Source: Desulfomonilia bacterium
GTDB lineage: Bacteria > Desulfobacterota > Desulfomonilia > UBA1062
Assembly (NCBI GenBank): GCA_963664325.2
Contig: CAXXDQ010000007.1
Coordinates: 64,001-128,000, forward strand
Direction of reading: 5' to 3'
DNA length: 64,000 nt
Of this stretch, positions 1-64,000 are shown in pieces. Under the pieces are notes generated by a model that did not search any database, had not been told where the DNA came from, and saw nothing but the letters and a program-made list of their open reading frames with translations. Every line of letters starts with the position of its first letter. Positions within the stretch are counted from its first letter, which is position 1. The position numbers and the translations under genes are program-made.

Positions 1-2
1 AC

Positions 3-1571
3 GCAAAATTCGAATCATTGAGAGCGAAGTATGAAAGCCTTCTGAAATCTTCACTCAATAATATCCCTGTAGTGCTGGTTTTCGCCGTGATCATTGTCAT
101 AAGCCTGTATTTCCTTTTTACCACATCCAAATCGGAGCTTGCGCCGACCGAAGACCAGGGCTTTATCATGGCAATGTCAACCCCGCCGCCTGACGCAACG
201 CTCCAGCAGAAGATGCTTCACGCCGATGCCGTGCTTGAGGACCTCAGAAAGCATCCTGATTTTGAAAGGTTGTTCCAGGTGGAATTTCCAGGGATGTCAT
301 TTACAGGTATGGTGCTCAAGCCATGGGACGAGAGGGAAGAAACATCCATGAAGCTTACGCCGGTGATTCAGAAGGAGCTTGACAGAATCTCCGGGGTCAA
401 GGCAGTCGCATTCATTCCGCCGGCCCTTCCGGGAAGCCGGGGTATGCCTATACAGTTCGTAATCAAAACCACGGACCCGTTCGAACGCCTGGATGAGATT
501 TCGCGCAATTTCATGAAGGAGGCCCAGTCGAGCGGCATGTTCATGTTCCTCGACACCGACCTTAAATACGACCTTCCACAGACCAGGATAAACATCGACA
601 GGGATATGGCCTCCCAGCTGGGGCTCACCATGAGGGATATCGGCTATGCGCTTTCAACCATTTTGGGCGGCGGATACGTCAACTATTTTTCCATGGAAGG
701 CCGCTCATACAAGGTCATACCCCAGATCCAGCAGATGTACCGCCTGAATTCAGACCAGCTGAACAACTATTATATCAGGACGGGCAAAGGAGGAAGCATC
801 CCGCTCTCAACGGTTGTCAGCCTTGAGACAATAACCGTTCCCGAATCGCTGAATCACTTCCAGCAGCAGAATGCGGCCACTATATCAGGTGTCATGCTCC
901 CAGGAGTGACGCAGGGAGAGGCGCTGAAATATCTCAAGACCCTGGCGGATAAAAGCCTTCCGCAGTCCTATTCAATAGACTATTCGGGTCCCTGCAGGCA
1001 GTTCGTGCAGGAATCCAGCGCCTTGATAGTCACATTCTTCTTCGCGCTCATAATCATTTTCCTGGCGCTGGCGGCGCAGTTCGAGAGTTTCAGAGATCCT
1101 ATCATTATTCTGATCACCGTACCCATGTCTATATGCGGGGCCATGATATTCATTAACCTTGGAGTGGGCGGGGCAAGCCTCAACATTTATACTGAGGTTG
1201 GTCTAGTCACCCTGATAGGTCTTATAAGCAAGCACGGCATTCTGATTGTTGAATTCGCCAATAACCTGCAGAAGAAAGGCCATCCGAAACGTGAAGCAAT
1301 AGAAATGGCGGCCGGAATACGTCTGAGGCCTATACTTATGACCACGGCCGCTATGGTCCTGGGGGTTATACCTCTCATCATGGCGACAGGTGCTGGAGCT
1401 GAGAGCCGTTTCAATCTCGGGTTAGTCATAGCTTCGGGGCTTGCAATCGGGACGATGTTCACCCTTTTTGTTGTGCCGTCCATGTACCTGGTGCTGGCGA
1501 CCGACCATGAAAAGCAGTTCAAAGCCATGGATGGAGATAGGAATGTAAAACCGGGCGCCGTCAGTAATTAA
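3..1571 (+). CDS. RND efflux permease (AcrB/MexI-MexW-like), 5'-truncated by window edge
   Basis: Frame is open from the window start. Motifs ELAPTEDQG, LAAQFESFRDP, GLISKHGILIVEFAN and RLRPILMTT are typical of the C-terminal half of RND permeases. Confidence 0.93.
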   Translation, partial: AKFESLRAKYESLLKSSLNNIPVVLVFAVIIVISLYFLFTTSKSELAPTEDQGFIMAMSTPPPDATLQQKMLHADAVLEDLRKHPDFERLFQVEFPGMSFTGMVLKPWDEREETSMKLTPVIQKELDRISGVKAVAFIPPALPGSRGMPIQFVIKTTDPFERLDEISRNFMKEAQSSGMFMFLDTDLKYDLPQTRINIDRDMASQLGLTMRDIGYALSTILGGGYVNYFSMEGRSYKVIPQIQQMYRLNSDQLNNYYIRTGKGGSIPLSTVVSLETITVPESLNHFQQQNAATISGVMLPGVTQGEALKYLKTLADKSLPQSYSIDYSGPCRQFVQESSALIVTFFFALIIIFLALAAQFESFRDPIIILITVPMSICGAMIFINLGVGGASLNIYTEVGLVTLIGLISKHGILIVEFANNLQKKGHPKREAIEMAAGIRLRPILMTTAAMVLGVIPLIMATGAGAESRFNLGLVIASGLAIGTMFTLFVVPSMYLVLATDHEKQFKAMDGDRNVKPGAVSN

Positions 1572-1619
1572 ATACACAAAAGAACTGGCTGACCTGGTCT
1601 GAGCTTTTAGATGTTTCAT

Positions 1620-1638
1620 GCCGGTAATTTTTACCGGC
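1620..1638. terminator. Hairpin between convergent RND and rodA genes, possible bidirectional terminator
   Basis: GCCGGTAA-TTT-TTACCGGC perfect 8-bp stem abutting the rodA stop codon. No long U-tract. Confidence 0.45.
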
Positions 1639-2733
1639 TCAGAACATCGATTTTCTCCATGATATGCTGAGGACGATGCCGATGCAGCACAGGTTGATAA
1701 GCATGAACGATCCGCCATAGCTTATAAAAGGCAGCGGGACGCCTACGACTGGAAACATGCCCATTGTCATGGCTATGTTGATGAAGGCATGCAGGCTTAT
1801 GAACATGGCAATCCCGAAACAGAGCATTGCGCCGAAACGGTCTTTTGTCTTGAGGCCCGTGGTTATTATCCGTGAGGCAAGAAGAAGATAGAGAACAATG
1901 ATGAGGGTGCAGCCTATAAAGCCCCATTCTTCCGCTATCACGGAAAAAATGAAATCGGTGTGGTGCTCGGGCAGGAATTTAAGCTGGGTCTGGGTTCCAT
2001 GGAGAAAGCCCTTGCCATAAAGCCCGCCTGAACCCACTGCGATCTTGGACTGTATCGCATGATAGCCTTTGCCGAGCGGGTCCAGCTCGGGGTCAAGAAA
2101 TGTCAGGATTCTCTGCCTCTGGTATTCCTTGAGCAGCGACCATGAAAGGGGCAGTATGCAAATAAAGACGAGCCCGGTTTTGACAAGGGTGGATTTTCTT
2201 ATGCCCAGCATCAGAAACATGCCCAGGCAGACAAGTCCTATCAGGCTCGCCGTTCCCAGATCGGGTTCGAGGATTATGAGTATGATGGGTATTACAAGAA
2301 TAAAAACAGGGAACATGAGGTCCATGAAATCATAATCAACCGAGCTGTACTTCTTTGACCCCCAGTAGCTGATCCAGATAATGATCATTATTTTGGTAAT
2401 TTCGGAAGGCTGCATGTTGAAAAAACCCAGGGGTATCCATCTTTTAGCGCCCATGACCTCTTTCCCTGCACCCAGTACCGCTACAAGCAGTATCACGATG
2501 ATTATGTATAACGGCCATGCAAGCCTCGACAGCCAGCGGTAGTCAATGAACAGCATTATCAGAACCATCATGAGAAGACCGCAACCGGTCCATGCAAGCT
2601 GTTTGATAAAGGTGGCGTCATGGGTGAGACTGGTTGCGCTGTAAAGCGTAACGAACCCGCAGCCCAGCAATGCCGCAAGTATAAGGAGCAGCCACCAGTC
2701 TATGTTTTCCTTGAAATCAGAGAGGCTGGCCAC
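1639..2733 (-). CDS. rodA: Rod shape-determining protein RodA (SEDS glycosyltransferase)
   Basis: GAKRWI, QPSEITK, EPDLGT, FLPEHHTDFIFSVIAEEWG and PLPFISYGGS motifs. Directly downstream of PBP2. Confidence 0.97.
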   Translation of the reverse strand: MASLSDFKENIDWWLLLILAALLGCGFVTLYSATSLTHDATFIKQLAWTGCGLLMMVLIMLFIDYRWLSRLAWPLYIIIVILLVAVLGAGKEVMGAKRWIPLGFFNMQPSEITKIMIIIWISYWGSKKYSSVDYDFMDLMFPVFILVIPIILIILEPDLGTASLIGLVCLGMFLMLGIRKSTLVKTGLVFICILPLSWSLLKEYQRQRILTFLDPELDPLGKGYHAIQSKIAVGSGGLYGKGFLHGTQTQLKFLPEHHTDFIFSVIAEEWGFIGCTLIIVLYLLLASRIITTGLKTKDRFGAMLCFGIAMFISLHAFINIAMTMGMFPVVGVPLPFISYGGSFMLINLCCIGIVLSISWRKSMF

Positions 2734-4525
2734 TTTTGTATCCTTTCAGGAAGTAATATTCCTTTATCACTTCTCCCACCATGGGTGCGGCAACGCTTCC
2801 CCCGTGTCCTCCATGCTCCACTACCGCTACAACAACTATTTCAGGGGCGTTAACAGGTGAGACACCGAAGAACCATGCATGGTCTCTCTTATCATAAGGT
2901 ATGTCTGATTCATCACTCCTTCTGGACCTGATCACCTTTGACACCTGTGCTGTGCCTGTCTTGCCCCCGATCGAGAACATGGGGTCCTGAAGCACCCTTG
3001 CCGTACCCCTGTCTCCCTGGACGACATACCTGAGAGCGTTCTTTATGATCTTCAATTGAGAATCCTGCAGGTTGAGCAGCATTTCAACCTTTGTGGGTGT
3101 CGAGGCCAGTATGTGCGGCTGAATTACCTTTCCCCCGTTCATGACTGCACTCATGACCTTGGCAACCTGGACCGGGGTTACCATGACATAGCCCTGTCCG
3201 ATTGAGGCGTTTACGGTTTCACCGTGCAGCCACCCCTGATGGAACCGCTTCATTTTCCATTCCCTTGAAGGGATAATGCCGGAGGTGTCGTTTAACTCTA
3301 TACCCGTTTTTCTGCCGAAGCCCATATCTATTGCATACCTTGACAGACGGTCGATCCCCAGCTCAAGCCCTTTTGTATAAAAATAGACATCGCAAGATTC
3401 GCCCAGGCCCTTCAAGAAATTCACATTTCCGTGGCCAGTTTTTTTCCAGCACATGAACTCACGGTTTCCGATCTTGAATTTCCCGCTGCAGAAAACAGTC
3501 TGTTCAGGTGTTATGACACCTTCCTTGAGTCCGGCAAAAGAGACAAGCACTTTGAATATAGACCCGGGGGCGTACTGTCCCCTTAAGGCCCTGTTCTCAA
3601 GCGGATGTTTCGGATTTTCGACAACTTCCTTCCACATGTCCGATGTCATCGGTGTAAGGAATATTGATGGGTCGTAACCGGGAGAGCTTGCCATTGCAAG
3701 GATTTCTCCTGTGGACGGAACCATCACGACAACGGCGCCGGCCTTGTTTCCGAGCACATCCCTGGCTTTTGCCTGAAGTCTCGAATCTATTGTGAGGATT
3801 ATGTCCTTGCCTTTCTGGGAAGCCTGCTCTTTTACCACCCTAAGCTTCCGGCCCCGGGCATCCACTTCAAAGGCTATCTGCCCCTTGATGCCTCTCAGGT
3901 CATTTTCACAAGCGGCTTCGACGCCTGAGCGGCCTATCAGGTCTCCTTTCCTGTAAACTTCATTGCCGGGTTTTTTAAGCTCTTTCTCCGATATTTCCCC
4001 AAGGTAGCCGATCGTGTGGGAGAGCAGGTCGCTGTACACATAATCGCGTTCGCTTTCCGACTCAATAGAGATGCCGGGCAGGTTGATAAGTTCCATTTGC
4101 ACTCGGGCCATTTTTTCAAAAGGGATGTCCCTGGCGATATAAGCGGCCTCGTAAGGCTTTGAAACCGCCCTGTTGAACTTGTCCTCGATTTCTCTGGGAT
4201 CGCTGCCAAGGAGCTTTGCGAGGTGCTGGGCAATCGATTTGATGTCGGTAATGTCTTCGGGTATCACGACTATGCTGAAAGAGGGCCTGTTATCCGCCAG
4301 GATCACTTTGTTCCTGTCCATGATCCTGCCCCTGGGAGCCCTTATCTCCATGAAACGGAGCCGGTTGTTGGCAGCCAGCTCCTCGTAATGCTTTTTATTG
4401 AGCAGCTGCATGTTAAGAAGTCCCAGAAGAAGGGCGGCGAGAAGCAGACCGATTACGACGGTCAGCAGCCTGGATTTGCCCTTGAATTCTTCTTCGACTG
4501 ATGAATCGGGATAGCTAATTTTCAT
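2717..4525 (-). CDS. mrdA: Penicillin-binding protein 2
   Basis: N-terminal TM helix, APRGRIMDR, SxxK (PGSIFK), SxD (SCDVYFY) and KTG (GKTGTAQ). mre operon context. Confidence 0.97.
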   Translation of the reverse strand: MKISYPDSSVEEEFKGKSRLLTVVIGLLLAALLLGLLNMQLLNKKHYEELAANNRLRFMEIRAPRGRIMDRNKVILADNRPSFSIVVIPEDITDIKSIAQHLAKLLGSDPREIEDKFNRAVSKPYEAAYIARDIPFEKMARVQMELINLPGISIESESERDYVYSDLLSHTIGYLGEISEKELKKPGNEVYRKGDLIGRSGVEAACENDLRGIKGQIAFEVDARGRKLRVVKEQASQKGKDIILTIDSRLQAKARDVLGNKAGAVVVMVPSTGEILAMASSPGYDPSIFLTPMTSDMWKEVVENPKHPLENRALRGQYAPGSIFKVLVSFAGLKEGVITPEQTVFCSGKFKIGNREFMCWKKTGHGNVNFLKGLGESCDVYFYTKGLELGIDRLSRYAIDMGFGRKTGIELNDTSGIIPSREWKMKRFHQGWLHGETVNASIGQGYVMVTPVQVAKVMSAVMNGGKVIQPHILASTPTKVEMLLNLQDSQLKIIKNALRYVVQGDRGTARVLQDPMFSIGGKTGTAQVSKVIRSRRSDESDIPYDKRDHAWFFGVSPVNAPEIVVVAVVEHGGHGGSVAAPMVGEVIKEYYFLKGYKSGQPL

Positions 4526-4997
4526 GATGCACCAGGATACGCCTGCTCAGTTTTATAAAGAACGGACAGATCGCAGCCGTTAAAAACGAACTGGAAATAA
4601 CGGCAACCCATTGAATATTGATCAGGAGCATTTCGGAAAAGAGGATTGCACTCAGGTTGATGAGCAGGCAAAGCAGAAAGCAGAAAATGATCTGCGCCGG
4701 TATGGTGTCGAGGAACAGCACGTTTTTAATAAGATCCAGGACAAGGTATGAACCCGTGTAGCAGAACGGCAGAAAACCTGCTCTCGCACCGCTGAAGGCC
4801 TGGAGCACATAAGATATGCCGAGCACCAGAAGAAGCCCGTAAGGGAACCGCGTAAAGATGCACAGGGAGATGACCAGGCACAAAAACAGGTCTATCCTCA
4901 GGCCTGCTGAAATCCAGGGGAATATCTTGATCTGGAGAATTAAAGAGATGACGGCAAGCAGGATGAGACTAATGCTTTTTTTCCAGAATCCTTCCAA
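4515..4997 (-). CDS. mreD: Rod shape-determining protein MreD
   Basis: Hydrophobic multi-TM ORF between mreC and mrdA. TTG start at 4997 chosen because GAGGT lies upstream; the ORF track starts at 5057. Confidence 0.75.
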   Translation of the reverse strand: MEGFWKKSISLILLAVISLILQIKIFPWISAGLRIDLFLCLVISLCIFTRFPYGLLLVLGISYVLQAFSGARAGFLPFCYTGSYLVLDLIKNVLFLDTIPAQIIFCFLLCLLINLSAILFSEMLLINIQWVAVISSSFLTAAICPFFIKLSRRILVHHEN

Positions 4998-5783
4998 CTC
5001 CGAATACCTCCTCGGCCTTGTCAAATCTGACAAAAGGCTCGACCATGATTTCAGCAAACATTTTGTGTTCCGGCCTCTTGATCGACCTGACTCTCCCGAT
5101 CAGCAGACCTTTGGGAAATATTTCCAGCAATCCCGAAGTAATGATCCTGTCTCCTGGTTTTATATCTTCATCGCTCCTTACGTAATCAAAGCTCAGTTTC
5201 CCGTTTTCCAGGCCCTTTATGATACCCCTTATCCTTCTGTTTTCAACTATTGCGGGAACGGCGCTGTTGACATCGGTTATCAGGAGTACCTGGGATGTAT
5301 TCGCCGATACGGAAATAACCCTGCCCACCAGCCCCATCGGCTGAATTATCGGCATATCGACATAAAAACCGTCCCGGGAACCTTTATCAAGAATAGCTGT
5401 TTTGTAAATAAGAGATATGTCCTGAGCGATAATATCGGCCCCCATCAGTTGTACGTCGGGCCAGGCCAGCTTGAGATCAAGCAGTCTTCTCAGCCTGTCG
5501 TTTTCATTTTTGATATCGTTCAGGGCCATTATCCGGGTGGTTGTTTCAGCGAGGTTTTTCTTGAGCGCCGCATTATCTCTTTTTGTGTCCACCAGGTATA
5601 CGTAATTGTTGAAGATCCTGGCTGAAAAAACAAAGGGGGCAATGGCTGCTTTCTGAACCCAGAAAAAGCCTTCCCTCAAACCGGTGAGGCCGTAGATGGA
5701 ATTCCTTACATGTCCTGAAGAGATCAGAAGAATGACGGTAACGGCCGTGGCAACATATATTACTATCCGCCCGTGATACTTCA

Positions 5784-5784
<1 letters not shown>
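4969..5784 (-). CDS. mreC: Rod shape-determining protein MreC
   Basis: TM anchor, coiled coil (ENDRLRRLL), LDKGSRDG, GLVGRV and ITSGL..IFPKG motifs. Confidence 0.95.
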
Positions 5785-6842
<1,058 letters not shown>

Positions 6843-6982
6843 CTACCCGATAAAAGGTTTTACCGTCTTAGCAAAAGCCAATGGCGTTTACAAGAGGAAT
6901 GACATTATTATCTTGAAGCCGCGGCGAAGATCATTAAGAAATAATCAAGCCCCCGGACCGGAATACTCCGGGAGCAATTATT

Positions 6983-7420
6983 TTATTTTGTGACAATCAG
7001 GTGCTCCAGACCCATCTCTTTCAGGGCGACAGGGAACATCCTGAAGGCCGGCCTGACAACAGGAAGAAGTTTTAGCATCGCAGTGACCTTGCCCCCCTGC
7101 TTCACCTTTCCTTTTGCAACAGATGCAATAGGGTTTTCAATACCATGCCAGAAGCGGTGCGAATGGTCCGCCGTCTGTTTGGACCAGACATCTTCCTTGA
7201 GACTGCACGGGCCCAGGTAGAAGTTGCCGTAAATTCCGGGCTTGTTCGGGGGATTCTTGAGGTCGATTGTTATCTCTCCGTCAGGCTCGGTATAGATGAA
7301 TTTGATGATGATCCCGGCCTTTGCCATCTTGGGTCCTATCTTTTCGTCCCTTAAAATCCTGTCAAGAAAGTATCCGTAAATTCTGTAAAGATCGTCAATG
7401 TCCTTGTAGTACTGGCTCAT
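6983..7420 (-). CDS. SCP2 (sterol carrier protein 2)-like lipid-binding protein
   Basis: 145 aa. Pattern (F.Y..PDGEITID ... HRFWHG..NP..SVAKGKVKQGG....MLKL) resembles SCP2-fold proteins. GGAGG RBS. Confidence 0.6.
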   Translation of the reverse strand: MSQYYKDIDDLYRIYGYFLDRILRDEKIGPKMAKAGIIIKFIYTEPDGEITIDLKNPPNKPGIYGNFYLGPCSLKEDVWSKQTADHSHRFWHGIENPIASVAKGKVKQGGKVTAMLKLLPVVRPAFRMFPVALKEMGLEHLIVTK

Positions 7421-7433
7421 TCTTCCCTCCTTG

Positions 7434-7559
7434 ATACAGGGCGTGATAACTTTGCATTCCGGCGTCGCTTCCTTGCCTCGTCATTGCGGCGTACGGCAAT
7501 GTACGCCTCATTCCTCGGCTGCGTTGCTCCTTGGACTGCTTTGTTCTGACGCCCTGTAT
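7434..7559. repeat. 126-bp palindromic MITE/ERIC-like element, copy A
   Basis: Terminal inverted repeat ATACAGGGCGT...ACGCCCTGTAT and central GGCGTAC-N6-GTACGCC. Similar to the reverse complement of 39547..39669. Confidence 0.8.
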
Positions 7560-7602
7560 TTATTATTTCGAGCTGAGCGAGAAATATAGTTTATGATTTA
7601 TT

Positions 7603-7630
7603 CTCACCACTCACCACTCTTAACTCACCA
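7603..7630. repeat. Heptanucleotide tandem repeat (CTCACCA)
   Basis: CTCACCA CTCACCA CTCTTAA CTCACCA just 3' of the acyl-CoA dehydrogenase stop. Confidence 0.7.
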
Positions 7631-7635
7631 CTGCT

Positions 7636-8802
7636 CTACTTACCTTTTCTTTGATCGAAACGGCGGCCATAGAGGAAACTTGCCAATGTGATGCGGAGCA
7701 TCTGTACCGTGCCGCCTGCAACGCACCAGGCCCTGCCGTCCCGGAGCATTCTTTCTACAGGGAACTCCCTGCTGTAGCCGTAGCCGCCCAGCACCTGCAT
7801 TGCAATATTCGTTACCTCTATCACCATTTCGTTGGCAAAGCACTTTGCCATGGAGGCCTCATATACCGACGGCAGGCCCTGGCCGGCCCCGCATGCAGCA
7901 CGGTAGACAAGAAGCCTTGCGGCATCGAGCTTCATCGCCATGTCAACGGTCATGAACTGTATAGCCTGGAAATCGCAGATAGGTCTTCCGAAGGCGCTCC
8001 TTTGCATGGCGTAGTTTTTTGCCTCTTCAAGTGCGCCTGCAGCCACACCGAGGCACATGGCGGAATTCCCGCAGCGTTCGATATCAAATGTGGTCATGAG
8101 TTTTGTAAAATCGCCCTGTCCGATCACCACATTGCTTTTGGGTACCCTGACGTCTTCGAAAATAAGGTCGCATGACGGCATTCCCCTCAAGCCCATGAAC
8201 TCTTCCTGTTTGCCGAATGTAAAGCCGGGCATGCCTTTCTCGACTATGATCCCGCCTATGCCCTTGTAGCCCTTGATGTCGCCGAACCTTGTATAGACCA
8301 TGTAATGGCTTGCATGCCCGCCGCCCGTAATAAATGTCTTGCGGCCGTTCAATATGTAATGATCGCCGTCCTCCACGACATTGGTTCCGAGAGAGGTAAG
8401 ATCGGAACCGACCGCCGGTTCAGTCATGCACACCGAAACGCTTTTTTCACCCTTGCAGACATCCGGAATAATGGAGCGCTTTTGTTCGTCGGTGCCGAAT
8501 ATGTCGATTACCCTGACAGGTCCCACATTGGACTCGAATACAGGGGCCGCTATCATCGGGGAATACCTGGCCAGTTCCTCTATGGCCAGTATCGCATTGA
8601 TTCCGGGCTGGCCGCCTCCGCCGTATTCGGGTGAAAGCGTCATGCCGATCAGTCCCATATCGGCGAATTTCGGCATCAAATGATAGGGGAACTCGCCGGT
8701 TGCATCGATGTGTTTGGCAAGGTCCTTGAACTTTTCACGCTCACCCATCGTCCTTAAGGTCTGGATAAGCATTTTTTGTTCATCGTTAAGGTTGAAATCC
8801 AT
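7636..8802 (-). CDS. Acyl-CoA dehydrogenase
   Basis: MTEPAVGSD, LNGRKTFIT, MGLRG, RSAFGRPI.DFQAIQF and GGYGYSREFPVER motifs. No Glu in the usual C-terminal position (CVAGGT), but FDIERC offers an IVD/LCAD-type Glu. Confidence 0.93.
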   Translation of the reverse strand: MDFNLNDEQKMLIQTLRTMGEREKFKDLAKHIDATGEFPYHLMPKFADMGLIGMTLSPEYGGGGQPGINAILAIEELARYSPMIAAPVFESNVGPVRVIDIFGTDEQKRSIIPDVCKGEKSVSVCMTEPAVGSDLTSLGTNVVEDGDHYILNGRKTFITGGGHASHYMVYTRFGDIKGYKGIGGIIVEKGMPGFTFGKQEEFMGLRGMPSCDLIFEDVRVPKSNVVIGQGDFTKLMTTFDIERCGNSAMCLGVAAGALEEAKNYAMQRSAFGRPICDFQAIQFMTVDMAMKLDAARLLVYRAACGAGQGLPSVYEASMAKCFANEMVIEVTNIAMQVLGGYGYSREFPVERMLRDGRAWCVAGGTVQMLRITLASFLYGRRFDQRKGK

Positions 8803-8822
8803 CTTTTTCTCCTTGTGTTTTA

Positions 8823-10190
8823 TTAAATGGCCTCTGAAAGGGCCTTTATGTCTTTTAGATTCTCAATATCCATTATCATTGCAACAAGCCCATCGATATC
8901 GTTTCTATTACGGTTTACGGCGAAACGGATGATCTTCTGCGTAAGATCGGAGGTGTCCATGGGGTCCCTCGGATCGCCTTTGGGGATATCCACCTGTCTG
9001 GAAAGTGTGGCGCCGTTTTTAAACTTGATTTCCACCCTGCTGGAGGTTTTTTCGGGATATATCTTGTTCAGTTCCTCATCGGCCTTGACGCCGACTTTTT
9101 TCGACAGTGCCAGCACATCGGGGCTGGTAATGCGCTTTTCGGTAAGCTGCAGGGGGCCGAGTTCATTGTCGATCAGGCAGGCTGCAACAACATAGGGGAT
9201 GGAAAACTGTGCTGAGACTATCGTGCCGTTTTCAGGCATGCCCTTGCCGACCGCTACTTCCGCCATGCCATATGTGGCCACGTCAACTTTTTCGATATCG
9301 GATACGGAAAATTTATTTTCCCTCAAAAGGCCGAGCGTCGCCTGTGCCGCCCCGTGTGTATGGCGGCAGGCCGTAAACGGCTTGAAATAGAGGTCTGTTA
9401 TAGTGAAGTGTACGCCGAGCCTGTCGGTTATGCGTTCGGGTTTGGGGTCGACCTTGGAGGTTATCTGGGTAAAGCCTCCTTTCAGGGATGAGCCTTCGAG
9501 AACCTCAGGGCAGCCTGTAATGCCGCATGAAGCAAGCCCTGCCGCCGTGATGCCTGCGCTGGCGGCCTGTCCGCCCTGGACTATCTTTATCGTATATCCG
9601 CCCATGAGCTGCTCGGCCATGGTCAGGGGCAGCAGGTAGCCGGCATTGCCGAATGCATTGAGCATGCCGGATGGATCTAGTTTCATCAGCTTTGCTGCAG
9701 CTGCAGCGGCACCGAACGTCCCGCATGTGCCCGTGGGCAGGAAACCCGAAAGGGTATGATATGGATGCATGGCAGCAGCAGTCCTGTCGGCTGCCTCATA
9801 GCCCGCGATAATTGCTTCCAGGAGTTCAATGCCCGATGAATTATTCGCCTCGGCCAGAGCGAATGCGGCGGGCATAACCGCGCATACAGGGTGGTTTCCC
9901 CCGAACCTCAGGCCATCCTGAGCCTCTATCGATTCCGCCGTCGTCCCGTTGATGAATGCGGCACTAAGCATGCCGGTCTTGAATCCGCAGCCCAGAGCCG
10001 TGGAGGCGCCGCCGCCGCCAAGAGAGCGCATATATGAAACCACCGACTTTACGGCATCGAGTTCGAGCGAACCGTAGATGTTTGCAACATAGTCAAGCAG
10101 GCAGAGTTTGGTTTTATAGACAACTTCTCCAGGAACTTTCTCAAGCTTCAACCCAGAACAGAAATCTGCGAGAATCCTTGTCTCATTCAT
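8823..10190 (-). CDS. MmgE/PrpD family protein
   Basis: LLDY..N..G, AFING, HP, AIIAGYE, KPFTACRHTH, AQFSIPY and PKGDPRDPM motifs. Confidence 0.9.
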   Translation of the reverse strand: MNETRILADFCSGLKLEKVPGEVVYKTKLCLLDYVANIYGSLELDAVKSVVSYMRSLGGGGASTALGCGFKTGMLSAAFINGTTAESIEAQDGLRFGGNHPVCAVMPAAFALAEANNSSGIELLEAIIAGYEAADRTAAAMHPYHTLSGFLPTGTCGTFGAAAAAAKLMKLDPSGMLNAFGNAGYLLPLTMAEQLMGGYTIKIVQGGQAASAGITAAGLASCGITGCPEVLEGSSLKGGFTQITSKVDPKPERITDRLGVHFTITDLYFKPFTACRHTHGAAQATLGLLRENKFSVSDIEKVDVATYGMAEVAVGKGMPENGTIVSAQFSIPYVVAACLIDNELGPLQLTEKRITSPDVLALSKKVGVKADEELNKIYPEKTSSRVEIKFKNGATLSRQVDIPKGDPRDPMDTSDLTQKIIRFAVNRNRNDIDGLVAMIMDIENLKDIKALSEAI

Positions 10191-10213
10191 GATTAACCTC
10201 CAACTGAATAGTT

Positions 10214-10352
10214 GACAGGAGACAGTAGACAGGAGACAGCATGAAAAACCATCAATATGATAGAAGTAGCATTAAAAATGAATATAAGCATGTTTATTAG
10301 GTTGCGTTTTTTGCATTTTAACTGTCTCCTATCTCCTGTCTACTGTCTCCTG
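10214..10352. repeat. Inverted arrays of heptamer repeats (GACAGNA)x4 / (TNCTGTC)x4-5 around an AT-rich spacer
   Basis: GACAGGA GACAGTA GACAGGA GACAGCA at 10214-10241 and the complementary array at 10321-10352. Confidence 0.8.
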
Positions 10353-10356
10353 ATTC

Positions 10357-11157
10357 TCAAACGTAGCCACGCTTTTCGTATATTTTTATCATCCTGAACG
10401 GGTCGAGGATTTCCCTCAGTACCCGCAGCTCTTCGGCTGTCGGCGGCTCCGTCTCATGCGCATCATCGGCGACTTTGAGTTTCCAGGGCGTAAGGCTTAC
10501 TACCTCGTCTATACTGGTGTCAGGGTGCCAGCTCGCGAGGTATGCCTCCTTGGTATCCCTGTCAAACCGCAATACCGCCTTGTTTGTTATGATGACTTCC
10601 GGGCCCGTGTCATCTGGCAATCCCCATTTCTGTCTGGAGCCGGGGCCGTCGAGGTAGCCCGGCGTCGTAATGAAGTCCACCCGTTCGGACAGGCTTCTTT
10701 TGTCGTGCAGGGCAATGATAAGGACCCTTTTTGCAAGCGCTCCGATCGGGTTTGCACCGCCCGAGCCCGGCAGTCTGCTTTTGGGTTTATCGTAACGGCC
10801 GATCACAGTAGTATTTATATTCCCAAATTTGTCCACCTGCGCACCGGCAAGAAATCCCACGTCAACCCAGCCGGCCTGCAGGAACATCCCCATGACCTCG
10901 ATCAGGCCGCCTGTCATTGCAGCACCAGGGTTAAGGCACGGATCGCCGACCGAAAGGGCAGGGCGCAAAGGCCGTGCGTCGAACACACCTGATTCCTGCA
11001 TCATGGTGGCGTCGGGGGCCTGGATGTATTTCGCGATATTGGCGGCCATTGTCGGAAAACCGGTGCCCACTATCACGACGTCGTTGTTCCTGATCTCTCT
11101 CGCGCCGCAGCAGGCCATAAGCTCCGGTTTTATATAATCATTGGGGTGTGTGCTCAT
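10357..11157 (-). CDS. Family I CoA-transferase beta subunit (glutaconate/3-oxoadipate CoA-transferase-like)
   Basis: VGTGFP, catalytic Glu in QESG, AQVDKFGNINTT, RLPGSGGA and VDFITTPG motifs. Confidence 0.9.
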   Translation of the reverse strand: MSTHPNDYIKPELMACCGAREIRNNDVVIVGTGFPTMAANIAKYIQAPDATMMQESGVFDARPLRPALSVGDPCLNPGAAMTGGLIEVMGMFLQAGWVDVGFLAGAQVDKFGNINTTVIGRYDKPKSRLPGSGGANPIGALAKRVLIIALHDKRSLSERVDFITTPGYLDGPGSRQKWGLPDDTGPEVIITNKAVLRFDRDTKEAYLASWHPDTSIDEVVSLTPWKLKVADDAHETEPPTAEELRVLREILDPFRMIKIYEKRGYV

Positions 11158-11169
11158 TATGGGCCTCCG

Positions 11170-12105
11170 TCAGTATGAGTAGCTTGCGGGGTAGCTGTAA
11201 TCGAATTTCGCCTGGAGCTTTTTATACTGGGCAAAACCGAATTTGCCTATGTAATGCTGAATATAACTTTGCCTGTCAGCGCAGCCGAGGACCCATTCGT
11301 CAAGGAAGGCCCTGAAGCCTTCTTCGGTGTTCGAGGCCTGCTGGTAGACATAGCCGAACGAAAAATCCACATCATAAAATCCCGGTGTATATCCGGGGTG
11401 GGCGCCGAAAGGCTCTTCGCAGACTGCCACCACCTTGAACGATGGAACTATGGTACGTGAAGGGTCTTTTCCTACTGTCTCCCGGCTGACTATCCTCTCG
11501 CAGCAGACGATGACCTTATTTGCCGCATTCGCCCCCCACTTGCAGTCGCCGCCTATGCCCCACATCTGGGCGTTGCCGTTTTCATCAGCCTGCTGGACAT
11601 GGATTATGGCCACATCGGGATTCAGCGCAGGCACGAGCATGACAGGCTTCCCGTCGAACGGCGAGTCGATCATCTTGTATTTGTTTTCACCCATGAACGA
11701 CCTGATATTCATCATGTCAGTGCCTACCATGTCTTTGACCGGGACGAACGGCATGCCCATGGCACCTGCCATGAACATCATCGGCAGAGACAGGTTTGTA
11801 TACTCTTCCAGCTCTATCTTATTGGGGATGCCCTTTTCTATTGATCGCCGGAAACACCTTGCAAGCCCGTAAAGTCCAAGTGAGATGAAAGTGGAGATGA
11901 ATCTTTTGACGCAGCCGGCGCCGATAAGCATGTCGAAATCATCGGCGGCGTTGCTTCTCGCAATTGTCAGGCCGGTCTTGCCCTGCCTGATCAACTCGTG
12001 GATTGCGGCAAAAGGAGGACGGCATATATAGCCTCCAATGAAGAGGAAATCGCCGTTACCGACATGCTGTGCAACGGCATCCTTGGTGGTCATAACCTTA
12101 CTCAT
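11170..12105 (-). CDS. Family I CoA-transferase alpha subunit
   Basis: IGG....P.A.IHELIRQG, AGAMGMPF, PALNPDVAIIHVQQADENGN and EEPFGAHP motifs. Confidence 0.9.
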   Translation of the reverse strand: MSKVMTTKDAVAQHVGNGDFLFIGGYICRPPFAAIHELIRQGKTGLTIARSNAADDFDMLIGAGCVKRFISTFISLGLYGLARCFRRSIEKGIPNKIELEEYTNLSLPMMFMAGAMGMPFVPVKDMVGTDMMNIRSFMGENKYKMIDSPFDGKPVMLVPALNPDVAIIHVQQADENGNAQMWGIGGDCKWGANAANKVIVCCERIVSRETVGKDPSRTIVPSFKVVAVCEEPFGAHPGYTPGFYDVDFSFGYVYQQASNTEEGFRAFLDEWVLGCADRQSYIQHYIGKFGFAQYKKLQAKFDYSYPASYSY

Positions 12106-12122
12106 AGTTCAGCTCCGGCTTT

Positions 12123-14501
12123 CTAAAGTTCATACTCGGTTCTGCTTATGATCTCGTTCTGGGCAATCTCGGACAGCCCCGTGAATTCTGCTGAATAGCC
12201 GCTGACCCTCACGAACAGGTCTGCGTACTTTTCGGGATTTTTCTGCGCCTTTCTGAGCGTTGCGGAATCTACCATGTTGAACTGTACCTGCATCCCACCC
12301 CTGTTGAAATACGTCCTTATGAGGGAAAGCAGGTTTTCGGTGCTTATCTTCCTGCCCTGAAAACGTATATTGAGGTTTGCTCCGTTAAAGATTTTGTTCA
12401 GAGGAAGCTTGGCCACTGAATTCATCATCGCAGTCGGGCCGGAGACGGCGTTTCCCGTTGTCGGGGTTATGCCGTTGCCGAGGACATCGCCTGCATGCCT
12501 TCCGTCGGGTGAGGCGGCCGAGAATGCCCCGAAGCTTATATGAAATCCGACCGAGAATATTCCGGGCCAGTATGAGCCGCCCCGGTAATTTCTGTATTTT
12601 GACAGGGTCTCGCAGAAATGCCCGGCAACCCTGGCCGCCATCTCGTCAGCCTCGTCAATGTCGTTTCCGTATTTCGGAACCTTTTTAAGGAAATAGCTGC
12701 GTTTGGGTTCTGCATCCTGCCAGTCCTGGGATAGCCATTCCGAGAGCTGTCCGATGGAATATTTTTTGTCCTCGAAAATGGCTTTTTTAATGGAGTAGAG
12801 GCTGTCGGAGGTATTGGCGAAACCCATGAGCTGAACACCGGTCGAGTTGTAGACGGCGCCTCCTTTCGTGAGGTCAATTCCCTTGTCCATAGGGCCTTCG
12901 ACCATTGCGGAAGCAAAGGGGGAGGGCACGTTTTCCGCTATCGACCTGTCGAGCACAGTCATACCCTTTGCCATCTGGTTTATGAAATGGTTCATCTGTG
13001 TATCATATGCGTTCCAGACATCTTCAAAACTTTCAAACGAGGCCGGATCCCCTGTTTCGGGTCCGGACTGGTATCCGAAGATGTTGTCGATCCCGTTCGA
13101 GAGCGCCAGTTCGACGCATTTTATACCGTTGAACTGTACGGCGAATGTCGAGCCGAAGGTCTTGCCCTGGGCGCTCGGCTCAAGACATCCGACAACACCG
13201 TAGTTCCTGGCATCTTCAAGAGTATGTCCTGCGCCTACCAGATTTTCCACTATGGCCTCGTCGTTGAAGAAATGCATTAGCACCCCGTCTCTGGCATAAT
13301 CTATGGCCTTTTTAAAGAAATCCTTGGGCGTTTTCTTGCAGACCCTGACACCGAAATTGGGCTGCACCGTCCTGATGTCGGCATACGCCTCAAGGCCAAC
13401 CAGACTGAGTTCGTTTGTCGCATCATTACCGTCAGGACCGAGACCTCCTACGGTGACGTTTTGCGTCGTCTTGCCTTCCGTTCCTTCTCCTCCCGGGATG
13501 AATGCCTCTTCCAGCACGTTCCATATCTCGTTCGTTTTGATGAAGAGCAGAGACAGGAGCTCCTGCGCATGCTCCGCGGTAATCCTGCCTGCCTTCCTGT
13601 CTTTCTGATAATATGGATTGAGTATCTGGTCTATGCGTCCCAGGGATATGGAGTTTCCTCCCGACTCTATCTGAGCAGCCAGATGAATGAAGTATATGCT
13701 CTGCACCGCCTCATGGAAGCTTTGAGCGGGATTTTCGGGGACCCGGCTGCAGACCTTTGCGATCTCAAGAAGTTCCTCGGCGCGCTCCTTATCGGGTTCG
13801 TTTGCCGCCATCTCTCTTGCCTTGTCGCTGTAGCGGTTTGCGAACATGACAGCCGCCTTCATGGAGCGTATCATGGACTGATAAAATATGCCCTTCTCCG
13901 ATTTCTTTTCATCGGGGCTTAAAGAACTGAACTTTTCTTCCGCCTCGGCAATAATGCCCTTAAGTCCCTTGGCAAGGACCTTTTCATGGTTCATGGTGAA
14001 GTGGCCGATACCGTAGGTAATCTCGAGCATCATGGTAAATATATATTTGTCCATGTCCTCTTCGACATCAGCGGGAAGGGCTTTTTCCATGACCTCTTCC
14101 ACTGACCTCCCTTTCCAGAAGGGAAGGATCCCGTCTCTTAGTTCGTCTTTTTCGGCTTCTGTGATAAGAGCCCTCTGGAGAAGCCTTATCTCGAATGCGT
14201 CAAGGTCGCCTTCTATCCAGCGCGACTTGTTCTCGGGGAATAAAGGGGCGCCCTTGAGCTTCTCCGTCCGGCATCCTACTATGATTTCGTCTTCCCTGAT
14301 TATGACACTGATGTTTTTCAGGATATGCTCAAAGGCAAGGCTGATGCGCTCAAGGGGATGACATCCCCAGTTTTTGCGCATGGATTCTGTAAGATACCTT
14401 GCGCGCTCGATGCAAACCTCCTGAGGCGCGTGAATTATCCTGTTCCTCAGTTTATGAACCCTGGTGTCTTCGATCTTGAGTGCAGCGTTTGTATTTTTCA
14501 T
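12123..14501 (-). CDS. Glycyl radical enzyme 1 (PFL-like superfamily, eliminase-type, substrate unknown)
   Basis: C-terminal glycyl radical loop VRVSGYS and Cys loop VVGCLEP. About 790 aa. ATG 14501 with GGGGG RBS. Confidence 0.93.
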   Translation of the reverse strand: MKNTNAALKIEDTRVHKLRNRIIHAPQEVCIERARYLTESMRKNWGCHPLERISLAFEHILKNISVIIREDEIIVGCRTEKLKGAPLFPENKSRWIEGDLDAFEIRLLQRALITEAEKDELRDGILPFWKGRSVEEVMEKALPADVEEDMDKYIFTMMLEITYGIGHFTMNHEKVLAKGLKGIIAEAEEKFSSLSPDEKKSEKGIFYQSMIRSMKAAVMFANRYSDKAREMAANEPDKERAEELLEIAKVCSRVPENPAQSFHEAVQSIYFIHLAAQIESGGNSISLGRIDQILNPYYQKDRKAGRITAEHAQELLSLLFIKTNEIWNVLEEAFIPGGEGTEGKTTQNVTVGGLGPDGNDATNELSLVGLEAYADIRTVQPNFGVRVCKKTPKDFFKKAIDYARDGVLMHFFNDEAIVENLVGAGHTLEDARNYGVVGCLEPSAQGKTFGSTFAVQFNGIKCVELALSNGIDNIFGYQSGPETGDPASFESFEDVWNAYDTQMNHFINQMAKGMTVLDRSIAENVPSPFASAMVEGPMDKGIDLTKGGAVYNSTGVQLMGFANTSDSLYSIKKAIFEDKKYSIGQLSEWLSQDWQDAEPKRSYFLKKVPKYGNDIDEADEMAARVAGHFCETLSKYRNYRGGSYWPGIFSVGFHISFGAFSAASPDGRHAGDVLGNGITPTTGNAVSGPTAMMNSVAKLPLNKIFNGANLNIRFQGRKISTENLLSLIRTYFNRGGMQVQFNMVDSATLRKAQKNPEKYADLFVRVSGYSAEFTGLSEIAQNEIISRTEYEL

Positions 14502-14634
14502 ATAGTCCCCCTTAGTCACAGAATATGTGCTCGCCAGACAGAATTCAACAGCAGGTGAAGAAGAAAATCATTTTCAGTTCTAATTCCTAAAAAATATTTT
14601 TCTTATTCCCGCATTAATGTTCTGTCTTCCGTAT

Positions 14635-15456
14635 TTACACCTTTATGTGCATGTAGCTTACAAGTATCTTGTCCCTGACGCTGACAGGGAGGAAACGGTT
14701 GAGCATCTGAAGGAAACCGCTGCCGGCGTCGATCTGGTTGAATATCTTCGGCTTGTCCGCAGTCACGACCTTTACTATTCTCTTTGCGGCAAATTCAGGG
14801 GTAGGCGCTGTCTTTATCAATTCGTTGTCACGGTCAATGAATCTTTTGGCCCTGTCACGGTAGGGCGAGCCTTCAGGCGGCAGGAAATGTATTTTTGCGG
14901 CGAATGTAGTGGAGACCTGAGCCGGCTCTATCAGGGCGATGCGGATGCCGAAGGGTTCGACCTCGTGCTTGAGCGAGAGCACCATTCCAGTTACTGCAAA
15001 TTTGCTGGCCGAATATATCGATTCGAAAGGAAATGGAATTCTGCCTACGAGCGAAGACATGGCGACAAGCTTTCCATGACCCTGCTTGCGCATCGACGGG
15101 ATAAAGGCCTGGAAGATTGCGGCTGCACCGATCACATTGATCTCGAGGCATTTGAGCGCCTTTTCAAGGCTTACCTCTTCGAAAGGGCCGAAAAAACCGA
15201 TGCCGACATTGGAGAGAACCGTGTCAACCGAACCATACCTTTTTAAAACTTCATCCCTGAAATTAAGGATGCCTGCGCGGTTGGTGATGTCCATGTCCGT
15301 GAGATAATGTTTGTCCCCCAGCTCTTTGCGAAGCGTTTCAACCCCGGATTTGTCGACATCGAAACCGGCTATCGTGTAACCCTGCTGGGCAAGCATCTTT
15401 GCAACATGCCTTCCCATCCCGTCTGCAAGTCCCGTAATTACTATTACATTTCCCAT
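14635..15456 (-). CDS. Classical short-chain dehydrogenase/reductase
   Basis: TGLADGMG, SNVG, MSS and catalytic YSASK. Confidence 0.92.
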   Translation of the reverse strand: MGNVIVITGLADGMGRHVAKMLAQQGYTIAGFDVDKSGVETLRKELGDKHYLTDMDITNRAGILNFRDEVLKRYGSVDTVLSNVGIGFFGPFEEVSLEKALKCLEINVIGAAAIFQAFIPSMRKQGHGKLVAMSSLVGRIPFPFESIYSASKFAVTGMVLSLKHEVEPFGIRIALIEPAQVSTTFAAKIHFLPPEGSPYRDRAKRFIDRDNELIKTAPTPEFAAKRIVKVVTADKPKIFNQIDAGSGFLQMLNRFLPVSVRDKILVSYMHIKV

Positions 15457-15487
15457 CTTTGACCTCCTGGTATATTTATCTTATTTT

Positions 15488-15613
15488 ATTCCGCTTCGCA
15501 TTCAAGCGCTCCCTTTGTCGGCCTCGTCGGAATTCTCCTCGACATACGTCAAAAGTATGCCTGCGTCGATCCCTCCTTGCCTCCTCGGTATCATCTTGAA
15601 TGCAAAACGGAAT
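15488..15613. repeat. 126-bp palindromic element, copy C (divergent termini)
   Basis: ATTCCGCTTCGCATTCAAG...CTTGAATGCAAAACGGAAT termini and central GACATAC-N7-GTATGCC. Same length and register as copy A. Confidence 0.7.
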
Positions 15614-15617
15614 GGGT

Positions 15618-16598
15618 TCATTGATTCCGGTACCATTCTTTCATCTGAGCCATGGATAATCTGAAGTCCGGGTAAATGAGCTTGTACCCCGTGGCCTTCA
15701 ACTTGGAATTGTCCACGACATAATCGTAATAAAGGTATTTCACCGCATCATATTCCAGATCCGGGATCTTGCCCTTCTTGGCGGAAACAGCCCCGTCGAT
15801 TCTGGCTACGGCCTTGACGAGCCACAGCGGCAGGTGGAGCTTGGGAGGTTTAGTGCCGAAGGTTTTAGCTGCAAGCGTCAAGGCTTCGCCTATCTGCGGA
15901 TAAGTGTCCTCTGCGATGTTATAAGCCTGCCCGACGGCGCTTTCTATGTGGGAGAGATGGTCAACGGCGGCGGCGACGTCTTCGGCCCTTATGTTTGAAA
16001 GAAGCTGGCGGCCGCTTCCCGGGATCGCCGTGATCGATGTCGGCCTGGAAAAGGCCTTGCCGGCCCCGTCATTGCACCGGGGTCCGTAGACTGTGCACGG
16101 TCTTGTGATAATAGCCGGGAAACCTTCTCTGATCTTACGCCACAGAACATCCTCCCCGTCCCGTTTGCTCCTGCCGTAACTGTCCTGCGGGTCCCTGGGG
16201 CCGTCCTCTCTGAAGGGAGTGCCCTTGTAGTAACCGTAAACGCTTGTCGATCCGACATGCACATAGCATTTAACGCCCGCTTTGGCCGCCTCTGACGTGA
16301 TGCGGTCAACCCCGACAACATTTGTGGGATACAGCTTTTCATATGGTGTCGAGAAATTGCATATGGCGCCGAGATGGAAGATACGGTCAACCCCGCCTTT
16401 GAAGAGGGGAGGTATGGTTTCCGGCTTCGTAAGGTCAGCAGCTACGTACTCCACGCCGAGTTTCTCAAAAAATGAAATATCTTTCCTGGGCCTGGCGCTG
16501 GCTCTCACGCGTACGCCTTTTTTTGCGAGATATTCAACCAGGTGGCTGCCCATGAAACCAGCCGCGCCTGTAACAAGGGTAATACCTGAAAACTCCAT
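15618..16598 (-). CDS. Extended SDR / NAD-dependent epimerase-dehydratase (3-beta-HSD-like)
   Basis: TGAAGFMG, HLGA, STSVYG, YGRSK and RPCTVYGP motifs. Confidence 0.9.
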   Translation of the reverse strand: MEFSGITLVTGAAGFMGSHLVEYLAKKGVRVRASARPRKDISFFEKLGVEYVAADLTKPETIPPLFKGGVDRIFHLGAICNFSTPYEKLYPTNVVGVDRITSEAAKAGVKCYVHVGSTSVYGYYKGTPFREDGPRDPQDSYGRSKRDGEDVLWRKIREGFPAIITRPCTVYGPRCNDGAGKAFSRPTSITAIPGSGRQLLSNIRAEDVAAAVDHLSHIESAVGQAYNIAEDTYPQIGEALTLAAKTFGTKPPKLHLPLWLVKAVARIDGAVSAKKGKIPDLEYDAVKYLYYDYVVDNSKLKATGYKLIYPDFRLSMAQMKEWYRNQ

Positions 16599-16635
16599 GA
16601 AAAACCTCCTTTAGGGCGTTATTAATTCATATACT

Positions 16636-16691
16636 GACAGGCAGCCGTTTCAATGACGTCTTAAGAGTGCCGGCTCCCAGGCCTGCCTGTC
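16636..16691. repeat. Intergenic inverted repeat
   Basis: GACAGGCAG (16636-16644) and CTGCCTGTC (16683-16691) between padR and the epimerase gene. Confidence 0.5.
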
Positions 16692-16754
16692 CTTTTATTT
16701 GCTAACTCCTTGACCTGCTGCGCTCAAGAGTGTCCGTTCCACTGCAAGGTTATT

Positions 16755-17312
16755 TCATATGCTCAACGAAAAATAATCTTTGTCGGTAATGTTATCTTCA
16801 ATCTGTTTTCTGGCCGTTTTCAGCCACTCGAGATACATTTCATTAAATGTGACCCCGAGATTGGACAGAAGTTTTACATACGGCCCCTGACTTTGCCACC
16901 TCAGGGAATTGCTGGTTCGCCTTTCCAGCTGTGCCTCGTATGAGGCGATCTGTGAGTCAATTATTCTCAAAACATCTTCCGGTCCGCCAAATCCGAAAAA
17001 TGCGAATTTAAGCAGAAAGGGATCGCGAAGAAGCATGGATTTGTCTACCGGCTCCTTAAGCCATTCGGAAAAAACCTCACGCCCCTTGTCTGTAATTGAA
17101 TAAAGTTTGCGCCTAGGCCCCTGTCTGCTGGCAGGAGAGGATTTAAGCATTCTGATGAGCCCTTTATTTTCAAGGTCTTTCAATATAGGATAAATCTGGC
17201 CGAAGTTGACAGACCACATATGGCCGAAATTGTTTTCGAGATGCTCCTTGATGCGATAGCCGTGCATATCACGGTATTGGAGAAGACCAAGCACTGCATA
17301 ATTCAGCGACAT
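16755..17312 (-). CDS. PadR family transcriptional regulator (AphA-like, long C-terminal domain)
   Basis: VLGLL....HGY.I, W..NFGQIYP.L..LE..G, RKLYSITDKG and EWL motifs. Confidence 0.93.
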   Translation of the reverse strand: MSLNYAVLGLLQYRDMHGYRIKEHLENNFGHMWSVNFGQIYPILKDLENKGLIRMLKSSPASRQGPRRKLYSITDKGREVFSEWLKEPVDKSMLLRDPFLLKFAFFGFGGPEDVLRIIDSQIASYEAQLERRTSNSLRWQSQGPYVKLLSNLGVTFNEMYLEWLKTARKQIEDNITDKDYFSLSI

Positions 17313-17339
17313 CTGACCTCCATTCTAAATATGCAAATC

Positions 17340-17360
17340 ACTATATACAATCTATATAGT
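17340..17360. promoter_or_regulatory. Palindromic operator upstream of padR (putative autoregulatory site)
   Basis: ACTATATA-caatc-TATATAGT perfect 8-bp inverted repeat, about 30 bp before the padR ATG. Minus-strand TTGACT at 17379-17374. Confidence 0.6.
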
Positions 17361-17506
17361 TTAATTTTTATGAAGTCAAACTAAAAAAAATTGATTTTAA
17401 GACTTTTCCCCTACCCTTGAATAAATTTGAGATACTTGTTGGATTGATGTTAAGGTGCATTCGGAATAAAAATAATAAAGGGAAAAGGATTGAAAGTTCT
17501 ATTTTC

Positions 17507-19150
17507 TTATCTTAACGCCCTTCCGAGGTTCTCGAGAGTAGGCGGATAATCAAACCGGCCCACGCAGACTTCAATGAAAACCATTTTATCCTTGTGCTCC
17601 TGCGCCGCTTTCAGCGCTTCTTCAAGACCGCCTTCGGTATCAACCCTGAAACTTATCCGACCGCCGAAAATTTCAGGGAGCTTGTGATATTGCCAGGGCT
17701 GGATGTCGTTATAAATGTTGTCGTAAATCACCCGCTCGATTTGGTAGCCGTCATTGTTTATCAGAAACACCACAGGATTCTGACCGTTCCTGATGATTGT
17801 TGAAAGCTCCTGGCAGGTCATCTGAAAAGCACCGTCGCCGATTATAACAACGGGCCTGCTTTCCGGTTTTGCGAATTTAACCCCAATCGAAGCAGGCAGG
17901 CTGTAGCCAATCGAGAGGTAAAAATCCTGTGCAAGCATCAAGGCGTCTTCCGGCAGGTGCATGGCAGCGCTTTCTAATGTTGCACTCCCTGCATCGGCAA
18001 CAATGATATGCCCTTTACCAATGAAGCGGTTCAGCCTTTCCCAGAACCTTTTTGATGTCATTCTGGCATTTTTACGGGGGATGTAGGCACTGTCAAGCAG
18101 ATGGGACGGATGGTCTTTATCCTTCAGGCGGCATTTCCCTGCCTTAACCTTCCGGGTCAATTCCCTGACAAAAAGCTCAAGCGGAACGTTTTCATAATAA
18201 TGGTTTTTTATCCTGACCGAATTGACATAAGCATAAATCATTTTTTCCTGATCGAGCCTTGATGTAAACAGCCCTATATTGAAGTCGGTAAAGAGAACAC
18301 CGAGGACGAGCAGGGCATCGGCGTCTTCTATCAAATGCCTGGTCCTGCTGCTAAGAAGCTTCGAACTGTATGTCCCGATGAAATTAGGCAGGGTTTCAGG
18401 TATCATGCCCTTGCTGCTCATGGTAGAGGAGACTGCAAAACCCGATCGCATTAAAAACCTGAACAATTCATCTTCTATTCCGAGTTTTGTGAATGCGGCA
18501 CCTGCATAAACAGCAGGCCTCTTAGCAGATTTTATCATTGAAAACGCCTCCTTCACAGATTCTTTAAGGGCGTTTTCATCAAGGGGTATGCACATGTCAG
18601 GGTTCCAGTCTCCGGGCCTGTCGCATTCCGCCTGAACAATGTCAGCGGGTATTTCTATAAAAACCGGCCTTCTGAACAAAAGGCAGTCGTTTATCACCCT
18701 GTCAATCTCGGAAGGGGCTTTGTCCGGGTCAGACAGCAGCGCTGCCGATGCGGTTATCTTGTCATATATATCAGTTTGAAGGTTTGAATGGCCCGCTATA
18801 TGGTGGAGCAGGCCCTCATGGTCTTTCCTGAGCGACAGTTTGGGGCCTCCGCATATCGCAATGACCGGGACATGTTCGGCATATGCTCCTGCAATTGCGT
18901 TGAGGAGACTGAAAGCGCCGACTCCATATGTCACGCATACGGCTCCTGCGCCGTTAAACCGTGCATAGGCGTCTGCCGCATAACCGGCATTAAGCTCATT
19001 GCATGTGCCAACGACCTTGATTGAGCTGTCCTCAAGCATGTCGAAAAATTTAAGGACATAATCCCCCGGGATACCGAATATATGCCTGATGCCTATCTGT
19101 TTAAGCCTTGCAATAATGTATTCACCGACAGTGGTTTTCTTTTTTAGCAT
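17507..19150 (-). CDS. ThDP-dependent 2-oxo-acid decarboxylase (pyruvate/indolepyruvate/phenylpyruvate decarboxylase family)
   Basis: GIPGDY, NELNAGYAADAYAR, LLHH and the GDGAFQM...NNDGY.IER ThDP motif. Confidence 0.93.
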   Translation of the reverse strand: MLKKKTTVGEYIIARLKQIGIRHIFGIPGDYVLKFFDMLEDSSIKVVGTCNELNAGYAADAYARFNGAGAVCVTYGVGAFSLLNAIAGAYAEHVPVIAICGGPKLSLRKDHEGLLHHIAGHSNLQTDIYDKITASAALLSDPDKAPSEIDRVINDCLLFRRPVFIEIPADIVQAECDRPGDWNPDMCIPLDENALKESVKEAFSMIKSAKRPAVYAGAAFTKLGIEDELFRFLMRSGFAVSSTMSSKGMIPETLPNFIGTYSSKLLSSRTRHLIEDADALLVLGVLFTDFNIGLFTSRLDQEKMIYAYVNSVRIKNHYYENVPLELFVRELTRKVKAGKCRLKDKDHPSHLLDSAYIPRKNARMTSKRFWERLNRFIGKGHIIVADAGSATLESAAMHLPEDALMLAQDFYLSIGYSLPASIGVKFAKPESRPVVIIGDGAFQMTCQELSTIIRNGQNPVVFLINNDGYQIERVIYDNIYNDIQPWQYHKLPEIFGGRISFRVDTEGGLEEALKAAQEHKDKMVFIEVCVGRFDYPPTLENLGRALR

Positions 19151-19359
19151 TCTTTCACCTCTTATAAGAAACCGTATCACTTGATTATATTGCTTCCCGG
19201 TAATCTTGCCTTTTCCATGATCTCATCTTTCAACCGTATACCGGCTTTATCGTATAATAGATTTGCCGACTTGAAATAAAACTTTTGTAATGCCCGAGGA
19301 GACAGGGAATTTGTGGGGATGCTCAAGGCGTCTTCCGCGGCATGAACCTCTCAGTCAGA

Positions 19360-19809
19360 TTAAACGGACTTGTCCTTGCCCCTGAGACCCCACAGCAGGA
19401 TAACGCATGTTACAAGTATGGCGATTGCCATTGAAGTAAGACAAAATTTAATTATTGCCTCCTGTATGGGCGTACCCAGCGCACCTGCACCAGACATTGG
19501 CATCATGGACTGGCCAGCTCCAAGGGCCGCCGCTGTAAGGGTGGTCGCCCAGTTGGCATAGGCACCGTAAATGGCCAGCCAGAATGTGATTATATAAACG
19601 GGCTTTGACAGCCGGAGCCTTGGCCATATCAGGCCTACCACGGCCAGAAACGTGCCGCTCATCACGCCTTCGAGGTGGCTTGAAAGACCCATTCGGGGAT
19701 TGGCCAGCATAGGGACTGTCAAGCCTGAGAGAAGCCCGAGAAAGAACAGAAGAATGCCGTAGCGTACCAGACGGCGGCCGGCTTGTTGCCCTGAGTAATC
19801 ATTTTCCAT
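19360..19809 (-). CDS. HabB-like (hydroxylaminobenzene mutase) small membrane isomerase
   Basis: RRL...G..LF.LGLL.G...P..ANPRMGLSSHLEG...G.FL...GL.WP and YG.YANW closely match HabB as I recall it. About 4 TM helices. Confidence 0.75.
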   Translation of the reverse strand: MENDYSGQQAGRRLVRYGILLFFLGLLSGLTVPMLANPRMGLSSHLEGVMSGTFLAVVGLIWPRLRLSKPVYIITFWLAIYGAYANWATTLTAAALGAGQSMMPMSGAGALGTPIQEAIIKFCLTSMAIAILVTCVILLWGLRGKDKSV

Positions 19810-19965
19810 AACACCTCCGTAAATCCCGAATATTTTGATTTATAAGTCCAACTATCAATATACATGATGACTGGTTCCGCTATTGTTTTAACCGCACCAT
19901 GATTCAATATCCTTTTTTACGATACTGCTCTTAAAATCAAAACATTTATGATTTCACTGTCCGCA

Positions 19966-20913
19966 TCAGGGAAACATCCGGGCCGCATTTCCTTTCTCGA
20001 CAGCAAGAAGCTCTTCGCCGCTGAAACCTTCAAATGACTGAAGGCCGGAAACTGTGAGCCCTGTTATGATTTCAGGTGCAAACGGGTAATCACTGCCGAA
20101 GAGGATATGTGTTGCGTCCACAAGCTCTTTGATGGAGCGCATGGCAAAGGGCGAGGCGGCAAGGGCGGTGTCGTAATTCAGGCATTTCAAGTATGATATG
20201 GCATCCTTCGGGGCCTTTTCCAAAGCATTCGGGATGACAAAGGACCCGAGCGCTATGCGCCAGGCCAGGTACGGGGCGGCGCCCCCTGCGTGCGCGAAAA
20301 TGAAAGGGATGTCCGGATACCTTTGAAGGGTGCCGCTGAATATCAGGTTGACAATGGCACGGGTCGTATCGAAAGCCACTTCAAAAAGGAAATTGGGGAT
20401 ATGCATTCCAAGCGGATTGCTGCCCGGCGGGTCGGTTGGATGAACAAATACGGGCGTTTTGCGCCGGTTGAGTTCACAGAATACATCTTCAAACGCCGGG
20501 TCGCCGAGATAGGTGCCCGAATAGTTTGTCAGGAGCACCACCCCGTCGAGCTTTAATGCTTCAAGGCTGTATTCAAATTCCTTCAGCGCAGCACCCGCAT
20601 CCGGAAGGGGAAGCGTGGCGAAGGCGCCGAAACGCCCGGGATAATCGGTAATAAGCCGGGCCGATGCCTCATTGCACTGCCGTGCGAGCCGGGCGGCAAA
20701 AGCAGTATCGCCGAAGAAAACGCCTGGGCATGAGATTGATGTTATTGCAGTCTCAATGCCGTTGCGGTCCATAACGCCAAGCGCCGTTTCCGCGTCCCAT
20801 CGGGGAAATGACGCCCCGATGGAATTCGTGATGCCGATGCCGGCCAGGGCGCGCACATATTCCGGCGGCACGATATGGTGATGTACATCGATACGGTGCG
20901 GGGCCTTGATCAT
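19966..20913 (-). CDS. Amidohydrolase-2 family metal-dependent decarboxylase/hydrolase (ACMSD/LigW/6-methylsalicylate decarboxylase-like)
   Basis: IDVHHH, VFVHP, DTTRA, AHAGG and LFGSDYPF motifs. Confidence 0.9.
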   Translation of the reverse strand: MIKAPHRIDVHHHIVPPEYVRALAGIGITNSIGASFPRWDAETALGVMDRNGIETAITSISCPGVFFGDTAFAARLARQCNEASARLITDYPGRFGAFATLPLPDAGAALKEFEYSLEALKLDGVVLLTNYSGTYLGDPAFEDVFCELNRRKTPVFVHPTDPPGSNPLGMHIPNFLFEVAFDTTRAIVNLIFSGTLQRYPDIPFIFAHAGGAAPYLAWRIALGSFVIPNALEKAPKDAISYLKCLNYDTALAASPFAMRSIKELVDATHILFGSDYPFAPEIITGLTVSGLQSFEGFSGEELLAVEKGNAARMFP

Positions 20914-21057
20914 AAAAATCCTCTTTTTTTTGTTTCAAGACATATTATCAAAGTTGCTTGATATATTCCAGAGATACCGCATACAGTTTCATCCTGGGTA
21001 TTTCTATGACTGTTCTGTCAATGGTATCTTCCGCCGGGTCTTTAAAGGTTTCCTGAT

Positions 21058-21759
21058 TCAATATCTGGATGCCCTTTTCGCAATGGCATCAAGCAGTCCG
21101 GGCAGTGCGATTCTGTTTGCAATGTTGACGGCGCCTGCCGGGAGGCTGCCCCCCGGGTTTGTCCAGACATAATACGTAATTCTCGTTTTGCCCGGGACAC
21201 CGGCCGGTTCTATCTGGAAGTACCCCTGGTTGAAGGTGGTCTCCACGGCATTCTCAGGGCTGGTGAGAAAACTCCTGATGTCCGGGTCCGTAGGCAACCT
21301 CCTGTATGCGCCTTTTTCAAGAACCCAGTCTGACCTGAACATTTCAGGATTGCCGGTGTAGTTGTAAACATCGGTGTATCTGAGGTTGTAGAACCTCGAA
21401 GATATGGCGGGAATGGGTACGTCAAGGAAGGTGAAGACATAGTTTAAAAATACATCCTTTGATTTCTGTTCGGTATGGACCAGTTTAGTGTATTTCACAT
21501 AAGGCATGAATTCGCTGAAATGAACATAGTCCGTTATCGCGGCAATCACCTGGCCTGGATTCCTTTCGACCACACCGATAAGCAGGACCTCCTGCGTGTC
21601 CGAATCCTGCTTGTTCCTGCTGTAAGTCCTGTAATATTTGCCGCTTGATTTTAATGTCCAGTCCGTGTCGTCTTTTTGAGGGGAGAGATTTAATGCAGAG
21701 AGCGCGGAGAATTGAAATAATGCAAAGATGAATACCAGGAGGAACAGGGCCCTTTTCAT
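21058..21759 (-). CDS. Secreted START/SRPBCC-fold lipid-binding protein
   Basis: Sec signal (MKRALFLLVF...ALSA). D...F.EFMP, ISSR.Y, N.G.FQIEP and T.ITY....NPGGSLP..AVN motifs. Confidence 0.8.
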   Translation of the reverse strand: MKRALFLLVFIFALFQFSALSALNLSPQKDDTDWTLKSSGKYYRTYSRNKQDSDTQEVLLIGVVERNPGQVIAAITDYVHFSEFMPYVKYTKLVHTEQKSKDVFLNYVFTFLDVPIPAISSRFYNLRYTDVYNYTGNPEMFRSDWVLEKGAYRRLPTDPDIRSFLTSPENAVETTFNQGYFQIEPAGVPGKTRITYYVWTNPGGSLPAGAVNIANRIALPGLLDAIAKRASRY

Positions 21760-21760
21760 T

Positions 21761-24343
21761 CTAGCCTGTTCCGCCGAATTCGGTGCGGCTTATGATCTCA
21801 TCCTGAAGGGGCCTGCCAAGGTCTGTAAAGAAGGCCGAATACCCTGACACCCTGACAACAAGGTCACGGTGCATCTCGGGGTGGAGCTGGGCCTCTTTGA
21901 GGGTCTTGTTTGAAATAAAGTTGGGCGAGAGTTCCATGCCTCCGAGCCTGAAATATCCCCTGAACAGAGAGATGATCTTTTCCTGCTGTTCCTGGCTCTT
22001 CAACACTGACGGCAGAAACTTTATATTCAGGGCATTCCCGTTTGAAACAAGGAGGTGGTTGATTTTCGAAGCCGATTTAAGCACGGCGGTCGGCCCCTTG
22101 ATTTCAGAGCCGTTAGACGGCGAAAAGCTGTTGCTGACAGGCTCTCCTGAAAGCCTTCCGTCCGGAGTGGCCCCGAGGAAAAGTCCTTCCATCACATGCA
22201 TTCCGTATGAAAAGAAGCCGGGCCTGAACATTGCGCCGAATATATTTTTTTGCCTGCTCACCTCGGTGCAGAAGTATTCAACGATGCCGGAAGCTATCGC
22301 ATCGGCCATGTCGATATCGGCCCCGTATCTGTGGCCTTTATTTTTCAGCATCGAGCGTTCTTTCTCAAACCCCTTGAAATTTACGTCAAGCATTGAGATG
22401 AGCCTTTCCATGGACAGGGCCTTTTCATCAAAGACAAAGTGCTTGATTGCGGCAATGGAGTCTGCGGCGGTCCCGAGTCCCCGTGCGCTCATTGATGAAA
22501 ATGTATACCTGGCGCCGCCCGAGGTCATGTCGCGGGCGTTCTTGATGCAGCCGCTTAACGTGGATGAAATGAAAGGGGAGGGGAAGGCCTCGCGGTAAGA
22601 GATGTCCTTGATGTTCACGGCCCTGGCTATGACTGAAATCATGAAAGACACCTGTCTTTTGTAGGCATTCATGAATTCGCCGAATGTCCTGAAAGAGACG
22701 GGATCGCCGGTAGCAGGGCCTATCCTCTTGCCCATGATCCTGAGCCGGCCGTCCAGGAGCGCCATTTCAAGGGCTGCGACAAGCGATATATCGTTACCGG
22801 AGGTGCACCCGAACGTGTCCCCGTCACCGGTGGGTTCGACGCAGCCGACTATCCCGTAATTTCTTGCATCTTCAATGTCCATCCCGGTTTTTGTGAGCGC
22901 CTCGATTATGGCTTCGTCGTTGAACAGTGCGGGCCCGGAGGTGTTACGGTACATGCCGATGATCCTTTCCCAGTATTCATGGGGGGATTTTTCGCTGACC
23001 CTGACGGAAAAACTGTTCCCCATGGATTTGACATTGGCGACGGCATCGAGGATGACATATGTAAACGCGGTCACTGCGTCGGTTCCGTCCGGATTGAGGC
23101 CTCCGATTGTAGGTGTGCAGTTGTCCGAGCCGAGTTCGTTTGCAGTGCTTTTTCCTCCATACGGGAGAAGTATCACATTGCAGGCCAGCTTTATAAGAAG
23201 CTCTTCCATCAAAGCGGTTGCGAGCTCTTTTGTGAGGATTCCCAGCCTGACGTCGTTTTCATAAAAGTCCGAGAAACGGGAATCCAGGCGGCCTGTTGAA
23301 AGGATGGATGGCATTCCGTAGCTTATGATCGCCGCAGCCTGGGTCAGCCAGAAGGCCTGCACCGCCTCGCGAAAATCGCGGGGAGGGTGATACGGGACAT
23401 GGCGGCACCTTCCTGCGATTGCCAGGAGTTCTTTTTTCCTGGCCTCATCGACGGTTTCTTCCGCAAGCCTTTCAGCCTCGAGCGCATACCGCAGCGCAAA
23501 GTCCCTTACGGCATCACAGCATATGATTACGGCCTCAAGAAAGGCGGTCCCTTCTTTATCTCCCTTCGATTCAACTTCAGCGAGAACCTCTACGGCCTGT
23601 TTGCGCAGTCCGGAAAAGCCTTCTCTGAGCACATTCTTATGCCCGAGGATCAGATGCCCCTGGACATCGAAAGAATTCATTACATAGGCCGGGTTGTTGA
23701 ACAAGACCTCCCTGATGCCTTTGAGGGCGTACGCCGGGCTTGCCATCGGTATCCTGATATCCGCAATCCGGCCCGGCAGGAACTTCCCGAGAGGCCTTGA
23801 AATGTCGGACAGCCTCATTCCCGGGAGCCCGATAGTTTTTCTCAATTTCTTGATATCAAGGCTCCGGGACAGCCCGGCCAGTGCCGAAGGCTTCAGGGAC
23901 GGCCGGAAAATAAGGCCTGCAGCCCGCATTTTCCGCTTCCTTTCATCCCTGAGGGTCTTTCCTTTCCAGTACGGCAGGATTGTTTTCTTCAGTTCCCTGA
24001 CTTCCTCATCTGAAATGACATAGGGCTGGTCCTTTCTCTTTCTGAGGAGGTCGAGGTCGAGGTCCAGGATCGTATTGATGTCGCCCCGCTCGACAGGTAT
24101 TGCCGCCGCCACAAGCTTTCCCGTGCGGTTGCCTGCGATCTGTTCTTCGTTTAGGATATAGATGGTCATATTTTTGAGCGTGTGCTCAAAGGCCCTAGCG
24201 GCCCTGACTGCAGGGTGAAGTCCTTCGGTCATTTTGAAGGATTGCGTGTAATACCGGGCCCTCTCGATGCAGATTTCGTAGGGGGCGGAAAGGATCATTT
24301 CCTTGTACCGCCGGTTGCGGGGATTTATTGCCGGAGGCTCCAT
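21761..24343 (-). CDS. Glycyl radical enzyme 2 (PFL-like superfamily, substrate unknown) with N-terminal insertion
   Basis: VRVSGYS glycyl loop and IVGCVEP Cys loop. 860 aa. GGGAG upstream. Confidence 0.93.
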   Translation of the reverse strand: MEPPAINPRNRRYKEMILSAPYEICIERARYYTQSFKMTEGLHPAVRAARAFEHTLKNMTIYILNEEQIAGNRTGKLVAAAIPVERGDINTILDLDLDLLRKRKDQPYVISDEEVRELKKTILPYWKGKTLRDERKRKMRAAGLIFRPSLKPSALAGLSRSLDIKKLRKTIGLPGMRLSDISRPLGKFLPGRIADIRIPMASPAYALKGIREVLFNNPAYVMNSFDVQGHLILGHKNVLREGFSGLRKQAVEVLAEVESKGDKEGTAFLEAVIICCDAVRDFALRYALEAERLAEETVDEARKKELLAIAGRCRHVPYHPPRDFREAVQAFWLTQAAAIISYGMPSILSTGRLDSRFSDFYENDVRLGILTKELATALMEELLIKLACNVILLPYGGKSTANELGSDNCTPTIGGLNPDGTDAVTAFTYVILDAVANVKSMGNSFSVRVSEKSPHEYWERIIGMYRNTSGPALFNDEAIIEALTKTGMDIEDARNYGIVGCVEPTGDGDTFGCTSGNDISLVAALEMALLDGRLRIMGKRIGPATGDPVSFRTFGEFMNAYKRQVSFMISVIARAVNIKDISYREAFPSPFISSTLSGCIKNARDMTSGGARYTFSSMSARGLGTAADSIAAIKHFVFDEKALSMERLISMLDVNFKGFEKERSMLKNKGHRYGADIDMADAIASGIVEYFCTEVSRQKNIFGAMFRPGFFSYGMHVMEGLFLGATPDGRLSGEPVSNSFSPSNGSEIKGPTAVLKSASKINHLLVSNGNALNIKFLPSVLKSQEQQEKIISLFRGYFRLGGMELSPNFISNKTLKEAQLHPEMHRDLVVRVSGYSAFFTDLGRPLQDEIISRTEFGGTG

Positions 24344-24679
24344 TCAATCTTCTCCCTGTTGATCACATTACATGCAAATAAAATATACTCCTGAACAGGT
24401 CCCGGGTAAATGTCAAATGCCTTTGAAATTACCGGTGGTTGTTGTGCAATTTAAATCATGCCGACTGTCCGGCTTTGCGGGGTTCAAAATGAATCGCCGA
24501 AGTCAACGGAAGCGCAAGTTGAAAGTTCTGCCGAACCAGCCGGGCCCGGCAAAACCCACCGGCGCCATATAGGCTCCGTCCCCTGGGATGTCCATGACCA
24601 CGATTCGGCCGTTTCAGGGGATCGCCGGTTACCAGATGCGCTATGTTGTTCATAGTGAGAGAACTTATATGCCCCGGAT

Positions 24680-25462
24680 TTATTTCCCTGGCGCGAAACT
24701 CACGAGCATATCAGTCTGGGTATCACCGCCGGAGATCGGCATTATAAGCTTGACCATGTAATGGGGTGGTTCGACTGTAAGATATAGATATATCCCGGGC
24801 ACAATCTTTTGAAGCAGCTCAGTGAGAAGCCCCTTGCCTTCTATTATTATTTTCCCCCTGATTGAATAGCATTCGAAGGTCCCGGCGGGAACAGTGATTT
24901 TTTCTTTTCCCTTGACTGTCCATGAGACCCTGGAGAAAGCCTTGGGTCCCCACCAGATGCGGGATTCATGAACCACGCCCGTGGTTTTTAAATCGGCGCC
25001 TCTTTGGAGGAATGTGATAACAGGAGCAGGGTTCATATCCGCCGGAAATTTAAGTGACGGATCGGTAAAATCAACCTCCAGTCTGCTTTCCTGCCTGCCT
25101 GCAGGGGAAATCAAGGTGTCGGTCCAGGATACCACTCTAAACTGAGGATCTTCCCTTATGACGGCCGTCATTTCCTCTTTGCCGCCGCCAGTATGCTGTT
25201 CGGACCTTCGCCAGATGATTCCATCTCCAGTGATCTCAATTTTCTGGGTCCATTGCTGGGGATTATACCTTGCCCTGGTTTCTTCCGCCCATCCGCTGAG
25301 TTTCCCTTTCCTCTCGATTTTTGTTTTGTAAACCGCGGTTTCGCCGTCAGCAAATAGCCGCCCCGCAAATCCTTGCATGGGTATCGACAGGACACATGAC
25401 AGAATGAAGCAGAACATAAATAATGGTCTTGCATGGTATGGCATGGGGCCGGGCTGCTTCAC
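24680..25462 (-). CDS. Exported beta-rich protein, DUF3108-like
   Basis: Signal-like N-terminus and V.GKEKITVPAGTFECY motif. Confidence 0.6.
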   Translation of the reverse strand: MKQPGPMPYHARPLFMFCFILSCVLSIPMQGFAGRLFADGETAVYKTKIERKGKLSGWAEETRARYNPQQWTQKIEITGDGIIWRRSEQHTGGGKEEMTAVIREDPQFRVVSWTDTLISPAGRQESRLEVDFTDPSLKFPADMNPAPVITFLQRGADLKTTGVVHESRIWWGPKAFSRVSWTVKGKEKITVPAGTFECYSIRGKIIIEGKGLLTELLQKIVPGIYLYLTVEPPHYMVKLIMPISGGDTQTDMLVSFAPGK

Positions 25463-26205
25463 TCAGGTTTCAGCACACCGGAGCCGCCGGTCTTTATTTC
25501 GAACATGCCTGGAAGGATTGTCCCGGGCTTCACAAGGTCAGCACTCGGCTCGGATGCGCCTATGGTCACAGTGACAAAACCATAGGTTGTCTTTATCTGC
25601 GGCTTACCTAGTTCGGTTGATTTGACCACCTCCACTTTTGGGCCTTTGGCAGGTGGGACAAGCTGAAACACCGGCCCGCCCAGCTCCCATTTCTCCTTGA
25701 TATAGACCGGCTCATCTTTCACCTCGCCCGGTTTGAATGTCAGCAAGAGCCGCGAAGTCCCTTCATTAATGACTTCGCCGCGCCAGCCGTCGCCGTCAGG
25801 TTCGAGGGTTATCCTGTCCGGAATATTCTTGGGAAACCCCATCTTGCGGCCGCCCCACATGGCCACCCTTTTGGTAACAGGCATGAAGATGCAGTGCCAG
25901 CCTTCCTGGCCCTTGTATGAGGCGCGCAGCACGATATACCCTTCCTGGTATCGGGTAAAAGGCCATGGCCTGACTTCAGTATAATCCACCACTGCGAGGC
26001 CGACCAGGGGGTGCGACGGCATTTCGAACTGCTGCGGAAGAAGCCTGCGGTAAAGCCCGAGGTTGTCGGGTTGAGCAATTGCCATTATCTTCTTATCCGA
26101 TATGAAGTTTCCCTTCTCATTGCATCCGCAAAATAAAAGAATAATTCCGATTACAATAATGATCCCTGCAATTTTCAATGCTTTCGTAAAGAGCCTCCTT
26201 TTCAT
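25459..26205 (-). CDS. Acetoacetate decarboxylase-like (ADC fold) lipoprotein, paralog 1
   Basis: Lipobox-like LFCG|C. LLP..FE, YQEG and MPVT...A..GGR.MGFPK (Schiff-base Lys position). Confidence 0.78.
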   Translation of the reverse strand: MKRRLFTKALKIAGIIIVIGIILLFCGCNEKGNFISDKKIMAIAQPDNLGLYRRLLPQQFEMPSHPLVGLAVVDYTEVRPWPFTRYQEGYIVLRASYKGQEGWHCIFMPVTKRVAMWGGRKMGFPKNIPDRITLEPDGDGWRGEVINEGTSRLLLTFKPGEVKDEPVYIKEKWELGGPVFQLVPPAKGPKVEVVKSTELGKPQIKTTYGFVTVTIGASEPSADLVKPGTILPGMFEIKTGGSGVLKPE

Positions 26206-27299
26206 ATCCAGTTCGCCTTAATCGAACTGAGTTCCGGGACTTTTATGTCTTCAATCGTTATCATGCGCGGATCTGCCTGGCCTATGCCGAGTTCGGCCGA
26301 GCGGTATATCTGCACCTGATCCCATACGCTCTTTTCGACATAGGGCAGACTCACCTTCTTTTCTGTACCGAAAAACTTAAGCACTGCAAGGGCCAGCGAG
26401 TCGCACGCAACCCTGTCCCTGCCCGCAAGTATGAGTCCAGCCTGGACATATACCGGTTTGGCAAGCATGCCGTCAGGGCCTCCATGTACCATTATCCTTG
26501 TGGCATCCACAATATTCAAAGAAGGCTTCGAGCAGAGGTTCAGCTCAGCTATCTTCTCCCCGATATTGTGCTGATGCAGGGCATTCGAGCCTGACTGGAA
26601 GCGGTCCGACGGGTGGCAGACCCCGACGAACGACTTGAGACAGCAGGTGAACTCTGCGTCTGTCACCTGGTGGTTCTTCAGCACCGGCACATTTATCCAG
26701 TGGTCGGCCTCGGAAAGTATCTTCGGCATCCGGAATCCCTTGGTCCAGTAGCGCTGATTAGGCATGAAACGCACATATTCATCGTTGACCCACGGATAGA
26801 GCTCGGCGCCCTCCTCCTGGCATACACGCTCGAAGCCGCACACCTTCATGGTCCTCATGTCAAGCAGGGCCGGCCTGTCGCCGACCATGGCGTGGCATCC
26901 GCGCTCCTTGACAAGCCTTATCACCGCACGTATCACTTCGGGGTTCGTGGTGATATCCTTGTCCGGTCCTGTGGCATTTGGCTTGATCATGACCCTCTGG
27001 CCTTTTTCGAAATCAGGCAGCCCGCCTGCTGCCTCAACCGCCTCGCGGACAGCCTGTTCGATCGAACTGCCGACGCCAGAGATCGCAACAGTGGTTTTAG
27101 GCATGTCCGGGTAGATACGTGTAGGCGCAACAGCCTGAGGACCCGGGTTCGGAAGGGTCGAGATGGCATTGGCAGTGTACCTGAAGAAGCTGCAGGATGA
27201 GGCAAGAACCCCGGCGCCAAGCGCAGTGCTGACAAGAAAACGGCGACGTGTTATGCAATGATCGGATTTCATCCAGAAACCCACTTCCTGAACTTTCAT
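26202..27299 (-). CDS. DUF362 domain protein with Tat lipoprotein signal
   Basis: TRRRFL twin-arginine plus LASS|C lipobox. VMIKPN, TTNPEV, INVPVLKNH, LKSFVG and DRVACD motifs. Confidence 0.85.
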   Translation of the reverse strand: MKVQEVGFWMKSDHCITRRRFLVSTALGAGVLASSCSFFRYTANAISTLPNPGPQAVAPTRIYPDMPKTTVAISGVGSSIEQAVREAVEAAGGLPDFEKGQRVMIKPNATGPDKDITTNPEVIRAVIRLVKERGCHAMVGDRPALLDMRTMKVCGFERVCQEEGAELYPWVNDEYVRFMPNQRYWTKGFRMPKILSEADHWINVPVLKNHQVTDAEFTCCLKSFVGVCHPSDRFQSGSNALHQHNIGEKIAELNLCSKPSLNIVDATRIMVHGGPDGMLAKPVYVQAGLILAGRDRVACDSLALAVLKFFGTEKKVSLPYVEKSVWDQVQIYRSAELGIGQADPRMITIEDIKVPELSSIKANWI

Positions 27300-28084
27300 T
27301 GCTTAGGTTTTTTGATGTCTTCCAGTTTCGTCGGCATCAGGTTCGCGGCGCCCTTGAACTCAGCAAAGAATCCAGGAGATAAGGTGCCTGGCTTGATCAG
27401 TCCGGCCCAGGGTTCGTCAGAGCCGATTGCTATGCTTACCATACCCTGCTTAGCTGTCCAGGCCGGCTGCACCACGTTCACCATTGCCACCTTCTGGAAG
27501 ACTGAGCCCTTGTCCGGCGGCACGAAGAGAAAGACAGGGTCAGCAAGCGCTTTTCCGGGCCCGGCCTCCAATATGGAAGCTTCTGTGGATGTGAGATCCC
27601 GAGTGAGCCCTGGTATGAACTCCAATGAGAGCTTGAGCCGGTCTTTGTCTTTTACCTCACCCTTCCATGTGCTGCCGTCCGCCTCGAGCGATATTTCCTT
27701 GGTCACGTACTTAGGGAAGCCAAGGGCCCGGCCTCCCTGATTGGGCACCCATTTGGTCACCGGCATGGTCTTGCAGTGCCAGCCTTCCTGGCCCTTGTAT
27801 TTGGCCCGCAGGAAAACGGCGCCTTCCTGATAGCGGGTCATGGGCCAGGGATGGACCTCGGTGTAATCGACTACGAACAGCGATACCGCAGGCATCTCCG
27901 GCATTTCAAGGGGAGCTGGGAGAAGTTTTCGGTAGAGTTCGAGGTCGGCCGGCTCCACCATCGTGAAAATTCCATGAAACCCGTGAAAGACCCCATTGGC
28001 TTCTATGTTCTTCTGCTGCCATGCGCAGCCTGAGACCATAAAGATCAGTATGCCTAATACTGTCTGCCATTTCCTGCTTTCCAT
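27296..28084 (-). CDS. Acetoacetate decarboxylase-like (ADC fold) lipoprotein, paralog 2
   Basis: Lipobox VSG|C and GGRALGFPK. Clearly paralogous to 25459..26205 (VDYTEV.PWP.TRYQEG, YKGQEGWHC). GGAGG RBS before ATG 28084. Confidence 0.78.
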   Translation of the reverse strand: MESRKWQTVLGILIFMVSGCAWQQKNIEANGVFHGFHGIFTMVEPADLELYRKLLPAPLEMPEMPAVSLFVVDYTEVHPWPMTRYQEGAVFLRAKYKGQEGWHCKTMPVTKWVPNQGGRALGFPKYVTKEISLEADGSTWKGEVKDKDRLKLSLEFIPGLTRDLTSTEASILEAGPGKALADPVFLFVPPDKGSVFQKVAMVNVVQPAWTAKQGMVSIAIGSDEPWAGLIKPGTLSPGFFAEFKGAANLMPTKLEDIKKPKQ

Positions 28085-28136
28085 CGTTACCTCCACTGTA
28101 TTCTGATTTCAGGGTTCAGTGCTTCAAAAAACATGT

Positions 28137-29621
28137 TCACCCTTTTGCAAAGACCAGGCTGGTTATGCTGCGCCCCGGGAAGGAATATCCCTTTGGCGCA
28201 TCAGAACTCAGTACTCTGTCAAGATTGTGGCTGTCCGAAGTCTCCCATGCCTCAAGCTTTGCATAACCGGCAAACTCCGGCAGGCGCATGAACAGGGGGC
28301 CAGCGCCGTCGTTGATCACCACCAAAACGATTGTCTGGCCGTCGGGTGAGCGGAAGGCACTCGGTTTGAGGTCTGGTTTGGTCGCCTGGGCCGGTATGCG
28401 CATAAAGCCCGGCCGCACAAAGCGGCTGTAATTGCCGAAGGCCCAGAGGCGCTTGGTTTCTGTGACAGCATGGGTGTCCTCATCCACATAGATAAGGCCG
28501 TCGTGGAAGTCGTATTTGGAGACCGCGATCCATAACTGCCAGGATGCAACGTTCCCGAGGGTAAGGTCCTCGTGCATCATGTCCGCCAGTGTAATGGCCG
28601 AATCCATGCCTGTATCGCGGCCTCCGGCCATCTCGCACCACTCGGTCTGCCAGAGCTTCACCTTTGGATACCGGGCCATGATCAGACAGGCCAGCGGCTG
28701 CTTCATGGCAGTGGTTATTCCGGGGCCATAGGAATGAACGGAAAAGCTGTCTAAACCCGCGGCAACATCCGGGTCGGCCATAAGGACATTGAGGTACATG
28801 TCCGCGGCAAACCATGCGCCGGACTCGACTCCGCTGACCCTGACAGGCAGGCCGGCCATGTCAACCGCACTGATGAGAGAGCGCAGTACCTGAACGCATT
28901 CGTCCGGCGTGTAGTGGCAGCCTTCCTGGCCGCCGCGCCAGGCCCACTGCGGCTCATTGATCGGGCTGATCCAGTTGACGGGAACACCTTCGACATCTCT
29001 TAGATGGCTGATCACATCAATAAGGTAGGCAGTGAAATCTTCCACCATGTCCGGCCTGAGGTTGGACCATGGACTGTGCCATATCGAGTCCGGCGTCAGC
29101 GCTGTCATGAGAATATCCTGGATCAGGGACTGGGCCCCCGGATCAATATTACCCTCGGTTGGCAGGTCCTGGCCGGTTGTCAGACCTGAAACGGTCATGC
29201 GGGCCGGAGGGCTGTTGACAAAGGCCAGCAGGTTTTCGACACCATAGGCGTTCGCCTGCCTGAAGAACCACACCCCGCCGGCATCCCGCGACCAGTCATA
29301 TACCCCTTTTGAAACTTCGAAGGTCTCGGTTGCACGCCAGGCATCCCAGATGCCTGCGCCCGGGCCGCCTGCCCCGATGTTGTAGCGGTACACAGACATG
29401 CCGATGCCTTCATTGCGGTCGAAAAGAAGCATGGCGATACGGTTGCGGACCGGGTCCTCCCAGGTGCCTACATACTGTGCCCACCATGCGCCCGATGCTC
29501 CGAAGCCGTCAATGGTCTGCAGGGTCTGCTTCTGGTTTACGATGAGAGAGCCATCAAAGACACATCCGGGTAAAAAGACGGTGAAGATGCAAAACAGAAC
29601 TGCCAGAAGCATCTTTTTCAT
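28137..29621 (-). CDS. Glycoside hydrolase family 30 lipoprotein
   Basis: Lipobox LPG|C. QTIDGFGASGAWW, RYNIG, NSPP, acid/base NEP, nucleophile WQTE and GNYSRFVRPG motifs. Confidence 0.87.
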   Translation of the reverse strand: MKKMLLAVLFCIFTVFLPGCVFDGSLIVNQKQTLQTIDGFGASGAWWAQYVGTWEDPVRNRIAMLLFDRNEGIGMSVYRYNIGAGGPGAGIWDAWRATETFEVSKGVYDWSRDAGGVWFFRQANAYGVENLLAFVNSPPARMTVSGLTTGQDLPTEGNIDPGAQSLIQDILMTALTPDSIWHSPWSNLRPDMVEDFTAYLIDVISHLRDVEGVPVNWISPINEPQWAWRGGQEGCHYTPDECVQVLRSLISAVDMAGLPVRVSGVESGAWFAADMYLNVLMADPDVAAGLDSFSVHSYGPGITTAMKQPLACLIMARYPKVKLWQTEWCEMAGGRDTGMDSAITLADMMHEDLTLGNVASWQLWIAVSKYDFHDGLIYVDEDTHAVTETKRLWAFGNYSRFVRPGFMRIPAQATKPDLKPSAFRSPDGQTIVLVVINDGAGPLFMRLPEFAGYAKLEAWETSDSHNLDRVLSSDAPKGYSFPGRSITSLVFAKG

Positions 29622-29839
29622 ACGTACCTCCTCATGTCCAATGGCCGTTCGTCCCGCTGAAGACAAAAACGGCAAGCACAATCTCCTTTTTATGTCCGTA
29701 GGTCATGAATTACAAGTGTAATCTGATCAAACAGGCAAGAGCCTCGACGATGCCGTGACAGTATGCTATACATAAATTTATTGCGCGATAAGAACCGGTA
29801 AAAAATATTCGCATGCTGTAATGAGGGGGGTTTGAAGAA

Positions 29840-31432
29840 ATGCAGAGAATTATCCACGCATTGATCATATCAGGCATCATCTGTTTTTTTGTCGGCTGCA
29901 GTAGCGGCTCATCCGGTACTGATCCCGCTGACAATAACGGCGGGACAGAAGGCGGCGCCGAATCGGCCTACGACCTCTCTTCACTCTCGGGGGCATGGAT
30001 CCTCGAGTCGGATTCATCTTCCATCCGGCCCTATCTGGTCACTGACGGCCAGGGCATGCTTGCCGATTGCAGCATTGCCGGTGGCGGGTCCGGCACATAC
30101 AGTATAGCCCGGGACGGAGCCTTTATTCTTCATGTCAATGGCGCCGACATCTCAGGCCGGCTGAAGCTTCAATATTCCGGCGCAGGCTCGATCAGCTTCG
30201 ATGATTACGGGGATTGGAATATATCAAAGGTCCGTGACCTTTCCCTCTGCCAGGGCACCTGGCAGGGAACCATCAGCGAAGACGGGAAAACCGTCATATC
30301 GCGGGTCATCATCACCGTTGACAACCAGGGTGTAATCACATCCGCGCAGGGTTTGGATGAGCCGGTTTCCGGCCGGATGGTGAGTGTGGCCGGCAGAGTC
30401 GCAGCTTTTATTGCAGAAGGGGAGGACCGGCATAAACTGGCGATCAAGGCAGCCATGAACGGCGATACCATGAACGGAACGGCGGTTGCTGATTCCGCAT
30501 CGGTAATTGCGGGGATCGTGGCATTGAAGAAAGTTGTCTACAACATGGACAACGCCGTCAGTCTCCTCCTCGAACACTATGGCGTGCGCAAGGGGCTCAT
30601 CATCAACGGAGACGACCTGGCCATGGGGCATTTCACCAATGACGGGATATTTGCAGCCTGGGATGCCGGCGCCATTTCGAGTATATCGCTTTTCACCGTG
30701 AGCTTTCCTTTCACCTCGGACGGACAGCCGCTCACCGGTGATCCTTACGCCGAGGCAATTCAGGGCATACATGCGCGTGAAGGGATCGACGTCGGCTGCC
30801 ACCTGACGCTCAATTCAACCGACGGATTCCTTGTACGGCCGGTCCTGCCTCCCGAGCGGATTCCCACACTCGTCGATGCGGACGGATACCTGAAAACGGA
30901 CCGCCTGGCCTTTCTCTTTGCCTCCCGAGACGAAATCAGGGACGAATGCAGGGCCCAGATCGAGAAGGCCCTGGCCAGCGGCGTGCACCTCTCGCATCTG
31001 GACTGTCATGTTGGCTGGGGTCATTTCCCGGGCTGGCCCAGGGAAGTATATGCCGAACTGGCCGACGAGTACCGCCTGCCTCTGCGCTGGGTGATCCGCT
31101 TTCCTGACGAGCCTCCCCTCATAAATCACAGGGTGCTGGTGCCGACAAACTTCATCATTCTCAACGACTCCGGCATTACGGATGTGACCCAGGAGACCGT
31201 GGAGAAACGCAAGCAGTCCCTGCTCAGGACTCTGCGGAATCTCCCTGACGGCATTACGGAAGTGCTCTGCCACCCGAGCCGCGAAAAGTATGACGACCAG
31301 GCCTGGCGAATCCTTGACTATATGATCGTCACCGATCCCGAGGTCCGTGCCCAGATCGACTCTATGCGCTCATCGGGCGAACTGGTGATGCTAGGTTTCA
31401 ATGACCTGAGAAAGACAATGCAGAGGCTGTAA
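29840..31432 (+). CDS. Lipoprotein with tandem beta-domains and a C-terminal ChbG/YdjC/HpnK carbohydrate deacetylase domain
   Basis: Lipobox FVG|C and Ser/Gly linker. LIINGDDL, GCHLTL, HLDCH and TEVLCHP motifs. Confidence 0.82.
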   Translation: MQRIIHALIISGIICFFVGCSSGSSGTDPADNNGGTEGGAESAYDLSSLSGAWILESDSSSIRPYLVTDGQGMLADCSIAGGGSGTYSIARDGAFILHVNGADISGRLKLQYSGAGSISFDDYGDWNISKVRDLSLCQGTWQGTISEDGKTVISRVIITVDNQGVITSAQGLDEPVSGRMVSVAGRVAAFIAEGEDRHKLAIKAAMNGDTMNGTAVADSASVIAGIVALKKVVYNMDNAVSLLLEHYGVRKGLIINGDDLAMGHFTNDGIFAAWDAGAISSISLFTVSFPFTSDGQPLTGDPYAEAIQGIHAREGIDVGCHLTLNSTDGFLVRPVLPPERIPTLVDADGYLKTDRLAFLFASRDEIRDECRAQIEKALASGVHLSHLDCHVGWGHFPGWPREVYAELADEYRLPLRWVIRFPDEPPLINHRVLVPTNFIILNDSGITDVTQETVEKRKQSLLRTLRNLPDGITEVLCHPSREKYDDQAWRILDYMIVTDPEVRAQIDSMRSSGELVMLGFNDLRKTMQRL

Positions 31433-31461
31433 AATGACCGGGATGCAGGCCGGATTGTTCC

Positions 31462-32595
31462 TCACGAGAAGAAGAGCCGGTAGACAGGCCACATGATCAC
31501 GGTCCCGAAAAGCCTTTTGATCGAGTACATATTTTTCAAGGGCAGCCTCTCTGAAACGCCCGGCACCCTTCTGATCTCGCCGGTTCCGGCCTGGTACCAG
31601 TAGGCCGTGCTGGACCAGTCGTCCCAGCGGCGGTTGGCGTGGCCGTGCTCGATAGAGACGCGGATCGAGCTTTTAAACGGTACCGGATCGAGGATGTGGT
31701 AGCGGTAATAGGTTATCTTTCCGCCCCAGTTCGGCCCGCCCCCCATGATGAGCCCGTGATACGGGGCGCAGTAATACTGCGTAGGGCAGAACGCCATGTT
31801 TACATAGTCCTCGGTGCCGGTGCCGTGGATATCTGGAGGGAAGGGCTCGTTATCGACGAAGATCATGTCATCTCCCTCTCCGGGCCAGTCCCAGAACCAT
31901 GAACCGCGGCGGTTGTGGATATTGATATTGCAGCCCACATAGTGGCCTTTACCCTGGGTTTCAAGGATCAGGTAATTGTCCCTGTCGGAAAGATTGGCGC
32001 CTTCCATCTGGAAGGCCATGCCCCCGACGCCTTTGTCTGAGATGCCTTTTGTAAGTTCCCGGTTCCAGGATGCATGGAAGCGGAGGATATTATCCTCAAT
32101 GCCGTCATAGCGGTCCCAGTCGATATAATAATAAAGGGATATCTCATGGGTGCACTCGTTTTCCACCTCAACCCTCGCTCCTTTTGAAAAAGGCATGGGG
32201 AAGAAGCAGTTGAAGCCACGGCCGTTTTCAGGACTCATCTGAAGCGGCGCCGAGACGAAGTTTTTGCATATCCCATGGCCCATTCCGAAGAAGTCTCCCA
32301 CAGGCGCTTCCACGGCCGGTTTGTCGGAGCCGTCCCAGAACATCCGGATGACGATTCTGCGCAGGAAGGCCCGGTCGTATTTGTTGGAGATGCCGTCCCT
32401 GCCTATGGTGCACCAGATGTGCCTGATGCAGCCCGGCTCAGCTGTTTCGGCAATGGTTGAACACTGCCCGGGGTTGATGACAATCCAGTCATGGTTGCCG
32501 CCTGTCCTGTCGAAGCTGCTGAAGCGCTTGCGCCTGAAATCCTTCGCGAGCGGTAAAAGGTTCAGTGATGAGGTCATGTCATAACCGGCTGCCAT
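31462..32595 (-). CDS. Glycoside hydrolase family 172 (DUF2961; alpha-D-arabinofuranosidase/alpha-D-fructofuranosidase type)
   Basis: SSFDRTGGN.D, GCIRHIW, P.GDFFG, NCFFPMPF, GHYVG, GEGDDMIF and HGTGTEDY motifs. Confidence 0.92.
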   Translation of the reverse strand: MAAGYDMTSSLNLLPLAKDFRRKRFSSFDRTGGNHDWIVINPGQCSTIAETAEPGCIRHIWCTIGRDGISNKYDRAFLRRIVIRMFWDGSDKPAVEAPVGDFFGMGHGICKNFVSAPLQMSPENGRGFNCFFPMPFSKGARVEVENECTHEISLYYYIDWDRYDGIEDNILRFHASWNRELTKGISDKGVGGMAFQMEGANLSDRDNYLILETQGKGHYVGCNINIHNRRGSWFWDWPGEGDDMIFVDNEPFPPDIHGTGTEDYVNMAFCPTQYYCAPYHGLIMGGGPNWGGKITYYRYHILDPVPFKSSIRVSIEHGHANRRWDDWSSTAYWYQAGTGEIRRVPGVSERLPLKNMYSIKRLFGTVIMWPVYRLFFS

Positions 32596-32608
32596 ATCGC
32601 ATCTCCTT

Positions 32609-34198
32609 TTATGAAGGTTTATAAAGGCTTTTCCCGCCCCGGTCCCAGATCGTATAGCCTATGCCGAGCTGCTCCGAGAGTTCGACAAGATGCGGCAGGT
32701 AGTCGCCGTAGACAAAGCCGAGATGATTGGATGGCCACCTGGAGCTTATTACCCTGTCGCTGACCGGGATGGTCCCTTCGATTATGGGCCAGGCCTCGTT
32801 GTAGGCCTTGTGTCTCGAGGCCTTGACATCCCTGGTGTCCATGATGGTTGCGACCATGTGAAGGCGGTTGTTCTCGACACCAAGCCGTGCAACCGTGATG
32901 ACCTGTTTTCCTGCGGTCCGCATGCGCACGGCGGAACCTCCTGCATGGTAGAAGTGCTCCTGGGCCGGGAATTCAACCTGGGAAAGCTTCTCGGCCCAGA
33001 TCTGGTTTTCACTGCCGGCAAAGGCGGGCGGATGCTGGCCGCAGTTGACTATGGCCAGGACGGTTGTGTCCCTGTCTGTCTTTACATACCTGAAATCGCC
33101 GAAGCCGGCAGGTTTGCCTGAGAGCCTGAAAAGGAAAAGCTGCGTTAAAAGCGTGGGCAGGTCGGTCTCGCATGAAGACGGGATAATCTGTTTGCATTTG
33201 CCGTCGGTCCCGTAGTCGTTGGCCAGGAATGCTGTTGCAATACAGCATGTGCAGTAATTCGCCGAGCACTCGTCCTGGCATTTTATCGTAACCGCAGTAG
33301 CCCCGCGTTCGCCTGCGATGTCTGCTATTGCATAATAGATCGCAAGCTGAAGGAGGAACTTGTCGCGCGAAACGCTGCGGGACGGGATTGCCCTGAATTT
33401 TTCCGGGAATGCGTCGTAAAGGGCCTTGCAGTCCTTTTTCACCCGGCTGTCAAGCACTGTGGTGATGTCTGATTTTCCAGGTGTACCGGACCAATCGAAC
33501 ATCTCGAACGCCCTGTCGAGAAAGACCTGCTGGTCGAGGTTTTCACCCGAAATTCCCCACCGGCCCATAATTTCCTCATGATCTATCCGGGTTGTCGGCA
33601 TCTGAAGTGAAAATGATCCGAATTCCAGCAAGTGTTCCATTGAAAGATTCGCAACAACCTTGTGCACCTGCTTGTTGACCCGGGCCATTGAGGTATAGAA
33701 AGAGATGGCTTCCCTGAGGTCGTTAAAGAAACCGCCACTGTCAAAATATCCGGCTTTATGGACAAAGGATATGCCGGTCTGGGTGAGCGCCCCTCCCAGG
33801 GCCATACCTGAGACCATGCCCGGCACATTGGTATCCTGTATGGAGGCGATGATGATCCTCGGGACAAAAGCGGGATCAATGGCCTTTTTCCCTCTGATGA
33901 AGCCGGTGATCACCTTCTGGCTCAACTGCGGGAATGTCCATGTCTGATGGACGTTTATGAGTATGGCGCAGTCCTTTTCGGCGAAAATGGCCGCGTATTT
34001 GTTTGCGAGCGGTATGCTGTGGCAGAGCAGGTTCTTTTTCCCGAGCTGTTCGCCTGGGTAAACGATATCAAAGCCCGCCTTTCTCAGGCGCATGACAAAT
34101 TTTTCGAGGATTTTGGCATCGGTCCCGGCACTCTGTTCCATTACCCAGGGTCTAGGGTCATAGCCTGAAAAAACTCCGATCCTGACAGATTTATTCAT
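32609..34198 (-). CDS. L-fucose/D-arabinose isomerase-like (FucI family) aldose-ketose isomerase
   Basis: SCETD, FGDFR, NCG, T.ARL and WPSNH match the FucI metal-ligand motifs ATEND/FADVR/WGANH as recalled. Divergent overall. AGGAG RBS before ATG 34198. Confidence 0.75.
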   Translation of the reverse strand: MNKSVRIGVFSGYDPRPWVMEQSAGTDAKILEKFVMRLRKAGFDIVYPGEQLGKKNLLCHSIPLANKYAAIFAEKDCAILINVHQTWTFPQLSQKVITGFIRGKKAIDPAFVPRIIIASIQDTNVPGMVSGMALGGALTQTGISFVHKAGYFDSGGFFNDLREAISFYTSMARVNKQVHKVVANLSMEHLLEFGSFSLQMPTTRIDHEEIMGRWGISGENLDQQVFLDRAFEMFDWSGTPGKSDITTVLDSRVKKDCKALYDAFPEKFRAIPSRSVSRDKFLLQLAIYYAIADIAGERGATAVTIKCQDECSANYCTCCIATAFLANDYGTDGKCKQIIPSSCETDLPTLLTQLFLFRLSGKPAGFGDFRYVKTDRDTTVLAIVNCGQHPPAFAGSENQIWAEKLSQVEFPAQEHFYHAGGSAVRMRTAGKQVITVARLGVENNRLHMVATIMDTRDVKASRHKAYNEAWPIIEGTIPVSDRVISSRWPSNHLGFVYGDYLPHLVELSEQLGIGYTIWDRGGKSLYKPS

Positions 34199-34227
34199 TA
34201 TATCAGCTCCTTTACTAATATTATCGA

Positions 34228-35916
34228 TCAAGAGGAACTCATAGTATTACTCGCACGTTTAAGCTCAAGAAGTTGTTTCATTGCCGGGTAAAGATAATTA
34301 TCCTTTTTTCCAGTCCCGAAGGCTCCTTGAAGTTCAAGGTATATTCCATACAGCTTTTCATAAACCTGCGCCTCATGTGCATCGGGCTTGAAGCTGCGGC
34401 GGGGCGGGGCGATCATGCACCTGCGGGCTTCGTCAAAATCCCTGTGAATGCCGGATGCGACACCTGCCGCAATTGCCGCGCCCAGGGCCGGGGCGTTTGA
34501 AGAAGAGGCGACATAAACCGGCATATTGAAGATGTCGGCATATATCTGCATGAATAGTGTGTTCTTTTCAGCTATTCCACCGCAGCAAATGATATGCTCG
34601 ATAGGTACTTTGTATTCTTTAAGACGCTCTATGATCACCCTTGCTCCGAAGCCTGTCGCCTCTATGAGGGCGCGATATGTTTCCGCAGGAGTTGTCGAAA
34701 GCATCTGTCCCAGGATGAGGCCGCTCAGCCTCTGGTCCATGAGAATATTCCTGTTTCCGTTCATCCAGTCCAGGGCGATTAGACCTGTCTGTCCCGCCCT
34801 GTATTTTGAGGCCTTCTCTGTAAGTTCCCGGTGTATCTTTTCATCAGGCGAAGACCCATCGCGGAAAAGCGCTCTGTTGACATACCAGTTCAGGATGTCG
34901 CCGACGGCGGCCTGTCCGGCTTCAACACCGGAAAAGCCAGGAATTATCCCGTCACTTACAACGCCGCTTATTCCCGGGATCGCCTTGATGCCTGAACCTG
35001 CCGGCAGGAGCGCCATGTCGCATGATGACGTTCCTATGTTTTTAACCAGACTCCCGGGTGCTATGCCTGCGCCGATGGCACCGGCATGCGCATCGATCAG
35101 CCCTGCCGCTATGACGCAATCATCGGGCAGGCCCCAGTGCATGGTCAATGATTGACGCATATGGCCGATGCTTCGTCCGGCCGGGACGACCACCGAAGGA
35201 AGCCCTGCCGCAATGCGTTCAAGCTCGGGTGAAAGCATTGCAAGTTTTGCCGGTTCAGGGTAGCCGTTATTAAACATGTCCTTGTATCCGGCGGCACAGG
35301 CGTTTCTCTTGATATCCCGGAAATCCGTGATTCCGGCCAGGTATGCCGGGATGAAATCCGAGAGTTCAACCCACGTCGCCGCCATGTTTGCTGTTTCAGG
35401 CGAGATCCTGGCGCAGCGCAGAATTTTCGCCCAGAACCATTCGGGCGAGTACCAGCCGGAGTAGGAATCAAGCCAGTCAAGGCCTTGATCTTTAACATAG
35501 CGGATGATTTCATCGGCTTCGTCATGTGCGCTGTGGTCTTTCCAGAGCCAGGCCATCGCATTGATATCGTCTGCAAGTTCCCGCCTCAAGCAGAGTGGAC
35601 GGGCGTCATCGCCTAGAGGCAAAGGCGTACTGGCCGTTGTATCGACGCCGATCGCCTTTACCTGATCGCGGCTGAATCCTGGCATCAGCTCGGCCTTCTG
35701 AAGCAGCGCATCAACGACTGCAAGCAGTCCTTCGACATAGTCAGCAGGGTACTGCCTTGCTACAAATGGGTTGTTATCGTCGCCAATCACCCCGGCCAGG
35801 CCGTAACAATAATTATAGACGCTGCTGCAAACCTCTTCCCCGGTAAAGGCGTCGACAAGCAAGGCCCTTACCGAATTGGTCCCGAAATCGATCCCTATGA
35901 CATGAGGATTCATCAA
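34228..35916 (-). CDS. araB: Ribulokinase (FGGY family, AraB-type)
   Basis: IGIDFGTNSVRA, GVDTTAST, LWKDH.A, YS.EWFWAK, AAGYK, EAGQAAVGD and LDW.NGNR motifs. Confidence 0.9.
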   Translation of the reverse strand: MMNPHVIGIDFGTNSVRALLVDAFTGEEVCSSVYNYCYGLAGVIGDDNNPFVARQYPADYVEGLLAVVDALLQKAELMPGFSRDQVKAIGVDTTASTPLPLGDDARPLCLRRELADDINAMAWLWKDHSAHDEADEIIRYVKDQGLDWLDSYSGWYSPEWFWAKILRCARISPETANMAATWVELSDFIPAYLAGITDFRDIKRNACAAGYKDMFNNGYPEPAKLAMLSPELERIAAGLPSVVVPAGRSIGHMRQSLTMHWGLPDDCVIAAGLIDAHAGAIGAGIAPGSLVKNIGTSSCDMALLPAGSGIKAIPGISGVVSDGIIPGFSGVEAGQAAVGDILNWYVNRALFRDGSSPDEKIHRELTEKASKYRAGQTGLIALDWMNGNRNILMDQRLSGLILGQMLSTTPAETYRALIEATGFGARVIIERLKEYKVPIEHIICCGGIAEKNTLFMQIYADIFNMPVYVASSSNAPALGAAIAAGVASGIHRDFDEARRCMIAPPRRSFKPDAHEAQVYEKLYGIYLELQGAFGTGKKDNYLYPAMKQLLELKRASNTMSSS

Positions 35917-35939
35917 GCCACCTTTGATTAAAGCCTTAA

Positions 35940-37325
35940 CTATCCCTCACATTGCCTGCCAAGTTTGATATCTTCAACCATTTTTTTGTGCAGGGCATCA
36001 TTGATGGGATAGAACAGGATGATGACGATACCTGCAACAATGAAGATGAACGGCACAACCGACATGAGCAGTTTGATTCCGAACAGCGTTGACGCCTGCT
36101 GATTTATGTTGGGGACATACTTGTAGAATTCCAGTCCGAGGCCTGCTGCAAAACCGGCGAAAGCGGCGGCGAACTTGAAGGAGAAGTTGTAAAACCCGTA
36201 GAGGATGCCTTCGCGCCTGAGCCCTGTCTTCCACTGCGAGTATTCAACGGTATCCGGGACCATTGCCCACGGGCACAGATAAAGGGTCGATATCCCGAAT
36301 CCTGCAAACGTGAACAATCCGAAGATGAAGCCCCTGCTCGGCGCACTGAGGATGAAGAGAGACAATGTGACCAGGGCGATCAGGGTTGTTCCAATGGCGA
36401 GCACGTTCTTCTTGGCGAATTTCTTGGTCATGAATACCCAGAAGGGCATGCACACGAATGCCGTCACAAACATGCACATGAAGGCAATCGGGACATCCTT
36501 TTCCACGCCGAGGTTATATTTGAAGTAGTAATTCAGCATGATGGCAAGCAGGCTTATAGCAGCCATCTGCAGTATCGTCGATATCGTCAGGATGATGAAG
36601 GGGCCGTTTTTTGAAACCATTTTCAGGTCTTCACAGAATGACATCCGCTCTTCAGACGGCGGCTTAACACGCTCCTTGACACTGGCAAACGTGGTCAGGA
36701 GCACGACCGCGAAGACGCAGCCGAATATGGCGCCTGTCATCCTGAAGCCGGTAACCTCATTAGGAAACAGAGCTATCAGCGGTTTGGCGGCGCCCGCAGT
36801 GACGAGGGTTCCGAGTATGGCGCATGCCATTCTGATGCCGGTCAGCGTCGAGCGCTCGTTCCCGTCCATGGTCATGCTGGCGGTCAGTGCGCCATAGGGT
36901 ATGGTCACCATGGAATAAAGCGCCGAAAACAGGAGGAAGGTCACCAGTGCATAAACAGAGCGCCAGAGGGTAGGAATCTGCGGAGCGAAGAAGATCAGGA
37001 AAAACATGAACCCGACGGGGATGGCCCCGAAAAGCAGGAAAGGCCTGTTGCGTCCCCACCGCGAATGGGCCCGGTCCGCAATGAAACCCATTGTCGGGTC
37101 GCATACGGCATTCCATATCTTTGCTATGAAGAATATGGAGCCCGCGGCGGTTGCTCCTATCATGAACACGTCGGTGAAAAAATACACGAGGTACAGGGTG
37201 ATTGACTGGAACACCAGGTTGAATGCGAAATCTCCGATGCCGTAGCCGACCTTCATCCCGAGCGGGATTTTTTCAGCCGGGGCGTTTTCTGTCTGAACGG
37301 GCGTGTCCTTGGCATTTTCTTCCAT
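35940..37325 (-). CDS. MFS glycoside-pentoside-hexuronide (GPH) sugar:cation symporter
   Basis: GYGIGD, DP.MG.IADR..SRWGR.RPF, PYGAL, ER and DTVEY..W.TG.R.EG motifs. Confidence 0.93.
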   Translation of the reverse strand: MEENAKDTPVQTENAPAEKIPLGMKVGYGIGDFAFNLVFQSITLYLVYFFTDVFMIGATAAGSIFFIAKIWNAVCDPTMGFIADRAHSRWGRNRPFLLFGAIPVGFMFFLIFFAPQIPTLWRSVYALVTFLLFSALYSMVTIPYGALTASMTMDGNERSTLTGIRMACAILGTLVTAGAAKPLIALFPNEVTGFRMTGAIFGCVFAVVLLTTFASVKERVKPPSEERMSFCEDLKMVSKNGPFIILTISTILQMAAISLLAIMLNYYFKYNLGVEKDVPIAFMCMFVTAFVCMPFWVFMTKKFAKKNVLAIGTTLIALVTLSLFILSAPSRGFIFGLFTFAGFGISTLYLCPWAMVPDTVEYSQWKTGLRREGILYGFYNFSFKFAAAFAGFAAGLGLEFYKYVPNINQQASTLFGIKLLMSVVPFIFIVAGIVIILFYPINDALHKKMVEDIKLGRQCEG

Positions 37326-37568
37326 TTGTACCTCCGTGATATTATAAAATCCTCCGGGATAACCCGGGGATTGTCAACATCAATCTCAATTGAAATGAAG
37401 GAGGGACAAGCATTGTCGTGTCTGTCATGTTTTCATTTCTTAGCTATTCAAGGGAATATCAATTGTAAAAGTGATTCCAAATCCTGGCTTTAAATTGCCA
37501 GTTATTCAAAACCTGTGACTGAATAGAGGGATTAATCTTTCCGGGAACAGGTAGCCACTATATAATGC

Positions 37569-37595
37569 TTGATGTTTAACGTTGGGTGTTATATT
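37569..37595 (+). promoter_or_regulatory. Putative higBA promoter/operator
   Basis: TTGATG ... TG-n-TATATT extended -10, overlapping an imperfect palindrome TAAC...GTTA. No SD before higB, consistent with a leaderless transcript. Confidence 0.45.
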
Positions 37596-37604
37596 TTTAT
37601 GTCC

Positions 37605-37883
37605 ATGATCAAATCCTTTAAATGCAGGTATACTCAATCAATATTTGAAGGTAAATGTCCGAAACAATTTAAGGCTTTTGAATCAGTTGCAGAAAGAAAA
37701 TTGCAAATGTTGGATTCTGCAAAGACGATTGATGATTTGAAAAGTCCGCCCGGCAACCGACTGGAACAGTTAAAGGGGAATAGGGCAGGCCGGTGGAGCA
37801 TCAGGATAAATGATCAATTCAGACTGTGTTTTCAATTCGAAAACGGTGAAGCATGTCAGGTGGAGATAGTGGATTATCACTAG
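37605..37883 (+). CDS. higB: HigB (RelE/ParE-family, plasmid maintenance killer) toxin
   Basis: MIKSFK...RKLQMLDSA...DL..PPGNRLE.L.G.R.G.WSIRINDQ.R.CF...VEIVDYH. Confidence 0.95.
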   Translation: MIKSFKCRYTQSIFEGKCPKQFKAFESVAERKLQMLDSAKTIDDLKSPPGNRLEQLKGNRAGRWSIRINDQFRLCFQFENGEACQVEIVDYH

Positions 37884-37894
37884 GGAGGCAGTAC

Positions 37895-38200
37895 ATGGAA
37901 ATAAAAAACAAAATGAGGCCGATTCATCCCGGGGAAATATTAAGAGAGGAGTACCTTATACCGCTTGGAATGAGCGCACACGCTCTTGCGCTTGAGCTGA
38001 AGGTTCCGGCTCCGCGCATCAACGATATTGTCCGGGAGCGACGATCAATAACACCTGAAACAGCGCTCAGGCTTGGCCGTTATTTTAACACCTCACCGGA
38101 ATTCTGGCTAAACCTTCAGATAGTTTATAATCTGAAAATCGCCAAGAAAGAGCTGGGCTCGAAGATCGATAAGGAAGTACAGATTCGCAAAGCCGCTTGA
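37895..38200 (+). CDS. higA: HigA addiction module antitoxin (XRE HTH)
   Basis: PIHPGEILREEYL, RINDIV and ITPETALRL..YF.TSPEFWLNLQ motifs. GGGAGG RBS. Confidence 0.95.
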   Translation: MEIKNKMRPIHPGEILREEYLIPLGMSAHALALELKVPAPRINDIVRERRSITPETALRLGRYFNTSPEFWLNLQIVYNLKIAKKELGSKIDKEVQIRKAA

Positions 38201-38224
38201 CATTTGGTGCCAGCTTGCTTGCCT

Positions 38225-38567
38225 ATTGCTGGAGCTGAGCCCTTTGGTGTCTCCGAAACGAAGTAATATATCTTGCTAAAAAACATACACATCTTGAGAA
38301 TAAGGCAATAGGAGAACTTCTTGGTGGTATTCATTACAACAGTGCGAGTAAAATCTGCAAAAGATTCTACCTGCAATGGACTATTGATAATCATCTGCTG
38401 AAAAAGATAAACGGTATTATGCCAATAGCCAACGGCCTGTTGCCCTGACGCAATTTTCAGATTATTGCTTTGAGAAATGTTTGCGTCTGAGCAGATTAAC
38501 CCGGTACCTTTCAAAATCCGGTTTTCCTAAATCGCATCAGAGCAACAGACCGGCAAGACCTGACCCC
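38225..38567 (+). pseudogene. Remnant of a REP-associated tyrosine transposase (RAYT)-type gene: C-terminal DnaA-like HTH plus end motif
   Basis: Frame 38263-38448 reads VIYLAKKHTHLENKAIGELLGGIHYNSASKICKRF...LLKKI. FGVSE lies upstream in another frame. CAAGACCTGACCCC at 38554-38567. Confidence 0.55.
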
Positions 38568-38601
38568 ACAAATCACATATTGCTTTGGTTTTTTACTGGA
38601 G

Positions 38602-39324
38602 TCATTTTGTCATTTCTGTTCTAACAATATAGCGTATTGTCGAATTACTTGCTTCTAGAATGTCAATAAGCATACCCCTGAAACCAATAGTTTTTGACTC
38701 GTTAAGGTCATAAGTAAGATCCTGGAAAAAAGCAGGTCGGGCAAAATCGTCCTTGTATTCCCGATATGTGAACCTCACAGTCGTTCCGGTTCTTCCATTA
38801 TAAAGGAGTTCCTGTTTAAAGGAGCCTCTGACAAATATATCCTCACCCGGCTTAAAAAGATTTTTAGGGGAATTTTTTTCATTAGCATAAGAGAAATTCC
38901 CACAGATAAACTCAGTCAGTTCGTTATCATTACCGATGACCACGTAGCATGAATACCCAGTTCCAGGATTACCTGGTTCGGTCGGTTTGTACAATCCAGG
39001 AATTTCCGTATCGCAAATGACATTTCCGGATTCATTTTTATATTTGCCCACCCACTTGCTATCTTTTCTTATGGTTGGGAAATTTATAAGCATTACTGGA
39101 GGAGGAGTATAATCTTGTGTTGAAACGAATCCTGGATAAACATTTCCATCAATAAATTTGACAATAGGCTCGCCCACAGTTTTCTGCTGTTCTATGTTGA
39201 GATTATATGTCGCCGTAACGACATGTTTGGACAATATAGGTAGCATCGTAGCAGCACATCCGGCAAACAATATTACTGATAAACACAGGACTATAATTTG
39301 TAATATATTATTAATCCCTTTCAT
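38602..39324 (-). CDS. Hypothetical lipoprotein (AT-rich)
   Basis: Lipobox FAG|C. C-terminal SFKQELLYNG...YREY..D.ARPAF.QDL.YDL motif of an uncharacterised lipoprotein family. AGGAG RBS. Confidence 0.8.
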   Translation of the reverse strand: MKGINNILQIIVLCLSVILFAGCAATMLPILSKHVVTATYNLNIEQQKTVGEPIVKFIDGNVYPGFVSTQDYTPPPVMLINFPTIRKDSKWVGKYKNESGNVICDTEIPGLYKPTEPGNPGTGYSCYVVIGNDNELTEFICGNFSYANEKNSPKNLFKPGEDIFVRGSFKQELLYNGRTGTTVRFTYREYKDDFARPAFFQDLTYDLNESKTIGFRGMLIDILEASNSTIRYIVRTEMTK

Positions 39325-39546
39325 AAACCGCGTCTCCTAATTTGATTTGAAGGAAATGTAGTCATATTTTCTCGGTGATTTTCTGATTATTTAACTTATT
39401 TAATTTGTAACAGTCCTTCTGTATTCAATCAAGCCCAATTACACTTAATCGTAAACTCAACCGTAACCCCTTCACACCTTTCATGGATTTTTTTGAGGTC
39501 TTTCAGGAAAACTTGGGGGACACCTATAAAATTTATAATCAATTTA

Positions 39547-39669
39547 TACAGGGCGTCAGAACAAAGCAGGCCGCGAAGCGACGACGCGGAAATGCGAGGT
39601 GTACATTGCCGTACTCCGTAGCGTTTCCGCAAGGAGCGACAAAGGTATGCAAAGTTATCACGCCCTGTA
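39547..39669. repeat. 123-bp palindromic MITE/ERIC-like element, copy B (inverted relative to copy A)
   Basis: TACAGGGCGTCAGAACAAAGCAG...TGCAAAGTTATCACGCCCTGTA termini are identical to the reverse complement of copy A. Central GTAC-ATTGCC-GTAC. Confidence 0.8.
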
Positions 39670-39675
39670 CGAAAT

Positions 39676-41943
39676 CTATTTGGAGACCATCCTTTTGTCT
39701 AAGGTGGTCATCTTCCTGATGCCGTCATCCGTCACCACATAGCAGTCTTCAACTCCGATTAGGGTGTTCCCGAAGCTTTCCCAGGCCTCGATCTCGAAAA
39801 CCATGCCCTTCTCGTAAGTCCTGTCCAGGAAGCCCATTGTGCCGAAAAGGTGAGTTTCTTCGCATTCGAGGCCTATTGTATGCCCGACTGCGAACGTCAT
39901 GCCGTCCGGTTTTATGGTCTTGTAGTAGGCTATGGCCTCGTCGTTCAGTTCCTTGACGCTGACTCCCGGCTTGACGCGCTTTTCGAAATATTCCTGCAGG
40001 AGGATGAGCCTGTCAACGAGGCCCGCAGCCTCGTCAGGCACTCCACCTATGACCACGTGGCGGTTGACGTCCGCAACATATCCCTTGCAGATTGCCCCGA
40101 AGTCGAAACGCACTATATCGCCGTTCTTGACCTCCCTTCCCGTGCCCGGGAGTTCGGGATCGGAATCACCTATGCTCATTGTGAGATGGTCCCAGCCCAC
40201 AAGCCCCTCGTCCACGAACACTCTGCGCGCTATTTTAAGGAAGTCATTGTCGGTCATGCCGGCTTTGGCGGCCTCAATGCAGGCGGTGATAGCCTTTTCG
40301 GTAATAAGGGTGGCCTTCTCTATACAGGCAATCTCCTCGTCGCTCTTTATGATCCTCAGGTCCACCATGACCCCGTCGGCCGAGACTATTTCCGAATCCG
40401 GGTTCTTGTATGCGATATGGTCGGTTATATATTTGGGTGCAACGGACTCGACGCCTATGCGCTTGCCTACAAGTCCCCACTTCTTGATCTTCGACCATAT
40501 CTCGCGCCTGACATCCTTCTGGCTGCTTATGTCCCTGTGCTCAGCCACCCAGCATATATCGTCCACGCTCCTGAACAGTCCCCAGTTGAGAAGCATGACA
40601 TCACCTTCGCGCTTCATCATGGCGACGCTAGGGTACTGGTTATTGAGCGCGAAAAGGATCGGGTTGGCCTCGGCGTGCAGCACCGGCAGCCCCGTGAGAT
40701 AGTATATGTTAACGGGCGACGTTGCTATGAAGAGATCGAGATCGTACTTCTCCATTATTTCGGCGGCGCGTTTTTTATTGAATCCGAGGGACTTCATGCG
40801 TTTCACCTCCGGCAAATTTTTATTTATGGGGATATGAAGGTTAAGGTCTTCGAGAAGGGATAATGTGCCTTTCTCCTTTGCCAGCGAGAAAAGCTCGTCC
40901 CTGGCAGCGGCCCTGCCAGTATGCGCCGAGAGGTATCCCATAAGAACTCCGGCAATAGCGCTTTTCGCATCTTCGGGTGTGAACTCGGGCTCTTTGTTTT
41001 CAAGGATGCATCTGGCGAAATGCTCGTCTGCATGCCTTACCGATATGGTATAATACCTGGGAAACGGCTCGTGCTCGATGTCGGGCTCGAACCATTTCTG
41101 TTTGTTTTCACCCATGGTCTCGTGGTGCGAGAATATCTTTACCGGCTTATCCCACATGTGGTTTTCGAGTATGGTGCCCTTGGTACCGTATATCTCGAGG
41201 CTGTTGAAAGGCGGGGTTATCTGCGTGAAGCTTACCGTTATGTCGGCTATGGGTCCGCCCGCGAACCTGACCATTGAAAGCGCGTTGTCTTCGGCCTTTT
41301 CCGGCAGGTTGATCGCCTGTTTCGCGAGCATGGCTGTGACTGACTCGACCCTGTCGTTCAGTATCCATTCGATTGCAGCGAACTTGTGCGCGGCCATGTC
41401 GATGAACGAGCCGCCTCCCGCCTTGAGAGGGTCGCCTTTCCAGAAATCAGGTATGCTGAGGCCCGGTATCTCATTCACCCCCTCGTAAGCCCTCACGAGA
41501 AGAACTTCTCCGATGAGCCCCTGCTGAACGGCGTCATGCATGTATCTGTGCGCCGGGAGAAATCGGTGGTTTTCTGCGATCATCAGCTTGACGCCAGCCT
41601 TTCTGGCCGCATCTATCATCATGTCGCAACCCTCGATCGTGGTAGCCATGGGCTTTTCGCAGAGCACGTGCTTTCCGGCTGCTGCGCATTTCGCTACGAT
41701 GCCCTCGTGATACATGTGCGGTACGAGCACAAGTACGGCGTCTATGTCACTTTTAAGGAACTCCTCAAGACTGGCATATGCAGTCATCTCGTTCGTACGG
41801 TAGCGTCTGGCCATCTTCCTGGCCTGCTTGATGTTGACATCGTATATGGCCGTGAATTTTATGAATTCGGATCCGGCGCATGCATTGCTGTGAAAGCTCC
41901 AGGCGCCGCCCCCTCCTATGACTCCGCATTTGACGTGGTTCAT
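39676..41943 (-). CDS. Fusion: Gfo/Idh/MocA NAD-dependent oxidoreductase plus M24 (Xaa-Pro peptidase/creatinase fold) hydrolase
   Basis: N-half has GVIGGG, HVLCEKPM, AENHRF and GGGSFIDMAAH. C-half has NIYYLTG, LRIIKS.EEI, DFG...GY.AD, GHTIG, FEIE and GVED. AAGGAG RBS before ATG 41943. Confidence 0.87.
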   Translation of the reverse strand: MNHVKCGVIGGGGAWSFHSNACAGSEFIKFTAIYDVNIKQARKMARRYRTNEMTAYASLEEFLKSDIDAVLVLVPHMYHEGIVAKCAAAGKHVLCEKPMATTIEGCDMMIDAARKAGVKLMIAENHRFLPAHRYMHDAVQQGLIGEVLLVRAYEGVNEIPGLSIPDFWKGDPLKAGGGSFIDMAAHKFAAIEWILNDRVESVTAMLAKQAINLPEKAEDNALSMVRFAGGPIADITVSFTQITPPFNSLEIYGTKGTILENHMWDKPVKIFSHHETMGENKQKWFEPDIEHEPFPRYYTISVRHADEHFARCILENKEPEFTPEDAKSAIAGVLMGYLSAHTGRAAARDELFSLAKEKGTLSLLEDLNLHIPINKNLPEVKRMKSLGFNKKRAAEIMEKYDLDLFIATSPVNIYYLTGLPVLHAEANPILFALNNQYPSVAMMKREGDVMLLNWGLFRSVDDICWVAEHRDISSQKDVRREIWSKIKKWGLVGKRIGVESVAPKYITDHIAYKNPDSEIVSADGVMVDLRIIKSDEEIACIEKATLITEKAITACIEAAKAGMTDNDFLKIARRVFVDEGLVGWDHLTMSIGDSDPELPGTGREVKNGDIVRFDFGAICKGYVADVNRHVVIGGVPDEAAGLVDRLILLQEYFEKRVKPGVSVKELNDEAIAYYKTIKPDGMTFAVGHTIGLECEETHLFGTMGFLDRTYEKGMVFEIEAWESFGNTLIGVEDCYVVTDDGIRKMTTLDKRMVSK

Positions 41944-41962
41944 GTCGGACTCCTTATAAAGA

Positions 41963-42397
41963 TTATTCCAGTTCGTCCTGGACGATGTCCAGGATGGTCC
42001 TGAAGACCAGGGCGTCGTTGATGATACCATCAACCTTGAGCTCTCCGTTCATGTAGGCGGCGGTGGGGTCCACTGCTCCTGAGAATATGCCGACGGCAAG
42101 AGAGGAGCTCATGTCCAGGGTTATGTCAGGCGCGGATATTTCTCCGGAGCCCATGGAAAATTTAAGGTTTTCGACCTTCATCCATGCATAGGGCTTGCCG
42201 TCGATCCTGTACTGGAATTTCCTGTTAAAGCCTTCGACTTCGTCCTGGATATCTTCCGTGAAGTTGCAGAGCTGAGTGAATACTGCGAAAAAATCGGGCA
42301 GGTCATTTATCGAAAATGTGTTTTCCTCGATTTTATCCAGAACTGAATCCTTTAATGCCTGGTCCACCGGAATATTGCTTTCAATCAGCCATTGCAT
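41963..42397 (-). CDS. SCP2 sterol-binding domain protein
   Basis: PDITL, G.VDPT.AYM.G.LKVDG.I.DAL C-terminal SCP2 signature. AGGAGG RBS. Confidence 0.85.
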   Translation of the reverse strand: MQWLIESNIPVDQALKDSVLDKIEENTFSINDLPDFFAVFTQLCNFTEDIQDEVEGFNRKFQYRIDGKPYAWMKVENLKFSMGSGEISAPDITLDMSSSLAVGIFSGAVDPTAAYMNGELKVDGIINDALVFRTILDIVQDELE

Positions 42398-42433
42398 GAT
42401 TTTTACCTCCTGTCAGAAGATCGGATGTTTCAT

Positions 42434-42448
42434 ATTGGTCTGACCAAT
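42434..42448. promoter_or_regulatory. GntR/FadR-subfamily-type operator
   Basis: ATTGGTC-T-GACCAAT perfect palindrome about 37 bp upstream of the SCP2 gene. Matches the TGGT-N3-ACCA FadR/PdhR/LldR box. Confidence 0.7.
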
Positions 42449-42550
42449 TTGTATAATTGAAAACTGTTTTTATATCAATAAAATATTATGGGAAAGCCAG
42501 AGGCTTGTAAAGTTAATCGCGGATTTGACTGTTATACGGGTATCTGAAAT

Positions 42551-42630
42551 AAAAAAAATGGGATGGCGTTTTTGGGCAAAGGAGGCGCCATCCCTTAAGA
42601 GGAGGTTACAAAGACGTTTTTTTCTGTTCT
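42551..42630 (-). ncRNA. Candidate small RNA with two anti-Shine-Dalgarno motifs and an intrinsic terminator
   Basis: Minus strand: ...AACCUCCUCUUAA GGGAUGGCG CCUCCUUUGCCCAAAAA CGCCAUCCC AUUUUUUUU. Upstream TGCATC-N16-GCATCTAA resembles an ECF promoter. Confidence 0.45.
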
Positions 42631-42680
42631 AATTCTTTAGATGCATTTTCTTCTTTCTTGGATGCATGAATTCTTTATCG

Positions 42681-43589
42681 TCACTTTATGAAAATACTTA
42701 ACCCCGAAATTAAAGATTCCGGAAAAAAATTATAGGCACCCGAGGCCTCGGCTACTGGTGTGAATCCGCAGACCCTGCAATCGGGAGTTCCACGGCCTTT
42801 TACATAGCATCCGGTAAAAATATTCCCGTCAGGTGTGACGTTGGCGAGCAGCCACTCGCGGCACTTCCAGGTGTTTTCTATCATGGCTTGCAGTCTCGAG
42901 GATGAATTCAATATAGGAACTCCCGTCTTTTTCAGGCGGATGACTGTCTCGATGGCAAGCCTTCTTTCGTGAGGGTTAAGGCAAAGGTCTTCCTCACCCC
43001 GGGAATAAGGGTAGAAGAACTGGACTGTTATCCCTTTTACCTGAGGGATTTTTGCAACAAAAAGGGATAACTCTTCAAATTCCTTCCAGTTGAGTCTGTT
43101 GAATGTGAAATGCACAAGCAGTTTCTTATGGGTGCTGTTTCTTATGTTTGAAATTGCCGTATCAAAAGAGTTGCACCTGAGTCTGTCATGGGTTTCCTTC
43201 AAGCCGTCTACGCTTACCCAGAGTATATCGGTTTCTGGATCAAGCGGCAGTGTGCCGTTGGTCGTGACGCCAACAGAAATGAAATGCTTTTTGGCCAGCA
43301 GGGCCAGGTCATTGAAATCACGGGTCCCGCTTTTCCACATGAGCGGTTCGCCTCCCTCAAATATGACGAAAAGGCAGCCCTTTTCTTTTAAGCGCAAGAT
43401 CGCCTGTACGGCATCTTCCCATGAGATGTGCGCACCGGGCATTCCCGACAATGAATGAAAAGGGCAGGGCGCACATCTAAGGTTGCAGAGATATGTGAGC
43501 TTGAAACTGGCGATCAGGGGGATTTGCTTCCTGAAGACCCTTGTCCTCAGAAAATAATGGACAAGCAGGGGTAGGGCATTAATCTTCAA
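42681..43589 (-). CDS. Radical SAM protein with C-terminal Cys-rich (SPASM/Twitch-like) domain
   Basis: CNLRCAPC, GGEP, TTNG and SVDG...HD..R motifs. C-terminal C...CY...C..C. Confidence 0.9.
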   Translation of the reverse strand: MKINALPLLVHYFLRTRVFRKQIPLIASFKLTYLCNLRCAPCPFHSLSGMPGAHISWEDAVQAILRLKEKGCLFVIFEGGEPLMWKSGTRDFNDLALLAKKHFISVGVTTNGTLPLDPETDILWVSVDGLKETHDRLRCNSFDTAISNIRNSTHKKLLVHFTFNRLNWKEFEELSLFVAKIPQVKGITVQFFYPYSRGEEDLCLNPHERRLAIETVIRLKKTGVPILNSSSRLQAMIENTWKCREWLLANVTPDGNIFTGCYVKGRGTPDCRVCGFTPVAEASGAYNFFPESLISGLSIFIK

Positions 43590-45036
43590 TACGCGATACG
43601 TAATCCGTAACCTTTGCCAGGGCGTAAATCGCTCTGTCGGGTGACGGATATGCCATCACGCCTTTTGAATCAAGCATGGCGATTATGCTTTCGTTTCTCG
43701 GCGCATCAAAGGCCATGAGGTCGATGACTGGGACGATCGGAATGCCTTCCTTTTCGATAAGGCCGCAGAGAAGCTCGAAAAGCCTGTGCTCTTCACTTAT
43801 AAGTATGTTTGCATACTTTTCAATATCGGCTCTGGAAATGACATCTGATGTCAGCAGCCTTTCCGCCCTCATGGTCATGTAACCCAGCCCCATCACTATG
43901 ACAGAATCGATGGTCCCGCATTCGGCAAGCAGCTTTACGGAATCGGTTATGACATTGACCTTGCCCGGCGCAACCAGGTCAACGGGATTTCCCCTGCTCC
44001 AGAACGGCGGCAGGACACTGTCGAGTTCTTCGATGATTGTTTTGCCGAGCGGCGGTATATCGAGTCCGTTTGAGGTGCACATGTCGGTTGCTATTACGCC
44101 CCATCCTCCGCCCAGTGTAATTATGCCAACACGGTTTCCTCTGGGAACAGGCTGCGAAATCAGCATGCCGGCCACGTCTATCATTTCATCCATAGTCGTC
44201 ACCTGGATAATGCCGGTCTGCCTGCACATGGATGAGAATACGCCGTCATCGCTTGCTATCGCACCTGTATGGGACATGGCGGCCCTGGCTCCCTGGGCGG
44301 TCCGGCCGCCTTTGAGAAGAATCACGGGCTTATTCCGGGTTATCCTTCTGGCTGAATCAAAAAAGCGCCTGCCATCCCTCACGCCTTCCACATAAAGGCA
44401 TATCACCTTTGTCTTCCCGTCTTCCTCGAGCATCTGAAGGTAGTCTTCCATCGTCAGGTCCGCCTCGTTCCCTGAACTGACAAGACGGGAAAGCCCTATA
44501 TCCCGCCTTATGAAGCGGTACGCTATGGATGATCCGAGGTTTCCGCTCTGCGTTATCAGCCCGACATTGCCTTTCTTTATGGGCATGGATGTCATCAGCG
44601 CCTGCATGCATGAAGGCCATGCGCTGAAAATGCCCATGGTATTGGGGCCCACCAGCCTTATCCCGCCCGAGCGGGAAATTTTCACTACTTCTTTTTCAAG
44701 GGCCGCGCCTTTTTCACCTGTTTCTGAAAAACCGGCAGTGATGACAATTGCCGCAGGTATCTTTTTTTCTATGCATTGCTTGATTGTTGAAGGAACGAGG
44801 GTGTCTTTAACGACAATAACGGCCAGGTCGATCTTATCGCAGATGTCAGAAATATTTTTATAGACCTTTCTCCCGTACCATTCACCGCCCTGCGGATTTA
44901 CAGGGTAAAGCCTTCCCTGATAGTCGCACCTTATTATATGGTGAAGGATATTGAAGCCCCATTTGAAGACGTCTCTCGATGCGCCTATGAAAGCAATCGA
45001 TTCCGGTTCAAAAAGGGCTTTTGCGATGCTGTCCAT
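43579..45036 (-). CDS. ADP-forming acyl-CoA synthetase alpha subunit (AcdA-like CoA-binding protein)
   Basis: PESIAFIGAS, YPVNP, GPNTMG, QSG, phospho-His in SHTGA, GGG.GV and NPVDL motifs. Confidence 0.9.
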   Translation of the reverse strand: MDSIAKALFEPESIAFIGASRDVFKWGFNILHHIIRCDYQGRLYPVNPQGGEWYGRKVYKNISDICDKIDLAVIVVKDTLVPSTIKQCIEKKIPAAIVITAGFSETGEKGAALEKEVVKISRSGGIRLVGPNTMGIFSAWPSCMQALMTSMPIKKGNVGLITQSGNLGSSIAYRFIRRDIGLSRLVSSGNEADLTMEDYLQMLEEDGKTKVICLYVEGVRDGRRFFDSARRITRNKPVILLKGGRTAQGARAAMSHTGAIASDDGVFSSMCRQTGIIQVTTMDEMIDVAGMLISQPVPRGNRVGIITLGGGWGVIATDMCTSNGLDIPPLGKTIIEELDSVLPPFWSRGNPVDLVAPGKVNVITDSVKLLAECGTIDSVIVMGLGYMTMRAERLLTSDVISRADIEKYANILISEEHRLFELLCGLIEKEGIPIVPVIDLMAFDAPRNESIIAMLDSKGVMAYPSPDRAIYALAKVTDYVSRIED

Positions 45037-45843
45037 CTATTTCCCCGGGAAGTCGGCCTTGCGCTTTTCCTTCTGGGCGCGTACCCCTTCGCGTGCATCC
45101 GCACTGCCGAAAACGGGCAGCCCGATTTCGACCTCGCGGTCAAAGGCCCTCCTGAGTTCCATTTCCCTCATCTCGCGGGCAAACTTGATTATACCCTGGC
45201 ATGCCAGCGGACCGTTACCCGCAATCTTTTCGGCCATGGCCATGGCCGTGTCCATCAGCTCGGACTTCTTGACGACCCTGTTCAGGAAACCCCACTCATA
45301 AAGCGTCTGGGCGTCGTAATTGCCTGCCGTGAGAAGGATTTCAAGTGCACGGTTGGGCCCTAATATCCTGGGCAGGAAAACGTTTCCTCCTCCTATCGGC
45401 ATGATGCCCAGGCTGGATTCGCGCATCTGGAAGACCGCATCATACGAAGCGATCCTGATGTCAGCGCCCATCGCCATTTCAAACCCGCCGGTGAGGCAGT
45501 AACCGTTCACCGCTATGATGACGGGTTTCATGACAAAACTGTATTTCAGCATGGCCTCGCCTGCGCCGCTGCCGAACCCTTCATAAAGCCACTTCTCCGC
45601 ATCGTTTTCAGGCTCGCGCATGCGGGTGAGCACAGGGATTGCCGTCTTCAGATCCATACCGGAGCAGAATATATCCGGCAGCGCCGAATAAATTACGGCC
45701 ACCCTGACATTTGCATCTGCATTTATATCCTTGTATGCGTTGTGGAGTTCGAGCAATATACCCGGGTCAAGCGCGTTTTTCTGTTCAGGCCTGTTGAGCC
45801 CCAGTTTGGCGATGTGTCCGACTTTCTCATATATAAGCCCCAT
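45037..45843 (-). CDS. Enoyl-CoA hydratase/isomerase (crotonase) family
   Basis: LNRP..KNAL, FCSGMDL, GGFE, RE..LG.MP.GG and DAREG..A..EKR motifs. AGGAGG RBS before ATG 45843. Confidence 0.92.
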   Translation of the reverse strand: MGLIYEKVGHIAKLGLNRPEQKNALDPGILLELHNAYKDINADANVRVAVIYSALPDIFCSGMDLKTAIPVLTRMREPENDAEKWLYEGFGSGAGEAMLKYSFVMKPVIIAVNGYCLTGGFEMAMGADIRIASYDAVFQMRESSLGIMPIGGGNVFLPRILGPNRALEILLTAGNYDAQTLYEWGFLNRVVKKSELMDTAMAMAEKIAGNGPLACQGIIKFAREMREMELRRAFDREVEIGLPVFGSADAREGVRAQKEKRKADFPGK

Positions 45844-45990
45844 TGATATTCCTCCTTGCAAAATGGATTTACAGGTTGTTACGGTTGAAATCAATATTTG
45901 TCAACATTGCATAAAACCGCTTGACACTTTTTCAACATATTATAAATGATACTCTCTGGTGCCTGAAAACATTACATAATTCAACCAGAG

Positions 45991-47724
45991 GTGAACATGA
46001 AAAAGGTTTTATCCGGTAACGAGGCAATTGCTAGAGGGGCATACGAGGCGGGAGTAAGGATTGCTTCGGCCTATCCAGGAACCCCCAGCACTGAAATTCT
46101 TGAGACGATGGCCAAGGAATATAAAAACATCCTGTCCGAGTGGGCGCCGAATGAGAAGGTCGCACTTGAAGTCGCATCCGGCGCATCCTATGCTGGAGCC
46201 AGGACCATGGCCGTTATGAAGCATGTCGGAGTAAACGTTGCGGCCGACCCTTTGATGACACTTCCGTACACTCTTGTCAGGGGCGGGCTTGTACTTGTAA
46301 GCGCAGATGACCCGGAGCTGTTTTCCTCGCAGAACGAGCAGGACAACCGCCATTATGCCAGGTTTGCAAAAATTCCCATGCTGGAGCCTTCTACCTCGCA
46401 GGAAGCGAAGGATTTCGTCATTCATGGCATGAAAATCAGCGAGGAGTTTGAAACGCCTCTCATGCTCAGGACGACAACCCGCATTTCGCACTCGATGGGC
46501 GTCGTCGAAACAGGCAATCCCCTTGAGGTCAAGGCCCCGGCGCTTGAAAGGCATCCCAGGGAATGGGTCATGCTACCCGCCAATGCAAGGGTGCGCCACC
46601 CGGTCATTGAAGAGAGGATCATCAGGCTCAGGGAGCTTTCGAACAGCTCACCGCTCAACTATGAAGAAATGGGCGACAAATCCATAGGAATTATTTCTTC
46701 CGGCATAGCGTACCAGTACGCAAAAGAGGCGATGCCGGGAGCCTCGTTCCTGAAGCTTGGCATGTCCTATCCCTTGCCGGATGAGAAAATAAAGAAGTTT
46801 GCGGCCAAGGTAAAGGAACTGTGGATTGTGGAAGAACTCGACCCGTTCTTTGAAGAGCAGGTCAAGGCGATGGGCATAGCCTGCAGGGGCAAGGATGCCA
46901 TCCCGATGTGCGGGGAATTGAATCCCGATATCGTAAAAGAGGCTATAACAGGCAAAAAAACTGGCAGACCTGCAGCGGCAAGTCTTCCCGGAAGGCCGCC
47001 CAGCATGTGCCCGGGATGCCCACACCGCGGGATGCTATGGGCGATGCGGCGAAACAAGGCATTCATTGCCGGCGATATAGGCTGCTACACTCTGGGGTTC
47101 CTGCCGCCGCTCGATGCAATCGATACATGCCAGTGCATGGGCGCCGGAATCAGCCACGCGCACGGGATGTCAAAGGTGTTCGGGGCCGGGAAGGAAAAGA
47201 TCACGGCCGTAATAGGGGATTCCACTTTTTACCATTCCGGTCTCACCGGACTCTTGAATCTGGCGTACAACAACGGGGTCGCGTTAATAGTCATACTTGA
47301 CAACAGCACGACCGCAATGACCGGTGCGCAGAACCATCCGGGGACCGGCACAACGCTGATGGGCAGCAAGACGATTGATATAGACCTGGCCAGGGTAGTC
47401 AGGGCCCTGGGCATCAAATGGGTCGAAACAGTCAATCCCTATGAATTGAAGAATACCCGCAAAAAGGTAAAAGAGGCGCTGGAATTCGACGGGCCTTCGG
47501 TGATCATTTCAAAGGCCCCGTGCGTACTCCTGAAATCAAAGGCGGTATCAGGCAAACCGCTCAGGGTTGAAAAAGAAAAATGCACGAACTGCAAGGTATG
47601 TATCTCGCTTGGATGTCCGGCAATAGAGGCAAATGAGGATTCTGTCAAAATAAACTCCCTGTGCGTGGGCTGCGGGATTTGCGCCGAAATATGTGCGCCC
47701 GGCGCCATAGGAGGTGCGGAATGA
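45991..47724 (+). CDS. iorA: Indolepyruvate:ferredoxin oxidoreductase alpha subunit
   Basis: GNEAIARG, YPGTPS.E, MKHVG, CPGCPH, DIGCY, IGDSTF and AMTG.Q motifs. C-terminal 2x[4Fe-4S] ferredoxin. Confidence 0.95.
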   Translation: MNMKKVLSGNEAIARGAYEAGVRIASAYPGTPSTEILETMAKEYKNILSEWAPNEKVALEVASGASYAGARTMAVMKHVGVNVAADPLMTLPYTLVRGGLVLVSADDPELFSSQNEQDNRHYARFAKIPMLEPSTSQEAKDFVIHGMKISEEFETPLMLRTTTRISHSMGVVETGNPLEVKAPALERHPREWVMLPANARVRHPVIEERIIRLRELSNSSPLNYEEMGDKSIGIISSGIAYQYAKEAMPGASFLKLGMSYPLPDEKIKKFAAKVKELWIVEELDPFFEEQVKAMGIACRGKDAIPMCGELNPDIVKEAITGKKTGRPAAASLPGRPPSMCPGCPHRGMLWAMRRNKAFIAGDIGCYTLGFLPPLDAIDTCQCMGAGISHAHGMSKVFGAGKEKITAVIGDSTFYHSGLTGLLNLAYNNGVALIVILDNSTTAMTGAQNHPGTGTTLMGSKTIDIDLARVVRALGIKWVETVNPYELKNTRKKVKEALEFDGPSVIISKAPCVLLKSKAVSGKPLRVEKEKCTNCKVCISLGCPAIEANEDSVKINSLCVGCGICAEICAPGAIGGAE

Positions 47725-48281
47725 ACGTTCTAATGACGGGGGTCGGCGGACAGGGCATAATCCTGGCTTCAGACATACTTTCAGAGGTCATGATGAGGGC
47801 CGGCATGGATGTGAAAAAATCAGAGATACACGGCATGGCGCAAAGGGGCGGGAGCGTAATGTCCCATGTGCGCTTCGCTGACAAGGTCTATTCTCCGATC
47901 ATTCCGCAGGGCGAATGTGATATCATGGTTTCATTCGAGGAGCTGGAGACGGCCAGGTATCTTTCCTTCCTGAACAGCAACTCAAGGGTCATAATCAATA
48001 AATTCAGGCTTTCTCCACCATCGGTTGCTGCAGGCAAGGACCAGTATCCGGATGTTTTGCCGCTGATAAAGGATATTACAAAAAATGTCAGTGTTGTCGA
48101 GGGCAGCAAAGCTGCCAAAGAGATTGGCAATCCGAGGGGGGTCAACATAGTCCTTATGGGAGTCCTTTCCAAATACCTGGATTGCCCGGAAAGCACCTGG
48201 ATTGAAACACTCAACGATATGATTGCCGAGAAGATAAGGAAGGCGAATATTGAAGGCTTCATGAAGGGCCGGACGCTGTGA
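47721..48281 (+). CDS. iorB: Indolepyruvate:ferredoxin oxidoreductase beta subunit
   Basis: GVGGQG and SEIHGMAQRGGSV.SHVR motifs. ATGA overlap with iorA. Confidence 0.95.
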   Translation: MNVLMTGVGGQGIILASDILSEVMMRAGMDVKKSEIHGMAQRGGSVMSHVRFADKVYSPIIPQGECDIMVSFEELETARYLSFLNSNSRVIINKFRLSPPSVAAGKDQYPDVLPLIKDITKNVSVVEGSKAAKEIGNPRGVNIVLMGVLSKYLDCPESTWIETLNDMIAEKIRKANIEGFMKGRTL

Positions 48282-48422
48282 AATAATGAGGCTGCTTAAT
48301 CGTCTGCGCCATATGCAGTGAAAGCGGTTCCGGTCATTGTAAAACGCGGGCATAGTAACAGGAAAGCGGTTTTAGGCAATATTTTTTAAAAGGAATAAAC
48401 AAAGAATTTTCAGGAGGATAAG

Positions 48423-49724
48423 ATGATTTTCAATTACGAGTTCGAAACACTTCCCAGAGAGGCCCTGGAGGCGCTCCAGGTCAAGAGGCTGCGCCAGGTG
48501 GCGGACAGGGTCTATCATACGGTGCCCTTTTACAGGAAGGCATTCGACGACCTGAAGGTGAGGCCGGAACAGATCAAGGGCCTCGACGACCTCAAGAGAC
48601 TCCCGTTCACAACCAAGAAGGATTTGCGCGACAACTATCCTTTCGGTCTCTTTACCGTTCCAATGAGCAACGTGGTCAGGATACACGCATCATCGGGTAC
48701 CACCGGCAAACCAACAGTCGTCGGATATACCAAGCGCGATATTGACATGTGGGCGGAACTGATGGCAAGGTGCTTTGCCGCCGCCGGTCTTACCAATCAT
48801 GACGTCATTCACAATGCCTACGGCTACGGGCTGTTCACGGGCGGCCTTGGAGCCCATTACGGTGCTGAAAGGCTCGGAGCAAGCGTCATCCCCATGTCGG
48901 GCGGAAACACGAAGAAGCAGATCATGATACTCCAGGACTTCGAGCCGACGGCCATCTGCTGTACGCCGTCATATGCACTTTTCCTTGCAGAGGCCGGGGA
49001 GGAGCTGGGCGTCGATATGAAGGCCCTCAAGCTGAGAACAGGCATCCTGGGCGCAGAACCCTGGAGCGAAAGGATGCGCCAGGAAATCGAAACCAAGCTT
49101 GCAATTGAAGCGCTTAATATCTACGGCCTTTCAGAAATAATCGGACCGGGCGTTTCAATGGAATGCATCGAGGCCAAGAAAGGCATGCACATATTCGAAG
49201 ATAATTTCATCGTGGAGGTCATCGATCCTGAAACAGGAGAGCAGCTTCCATACGGTGATAAAGGCGAGCTGGTGTTTACGACAATAACGAAAGAGGCCTT
49301 CCCGCTCATCAGATACCGCACCAAGGACATATCTATGCTCTATCCGGAAATCTGCAAATGCGGCAGGACCTTTGTTCGGATGGAGAGGGTGACGGGACGC
49401 AGCGATGACATGCTCATCATCAGGGGCGTAAACGTCTATCCGTCGCAGATAGAGAGCGTGCTGCTTGAAATCGAAGGGCTTGAGCCTCACTATCAGCTCA
49501 TAGTTGACAGGGAAGGTTCTCTTGACACCCTTGAGGTCCAGGTCGAAGTCAGCGAAAAAATAGTTTCAGATGAGATCAAGGTCATGCAGGGACTTCAGAA
49601 GCGCCTTGGCAAGGACATAAAGGACCTGCTCGGCGTTACGGCAAAGATAAAGCTTGTTGAGCCAAAGACCCTTCAGAGATTCGAGGGCAAGGCCCAGAGA
49701 GTAACCGACAAACGCAATATCTAA
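48423..49724 (+). CDS. paaK: Phenylacetate-CoA ligase family
   Basis: [38 protein letters not shown] and [13 protein letters not shown] motifs. Confidence 0.93.
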
Positions 49725-49738
49725 GGAGGGAGACGATT

Positions 49739-50170
49739 ATGAAGGTTGAACAGATTTCGATATTCCTTGAAAACAAGCCTGGCGGCCTTTCCGAGGTGAC
49801 GAGAATCCTTAAGGAAAACAACATAAACATCAGGGCGTTATCGCTCGCCGATACGACCGATTTCGGGATATTGAGACTCATTGTCAATGATGTTGAAAAG
49901 ACCAAGGAAAAACTCAAGGCGGCCGGCCTGAGTGTCGGCCGGACCACCGTCGTCGCACTTGAAGTGCCGGATACGCCGGGAGGACTCAACAGCATCCTCG
50001 AGGCCTTGTCAAAAGAAGGCATCAATGTGGAATACATGTACGCATTTATTCAGAGCAGCGGGAAAAATGCGGTTATAATTTTCCGGTTCGACAATACCGA
50101 CCGTGCGATTGAAATACTCACAGGCGCCGGTTTTAAAGTCCTTTCCGGGGAAAAGGTCTATTCATTATAA
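49739..50170 (+). CDS. Tandem ACT domain protein (paaK-associated)
   Basis: [27 protein letters not shown] and D.PGGL...INVEYMYAF motifs. Confidence 0.92.
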
Positions 50171-50205
50171 GTTATGTAAAGCTGAAATTACAAAGAAGGG
50201 TGAAC

Positions 50206-50271
50206 AAGAGGCACAAAGGCACAGGGTTTAAGGATTTTGGTACAAACTTTGTGCTTATGTGCCTCTTTTTT
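50206..50271 (+). terminator. Long imperfect hairpin plus U-tract after the ACT gene
   Basis: AAGAGGCACAAAGGCACAGGG ... CTTTGTGCTTATGTGCCTCTT followed by T's. Confidence 0.6.
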
Positions 50272-50447
50272 AAAACCCCGTACCTCTGTATTTAAATCCG
50301 GCCTGATGTTTATCAACACTTTATTACTTCATGTTTTAAAAAATGCATCTGGACAAAATCATGTCAGTTATTGTTAAGAATTTAATAGATTTAATGATAA
50401 TTAATATAAATGAATAATCTGCCGATAAAAGAAATAGAAGGAACAGT

Positions 50448-50978
50448 ATGAAAAAATTAATTGCCGATATCAAAGGCGTAACTCTGATGGAACTTGTTAT
50501 AGCGCTTACGATTGTCGCGATCGGAGCAGCCATTGCGGCCCCCAACATGAGCGGATGGATGGCGAGATCAAAAATAAACGCAGAGGCAAGGAATGTCTAT
50601 TCCGTATATCAGCTTGCCCGTTCAGAGGCAATAAAGAGAAACCGGGATGTAACGGTAGGAATTGTTTTCGGGTCAAATTACGGTCAGAGCGTTATCTGTT
50701 CCTGTGTCGGGACAAATGCAGATGTGCAGGCCTGGCTAGGCGGTACCAATCCACCCGCTATTATTACACCAATGACTACACTGCCTAGCGATATCAAATT
50801 GAGCTTGGTCGGAAATACCAGTTATGCCGGTCTGAGAACATGGGACTTTACATCAAGAGGTACATTTGTCAGCGGGAATGAAAATCAACCTTTTGATATG
50901 ATTAACAAGAAGCTAGCATCCTCAAATTTCAAGAAAAGCTTCACGTTCACAATTGGCGGTAGCATTACAATACATTAA
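50448..50978 (+). CDS. Type IV minor pilin, FimT/FimU (GspH-like)
   Basis: Prepilin site KG|VTLME and ARSEAIKRN..V motif. Confidence 0.88.
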   Translation: MKKLIADIKGVTLMELVIALTIVAIGAAIAAPNMSGWMARSKINAEARNVYSVYQLARSEAIKRNRDVTVGIVFGSNYGQSVICSCVGTNADVQAWLGGTNPPAIITPMTTLPSDIKLSLVGNTSYAGLRTWDFTSRGTFVSGNENQPFDMINKKLASSNFKKSFTFTIGGSITIH

Positions 50979-51081
50979 TTGTTTAAGATTTTTTCCTGAA
51001 ACGCCGATTTGTAATTTATATATGAGTACTTTTAATAATATCAATAAAAGTACAATAATAAAATCCCCGGTGTTTCCCAGT

Positions 51082-51855
51082 ATGAAATCTGTGCCAGTCT
51101 GTTTAACAAAGGCAAGAAACGATTTATCACCAAAAAAACAATATTCCAAATATATCAAGGGGTTCACTCTGATAGAAATACTTGTCGCAATGCTCCTGGG
51201 GCTGATTGTAATGGCAGCCGTTTTTTTCTATTACAACACCATAAACAGCAGCGGGATATCACAGCGGGAGATAACCGCAATCCAGAATGACCTCATTGCC
51301 GTAACCGAGACCATGGAAACGGATTTAATGAATGCAGGCTGCAACCCAAAAACGACCTCATCGTTTTCCGGCTATAACGGTGTTTACTATAAATATTCAG
51401 GGCCGGGCTCGATCATGGTCAATGCCGATTTGGATAAAAACGGGGTTTATTCAGGAGACAACAGGCCGGCCTCGTATTCTGAAAACGAGAGGATTATTTA
51501 CCGCATAAACAAGGCGGCACAAACGCTTGAAAGAATATATTACGAATATAACGGCAGCACCTATATAAAAACAGTCACCCAGCCGATCTTAAAAAATGTC
51601 ACAAATTTCAATATTACCTACTGGAGCACCGCCCTGAACGAGTATGTCACTCCTTCTTCGGACATTACATACCCTGCGACTCTCCCATCCGGATGGACAG
51701 TGCCAGCAAGCGATAACACATTAACAAGCGCAGAAGCGGCCAGGGTGAAAGCGGTAGTTGTTAAAATTACCGCCAGGACTGATAAAAAAGACCCCCACAC
51801 GGGACAGTACGCAGAGAGGTCGGCGGAAAAGTGGATTGATATGAGGAACCGGTAA
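51082..51855 (+). CDS. Type IV minor pilin, PilW-like
   Basis: KG|FTLIEILVAM and DL.NAG motif. Start uncertain (51022 or 51082). Confidence 0.82.
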   Translation: MKSVPVCLTKARNDLSPKKQYSKYIKGFTLIEILVAMLLGLIVMAAVFFYYNTINSSGISQREITAIQNDLIAVTETMETDLMNAGCNPKTTSSFSGYNGVYYKYSGPGSIMVNADLDKNGVYSGDNRPASYSENERIIYRINKAAQTLERIYYEYNGSTYIKTVTQPILKNVTNFNITYWSTALNEYVTPSSDITYPATLPSGWTVPASDNTLTSAEAARVKAVVVKITARTDKKDPHTGQYAERSAEKWIDMRNR

Positions 51856-52311
51856 ATGGAAAAGCAAAAACATATCCCGGGAAAAAGAGGGTTTAGCTTG
51901 ATAGAGATACTGGTGGCTATTGCGATCTTTACCTGCGCCATGTTTGCCGGAATCAAGCTTGTCAATTCCGCGACGGAAAACAATGCTTACAGCAGGAATT
52001 CCATGACCGCGGTTTACTGGGCCGAAAGTGTTGTTGAATGGCTCAGGTATCAGCCTGTCTGCCTGTCCGTGGATGGCAAGACCGGAAACTGCCTGACGCG
52101 CAATAAAGACTATTATGGCGAGACGCTCCCGTTTACCAGGTCGATACCCGATTATCAGGTAATAAACGGCATCCATTACAACCTGACCTGGACCGTTTCC
52201 GAGATACCGGATTCAGGTTCGGAAAAAGTGGATGTTAAACTGGAGTGGAGCGAAAAAAGTTCACCCCGCTCATTTGCTTTAACATTTATCAAGGGAAGGA
52301 ATTCGGGATGA
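51856..52311 (+). CDS. Type IV minor pilin, PilV-like
   Basis: RG|FSLIEILVA, A...AE..E.L and V.LEW motifs. Confidence 0.82.
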   Translation: MEKQKHIPGKRGFSLIEILVAIAIFTCAMFAGIKLVNSATENNAYSRNSMTAVYWAESVVEWLRYQPVCLSVDGKTGNCLTRNKDYYGETLPFTRSIPDYQVINGIHYNLTWTVSEIPDSGSEKVDVKLEWSEKSSPRSFALTFIKGRNSG

Positions 52312-52781
52312 AGATCGACAATAAAGGTTCGGCCGTCCTGATGATCGTACTCATAGTCCTGATTGCCGCCCTGGTGGTAAGCATGTTTGTCGCTTATAAC
52401 GCATTTTTCGGGCTCAAGATCGCCGGCAACCAGAAAAACTATGCCCAGGGAATATATGCTCTGGATTCCGTATCCTCCTGGTTTCTCGAAGACCCTGACC
52501 GCATAATCGACTCCGCAGGCACGAAATATACCGAGAATGAAGAAGACAGGAAAACGATAGCGGGCAGCCTGCTGCCCGACTATACTATTCCCAACCAGGG
52601 CAGCCTCAGAGACAACGTGACCCTGGAAGTAGCACTGGGCCATACCAGCATGCCTGCTGCGGGCACCGGGAACAGCGTATGGCATGTCCAGGCCTTTAAT
52701 TTTCATGCCACGGCAACGCATAAAAAGACCGACAAGAAGGTTATGATAGGGAGACAGGTAATACTTCCAAAACCTCACTAG
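52308..52781 (+). CDS. PilX-like minor pilin
   Basis: KG|SAVLMIVL lacks Glu5, as in PilX/GspK. IAGN motif. ATGA overlap with the pilV-like stop. Confidence 0.75.
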   Translation: MKIDNKGSAVLMIVLIVLIAALVVSMFVAYNAFFGLKIAGNQKNYAQGIYALDSVSSWFLEDPDRIIDSAGTKYTENEEDRKTIAGSLLPDYTIPNQGSLRDNVTLEVALGHTSMPAAGTGNSVWHVQAFNFHATATHKKTDKKVMIGRQVILPKPH

Positions 52782-52812
52782 AATGCATGACCGGGTAACA
52801 GGGGGATAACGG

Positions 52813-55800
52813 ATGAATAGAAAAAGAATGGTCTTTTTTCCCTTGATGATTCTTATTATGATCATACCCTCAAGTTTTTATGCCATGGAGCCGCTGGGTG
52901 ATACGGGCATGTTCGTAAACAATACGGCCATGGTCCCGAATGTGCTTATCATCCTGGACAATTCTTTTGATATGAATGAAAAAATATGCAGCCAGGCCTA
53001 TAATAAGACTACGAATTATTGCAGCCAGGGATGCAACAATGTGTGCAAGTATGTAAACGAATCCATCTATTACAAGGAAGATTTTTCAGACCACTGGAGC
53101 CTGCTCACAGACAATATCTCCAACCTTGAAAGCGGCTGCACGGATGGAATCAAAGCCGCACTCAATGCCCAGGGCTTTTATGACCCGTACGATGACGCCT
53201 GCGTAAGCAAATATGGAGACCATACCGTCTGCCTTAATTCCCATCTGCTTGCCCATTGCAGGCTGGAATGCGATTACTGGCAGTGCATGTGCGGCTATCA
53301 CAGGGTGGCGACAGGACATTACCTCAATTTCAAGTACTGCAACAAATATTCCGACCCGTCGTGCCCGAGCCGGTATGATTATGCCAGGCAGAGGCTTTTC
53401 GAGATCGTGAACGACCTGGGCATAGATAAAACCGCCCCGGCCGGGGTAAGCAACCAGCTCATGAAGCTAGGGATCATGTCATTTGCCACGGTTCCGCACG
53501 ACCAGTACTGCAGAATATGGGGTTGCGAAACCGTTGAAGACAAGACATGCGGCCTGAACAAAAACGAACAGTGCCAGAGAAATTATATGGGTGCCTATGT
53601 CGTAGCCCCGATAGGGTCCGGCTACGGGAGCTGCAAGGCCATCCCCGGGGACAGCGATTTCCAGCGGGCGCTCAACGAAGTAACCCTCGAGTCATCGGCG
53701 ACGGCAGGCATGCCCCTGGCCGAGGGGCTTGCCGAGGCCGGGCTTTATTTTGCGGGTCAGCCTTCATGGTCATTCAGGAGATACGGCAAGGGTTATAAAA
53801 ACAGGGACTATTCGGTTCCCCAGTATATCAGTGATCATTTCAACCCTTCATCATATAAATCCCAGTTCATCGACGAATCAACCATGACATACTATTCACC
53901 GATCAACTGGAGGTGCCAGAAAAACTATATAATCCTGCTCACGGCCGGCAACCCGAAACAGAGGACTGAAGACGGTGTATTCAGGGCGTTCAGAGACAAC
54001 TGCGCATGGTCCTGCAATGACGTGGAAAAGATAGCCGACTGGAACCTTTTTACCGGAAACAAGTGGAGGCCGGACAGCTGCCAGGGCTATATGAAGGTAT
54101 GGGATGCAGGGGACGCCGAGCAGTGCCTGCCGATTGCGAATACCGGCACAAGTGACTGGGACGCAAGCGATGTCGCGGGGTTTTTGTACAGCAACGACAT
54201 CCTTGGCGGCAAAATACCGGACGGTCCCAAGGGCTGCAACAGAGGCGATAAGACAACTTATTTCAATGACCCTGATTACCCGAAACAGAATGTCATAACC
54301 TATGTGATAGGTTTTTCCGATGCCTCGGACTATGGCCGCGACCTTATGAAAAGAACGGCCCAGAAAGGCGGTTCGGGCAATTATTATTCGATAACGGACC
54401 AGCATGACCTTGATGCCGCATTGACGGAGATTTTCACTACGATCATGAAAAACAGCGCGGAATATGTTTCGCCAGTTGTGCCGGTCAGCAGGCAGAACGG
54501 CATATATGCCGGAGATTCGGTATATCTGGGCCAGTTCAAGACGGCCTCGGGCGTGCCCTGGATAGGCAACCTTAAAAAATACTGGCTCGATACAAAGGGG
54601 AATATCCTTCAAAAAGACGGGACCGTGGCCACATGCTGCGATGTTGACGGCAACTGCAGGTATACCGCGGCGGATGTATCATGCACGGATTCGGCAGGCA
54701 ATGTTTACAGGGATATGATCAAGGACAGCTCGACTTCTTCCTGGTCTGTTTCGGGAGACGGAAACAATGTCGAGCGGGGTGCCGCCGGCAGGATAGTAAA
54801 AGATGCCACGACGGCCAATCCGACAACCGGAAGAAAGATTCTGACATCAAAATACACCTCATCAACACTGATCGACATTACGACCTTAACGAAAGAAGAC
54901 CTTGGTCTGGCCACGGACACCGAGAAAGATGAAATACTTTCATATGTGACGGGGCTGTCTGTAGGTTCTGTAAACAATACGGAAACCAAAAAGCTTCGCA
55001 CCTGGTATATGGGCGACATAATTCATTCAAGGCCGGTAATAGTGGAAAACGGCAGCAAGTATCTCATATACGTCGGCGATAACAGCGGCCAGCTGCACTG
55101 TTTTGAAGATGACCTGGATAAATATTCGGGCACAAGAAATGCGAACGGGCAATATATGGACGGGCAAAACGCACTTTCAGAAAAATGGTCGTTTATCCCG
55201 GGAGAGTACCTGACCAAGCTGAGCAAGATCAAGAATGACAGGTATCCCCTTTATTTTGTTGACGGGAGCCCCGTAATTCATGACGCAGGGACGGAAAGGC
55301 TGATTACCTTCGGGTTCAGAAGAGGGGGCGGCAGCTACATAACGCTCAAAATAGGGGATGTCGATAGTAATGGTAATTTTACGGAAACAACCCCTGCATG
55401 GAAATGGACATATCCAAATGGGGACAAAACAATCGGCGGCAAGGGTGAGGCTTTCGGGCAGTCCTGGCTGAGGCCGATACCCTGTAACATACTGACTGCG
55501 AACGGACCTTCAAAGATGCTCATTCTTGCCGGAGGTTACGACCCCGGAGCGGAAGACGCAAATGACCCCGGCAGGCCAGACATGGCCACGAATGCGGACA
55601 CAAAGGGCAGGGGCCTGTATGCGGTTTATGCCGATACCGGCAATGCATACGGCGAATCGGTTTTTGTCAACGACAGCGAACTCCCGATATCCGGTTCGAT
55701 TGTGGATGTATTGCCTTACGACAGGACAGGTGACGGCAATATAGATACGATTTATGCGGGAGACATGAACGGAAATATCTATGTCTTCTGGAACTGGGCG

Positions 55801-56706
55801 TTAAATCCCGCTGCCGGCATCTATGAGGATACCACGACATGGCAGAAGAGGCGGATATTCACGGGCAGAAGCAAGGGCGGTGGCGGAATGATATTGAAAT
55901 TCTTCCAGGCCCCTGATGTCGTGATGGGGACGAATTACTCATATAAATGTCCCGATGACGGCTCGAGCGAATCGACACCCCTGGATTATGTCCTGATCGG
56001 CACCGGCGACAGGGAGCATCCAAGATCCGCTAAAATAACCAGCGGCTCCAAGCAGACCTATGACAGGCTCTACGGAATCAGGCATCTGTTTTATGATTAC
56101 AATGGATGCCCCTCGGCTGTTAAGTATCCACTGACTGATTCGAATTTGACAAATGTAACTAATTATACATCAACATCATACTGGCTGACGACCTATGCCT
56201 CGCAGCTTAACTGGTACATCGTGTTTGATGAAGATATAGCCTCGGGCATCTACGGCGAAAAGGTGATCTCCCAGCCGATAGTGTTTGACGGGGTCGCTTA
56301 TTTCACCACGTATATACCTCCGTTGCCCATGAACAGGAGGGCCTGCGATTTCAATTGCAACACTCACTGCAGCGACGCCGACGGCTGGTGCAAGGAGGAC
56401 AGGTGCAAACCGACCGAACTCGGCAGAACCCGCGTGTATGCCGTGGACTACAGAAACGGCAACCCCGTATGGAGCAGAGAGACTTCGGAAGGGTTGGCCG
56501 ACAGGGACGGTACGCCGGGGAAGGCCTTTATCAAGAAGGACCGCTGGATTGCAGAGGGCGTGGGTATGTCGTCCCAGCCGACCCTGATTGTGACGAAGGA
56601 CAGCCCCATCCTCCTTATAGCTACTTCAAAAGGAGTTATGAAGATCAATACCGATAAGATAAAGAAAAGGAAGAAGGGCCAGAAGAGCTACTGGATGATA
56701 AAGTAG
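52813..56706 (+). CDS. pilY1: PilY1/PilC type IV pilus tip adhesin
   Basis: Signal peptide, vWA-like PNVLIILDNS and CQKNYIILLT. Beta-propeller motifs W.GNLKKY, GDIIHSRP, E.WSFIP, YFVDGSP and DRTGDGNIDTIYAGDMNGN. Confidence 0.9.
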   Translation: MNRKRMVFFPLMILIMIIPSSFYAMEPLGDTGMFVNNTAMVPNVLIILDNSFDMNEKICSQAYNKTTNYCSQGCNNVCKYVNESIYYKEDFSDHWSLLTDNISNLESGCTDGIKAALNAQGFYDPYDDACVSKYGDHTVCLNSHLLAHCRLECDYWQCMCGYHRVATGHYLNFKYCNKYSDPSCPSRYDYARQRLFEIVNDLGIDKTAPAGVSNQLMKLGIMSFATVPHDQYCRIWGCETVEDKTCGLNKNEQCQRNYMGAYVVAPIGSGYGSCKAIPGDSDFQRALNEVTLESSATAGMPLAEGLAEAGLYFAGQPSWSFRRYGKGYKNRDYSVPQYISDHFNPSSYKSQFIDESTMTYYSPINWRCQKNYIILLTAGNPKQRTEDGVFRAFRDNCAWSCNDVEKIADWNLFTGNKWRPDSCQGYMKVWDAGDAEQCLPIANTGTSDWDASDVAGFLYSNDILGGKIPDGPKGCNRGDKTTYFNDPDYPKQNVITYVIGFSDASDYGRDLMKRTAQKGGSGNYYSITDQHDLDAALTEIFTTIMKNSAEYVSPVVPVSRQNGIYAGDSVYLGQFKTASGVPWIGNLKKYWLDTKGNILQKDGTVATCCDVDGNCRYTAADVSCTDSAGNVYRDMIKDSSTSSWSVSGDGNNVERGAAGRIVKDATTANPTTGRKILTSKYTSSTLIDITTLTKEDLGLATDTEKDEILSYVTGLSVGSVNNTETKKLRTWYMGDIIHSRPVIVENGSKYLIYVGDNSGQLHCFEDDLDKYSGTRNANGQYMDGQNALSEKWSFIPGEYLTKLSKIKNDRYPLYFVDGSPVIHDAGTERLITFGFRRGGGSYITLKIGDVDSNGNFTETTPAWKWTYPNGDKTIGGKGEAFGQSWLRPIPCNILTANGPSKMLILAGGYDPGAEDANDPGRPDMATNADTKGRGLYAVYADTGNAYGESVFVNDSELPISGSIVDVLPYDRTGDGNIDTIYAGDMNGNIYVFWNWALNPAAGIYEDTTTWQKRRIFTGRSKGGGGMILKFFQAPDVVMGTNYSYKCPDDGSSESTPLDYVLIGTGDREHPRSAKITSGSKQTYDRLYGIRHLFYDYNGCPSAVKYPLTDSNLTNVTNYTSTSYWLTTYASQLNWYIVFDEDIASGIYGEKVISQPIVFDGVAYFTTYIPPLPMNRRACDFNCNTHCSDADGWCKEDRCKPTELGRTRVYAVDYRNGNPVWSRETSEGLADRDGTPGKAFIKKDRWIAEGVGMSSQPTLIVTKDSPILLIATSKGVMKINTDKIKKRKKGQKSYWMIK

Positions 56707-56882
56707 TTCCTGCCCGGAAGCCCGATACGGGATCAACCATACATCGTCGACAGACGCCTGTTTTAATTCTTTGGCAGATATAACGGACCCGGAAAACTGA
56801 GAACAACAAGATCTAGGAGAAAAGCAGGCATATACAGCCTGTCACATGTTAAAAAGGCGGTTTAACAAAACTGGTAAGGCCT

Positions 56883-57314
56883 TTACTTCCCTCTCCATTC
56901 CTCCTGGGCGCATGTACCGTTTCCGAAACCCGGATTAGTGGCGGCTGCGTATCCCTGCAGACCGTCAGATTGCATGCAGGGTCTTCTTAAAATCGGGCTG
57001 GCTCCGCCCGGTTCGGCGTAAACGACAAACTGAGTGGCTGTCGGGAGGTTTATATTCAGGGTGTAGTACCTGGTTACTCGAGTTACGCGCAAACCATAGC
57101 TTGTCGCTAAGTCAGCAAAACTATTTATATATCTGCCTGTTTCAGCAAAGCATTTTTCATTGGCAAGCGCTAGTGCCTGTATATCTGTGTATGCCTGCGA
57201 CATTCTTCCCCTCTGCAGATAACCTGAATAGACAGGAACGGCGATTGCGGCAAGAATTCCGACAACGGCTACGACTATCATGAGTTCTGCTAGCGTAAAA
57301 CCTTTCTTGTTCAT
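56883..57314 (-). CDS. pilE: Type IV pilin, PilE-like
   Basis: KG|FTLAELMIVVAVVGILAAIAVP.Y..Y..R.R...A, E..F...GRY and a C-terminal Cys pair. Confidence 0.85.
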   Translation of the reverse strand: MNKKGFTLAELMIVVAVVGILAAIAVPVYSGYLQRGRMSQAYTDIQALALANEKCFAETGRYINSFADLATSYGLRVTRVTRYYTLNINLPTATQFVVYAEPGGASPILRRPCMQSDGLQGYAAATNPGFGNGTCAQEEWRGK

Positions 57315-57771
57315 GGCTCTTCTCCTTAATAAGTCTTTTCGGTAGATATTCCATAAGTATTAACATCAAATATCAAAGTACTGGAAAGAATACGCGGTTT
57401 CAAATTATTAATCTCCGTTTCCTTATTGATATCCGTCTCAATCAGGCATCCTCCAGAAATTTCTTAACAGTCAATTCATAATACTATCACAAATATAATA
57501 GTCAAACATGTACTTGGAAAAATGACAGATTAAATCATGAAAACAACGATTCTTAAGTCTATTTTGAACATTAAATTAAAGTATAAACTTATTTTCCATT
57601 TTCCCGAATGCGGTTATTCCTGTCAGTATGCCTTGTTTCCGGTAACAAACTCCATGACCGTATGGATGTTTAATCAAAAATCATTTATTGACTTTTGTAA
57701 TAATGTGCTATTGGAATGCAGAAACTTTTTATCGAAGACTCGTCAAGTAAAATGCTTAAGAGGTTACAGGA

Positions 57772-59115
57772 ATGAAACTTTATTCAAAGATGGTTCTCAT
57801 ATCAATGTTGACTGCCGGCTGTCTGATGCCATCCTTGCTTAATGCCGGTGAATATTCGCTTAATGATCTTTTCATAATAGCCCTTAAACAATCTGAAAAG
57901 ATTCAATTCTCGCAGGAAAATCTGGCGATAGCGAGAATAGGGAAGGCAAAGGCAATATCAGCGCTGATCCCCAGGGTTACAGGATATGGACAATATACTG
58001 AATATAAAAGCAAGGAGTATAGTTATAACTATATACAGTTCCCCTCGTCATTGCACATGGATCCCATTGAGATTAAATCGCTCACCCAGCCTGATTCTGC
58101 CGGAGGCTGGGGCATAAGGGCGGATGAATCATTTTCGCTGGGCCTGCGCGAGTTTACCGCTCTTTCAATGGCGGAAACAGGTATTAAGAAAAGCTCGCTG
58201 GATCTTGATAATACAAAAGAGGAGTTCATGCTGCAGGTTGCAAGGGCGTATTTTGACTGCCTGAGGTCTTCAAGACAGTATGATATTGCAAAGGCAAACC
58301 TTGAAAGGCTTACGCAATACAGGGACATGGCGGAAAAAAGGCTCAAGGTCGGTGAGGCTACAAAGACTGTACTGCTAAGGGCTGAAGGAGAACTTTCCGG
58401 CTCAAAATCAGAAATGGTTAATGCCGGCAATGCGGTCAATCTGACAAGGGCGGTGCTTGTAAGGCTGACCGGTATAGAGACGGATTTTACTTTAAAGGAA
58501 CTCGCAGTTGAAGACAGAGAATTGCCGGATCTTGAATCATTGAAGGAATCCGCATATTCAAACCGTTCTGACCTTAAAAGTTCTGATTTCGTGAAAAAAC
58601 TGGCTTCTCAGCAAAAGTCGTATGCAATAGGTTCATACTTCCCGAACGTGACATTGAGCGGCCTTTATCAAAGGACTGATATGAGTCCGGGCGACATAAA
58701 TTATGTCCCGGAAACAGCGTCATTAAGCGCTTCATTCAATTTTCCCCTCTTTGTCGGAGGGTATAGAAAAGCCGATGTGGATGAGGCACAGGCAAAATAC
58801 AAGCAGGCCTCGCTTATGTATGATGATCTCAAGAAGAACATATCGATTGAGGTGGAGACCGCATGGCTGGAAGTCAAGGCCAGGAAACAGGCAATCGGTT
58901 ATCTCAGCGATCAGGTGGCCTTTGCAAACAATAATTATTATTCCGTTTCGAGGCAGTTCGAGGTGGGACTGGCAAACAGCATTGACCTGCTCGATGCGAA
59001 TACCCTTTTGCTGACCTCTGAAAAGACCCTTACCAACGAGACATATGCACTGCAGACCGCGCTTCTGAAACTCAAAAGGGCCACCGGCGAACTGCTGAAC
59101 AGCGCCGGCAAATAG
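57772..59115 (+). CDS. TolC-family outer membrane efflux protein
   Basis: Signal peptide and two OEP repeats (VARAYF...LKVGEAT; VETAW...FEVGLANSIDLLDA). Confidence 0.92.
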   Translation: MKLYSKMVLISMLTAGCLMPSLLNAGEYSLNDLFIIALKQSEKIQFSQENLAIARIGKAKAISALIPRVTGYGQYTEYKSKEYSYNYIQFPSSLHMDPIEIKSLTQPDSAGGWGIRADESFSLGLREFTALSMAETGIKKSSLDLDNTKEEFMLQVARAYFDCLRSSRQYDIAKANLERLTQYRDMAEKRLKVGEATKTVLLRAEGELSGSKSEMVNAGNAVNLTRAVLVRLTGIETDFTLKELAVEDRELPDLESLKESAYSNRSDLKSSDFVKKLASQQKSYAIGSYFPNVTLSGLYQRTDMSPGDINYVPETASLSASFNFPLFVGGYRKADVDEAQAKYKQASLMYDDLKKNISIEVETAWLEVKARKQAIGYLSDQVAFANNNYYSVSRQFEVGLANSIDLLDANTLLLTSEKTLTNETYALQTALLKLKRATGELLNSAGK

Positions 59116-59167
59116 GTGTCAAAGATCAAACGGGAAGCTTTTGGATAAGAGAAAGGGGACAGATTTA

Positions 59168-60250
59168 ATGTTTAAAGGAAATAAAATGCGCTGGGCAGTC
59201 GTGGCAACAATCACTCTATCCGTTTTTATTGTATCAGGCTGCACGAAAAAAGAGCAGACGCAGGCTGAAAAAATCATCAATGTCAGGATTGGCGCCCCGG
59301 AAAAAAGGACGGTAAGGCCATATATAATGGCGGTCGGAACATTGAAGCCTTTTGACGAGGTGACGATAAGCCCAGAAGTCGACGGGATAATCAAGTCAAT
59401 CAATATAGACGAGGGAAAGATAGTAAAAAAAGGTGAAGTCCTGGCCGAGATAAATGATATTGATTTCAAGCTTGACCTTGAGCGTGCGGAGTCCGGGTTG
59501 AAGCAGGCCGAGGCGTCACTGGCGAATACGAAAACGGAATACGAGAGAAAAGAAACGCTCCTTAAGGAAGAGCTTGTCACGAGGCAGCAGTTCGATGATG
59601 TTTCGACAAGACGGATCATCGCATCGAGCGACCTGGACAAGGCAAGGGCAACCCTGTCTCTTGCTAAACAGAGGCTCGGCAAAACGAGGATCATATCCCC
59701 GGTAAACGGGGCTGTAAAAGAAAAAAGAATTTCAATGGGCGATTTTGCAAGGGCCTCGGTCCCTGTGGCCGTGATAATAATCATCGACCCTTTGAAGCTT
59801 GTATTTTCAATCGGCGAAAAAGACGTTTCGCGCATTAAAGCAGGCCAGGAGGTCGCCTTTACCATAGACACCTTCAAAGACCGGGAGTTTAAGGGCAAGG
59901 TAAGCACGATCTATCCGGGGCTTGATGAGAAGAGCCGCACATTAACCGTCGAGGCCCTGGTGCCGAACAGCGACCATGCCCTTAAGGCCGGTTTTTTCAC
60001 GCAGGTCAAAGTTTATACTGATACCGAGAAAGAGGCCGTCCTGATTCCGACGACGGCTGTAGTATATGACGAAAGCAAGGCCAAAGTATTCATTCTCGAC
60101 GGCAATGCCGCCCGGGAGATCATGGTCAGGCCCGGTGATACCTATGGCGATATGATGGAAATTACTGAAGGGCTGTCAGGAAATGAAAAGATCATAGTTG
60201 TGGGGCAGAATAATCTTGCGGCCGGGGTGAAGGTCAATGTCCTCAAATAG
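59168..60250 (+). CDS. RND membrane fusion (periplasmic adaptor) lipoprotein
   Basis: Lipobox VSG|C. EVDG.I....DEG..VKKG.VL, ISPVNG and LKAGFF motifs. Confidence 0.93.
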   Translation: MFKGNKMRWAVVATITLSVFIVSGCTKKEQTQAEKIINVRIGAPEKRTVRPYIMAVGTLKPFDEVTISPEVDGIIKSINIDEGKIVKKGEVLAEINDIDFKLDLERAESGLKQAEASLANTKTEYERKETLLKEELVTRQQFDDVSTRRIIASSDLDKARATLSLAKQRLGKTRIISPVNGAVKEKRISMGDFARASVPVAVIIIIDPLKLVFSIGEKDVSRIKAGQEVAFTIDTFKDREFKGKVSTIYPGLDEKSRTLTVEALVPNSDHALKAGFFTQVKVYTDTEKEAVLIPTTAVVYDESKAKVFILDGNAAREIMVRPGDTYGDMMEITEGLSGNEKIIVVGQNNLAAGVKVNVLK

Positions 60251-60254
60251 ATCT

Positions 60255-60380
60255 GTGCAGTGCAATGCTGCTTTGCGCTCTGAAGCCGTCCCTGACAGGG
60301 CAGCTGCGGTATGTATGAAAAGTACGCCCCGTGCCTTGACAATGTTGCTCCCCGGCCCTAATCGCTGCGATTTTCTGTAT
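60255..60380. repeat. Degenerate 126-bp element, copy D
   Basis: GTACGCC at offset 67 and GTTGCTCC at offset 89, the same offsets as in copy A. Termini only weakly complementary. Confidence 0.45.
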
Positions 60381-60416
60381 GCAATGGGCAGGAGCTTGTA
60401 AACGAAAGGTTAAACC

Positions 60417-63400
60417 ATGTGGATTTCTGATACGTCGATAAGAAAACCCGTATTTGCAACGATGGTGATACTGGCCCTGGTGGTGCTCGGGATAGTCAGC
60501 TATCCCAGGATCGGGGTCGACCTGTTTCCGAAAGTTGATTTTCCCATAGTAAGCATAACCACGAGGCTTACCGGCGCCAGTCCCGAGATCATGGACATGG
60601 ACGTGACCGATCAGCTTGAAGAGGCCATAAACACGATCAACGGGGTGAAGACCATCACCTCGAACAGCTATGAAGGCGTTTCCAGCATAATCGTCGAATT
60701 CGTGCTCGAAAAGGATATCGACCTTGCAGTACAGGATATCAGGGAGAAAGTTTCGGCAATCAAGTACAAGCTGCCTACCGATGTCATTGACCCGATCATC
60801 CAGAAGGTCGACCCGGATGCCAATGCGGTCCTCTGGATCAATGTCACCGGCAACCGTTCCGTTCGCGAACTCTCGACCTATGTCGATGAGGTTTTCAAGG
60901 ACAAGCTTCAGCGCATCGAGGGAGTCGGCGCCCTGACGATAGGCGGCCTGCAGAAAAGACAGATCCGGATCTGGCTTGATTCCAGCAGGATGAGGGCCTA
61001 TCAGATATCGGCCTCGGATGTTGCCGCTGTCCTGGGACGGGAAAACATGGAGCTGCCCGGGGGAAGGATCGAAGGCAATACAAAGGAATATTCGGTAAAG
61101 GTGAAAGGGACGCTCAGGAATGTTTCGGACTTCAACAACCTGGTTGTCGCTTATTACCAGAACGCACCGGTGAGGATAAAAGACATCGGCTGGGCCGAGG
61201 ACGGGGCCGAAGAAAGAAGGACGATCGCCCGGTTTAACGGCGTCCCGTCAGTCGGAGTAGGCATTCAGAAGCAGTCCGGCACGAATACCGTGGAAGTGAT
61301 AGACAGGGTTAAAAAGAACCTCGAGGCGATAAAAAAGGACCTGCCTCCAGGGTTTGCCCTGAACATAGCCTTCGACCAGTCCACCTATATCAAGCAGTCG
61401 ATCAATGAGGTTCAGAAACACCTGATCCTCGGGAGCTTCCTTGCCGTCATAGCGGTATTCGTATTCCTGAGGAATATCCGCACGACGCTCATAAGCGCTC
61501 TTGCGCTCCCGGTTTCCCTGATCTCTACATTCGCCCTTATCCGTGCATTCGGCTTCACGTTCAACAACATGACCATGCTAGGCCTCACGCTCTCGGTCGG
61601 AATACTGATCGACGATGCCATAATCGTAATAGAAAACATTTACCGCCATGTCGAGGAAGGCATGGCGCCAAAAGAGGCTGCATCCTTTGCCACTTCCGAG
61701 ATAGGCCTGGCCGTTATGGCGACGACGCTTGCGATCGTAGTCATATTCCTGCCTGTTGCATTCATGAAGGGGATAATAGGCCGTTTCTTCATGCAGTTCG
61801 CCCTGGTAGTCGTCTTCTCGATCTCGGTCTCGTTCTTCGTGTCCCTGACGCTGACGCCTATGCTTTCATCGATATTCTTAAAGCCGAAACATGAACCGGG
61901 AGGCCCGAGATTTTTACGGGCCGCCGGCAGCTTGTTTGAGCGCGGGTATAAGAAGGTCGAGGCAGCCTACAGGCCGGTACTGAGATTCTCGATAGATCAC
62001 AGGGGGATAGTGATAATATCCGCCATAGCCCTTTTTGTATTCAGCCTGTTTATCACCAGGTTCATAGGCAAGGAATTCGTACCCCAGGAAGACCAGTCGC
62101 AGTTCGTCATCAGGATGGAGGCGCCGATAGATTATTCAATCGGGAACGCCGAAGGGCTTTTTACCAAAGTCGATAACATGGTTAGAGCCGTTCCTGAAGT
62201 CAGTACAACATTTTATGTCCAGGGAATGGGGCAGGGCGGAGCCGGCCAGATAAACAAGGGTGTAATCTTTACCAGGCTCGTGCCCAAATCCAAGCGCAAA
62301 AGAACGCAGATGGAGATAATGCAGGACCTGAGGCAGAAGATGAAAGGTTTCCCCGGGCTCAAGGGAACGGCCGAGGATGTATCGTTCCTGGGCGGTGGAA
62401 TAAGGAACGTCCCTATTCAGTACGTGATAAGCGGCAGCGACCTTGTAACGCTGAAAAGAAAAACGAAAGAGATCGTTGCCGAGCTTTCCAAGGTCCCCGG
62501 CATTGTCGATGTCGATACGTCGGTAGAAGCGGGCAAACCGGAGCTGAGCATCTACATTGACCGCGACAAGGCCTCGGACCTGGGCCTGAGCATTTCCTCG
62601 ATCGCAGAGGTCATCAATCTTCTGATCAGCGGAGATACAGACATCACCAAATTCAAGGATGATGAAAAGGGAAGGCGCTATGATGTGAGGATGAGGCTTT
62701 TCCCGGGCGACAGGAAATCGCCGCAGGATTTGAACAATATATATGTCAGGGCCAAGGACGGGAAACTTGTAGAGCTGTCGAATGTCGTAACCGTAGTCCA
62801 GGCCGGAGGCCCGACAAGCATACTGCGGGTTGACCGGCAGCGCTCGATGATGATCTTTGCAAACCTTGAACAGGGCAAGCCGCTTGCCGATGCGATGAAG
62901 GACCTGAACGGAATTTCGGTCCGCATACTCCAGCCGGGCATGACGGCGCAGTACAAGGGAATGGCCGAGACAATGGGCGAATCGTTCAAGTTCCTGATGT
63001 TCGCCCTTATGCTGGGCATAATACTTGCCTACATGGTACTGGCGGCACAGTTTGAAAGCTTCATGCACCCGGTAACTGTTCTGCTGTCGATGCCTCTTTC
63101 GTTCATAGGCGCATTCGGCGCGCTGCTGATATTCGGCAAAACGATCAGCATCATGAGCCTGATAGGATTGATACTCCTGATGGGCCTGGTCAAGAAAAAC
63201 GCGATCCTGCTGATCGACTACACCAATACCCTGCGGGAGCGTGGCATGACGAGGAGAGATGCCATCCTGAATGCCGGGCCGGTCAGGCTGAGGCCGATCC
63301 TTATGACGACATTTGCCATGGTATGCGGCATGCTGCCGGTCGCGCTGGGGGTGGGCGAGGGTTCGGAGTCCAGGTCGCCCATGGGTGTGGCGGTTATCGG

Positions 63401-63584
63401 CGGACTGATAACTTCTTTGTTCCTGACACTGGCCGTAGTACCGGCTACATATGACTTGTTCGACGATCTGAAACAGAGACTTTTCAAAAAGAAGGACAAG
63501 GCCGGGAAAAAAGCCGGCATGGTTCCCGGCACATATGCCAGGCCGGATAAAAGCGGACCGCTAAGCGGCGAAAGCGAGAAATAG
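60417..63584 (+). CDS. RND efflux permease (AcrB/AcrD/AcrF family)
   Basis: SIRKPVFA, GILIDDAIIVIENI, LAAQFES and GLVKKNAILL, RLRPILMT motifs. 1055 aa. Confidence 0.96.
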   Translation: MWISDTSIRKPVFATMVILALVVLGIVSYPRIGVDLFPKVDFPIVSITTRLTGASPEIMDMDVTDQLEEAINTINGVKTITSNSYEGVSSIIVEFVLEKDIDLAVQDIREKVSAIKYKLPTDVIDPIIQKVDPDANAVLWINVTGNRSVRELSTYVDEVFKDKLQRIEGVGALTIGGLQKRQIRIWLDSSRMRAYQISASDVAAVLGRENMELPGGRIEGNTKEYSVKVKGTLRNVSDFNNLVVAYYQNAPVRIKDIGWAEDGAEERRTIARFNGVPSVGVGIQKQSGTNTVEVIDRVKKNLEAIKKDLPPGFALNIAFDQSTYIKQSINEVQKHLILGSFLAVIAVFVFLRNIRTTLISALALPVSLISTFALIRAFGFTFNNMTMLGLTLSVGILIDDAIIVIENIYRHVEEGMAPKEAASFATSEIGLAVMATTLAIVVIFLPVAFMKGIIGRFFMQFALVVVFSISVSFFVSLTLTPMLSSIFLKPKHEPGGPRFLRAAGSLFERGYKKVEAAYRPVLRFSIDHRGIVIISAIALFVFSLFITRFIGKEFVPQEDQSQFVIRMEAPIDYSIGNAEGLFTKVDNMVRAVPEVSTTFYVQGMGQGGAGQINKGVIFTRLVPKSKRKRTQMEIMQDLRQKMKGFPGLKGTAEDVSFLGGGIRNVPIQYVISGSDLVTLKRKTKEIVAELSKVPGIVDVDTSVEAGKPELSIYIDRDKASDLGLSISSIAEVINLLISGDTDITKFKDDEKGRRYDVRMRLFPGDRKSPQDLNNIYVRAKDGKLVELSNVVTVVQAGGPTSILRVDRQRSMMIFANLEQGKPLADAMKDLNGISVRILQPGMTAQYKGMAETMGESFKFLMFALMLGIILAYMVLAAQFESFMHPVTVLLSMPLSFIGAFGALLIFGKTISIMSLIGLILLMGLVKKNAILLIDYTNTLRERGMTRRDAILNAGPVRLRPILMTTFAMVCGMLPVALGVGEGSESRSPMGVAVIGGLITSLFLTLAVVPATYDLFDDLKQRLFKKKDKAGKKAGMVPGTYARPDKSGPLSGESEK

Positions 63585-63665
63585 CGCATAATTTGAACAA
63601 AAGCATATGCGGGCACACACGGCAAGCGGGCCTGCGAAATAATATGAAACCAAAGGGAGGATGTT

Positions 63666-63956
63666 ATGAAGATGGTAATGGTCGTTTATTCCGCTGCTGC
63701 TGACTATGACATCCTTAACACGCTCAAGGAGCACGGCATCAGCGGATATACCAAGCTGCAAAAGGCGTGCGGTGAGGGTACCGAGACTGAACCGAAACTC
63801 AAAACCCATACATGGCCCGGCGACAACAATATGCTTCTTATCGCGACCGGTGATGAAGATGCCAATGAAATAATCAGGATGCTGGGTGAGCTTAAGAAGA
63901 TGCATCCGCGGGCAGGCATACGCGGGTTTGTGATGCCTCTTATCGAAGCGGTCTGA
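63666..63956 (+). CDS. PII-like small protein associated with RND operons (PG0541-like)
   Basis: GI.GYT.....GEG....P....H.WPG.N and F.MP.E GlnB-like pattern. GGGAGG RBS. Confidence 0.75.
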   Translation: MKMVMVVYSAAADYDILNTLKEHGISGYTKLQKACGEGTETEPKLKTHTWPGDNNMLLIATGDEDANEIIRMLGELKKMHPRAGIRGFVMPLIEAV

Positions 63957-64000
63957 TTCCTGTGCGGGATGCATCCGGCTGCTTTCAGGCGGTTTTATTA

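Follow-up and report, generated by a model that had tools for sequence, protein, structure and literature searches.

A conserved nine-gene glycyl radical enzyme cassette of uncultured anaerobes, probably devoted to the breakdown of a hydrophobic, hydroxyl-bearing compound

A near-identical cassette of nine genes, one of which encodes a glycyl radical enzyme (GRE), recurs in uncultured anaerobes of several phyla. In the window, the whole 64-kb stretch of DNA analysed here, the cassette lies on the minus strand (6983-17312). Its products probably break down a greasy, hydroxyl-bearing compound. More specifically, we favor, with a probability of about 0.55, an operon under PadR control for the catabolism of an amphiphilic, hydroxyl-bearing compound; its key step would be carried out by a new clade of eliminase-type GREs. 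The nine co-directional genes, and the families named in a preliminary description, were confirmed by the open reading frame listing and by Pfam and NCBIfam models, the SCP2-like protein by its fold. From the head of the cassette, the features are as follows.

17342-17358, no strand: inverted-repeat operator candidate heading the cassette, TATATA-N5-TATATA core of ACTATATA-N5-TATATAGT
16755-17312, minus: PadR-family regulator, 185 aa, with a C-terminal Vir_act_alpha_C domain (PF03551, 72.6 bits; PF10400, 35.9 bits)
15618-16598, minus: extended SDR, 326 aa, 3beta-HSD/HpnA/OleD-like type (PF01370, 111.6 bits)
14635-15456, minus: classical SDR, 273 aa, 17beta-HSD-like group (PF00106, 149.2 bits)
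12123-14519, minus: GRE, eliminase/isomerase type (PF02901, 677.1 bits; PF01228, 98 bits)
11170-12105, minus: CoA-transferase alpha subunit, glutaconate CoA-transferase type (PF01144; GctA, 1poi_A, 198 bits)
10357-11157, minus: CoA-transferase beta subunit, catalytic Glu E55 in QESG (PF01144; GctB, 1poi_B, 193.6 bits)
8823-10190, minus: divergent MmgE/PrpD-family protein, 455 aa (PF03972 and PF19305)
7636-8802, minus: acyl-CoA dehydrogenase (ACAD), 388 aa, with a displaced catalytic base (four ACAD Pfam domains)
6983-7420, minus: p145, 145-aa SCP2-fold protein, putative carrier of hydrophobic ligands (AF2 model and Foldseek)

Spacers calculated from the coordinates measure, from the end of padR to p145, 156, 161, 115, 17, 12, 166, 20 and 215 nt. 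All the 78 related loci reside in MAGs, the labels of which span at least five phyla (Thermodesulfobacteriota/'delta' 40, spirochaetes 18, Chloroflexota 8, Syntrophomonadaceae 3, Actinomycetota 1, Fibrobacterota 1). The conservation of the gene order, which the preliminary description had left to be checked, is evident: the complete set is found in the same order and on the same strand in 30 of the 78 loci, and most of the others are interrupted by contig ends. The grouping is far above chance, and the conserved cassette would be a functional unit. Phyla are intermixed in the GRE tree, the starred branches of which demand at least five changes of the spirochaete label. Seven loci retain an SDR-SDR-GRE-SCP2 array devoid of the CoA-transferase/PrpD pair, and six of the seven lack the ACAD gene as well.

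The palindrome ACTATATA-N5-TATATAGT lies immediately 5' of padR, with a TTGAC -35-like hexamer just upstream of the inverted repeat. TATATA-N3-9-TATATA occurs only once in the window, and 0 occurrences are expected from shuffled sequences. Of 47 padR upstream regions, 42 hold the motif and 40 have TTGAC directly before it; among 920 pieces of 250 nt drawn at random from the same loci, 18 and 13 do, respectively. The palindrome noted earlier at the head of the cassette is confirmed, and is a candidate operator. PadR orthologues are 47-90% identical, and keep the head position in relatives.

Translation of the GRE likely starts at the ATG at 14501, to give a protein of 792 aa, which matches the length of most orthologues. 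The protein exceeds the cut-off of TIGR01774 (698 vs 678 bits) and reaches no NCBIfam equivalog cut-off: every equivalog model stays at or below 57% of its own cut-off, top scores being obtained with HpfG (572/1000), HypD (553/1100), PflD (528/1109) and CutC (495/1050). Identity to E. coli YbiW and PflD is 33% and 34%, respectively. The eliminase core is present, and includes the glycyl site, the Cys-x-Glu motif and H173, which aligns to His164 of the glycerol dehydratase (GD); C445, E447, H173, S290 and G774 are invariant in all 28 family sequences. According to the available part of the 2026 GRE review, the Cys-x-Glu and His residues serve hydrogen abstraction, deprotonation of the C1-OH and protonation of the leaving OH. 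Four residues common to GD and the propanediol dehydratase (PD), N156, H281, D447 and Y640 in GD numbering, are replaced by L165, N289, F459 and F655, all invariant in the family; Y339 of GD, a Phe in PD, aligns to Thr. Since the missing Asp is kept by both GD and PD, the substrate may not be a vicinal diol at all. The Asp-to-Phe change alone is no argument for an ether leaving group, because the ether-cleaving PflD retains His-Asp at this pocket site. The tightness of the family (64-91% identity across phyla) implies that it has its own specificity; judged from sequence, these proteins would form a clade of eliminase-type GREs separate from known enzymes.

Both SDRs are lipid-like by sub-threshold family resemblance. 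The extended SDR, which carries TGxxGxxG and YxxxK, best fits the models HpnA (103.9 vs a cut-off of 367.65), SdmB and OleD, all below cut-off, and the classical SDR, which carries TGxxxGxG and YSASK, fits NF004823 (195.8 vs 310) and KdsR (150 vs 400). By general rules, one is presumably NAD-type and the other NADP-type in appearance. No Pfam model, even at E<=10, and no NCBIfam model matches p145. The SCP2-like assignment, invisible to Pfam, is upheld by the predicted fold: the AF2 model (pLDDT 93.4) finds human SCP2 and the SCP2-like domain of MFE-2 as top Foldseek matches (E 3e-7, target-normalised TM 0.77-0.81). Mean column identity is 81% among 24 orthologues, and p145 is retained in the short cassette variants too.

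The downstream enzymes appear competent. The ESG motif of the beta subunit aligns to that of GctB, and QESG, which holds the catalytic Glu, is invariant in 47/47 sequences. The ACAD best fits the models for 3-sulfinopropanoyl-CoA desulfinase (346 vs 600) and the acryloyl-CoA reductase AcrC (343 vs 640). The Glu found in YEGT of Bcd aligns to Gly (VAGGT); Glu243 in FDIER, invariant in 44/44 sequences, we take by general rules to be the alternative catalytic base. The best solved relative of the PrpD-like protein is the IDS epimerase (118 bits), of which His99 (H100) and both Lys (K202, K270) are retained, and His85, Tyr145 and His150 are changed to E86, T146 and L151.

Genes added to the cassette in relatives most commonly encode aldehyde-handling enzymes, and adjoin the GRE or the SCP2 gene. 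Of the 78 loci, 21 have an aldehyde:ferredoxin oxidoreductase (AOR) gene, which in 17 cases comes immediately after p145; ALDH (7 loci) and Fe-ADH (3 loci) genes are within or adjoin the cassette, mostly between SDR and GRE. A true activase follows p145 in four loci, and six encode a PON-like arylesterase that carries a membrane anchor at its N terminus. MFS carriers have been added too; their nearest model is a conjugated bile-salt carrier (172 vs a cut-off of 400), and they additionally resemble lactate- and oxalate/formate-type carriers. The AMP ligase of one locus is nearest to a long-chain fatty-acid CoA ligase model (418 vs 476) and to steroid-24-oyl-CoA synthetase. The cassette in the window holds neither an aldehyde-oxidising gene nor an activase. 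AOR paralogues of this genome are merely 36-39% identical to the cassette-linked AOR; its four activases, each beside or fused to another GRE, are 37-41% identical to the cassette-linked activase over the longest aligned stretches (58% over one 72-residue piece).

The reaction and the order of steps that we infer would be as follows. An activase encoded elsewhere in the genome would set the glycyl radical at G774. The thiyl radical at C445 would take a hydrogen from the carbinol carbon, E447 would remove the proton of the carbinol hydroxyl, and H173 would give a proton to the leaving oxygen of a hydroxyl or alkoxy group on the adjacent carbon; cleavage of the C-O bond would yield an aldehyde or a ketone. 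The greasy substrate or product may be carried by p145, and secondary or primary alcohol groups adjusted or oxidised by the two SDRs. The aldehyde would be oxidised to an acid, the acid converted by the Gct-type transferase into a CoA ester, and the ester desaturated by the ACAD, leading to a beta-oxidation-like breakdown. The PrpD-like enzyme may act on a carboxylate intermediate through enolate-type chemistry, be it an isomerisation, an elimination or a decarboxylation. The location of aldehyde-handling genes next to the GRE or SCP2 gene points to a free aldehyde product, CoA-activated afterwards.

The hydrophobic hydroxylated substrate put forward earlier is the most economical reading of the SCP2 fold, the hydrophobic pocket substitutions, the lipid-like SDRs, the anchored PON-like esterase, and the AMP ligase and bile-salt-like MFS resemblances. 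Against it, the PrpD-like step is left unexplained. In the available part of PMC12290011, known MmgE/PrpD substrates are substituted succinates, all with a succinate backbone; such substrates, along with the Gct-type transferase (both subunits nearest to glutaconate CoA-transferase, 198 and 194 bits) and the oxalate/formate- or lactate-type MFS likeness, point to polar dicarboxylates rather than lipids. A PON/SGL-like hydrolase, plausible given the lactonase-like gene of six loci, would open a lactone to a dihydroxy-acid; the GRE would dehydrate this to a semialdehyde, and oxidation of the latter would give a substituted succinate or another dicarboxylate, on which transferase, PrpD-like enzyme and ACAD would act as in the characterised methylsuccinate utilisation module. 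We regard this scheme as unlikely, because the PrpD-like protein lacks counterparts of three IDS epimerase residues (His85, Tyr145, His150), GRE, SDRs and SCP2 persist without transferase and PrpD in the seven short loci, and SCP2-fold partner, membrane-anchored esterase and pocket changes fit a small polar acid poorly.

Somewhat less likely still is an ordinary glycerol/1,2-propanediol dehydratase operon, with a 3-hydroxypropionate/acrylate or propionate branch running via CoA transfer and an acryloyl-CoA-reductase-like ACAD. The nearest solved structures of the GRE (GD, 597 bits; PD, 553 and 518 bits) and the two nearest ACAD models, both for enzymes of C3 acyl-CoAs, would fit; the family-invariant replacement of all four GD/PD pocket residues, the tightness of the clade and the lack of microcompartment genes do not, and the SCP2 protein and two SDRs would be left without a role. 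CoA activation before the radical step, with the GRE dehydrating or cleaving an acyl-CoA as in the preliminary description, is very improbable: the 17 and 12 nt spacers link the GRE and both transferase genes, and this adjacency is kept in most loci, but transferase-less variants occur, the GRE is flanked by aldehyde-handling genes, the commonest additions, and no characterised GRE in the available part of the 2026 review acts on a CoA ester.

As stated by the preliminary description, the cassette differs from characterised GRE loci. It was not found described in literature searches or in the available part of the 2026 review, which covers GD, PD, HpfG, HypD, HpyG, HpzG, CutC, IslA/IseG, HpsG, HplG, YbiW and PflD, none with this context. 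The best solved relatives, the B12-independent GD of Clostridium butyricum (1r8w/1r9d) and GRE PD (5i2a; 9rco, the GRM3 PDH of PMC12756279, seen in its available part), share with the cassette enzyme the glycyl site, Cys-x-Glu, His at GD 164 and Ser at GD 282, and diol-dehydratase operons, as cassette relatives, have aldehyde-handling companions. They differ in the five positions above; in the cassette, moreover, microcompartment genes are absent, the activase is usually non-adjacent, and the companions are the SCP2-fold protein, two SDRs, Gct-type transferase, PrpD-like enzyme and ACAD. The CXE motif, His and Ser are also common to the isomerases YbiW and PflD and to the C-S lyase HpsG, which cleave C-O or C-S bonds next to a ketyl radical; according to the same part of the review, they are the precedent within this clade for the loss of an ether oxygen or of sulfite, in place of water, from the neighbouring carbon. 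However, identity to the isomerases is low, the scores with the HpsG and HpfG models reach roughly half of the cut-offs, and sugar-phosphate or sulfonate genes are missing from the cassette. Itaconate CoA-transferase, MmgE/PrpD methylsuccinate isomerase and methylsuccinyl-CoA dehydrogenase are adjacent in the methylsuccinate module (available part of PMC12290011), as the three enzyme classes are here. Yet the cassette transferase is of family I (Gct type) and presumably distinct from the itaconate CoA-transferase of the module, neither the second catalytic base nor two of the His residues are retained in the PrpD-like protein, and the three classes are coupled to a GRE and optional among relatives. 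In benzylsuccinate/alkylsuccinate pathways a GRE is likewise clustered with CoA-transfer, ACAD and SDR genes; no small subunits are seen in the cassette, however, and its GRE carries the CXE motif and falls among the eliminases (BSS 282, MasD 286, GD 597 bits).

Nine successive ORFs fill the minus strand of the window from 6983 to 17312, and searches of Pfam and NCBIfam place eight of the nine in named families.

The nine genes of the cassette, from padR to the last gene
PadR regulator, two-domain; minus strand; PF03551, 72.6 bits
Extended SDR; minus strand; Pfam/NCBIfam
Classical SDR; minus strand; Pfam/NCBIfam
12123-14519; minus strand; glycyl radical enzyme (GRE), 798 aa; PF02901, 677 bits, and PF01228, 98 bits
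Family I CoA-transferase, alpha and beta subunits; minus strand; Pfam/NCBIfam
MmgE/PrpD protein; minus strand; Pfam/NCBIfam
Acyl-CoA dehydrogenase (ACAD); minus strand; Pfam/NCBIfam
6983-7420; minus strand; p145, 145 aa; no family match even at E<=10

The GRE, alpha and beta genes are close-packed, as are the PrpD and ACAD genes (gaps of 17, 12 and 20 nt), and the remaining gaps measure 115-215 nt. The mreBCD-pbp2 genes are the downstream neighbours; upstream are found a TPP decarboxylase gene and, farther off, a second, distant GRE.

The cassette has a fixed partner set, a conserved putative operator, an SCP2-fold partner and recurrent aldehyde-oxidising genes. With a probability of roughly 0.55, it serves a scheme in which a GRE eliminase yields an aldehyde or ketone from an amphiphilic hydroxylated substrate, and oxidation, CoA activation and desaturation follow. 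PadR would let go of its operator when the substrate is present, and the SCP2-fold protein would hold this amphiphilic, hydroxylated compound. The GRE would take a hydrogen from the carbinol carbon and eject either a hydroxyl or an alkoxy group carried by the carbon next to it. The aldehyde may then be oxidised by an aldehyde:ferredoxin oxidoreductase (AOR) or an aldehyde dehydrogenase (ALDH), encoded by the cassette in relatives and plausibly elsewhere in the genome to which the window belongs; the acid would be converted into a CoA ester and desaturated by the ACAD, and the SDRs and the PrpD-like enzyme may modify alcohol or alpha-carbon centres.

Ahead of padR the sequence reads as an inverted repeat, ACTATATA-N5-TATATAGT, set immediately 3' of a TTGAC hexamer. 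The core of the repeat (17342-17358) is present in single copy in the 64-kb window, where shuffles predict none. The form TATATA-N3-9-TATATA recurs in 42 of 47 padR upstream regions of relatives from several phyla, and TTGAC immediately precedes the repeat in 40 of the 47; in 250-nt pieces drawn at random from these loci as background, the figures are 18/920 for the repeat and 13/920 for the repeat with TTGAC. A PadR winged-helix domain and a conserved inverted repeat at the gene's own promoter are what is expected of this regulator family, and mark the repeat as a putative operator. A generic promoter and terminator scan of 6700-17600 gave counts no higher than those of shuffles. Sequencing runs were looked for as well; the four entries listed belong to a single study, and none of them is RNA.

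Relatives were sought by scanning one genome per species, which gave 108 relatives; the best 78 loci were retained. All 78 come from metagenome-assembled genomes, and their GREs are 64-88% identical to that of the cassette. According to their titles, 40 are 'delta'/Thermodesulfobacteriota (many of them Syntrophales or Smithella), 18 spirochaetes, 8 Chloroflexota, 5 'Bacteriovoracaceae', 3 Syntrophomonadaceae, one each Actinomycetota and Fibrobacterota, and 2 carry no label. The full nine-gene set, searched by tblastn with the proteins of the window, is kept in identical order and strand at 30 of the 78 loci, and most of the other 48 stop at a contig edge. Conservation of gene order had been named beforehand as a check in the preliminary description; the nine co-directional genes and the palindromic operator reported there were likewise all recovered. 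Departures from the set occur. Four Chloroflexota loci with full flanks lack PadR and have p145 placed upstream; PadR is missing also from L066, another locus with full flanks. In two loci of Dehalococcoidia the search covered 10 kb on either side: L052 lacks PadR and p145, and L023 consists of GRE, transferase, PrpD and ACAD genes only, with no recognisable SDRs, PadR or p145. Seven loci carry a short form, SDR-SDR-GRE-p145, lacking both the transferase genes and PrpD.

In the GRE tree the cassette family is tight and remote from the second GRE of the window. Phylum labels are intermixed: Chloroflexota are nested among 'delta' rows, and the spirochaete label needs at least 5 changes on starred branches. 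This pattern is consistent with horizontal spread. p145, used as a paralogue-free marker, is carried by 15 of the 52 genomes in the order to which the window belongs (9 of the 34 of high quality), with a patchy distribution inside genera. A search of 5.8 billion proteins, in which 7996 candidates were scored, retrieved 1367 matches at E<=1e-100; the best 120 are all at least 71% identical, and the names attached to the 1367 are generic only.

Both CoA-transferase subunits have glutaconate CoA-transferase as nearest relative (198 bits for alpha, 194 for beta), and E55 in the QESG motif of the beta subunit, presumably the catalytic Glu of family I, aligns to the ESG of GctB and is invariant in 47/47 sequences. 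The ACAD has its nearest relatives among clostridial butyryl-CoA dehydrogenases (280 bits). The canonical Glu of its C-terminal YEGT is replaced by Gly (VAGGT) in 44/44 sequences, and Glu243 (FDIER) is invariant; since Glu243 falls at what we take to be the site of the isovaleryl-CoA dehydrogenase base, the enzyme is likely active with a displaced base. By sequence rules, the extended SDR would presumably depend on NADP and the classical SDR, which has an Asp following strand 2, on NAD.

The PrpD-like protein is a distant relative of IDS epimerase (118 bits) and of cis-aconitate decarboxylases. Its H100 aligns to His99 of the epimerase, and K202 and K270 are retained and invariant; PMC12290011 assigns to MmgE/PrpD enzymes a catalytic His and two enolate-stabilising Lys residues, and a family mechanism in which the enolate forms adjacent to a carboxylate. 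That paper also describes a methylsuccinate module made of a CoA-transferase, an MmgE/PrpD isomerase and an ACAD. Three of the partners of the GRE belong to these families, and a route leading from a polar dihydroxy-acid or lactone to a dicarboxylate has to be weighed for the cassette. Relative to IDS epimerase, His85 is changed to E86, Tyr145 to T146 and His150 to L151, so that the second catalytic base, Tyr, is absent. These substitutions speak against an epimerase working with two bases and, perhaps, against a dicarboxylate substrate of the classical kind, and the polar route is regarded as rather unlikely.

The GRE has the core of an intact eliminase and an altered, more hydrophobic pocket. 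The C-terminal glycyl radical domain (PF01228, 98 bits) contains RVSGYS, in keeping with the glycyl radical motif RVxG[FWY], and G774 is invariant in 28/28 family sequences. The Cys-x-Glu motif reads GC445-L-E447-P, aligned to C433 and E435 of the C. butyricum glycerol dehydratase (GD), and is equally invariant (28/28); H173 is invariant and aligns to the proton-donor His164 of GD, S290 to Ser282. In PMC13450708, a 2026 review, the CXE motif is given as the mark of GRE eliminases and isomerases, Glu435 deprotonates the C1 hydroxyl, and His164 protonates the leaving hydroxyl. Tyr339 of GD is replaced by Thr, again without exception in the 28 members. N156, H281, D447 and Y640, which are common to GD and propanediol dehydratase (PD) and which we take to line the pocket, are changed to L165, N289, F459 and F655, all invariant among the 28. 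The Asp-to-Phe change at GD position 447 was considered as a mark of ether cleavage and discarded, PflD having His-Asp and YbiW Gly at this place. C-S lyases have sulfonate-binding Arg/Gln/Arg residues; no Arg was seen in the two GRE segments aligned to GD pocket stretches, a weak negative drawn from comparison with GD. The limonene study PMC12583861 is unrelated, the GRE described there being fumarate-adding.

That the GRE stands outside the characterised enzymes agrees with the NCBIfam scores: all equivalog models are matched at <=57% of their curated cut-offs (HpfG 572/1000, HpsG 493/1000, HypD 553/1100, CutC 495/1050, PflD 528/1109, IAD 389/1100, HPAD 304/1150, PFL 158/994). Only the broad PFL2/glycerol-dehydratase subfamily model is passed (698 bits, cut-off 678). 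Judged by the pocket residues common to GD and PD, the GRE would fall outside the isofunctional group of glycerol and 1,2-propanediol dehydratases, and an ordinary glycerol or propanediol operon is distinctly unlikely. Identity is 33% with E. coli YbiW, 34% with E. coli PflD and 37% with the second GRE of the window. The true start of the protein is probably the ATG at 14501, because most orthologues are 792-795 aa long.

The weakest alternative, a CoA ester as substrate of the GRE, follows the preliminary description in placing CoA activation before the radical step; the transferase that it needs is encoded by the full set and missing from the short form, and we keep it as a minor and very improbable reading of a proposal that otherwise stands in part.

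The eliminase scheme assigns p145 the role of a putative ligand carrier. The preliminary description called this protein SCP2-like, which holds for the predicted fold but not for the sequence family: PF02036 is unmatched, Pfam at E<=10 yields no family, and a profile against PDB sequences reaches SCP2-like proteins at E 0.13-0.15 only. An AlphaFold model built from 24 orthologues (pLDDT 93.4) gave 36 Foldseek matches at E<=0.001 with SCP2 structures on top (E 3e-7, target-normalised TM up to 0.81), as expected of an SCP2 alpha/beta fold. Runs predicting a GRE-p145 complex scored 0.51, 0.13 and 0.14, on either side of the 0.32 mark.

Additional ORFs, lying within the cassette or beside it, were clustered and then annotated.

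Companion genes, counted over the 78 loci
AOR: 21, immediately after p145 in 17
MFS carrier: 7; most similar to carriers of conjugated bile salts and of lactate, neither model reaching its cut-off
Non-acylating ALDH: 7
PON-like arylesterase/SGL beta-propeller with N-terminal membrane anchor: 6
DUF362 protein (472 aa) between the two transferase genes: 6, including loci L017 (13421-14839) and L073 (8433-9851)
Bona fide GRE activase after p145: 4 (TIGR02494, 330 bits)
Iron alcohol dehydrogenase: 3

In two short-form loci an AMP-forming ligase takes the place of the transferase, the model that it resembles most being that of a long-chain fatty-acid CoA ligase (418 vs 476). The genome of the window encodes about eight GREs and four TIGR02494-type activases; none of the latter lies inside the window, and each adjoins, or is fused to, another GRE. 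Neither the activase nor the AOR linked to the cassette in relatives has an evident orthologue among those found here. The radical-SAM gene at 42681-43589 was rejected as GRE activase, as it belongs to the PTO1314 family and is missing from the TIGR02494 matches. On contig C7 of the same genome, outside the window, a 1124-aa frame (866181-869375) starts as a GRE activase and ends with a glycyl radical domain, an apparent activase-GRE fusion.

A bolder version of the eliminase scheme would make the cassette the missing anaerobic attack on amphiphiles of ether or polyol type at their head group, be it glycerol, polyol or alkoxy-ethanol. The SCP2-fold chaperone would supply the lipid, and the GRE would eject water or an alkoxy group beside a ketyl radical; as substrates one may think of monoalkyl glycerol ethers, bacteriohopanepolyol side chains, long-chain 1,2-diols and alcohol-ethoxylate surfactants. 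This extension is speculative and rather unlikely.

Other features of the region deserve mention. The second GRE (860 aa, 21761-24343, minus strand), only 37% identical to that of the cassette, has two insertions unseen in the other aligned GREs (alignment columns about 153-190 and 212-239), and no activase was found near it. Its neighbours (17507-28096) encode a TPP decarboxylase, an amidohydrolase_2, a DUF3108-like protein, two acetoacetate-decarboxylase-like proteins, a DUF362 protein, and a 233-aa protein whose N-terminus resembles a signal peptide and which has a weak polyketide-cyclase/START-like match. DUF362 proteins recur beside GREs: the one just mentioned maps at 26202-27299 (minus strand), and another of 799 aa is close to the cassette in locus L062. 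A sugar-use cluster (28137-37325) includes GH30, a 530-aa YdjC-domain protein, DUF2961, an FGGY kinase, an MFS_2 carrier, and an L-fucose-isomerase-like protein with weak domain matches only. The stretch 39676-43589 (minus strand) encodes a 785-aa protein in which a GFO/IDH/MocA oxidoreductase is fused to an M24 peptidase/creatinase-like domain, the PTO1314-family radical-SAM protein, and a Pfam-recognisable SCP2 protein (41963-42397) unrelated to p145 in sequence (E 0.76); an ADP-forming acyl-CoA synthetase-like gene and an enoyl-CoA hydratase gene come after it. A 1297-aa ORF (52813-56706, plus strand) without Pfam match at 1e-5 immediately follows GspH-like and N-methyl pilin-like genes (50448-51855).

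PMC13450708 presents GRE eliminases as the class of anaerobic radical enzymes that grows fastest, with whole clades lacking a function. The clade of the cassette GRE is large, tightly conserved across phyla, and has a fixed and unusual partner set. The cassette offers a concrete experimental target. Once its substrate is identified, a new GRE reaction would be gained and probably also a novel anaerobic pathway degrading a compound abundant in the environment; the divergent PrpD-like enzyme, the ACAD whose base is displaced and the bacterial protein of SCP2 fold would receive functions too. Should the bolder version prove true, the enzyme would be the first GRE to handle lipids, and could explain the shortening of such lipids in anoxic sediments, peat and digesters. 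Neither the available portion of PMC13450708 nor the literature searched, which covers few subscription journals, describes the clade, its pocket or the gene combination. The GRE eliminase class, the mechanism residues and every partner family are already known. Among solved structures the GRE is closest to GD (597 bits), and next to two structures of PD (553 and 518 bits), the latter being 9rco, a GRM3 PDH according to PMC12756279.

Follow-up and report, generated by a model that had tools for sequence, protein, structure and literature searches.

Organization of the gene cluster

Within the window, the 64,000 nucleotides of Desulfomonilia bacterium DNA analysed here, four co-directional genes lie on the minus strand in the order GPH permease, AraB-type ribulokinase, FucI-like isomerase and GH172:

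35940-37325, minus strand: GPH permease, 461 aa (TIGR00792, Pfam MFS_2)
34228-35913, minus strand: AraB-type ribulokinase of the FGGY family, 561 aa from ATG 35913 (NF003154)
32609-34198, minus strand: divergent FucI-clade isomerase, 529 aa (Fucose_iso_C, Fucose_iso_N1)
31462-32595, minus strand: GH172 (DUF2961) glycoside hydrolase, 377 aa (PF11175)
37326-37568, minus strand: upstream intergenic region, presumed promoter/operator, shared with a divergent higBA pair

The intergenic gaps of the operon measure 26, 29 and 13 nt, and an AAGGAG-like Shine-Dalgarno motif is present in each. The initial annotation had described four tightly spaced genes at 31462-37325, and all four are confirmed there, with two starts corrected slightly. 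The kinase ORF, as called, spans 34228-35916; its likely start is ATG 35913, where a ribosome binding site is present. For the isomerase (called as 32609-34231) we revised the likely start to ATG 34198, which has a ribosome binding site, because the resulting length of 529 aa matches database homologues.

Direct reading of the upstream intergenic region revealed a palindrome, CCGGG-TTAT-CCCGG (37367-37354), flanked by TTGACA (37377-37372) and TATAAT (37346-37341), which are 25 nt apart. Since a promoter consensus scan gave 6 sites versus a shuffle mean of 6.0, that is, no excess of promoter-like sites, this pair is a candidate only.

The gene arrangement is more than chance: among 80 loci encoding relatives of the isomerase, two (L013 and L014, isomerase identity 81-82%) have the identical gene order, the isomerase-kinase-GH172 triad recurs in distant phyla, and GH172 is single-copy in the 4.3 Mb genome.

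A divergent isomerase nearer to FucI than to AraA

Pfam matches of the isomerase were weak (Fucose_iso_C, 38.8 bits, cut-off 29.3; Fucose_iso_N1, 34.2 bits, cut-off 28), Fucose_iso_N2 was not reported and no NCBIfam model matched, so the label 'divergent' given in the initial annotation is apt. The AF2 model (pLDDT 91.6), compared with solved FucI structures, has the three-domain FucI fold over its full length. Its best Foldseek match was the D-arabinose isomerase 3a9r (3.6e-26), and VIA Z was 37.3-38.5 versus FucI/D-arabinose isomerase entries compared to 27.8-31.6 versus AraA entries. The VIA alignments to 6k1g, 1fui, 4c20 and 3a9r covered 469-480 residues (rmsd 8.8-9.1), with an identity to solved FucIs of 14-17%. 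Profile searches of the PDB agreed with the fold comparison: FucI was matched at 2e-9 and D-arabinose isomerase at 5.9e-9, an AraA chain was not matched with E values up to 10, and neither Pfam nor NCBIfam gave an AraA match. The isomerase thus resembles FucI/D-arabinose isomerase more closely than AraA.

In the profile alignment, the segments sCEtD, GfGDfRy and WPsNH of the isomerase lay over atEnD, ifaDvRt and WgaNH of 4c20/4c21. We take the metal-binding/catalytic Glu, Asp and His of E. coli FucI to be E337, D361 and H528; E344, D368 and H492 of the isomerase were the same in all 75 homologues with a length of 450 aa or more, after five truncated ORFs had been dropped. Judged by sequence comparison, the protein is part of a separate clade of about 530 aa, a small family without an NCBIfam model. 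FucI fold and catalytic triad do not fix its substrate, and we propose it as a candidate D-arabinose isomerase.

The kinase and the search for L-arabinose enzymes

The kinase scored 577 bits on NF003154 (cut-off 428) and 499.7 bits on TIGR01234, below the stricter cut-off of 583, and matched the ribulokinase 3qdk in the PDB at 3.5e-109. In the phmmer alignment it was identical to 3qdk at all five positions that we assume to contact L-ribulose in B. halodurans AraB (A96, W126, K208, D274 and E329). Because all five are kept, the kinase looks like an ordinary AraB, with no discrimination between D- and L-ribulose. A96 of the B. halodurans enzyme is named in the consulted part of PMC12307932. E. 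coli AraB accepts D-ribulose as a phosphorylation substrate, both in vitro and in vivo, according to excerpts of PMC6452873 and PMC12307932, and the former, citing Lee et al. 2001, gives similar kcat values on all four 2-ketopentoses. We propose the AraB-type kinase as a candidate D-ribulose 5-kinase.

An AraB-type kinase with the assumed L-ribulose contacts would also suit an L-arabinose route. Here the FucI-like protein would replace AraA, with which FucI has a common fold, the kinase would be a true L-ribulokinase, epimerisation of L-ribulose-5-P would fall to a class II aldolase-family enzyme that is encoded elsewhere and has escaped recognition, and GH172 would have an L-arabinoside as substrate or no part in the route. 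Two class II aldolase-family proteins of the genome, which scored 153 and 103 bits on the 'L-ribulose-5-P 4-epimerase' subfamily model (cut-off 251), could in principle be epimerases, and the gene with 153 bits counts in favour of this route. However, profile and fold of the isomerase are nearer to FucI than to AraA, and a search of the entire genome (completeness 95.6%) gave no match to AraA_N (PF02610). The genome contains four class II aldolase genes, all outside the window, and none reached an AraD cut-off. The same was seen in five further genomes in which the isomerase gene adjoins that of an AraB-type kinase: none contained AraA_N and none exceeded the cut-off of the araD model (best 82.8 bits), so that six of six genomes examined had no gene above it. 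AraD-like class II aldolases occurred at merely 2 of the 80 related loci, the partner kinase in other lineages is of the TIGR01315 or XylB-like type instead of AraB, and the examined portions of the GH172 literature (PMC10509167, PMC10115798, PMC8605356) report no action on L-arabinofuranosides. We regard the L-arabinose route as very unlikely.

The window itself encodes neither araA, araD nor fucA/fucK, as the initial annotation had observed, and its sole FGGY kinase is that of the operon; the search for araD that was suggested there has the genome-wide outcome given above. Rpe is present in the genome (255 bits).

GH172, the permease and endo-acting enzymes

GH172 matched PF11175 over profile positions 1-235 of 235 with 266.9 bits (cut-off 27), and inspection revealed no signal peptide. 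Its closest solved relative was 4kq7 (2.2e-75), a structure without assigned substrate, followed by alphaFFase1 (7v1v, 1.2e-68), DgGH172c (8ah3, 1.7e-64) and ExoMA1 (8ic8, 7.3e-28). E240, E262 and D263 aligned by phmmer with E233/E254/D255 of DgGH172c and E270/E291/D292 of alphaFFase1, and they are kept in all 27 isomerase-linked GH172s with a length of 300 aa or more (a single shorter ORF was left out). Cys270 is common to this protein, the D-arabinofuranosidase DgGH172c and BACUNI_00161, with Gly at this position in alphaFFase1; among the 27 linked proteins merely 18 keep it. We propose GH172 as a candidate retaining, cytoplasmic exo-alpha-D-arabinofuranosidase.

The founding member of the family, alphaFFase1 of Bifidobacterium dentium, is likewise described as a cytoplasmic, signal-less protein with the same Glu/Glu/Asp and with a transporter gene beside its own (Kashima et al. 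2021, PMC8605356, consulted in part), although its partners are a GH32 enzyme and an ABC transporter and its substrates fructans. The present operon could be a comparable alpha-D-fructofuranoside or difructose-dianhydride system, with isomerase and kinase devoted to an unrelated sugar, and alphaFFase1 is indeed the second-best solved match. However, the +1-subsite residues E85 and K147 of alphaFFase1, described as needed for inulobiose and DFA I, fall on gaps of our alignment, and where alphaFFase1 has the Gly that makes space for fructose, this protein has Cys270; a Cys at this position clashes with fructofuranose according to the same source. Furthermore, the operon contains neither GH32 nor a fructokinase, and a conserved pairing of pentulose kinase and aldose isomerase would be without a role in fructose use. 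A fructofuranoside system is in our opinion extremely improbable.

The permease, of the glycoside-pentoside-hexuronide:cation symporter family, scored 356.9 bits on TIGR00792 (cut-off 231.35) and 303 bits on Pfam MFS_2 and stayed under every substrate-specific equivalog cut-off (YagG, UidB, MelB). A GPH permease occupied the same position at 2 of the 80 loci, L013 and L014 only. We propose it as a candidate importer of small alpha-D-arabinofuranosides or arabino-oligosaccharides.

Among 18 ORFs scanned around the operon, none encoded a GH183 endo-D-arabinanase or GH116. The genome search for GH183, which the initial annotation had also suggested, gave one weak DUF4185-like match (50 bits) on another contig, without a GH183 structure match at E up to 1. 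None of the 80 related loci matched the DUF4185 query. Two DUF608 genes are present elsewhere in the genome.

Distribution of the cassette

Of the 80 related loci, 41 had at least 3 kb on each side (full flanks). An FGGY kinase was found within 7 kb of the isomerase in 28 of these 41 loci (adjacent in 23) and GH172 in 22 (adjacent in 16); 19 encoded both partners and 10 neither. No further neighbour family recurred in more than nine loci. Going by their labels, the related loci come from Bathyarchaeia and from eight or more bacterial phyla, and those with GH172 are labelled Bathyarchaeia, Planctomycetota, Acidobacteriota, Actinomycetota, Chloroflexota, Spirochaetota, Leptospirales and 'Bacteriovoracaceae'.

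We sampled 12 partner kinases: five were AraB-type (above the NF003154 cut-off), four were TIGR01315 pentulose kinases (above cut-off), two were XylB-like (below cut-off), among them that of Bathyarchaeia, and one was ambiguous. Between lineages the kinase is thus replaced non-orthologously, yet stays a pentulose kinase. This swapping of kinase type indicates a ketopentose as the product.

Another reading starts from the GH172 family, whose substrate range is only partly explored. The cassette might serve a D-lyxo- or L-xylo-pentofuranoside, or an L-fuco- or L-galactofuranoside, and its aldose would then have FucI substrate shape or give a different ketopentose. The XylB-like kinase of Bathyarchaeia, the similar kcat values of the E. 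coli enzyme (PMC6452873, consulted in part) and the nearest GH172 structure, with its substrate unassigned, are all compatible with this reading. On the other hand, hydrolysis by close GH172 relatives is demonstrated only on alpha-D-Araf and alpha-D-Fruf in the consulted parts of PMC10115798 and PMC8605356, kinases of the AraB and TIGR01315 types suggest ribulose, and neither a FucK-type kinase nor a FucA aldolase accompanies the isomerase, which argues against 6-deoxyhexoses. We consider a different furanoside unlikely.

Closer to the present genome, the isomerase was detected in two of three other genomes of the genus, in none of 33 genomes of the family's other genera and in none of 24 genomes of a sister family. 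The initial annotation had called the operon unexpected in a deltaproteobacterial-type anaerobe. Accessory is the better term for it here; the cassette as such is frequent among anaerobes, for instance in Bathyarchaeia, Planctomycetota and Chloroflexota.

Proposed pathway and related systems

Taken together, we think that the operon probably converts alpha-D-arabinofuranosides via D-arabinose and D-ribulose to D-ribulose-5-phosphate, with every substrate and product inferred from the encoded proteins. The GPH symporter would take up small D-Araf glycosides or oligosaccharides, from which the cytoplasmic retaining GH172 would free D-arabinose. The metal-dependent FucI-clade isomerase would form D-ribulose, and C5 phosphorylation by the AraB-type FGGY kinase would yield D-ribulose-5-phosphate, which could enter the pentose phosphate pathway via the genome's Rpe, making a 4-epimerase unnecessary. 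This is the best supported reading because AraA and a recognisable AraD are absent, the isomerase is nearer to FucI and the linkage of GH172, isomerase and pentulose kinase is conserved. The initial annotation had arrived at the same epimerase-free sequence of steps; the scheme itself is not new, having been proposed in 2023 for D-arabinan loci. According to the consulted part of Shimokawa et al. 2023 (PMC10509167), D-arabinan is converted to D-arabinose and, via isomerase and kinase, to D-ribulose-5-P, with a GH172-containing locus. What this analysis adds is the isomerase family, together with a cassette that is compact and broadly distributed.

Microbacterium arabinogalactanolyticum (PMC10509167) and PUL42 of Dysgonomonas gadei (Al-Jourani et al. 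2023, PMC10115798) likewise combine a GH172 exo-alpha-D-arabinofuranosidase with isomerase and kinase, for which conversion of D-arabinose to D-ribulose-5-P is proposed, and the Microbacterium GH172 is described as intracellular, acting after oligosaccharide import (PMC10509167). In the consulted parts of these papers both loci are large, with GH183 endo-arabinanases, GH116 and ABC or Sus transport, whereas the present locus comprises four genes with a GPH symporter and without an endo-enzyme. The D. gadei isomerase is termed a 'predicted fucose isomerase' (PMC10115798), and our clade is set apart from the published isomerases by description only.

As far as PMC12307932 and PMC6452873 were consulted, E. 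coli B has a D-arabinose pathway made up of FucI and the D-ribulokinase DarK, whose gene is inserted in the fuc locus, and AraB assists the use of D-arabinose/D-ribulose in E. coli K-12 and EHEC. Common to these systems and ours would be FucI-type isomerisation of D-arabinose followed by C5 phosphorylation by an FGGY kinase, AraB included. However, E. coli recruits its enzymes from the operons for fucose and L-arabinose, and they act on the free sugar, whereas here a dedicated operon includes a glycosidase and a glycoside-type permease. Canonical araBAD also has an AraB-type kinase adjoining an aldose-ketose isomerase of the AraA/FucI superfamily, but here an AraA-family isomerase and AraD are absent from the locus and unrecognisable in the genome, and GH172 stands in place of GH43/GH51 L-arabinofuranosidases.

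Alpha-D-arabinofuranosides are currently regarded as particular to the walls of mycobacteria and corynebacteria and to a few glycans. Tentatively, and as a possibility rather than a probability, the FucI-like family of about 530 aa may be a new one of dedicated D-arabinose isomerases. Associated with GH172 and a pentulose kinase that can be exchanged, they would make up a small cassette capable of horizontal transfer, present in Bathyarchaeia, Planctomycetota, Chloroflexota, Actinomycetota, Acidobacteriota, Spirochaetota and the present lineage. In that case, alpha-D-arabinofuranosides would serve widely as a source of carbon in anoxic sediments and soils, and their consumers would form a guild far larger than the gut Bacteroidota and actinobacteria studied so far.

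Operon structure

Four co-directional open reading frames, as described in the initial annotation, were recovered by family scans on the minus strand of the window (31462-37325). They and the genes that border them are as follows.

35940-37325, minus: GPH:cation symporter gene (TIGR00792, 356.9 bits; cut-off 231)
34228-35916 (ORF), minus: AraB-type ribulokinase gene (NF003154, 577 bits, cut-off 428; TIGR01234, 499.7 bits, below its cut-off of 583)
32609-34231 (ORF), minus: FucI-like isomerase gene (weak matches to Fucose_iso_C, 38.8 bits, and Fucose_iso_N1, 34.2 bits)
31462-32595, minus: DUF2961/GH172 gene (266.9 bits)
37569-38200, plus: HigB-like toxin and HTH_3 antitoxin pair, adjoining the operon on its upstream side and divergent from it
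29840-31432, plus: YdjC-domain gene (530 aa; YdjC-like carbohydrate deacetylase domain, residues 253-507)

Reading of the gene junctions re-set the kinase start to ATG 35913 and the isomerase start to ATG 34198, which gives an isomerase of 529 aa, the same length as its database homologues. The intergenic gaps measure 26, 29 and 13 nt, an AAGGAG-like motif is found at every junction, and no hydrophobic signal segment was seen on inspection of the GH172 N-terminus. The four genes are a real, ordinary-looking catabolic operon, and the HigB/HTH pair beside it is consistent with an accessory region. Promoter and terminator scans of the sequence were no richer in sites than shuffles (6 versus a mean of 6.0, and 8 versus 7.7, respectively), so we claim no regulatory element. 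The stretch was found in four sequencing runs from one sample; no RNA run is listed among these.

The YdjC-domain gene lies downstream, convergent with the GH172 gene and 30 nt from it, and its first ~250 residues matched no family in the family scan. We rejected it and the neighbouring GH30 gene as operon members, as neither had a tblastn match in the 80 loci that encode isomerase homologues and the YdjC gene is convergent. Another co-directional run (21761-29681, minus) encodes an 860-aa glycyl-radical enzyme (PFL2/3 subfamily) that stays under all equivalog cut-offs, along with a DUF3108-like protein, two acetoacetate-decarboxylase-like proteins, a DUF362 protein and a GH30-like hydrolase.

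The most economical reading, which we hold with moderate confidence, is a five-step pathway: small alpha-D-arabinofuranosides would be taken up and hydrolysed by GH172 in the cytoplasm, the FucI-clade isomerase would convert D-arabinose to D-ribulose, the AraB-type kinase would phosphorylate C5, and the product would enter the pentose phosphate pathway. We infer all of these substrate assignments. The weakest points of the reading are an isomerase clade with no characterised member, a GH172 whose nearest solved relative has no known substrate, a kinase with the look of an ordinary AraB, the 10/41 full-flank loci that have neither partner, and a locus lacking an endo-D-arabinanase.

A distinct isomerase family

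The isomerase matched no NCBIfam model in the family scan, and annotation of its homologues goes no further than 'L-fucose isomerase-like' or hypothetical. Among 8000 scored candidates, 282 were homologues at E<=0.001. A profile built from 23 homologues (A1) and searched against 1.84 billion cluster representatives retrieved 450 proteins at E<=0.001, of which 64 reached E<=1e-30. Full-length representatives above 340 bits numbered only about four and were followed by a weaker tail of ~470-aa FucI-like proteins, so the family is small and distinct; a 591-aa protein of canonical FucI length, not otherwise identified, scored ~85 bits.

Single-sequence phmmer against the PDB returned nothing relevant (best match a lipoprotein, E 0.5), and profile and fold searches were therefore needed. 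With the AlphaFold model (pLDDT 91.6), Foldseek put Bacillus pallidus D-arabinose isomerase (3a9r) at the top of its ranking (3.6e-26), ahead of L-fucose isomerases and, below these, AraA (about 1e-21). VIA-align Z scores were 37.3-38.5 against seven FucI/D-arabinose isomerase entries versus 27.8-31.6 against AraA entries. The isomerase profile matched PDB sequences of FucI (2e-9), 3a9r (5.9e-9) and E. coli FucI (7.8e-7); AraA was not among its matches up to E 10. Its sCEtD, GfGDfRy and WPsNH motifs align with the FucI motifs that carry catalytic and metal residues, which we take to be E337, D361 and H528 in E. coli FucI; E344, D368 and H492 are invariant in 75/75 homologues of at least 450 aa. 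FucI enzymes accept both L-fucose and D-arabinose, which have the C2-C4 configuration in common.

The host genome (G000) encodes two more FucI-like paralogues of ~490 aa, each adjoining a glycosidase, on contigs C4 (G000:C4:192315-195673; L097:5443-11673 in locus coordinates) and C3 (G000:C3:908335-909801; L096:6292-9801). One is grouped with a GH42 beta-galactosidase, a class II FBP/tagatose-bisphosphate-type aldolase, a PfkB kinase and a DeoR regulator, together forming a candidate galactose-to-tagatose route; beside the other lies a GH5.

Conserved gene neighbourhood

Scanning one genome per species gave 98 isomerase relatives, and 80 loci were kept. Neighbours were counted with HMMs built on neighbour clusters, plus tblastn.

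Genes beside isomerase homologues (many loci come from kindred Bathyarchaeia and are hence non-independent)
41 loci flanked by 3 kb or more on each side: FGGY kinase within 7 kb, 28 (23 adjacent); GH172, 22 (16 adjacent); both, 19; neither, 10
All 80 loci, many truncated: FGGY kinase within 7 kb, 45; GH172, 28; both, 23; neither, 30

At least eight phylum-level labels occur among the GH172-positive loci. GH172 is single-copy in this genome and carried by none of 14 control genomes, which makes chance adjacency negligible. Bathyarchaeia have the order GH172-isomerase-kinase, their genes overlapping or abutting, and two related loci (L013 and L014; isomerase identity 81-82%) have an order identical to that of the window operon, GPH permease included. 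No further neighbour family recurred in more than 9 loci, the rest being ABC/MFS transporters, LacI regulators and unrelated genes. Class II aldolases were found in just 2/80 loci and DUF4185 in 0/80.

Relatives of the host show the cassette to be accessory: two of the three other genomes of the genus carry it, versus 0/33 in the family's other genera and 0/24 in a sister family. This distribution is in line with horizontal acquisition, not with a lineage trait.

The partner kinase

We scanned 12 of the 45 partner kinases. Five were AraB-type (NF003154 cut-off exceeded) and four exceeded the cut-off of TIGR01315, 'FGGY family pentulose kinase', the group in which Singh et al., in 2017, reportedly placed D-ribulokinases. 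Two, both from Bathyarchaeia, were XylB-like (334-344 bits, under the cut-off of 380), one was ambiguous, and none of the 12 was FucK-like. The partner kinase thus appears to have been exchanged between loci, yet to have kept its pentulose kinase type; such non-orthologous displacement argues for an isomerase product that would be a ketopentose phosphorylated at C5.

The window kinase aligns to B. halodurans AraB at 3.5e-109 and retains the five L-ribulose contacts; by itself this does not discriminate D- from L-ribulose. Passages of PMC6452873 and PMC12307932 describe AraB as phosphorylating D-ribulose and supporting the use of D-arabinose and D-ribulose by E. coli, and Zhang et al. 2011 (PMC3245297, in part) derive the D-ribulokinase RbtK from an AraB branch.

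An AraB-like kinase would also suit an L-arabinose route whose epimerase is hidden, a reading that we consider quite improbable. AraA_N (PF02610), positive in five control genomes, had zero matches across this genome (95.6% complete), and all four of its class II aldolase genes lie outside the window, in keeping with the initial remark that the window lacks AraA and AraD. One is RhaD within a rhaD-rhaB-rhaA cluster, another adjoins 1-phosphofructokinase, and two are attached to FGGY/2-hydroxyacid-dehydrogenase fusions. The genome-wide araD search suggested at the outset found none over the cut-off (0/4; best araD scores 72-88 bits), and the top epimerase-subfamily score was 153 bits, short of its cut-off of 251. 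Five other genomes with an AraB-type kinase beside the isomerase homologue, of unstated completeness, likewise had no AraA_N match and no araD over the cut-off (best 82.8 bits).

Both fusions join an FGGY kinase to a D-2-hydroxyacid dehydrogenase (G000:C3:997280-1000674, L008:7280-10674; G000:C4:294273-298106, L010:6273-10106). One is an 888-aa protein followed by a separate class II aldolase gene and the other a 1277-aa three-domain protein that includes the aldolase; the aldolase domains at both loci score under every curated cut-off. Rpe is present (255 bits). A second ribulose-phosphate 3-epimerase-like stretch (G000:C8:118584-119154) is fragmented, one match having 3 in-frame TGA codons, and may be a pseudogene or need another reading.

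GH172 specificity

The solved relatives of the window GH172 are BACUNI_00161 (4kq7, 2.2e-75), alphaFFase1 (1.2e-68), DG02479 (8ah3, 1.7e-64) and ExoMA1 (7.3e-28). Its E240, E262 and D263 align with E233, E254 and D255 of 8ah3, the residues mutated in DgGH172c in the part of Al-Jourani et al. consulted (PMC10115798), and with E270, E291 and D292 of alphaFFase1. The likeness to alphaFFase1 would allow a fructofuranoside system, to which we give very little credence. According to passages of Kashima et al. (PMC8605356), alphaFFase1 E85 and K147 are required for inulobiose and dispensable when pNP-alpha-D-Araf is the substrate, and a Cys at the position of Cys270 clashes with fructofuranose in the -1 subsite. 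Both E85 and K147 positions are gaps in the alignment of the window GH172; its Cys270 is common to 4kq7 and DgGH172c, and Gly in alphaFFase1. Isomerase-linked GH172s keep the catalytic residues in 27/27 cases and the Cys in 18/27. Some other furanoside or pentose, so far unrecognised, would suit a nearest solved relative (4kq7) without known substrate; we regard it as unlikely, and favour alpha-D-arabinofuranosides.

Relation to known systems

The scheme itself is already known and not new. The Fig. 9b legend and discussion of PMC10509167 draw the same GH172-isomerase-kinase sequence to D-ribulose-5-P for the Microbacterium D-arabinan locus, proteomics in D. gadei supports it (PMC10115798, in part), and E. 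coli B uses FucI and DarK (as cited in a passage of PMC12307932). The literature searched yielded nothing on the isomerase family, its specific GH172 linkage or the spread of the cassette into Bathyarchaeia; nor did it link DUF2961 with ribulokinase, and GH172 with D-arabinose and isomerase returned D-arabinan work only. Krupovic et al. 2022 (PMC8812541) report FGGY kinases in the vicinity of DUF2961, as well as the occurrence of DUF2961 in Bathyarchaeota; 'isomerase' is absent from the available main text.

The first enzymatic account of D-arabinan breakdown dates from 2023, and downstream catabolism is still drawn merely as 'isomerase plus kinase'. The window locus is a minimal four-gene version, simple to clone, and from the conserved partners of the isomerase family follows a prediction that is specific and can be tested: D-arabinose to D-ribulose. 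If true, GH172, isomerase and pentulose kinase would form a metagenome marker set for D-arabinoside consumers, Bathyarchaeia included, and rare-sugar (D-ribulose) chemistry would gain a new enzyme in the isomerase. If the prediction fails, the conserved triad would still flag an unknown furanoside pathway.

Endo-D-arabinanase candidates and other genes

The operon locus contains no endo-D-arabinanase. The GH183 search proposed initially produced one candidate, the sole one in the genome, and no matching GH183 structure.

G000:C3:1013879-1015057 (L009:3879-5057): gene of DUF4185-like protein P0274 (DUF4185, 50 bits; cut-off 39.5)

P0274 carries a signal peptide, and two of its Asp residues are 18 positions apart (GGDG and FGDS motifs). 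Its only match in the PDB was 4hbs (3.2e-4); GH183 entries were not hit at E up to 1, so it is not callable as an endo-D-arabinanase. Two DUF608/GH116-like genes lie elsewhere in the genome. At the P0274 locus, a molybdopterin oxidoreductase/formate-dehydrogenase-like gene (G000:C3:1010742-1013483; L009:742-3483) is split into two same-frame ORFs of 370 and 538 aa by one stop, the usual appearance of a selenocysteine codon, here putative. Within the window, 39676-42033 (minus) encodes a 785-aa protein in which a GFO/IDH/MocA oxidoreductase (inositol-dehydrogenase-like) is fused to a creatinase/M24 peptidase domain, an unusual architecture.
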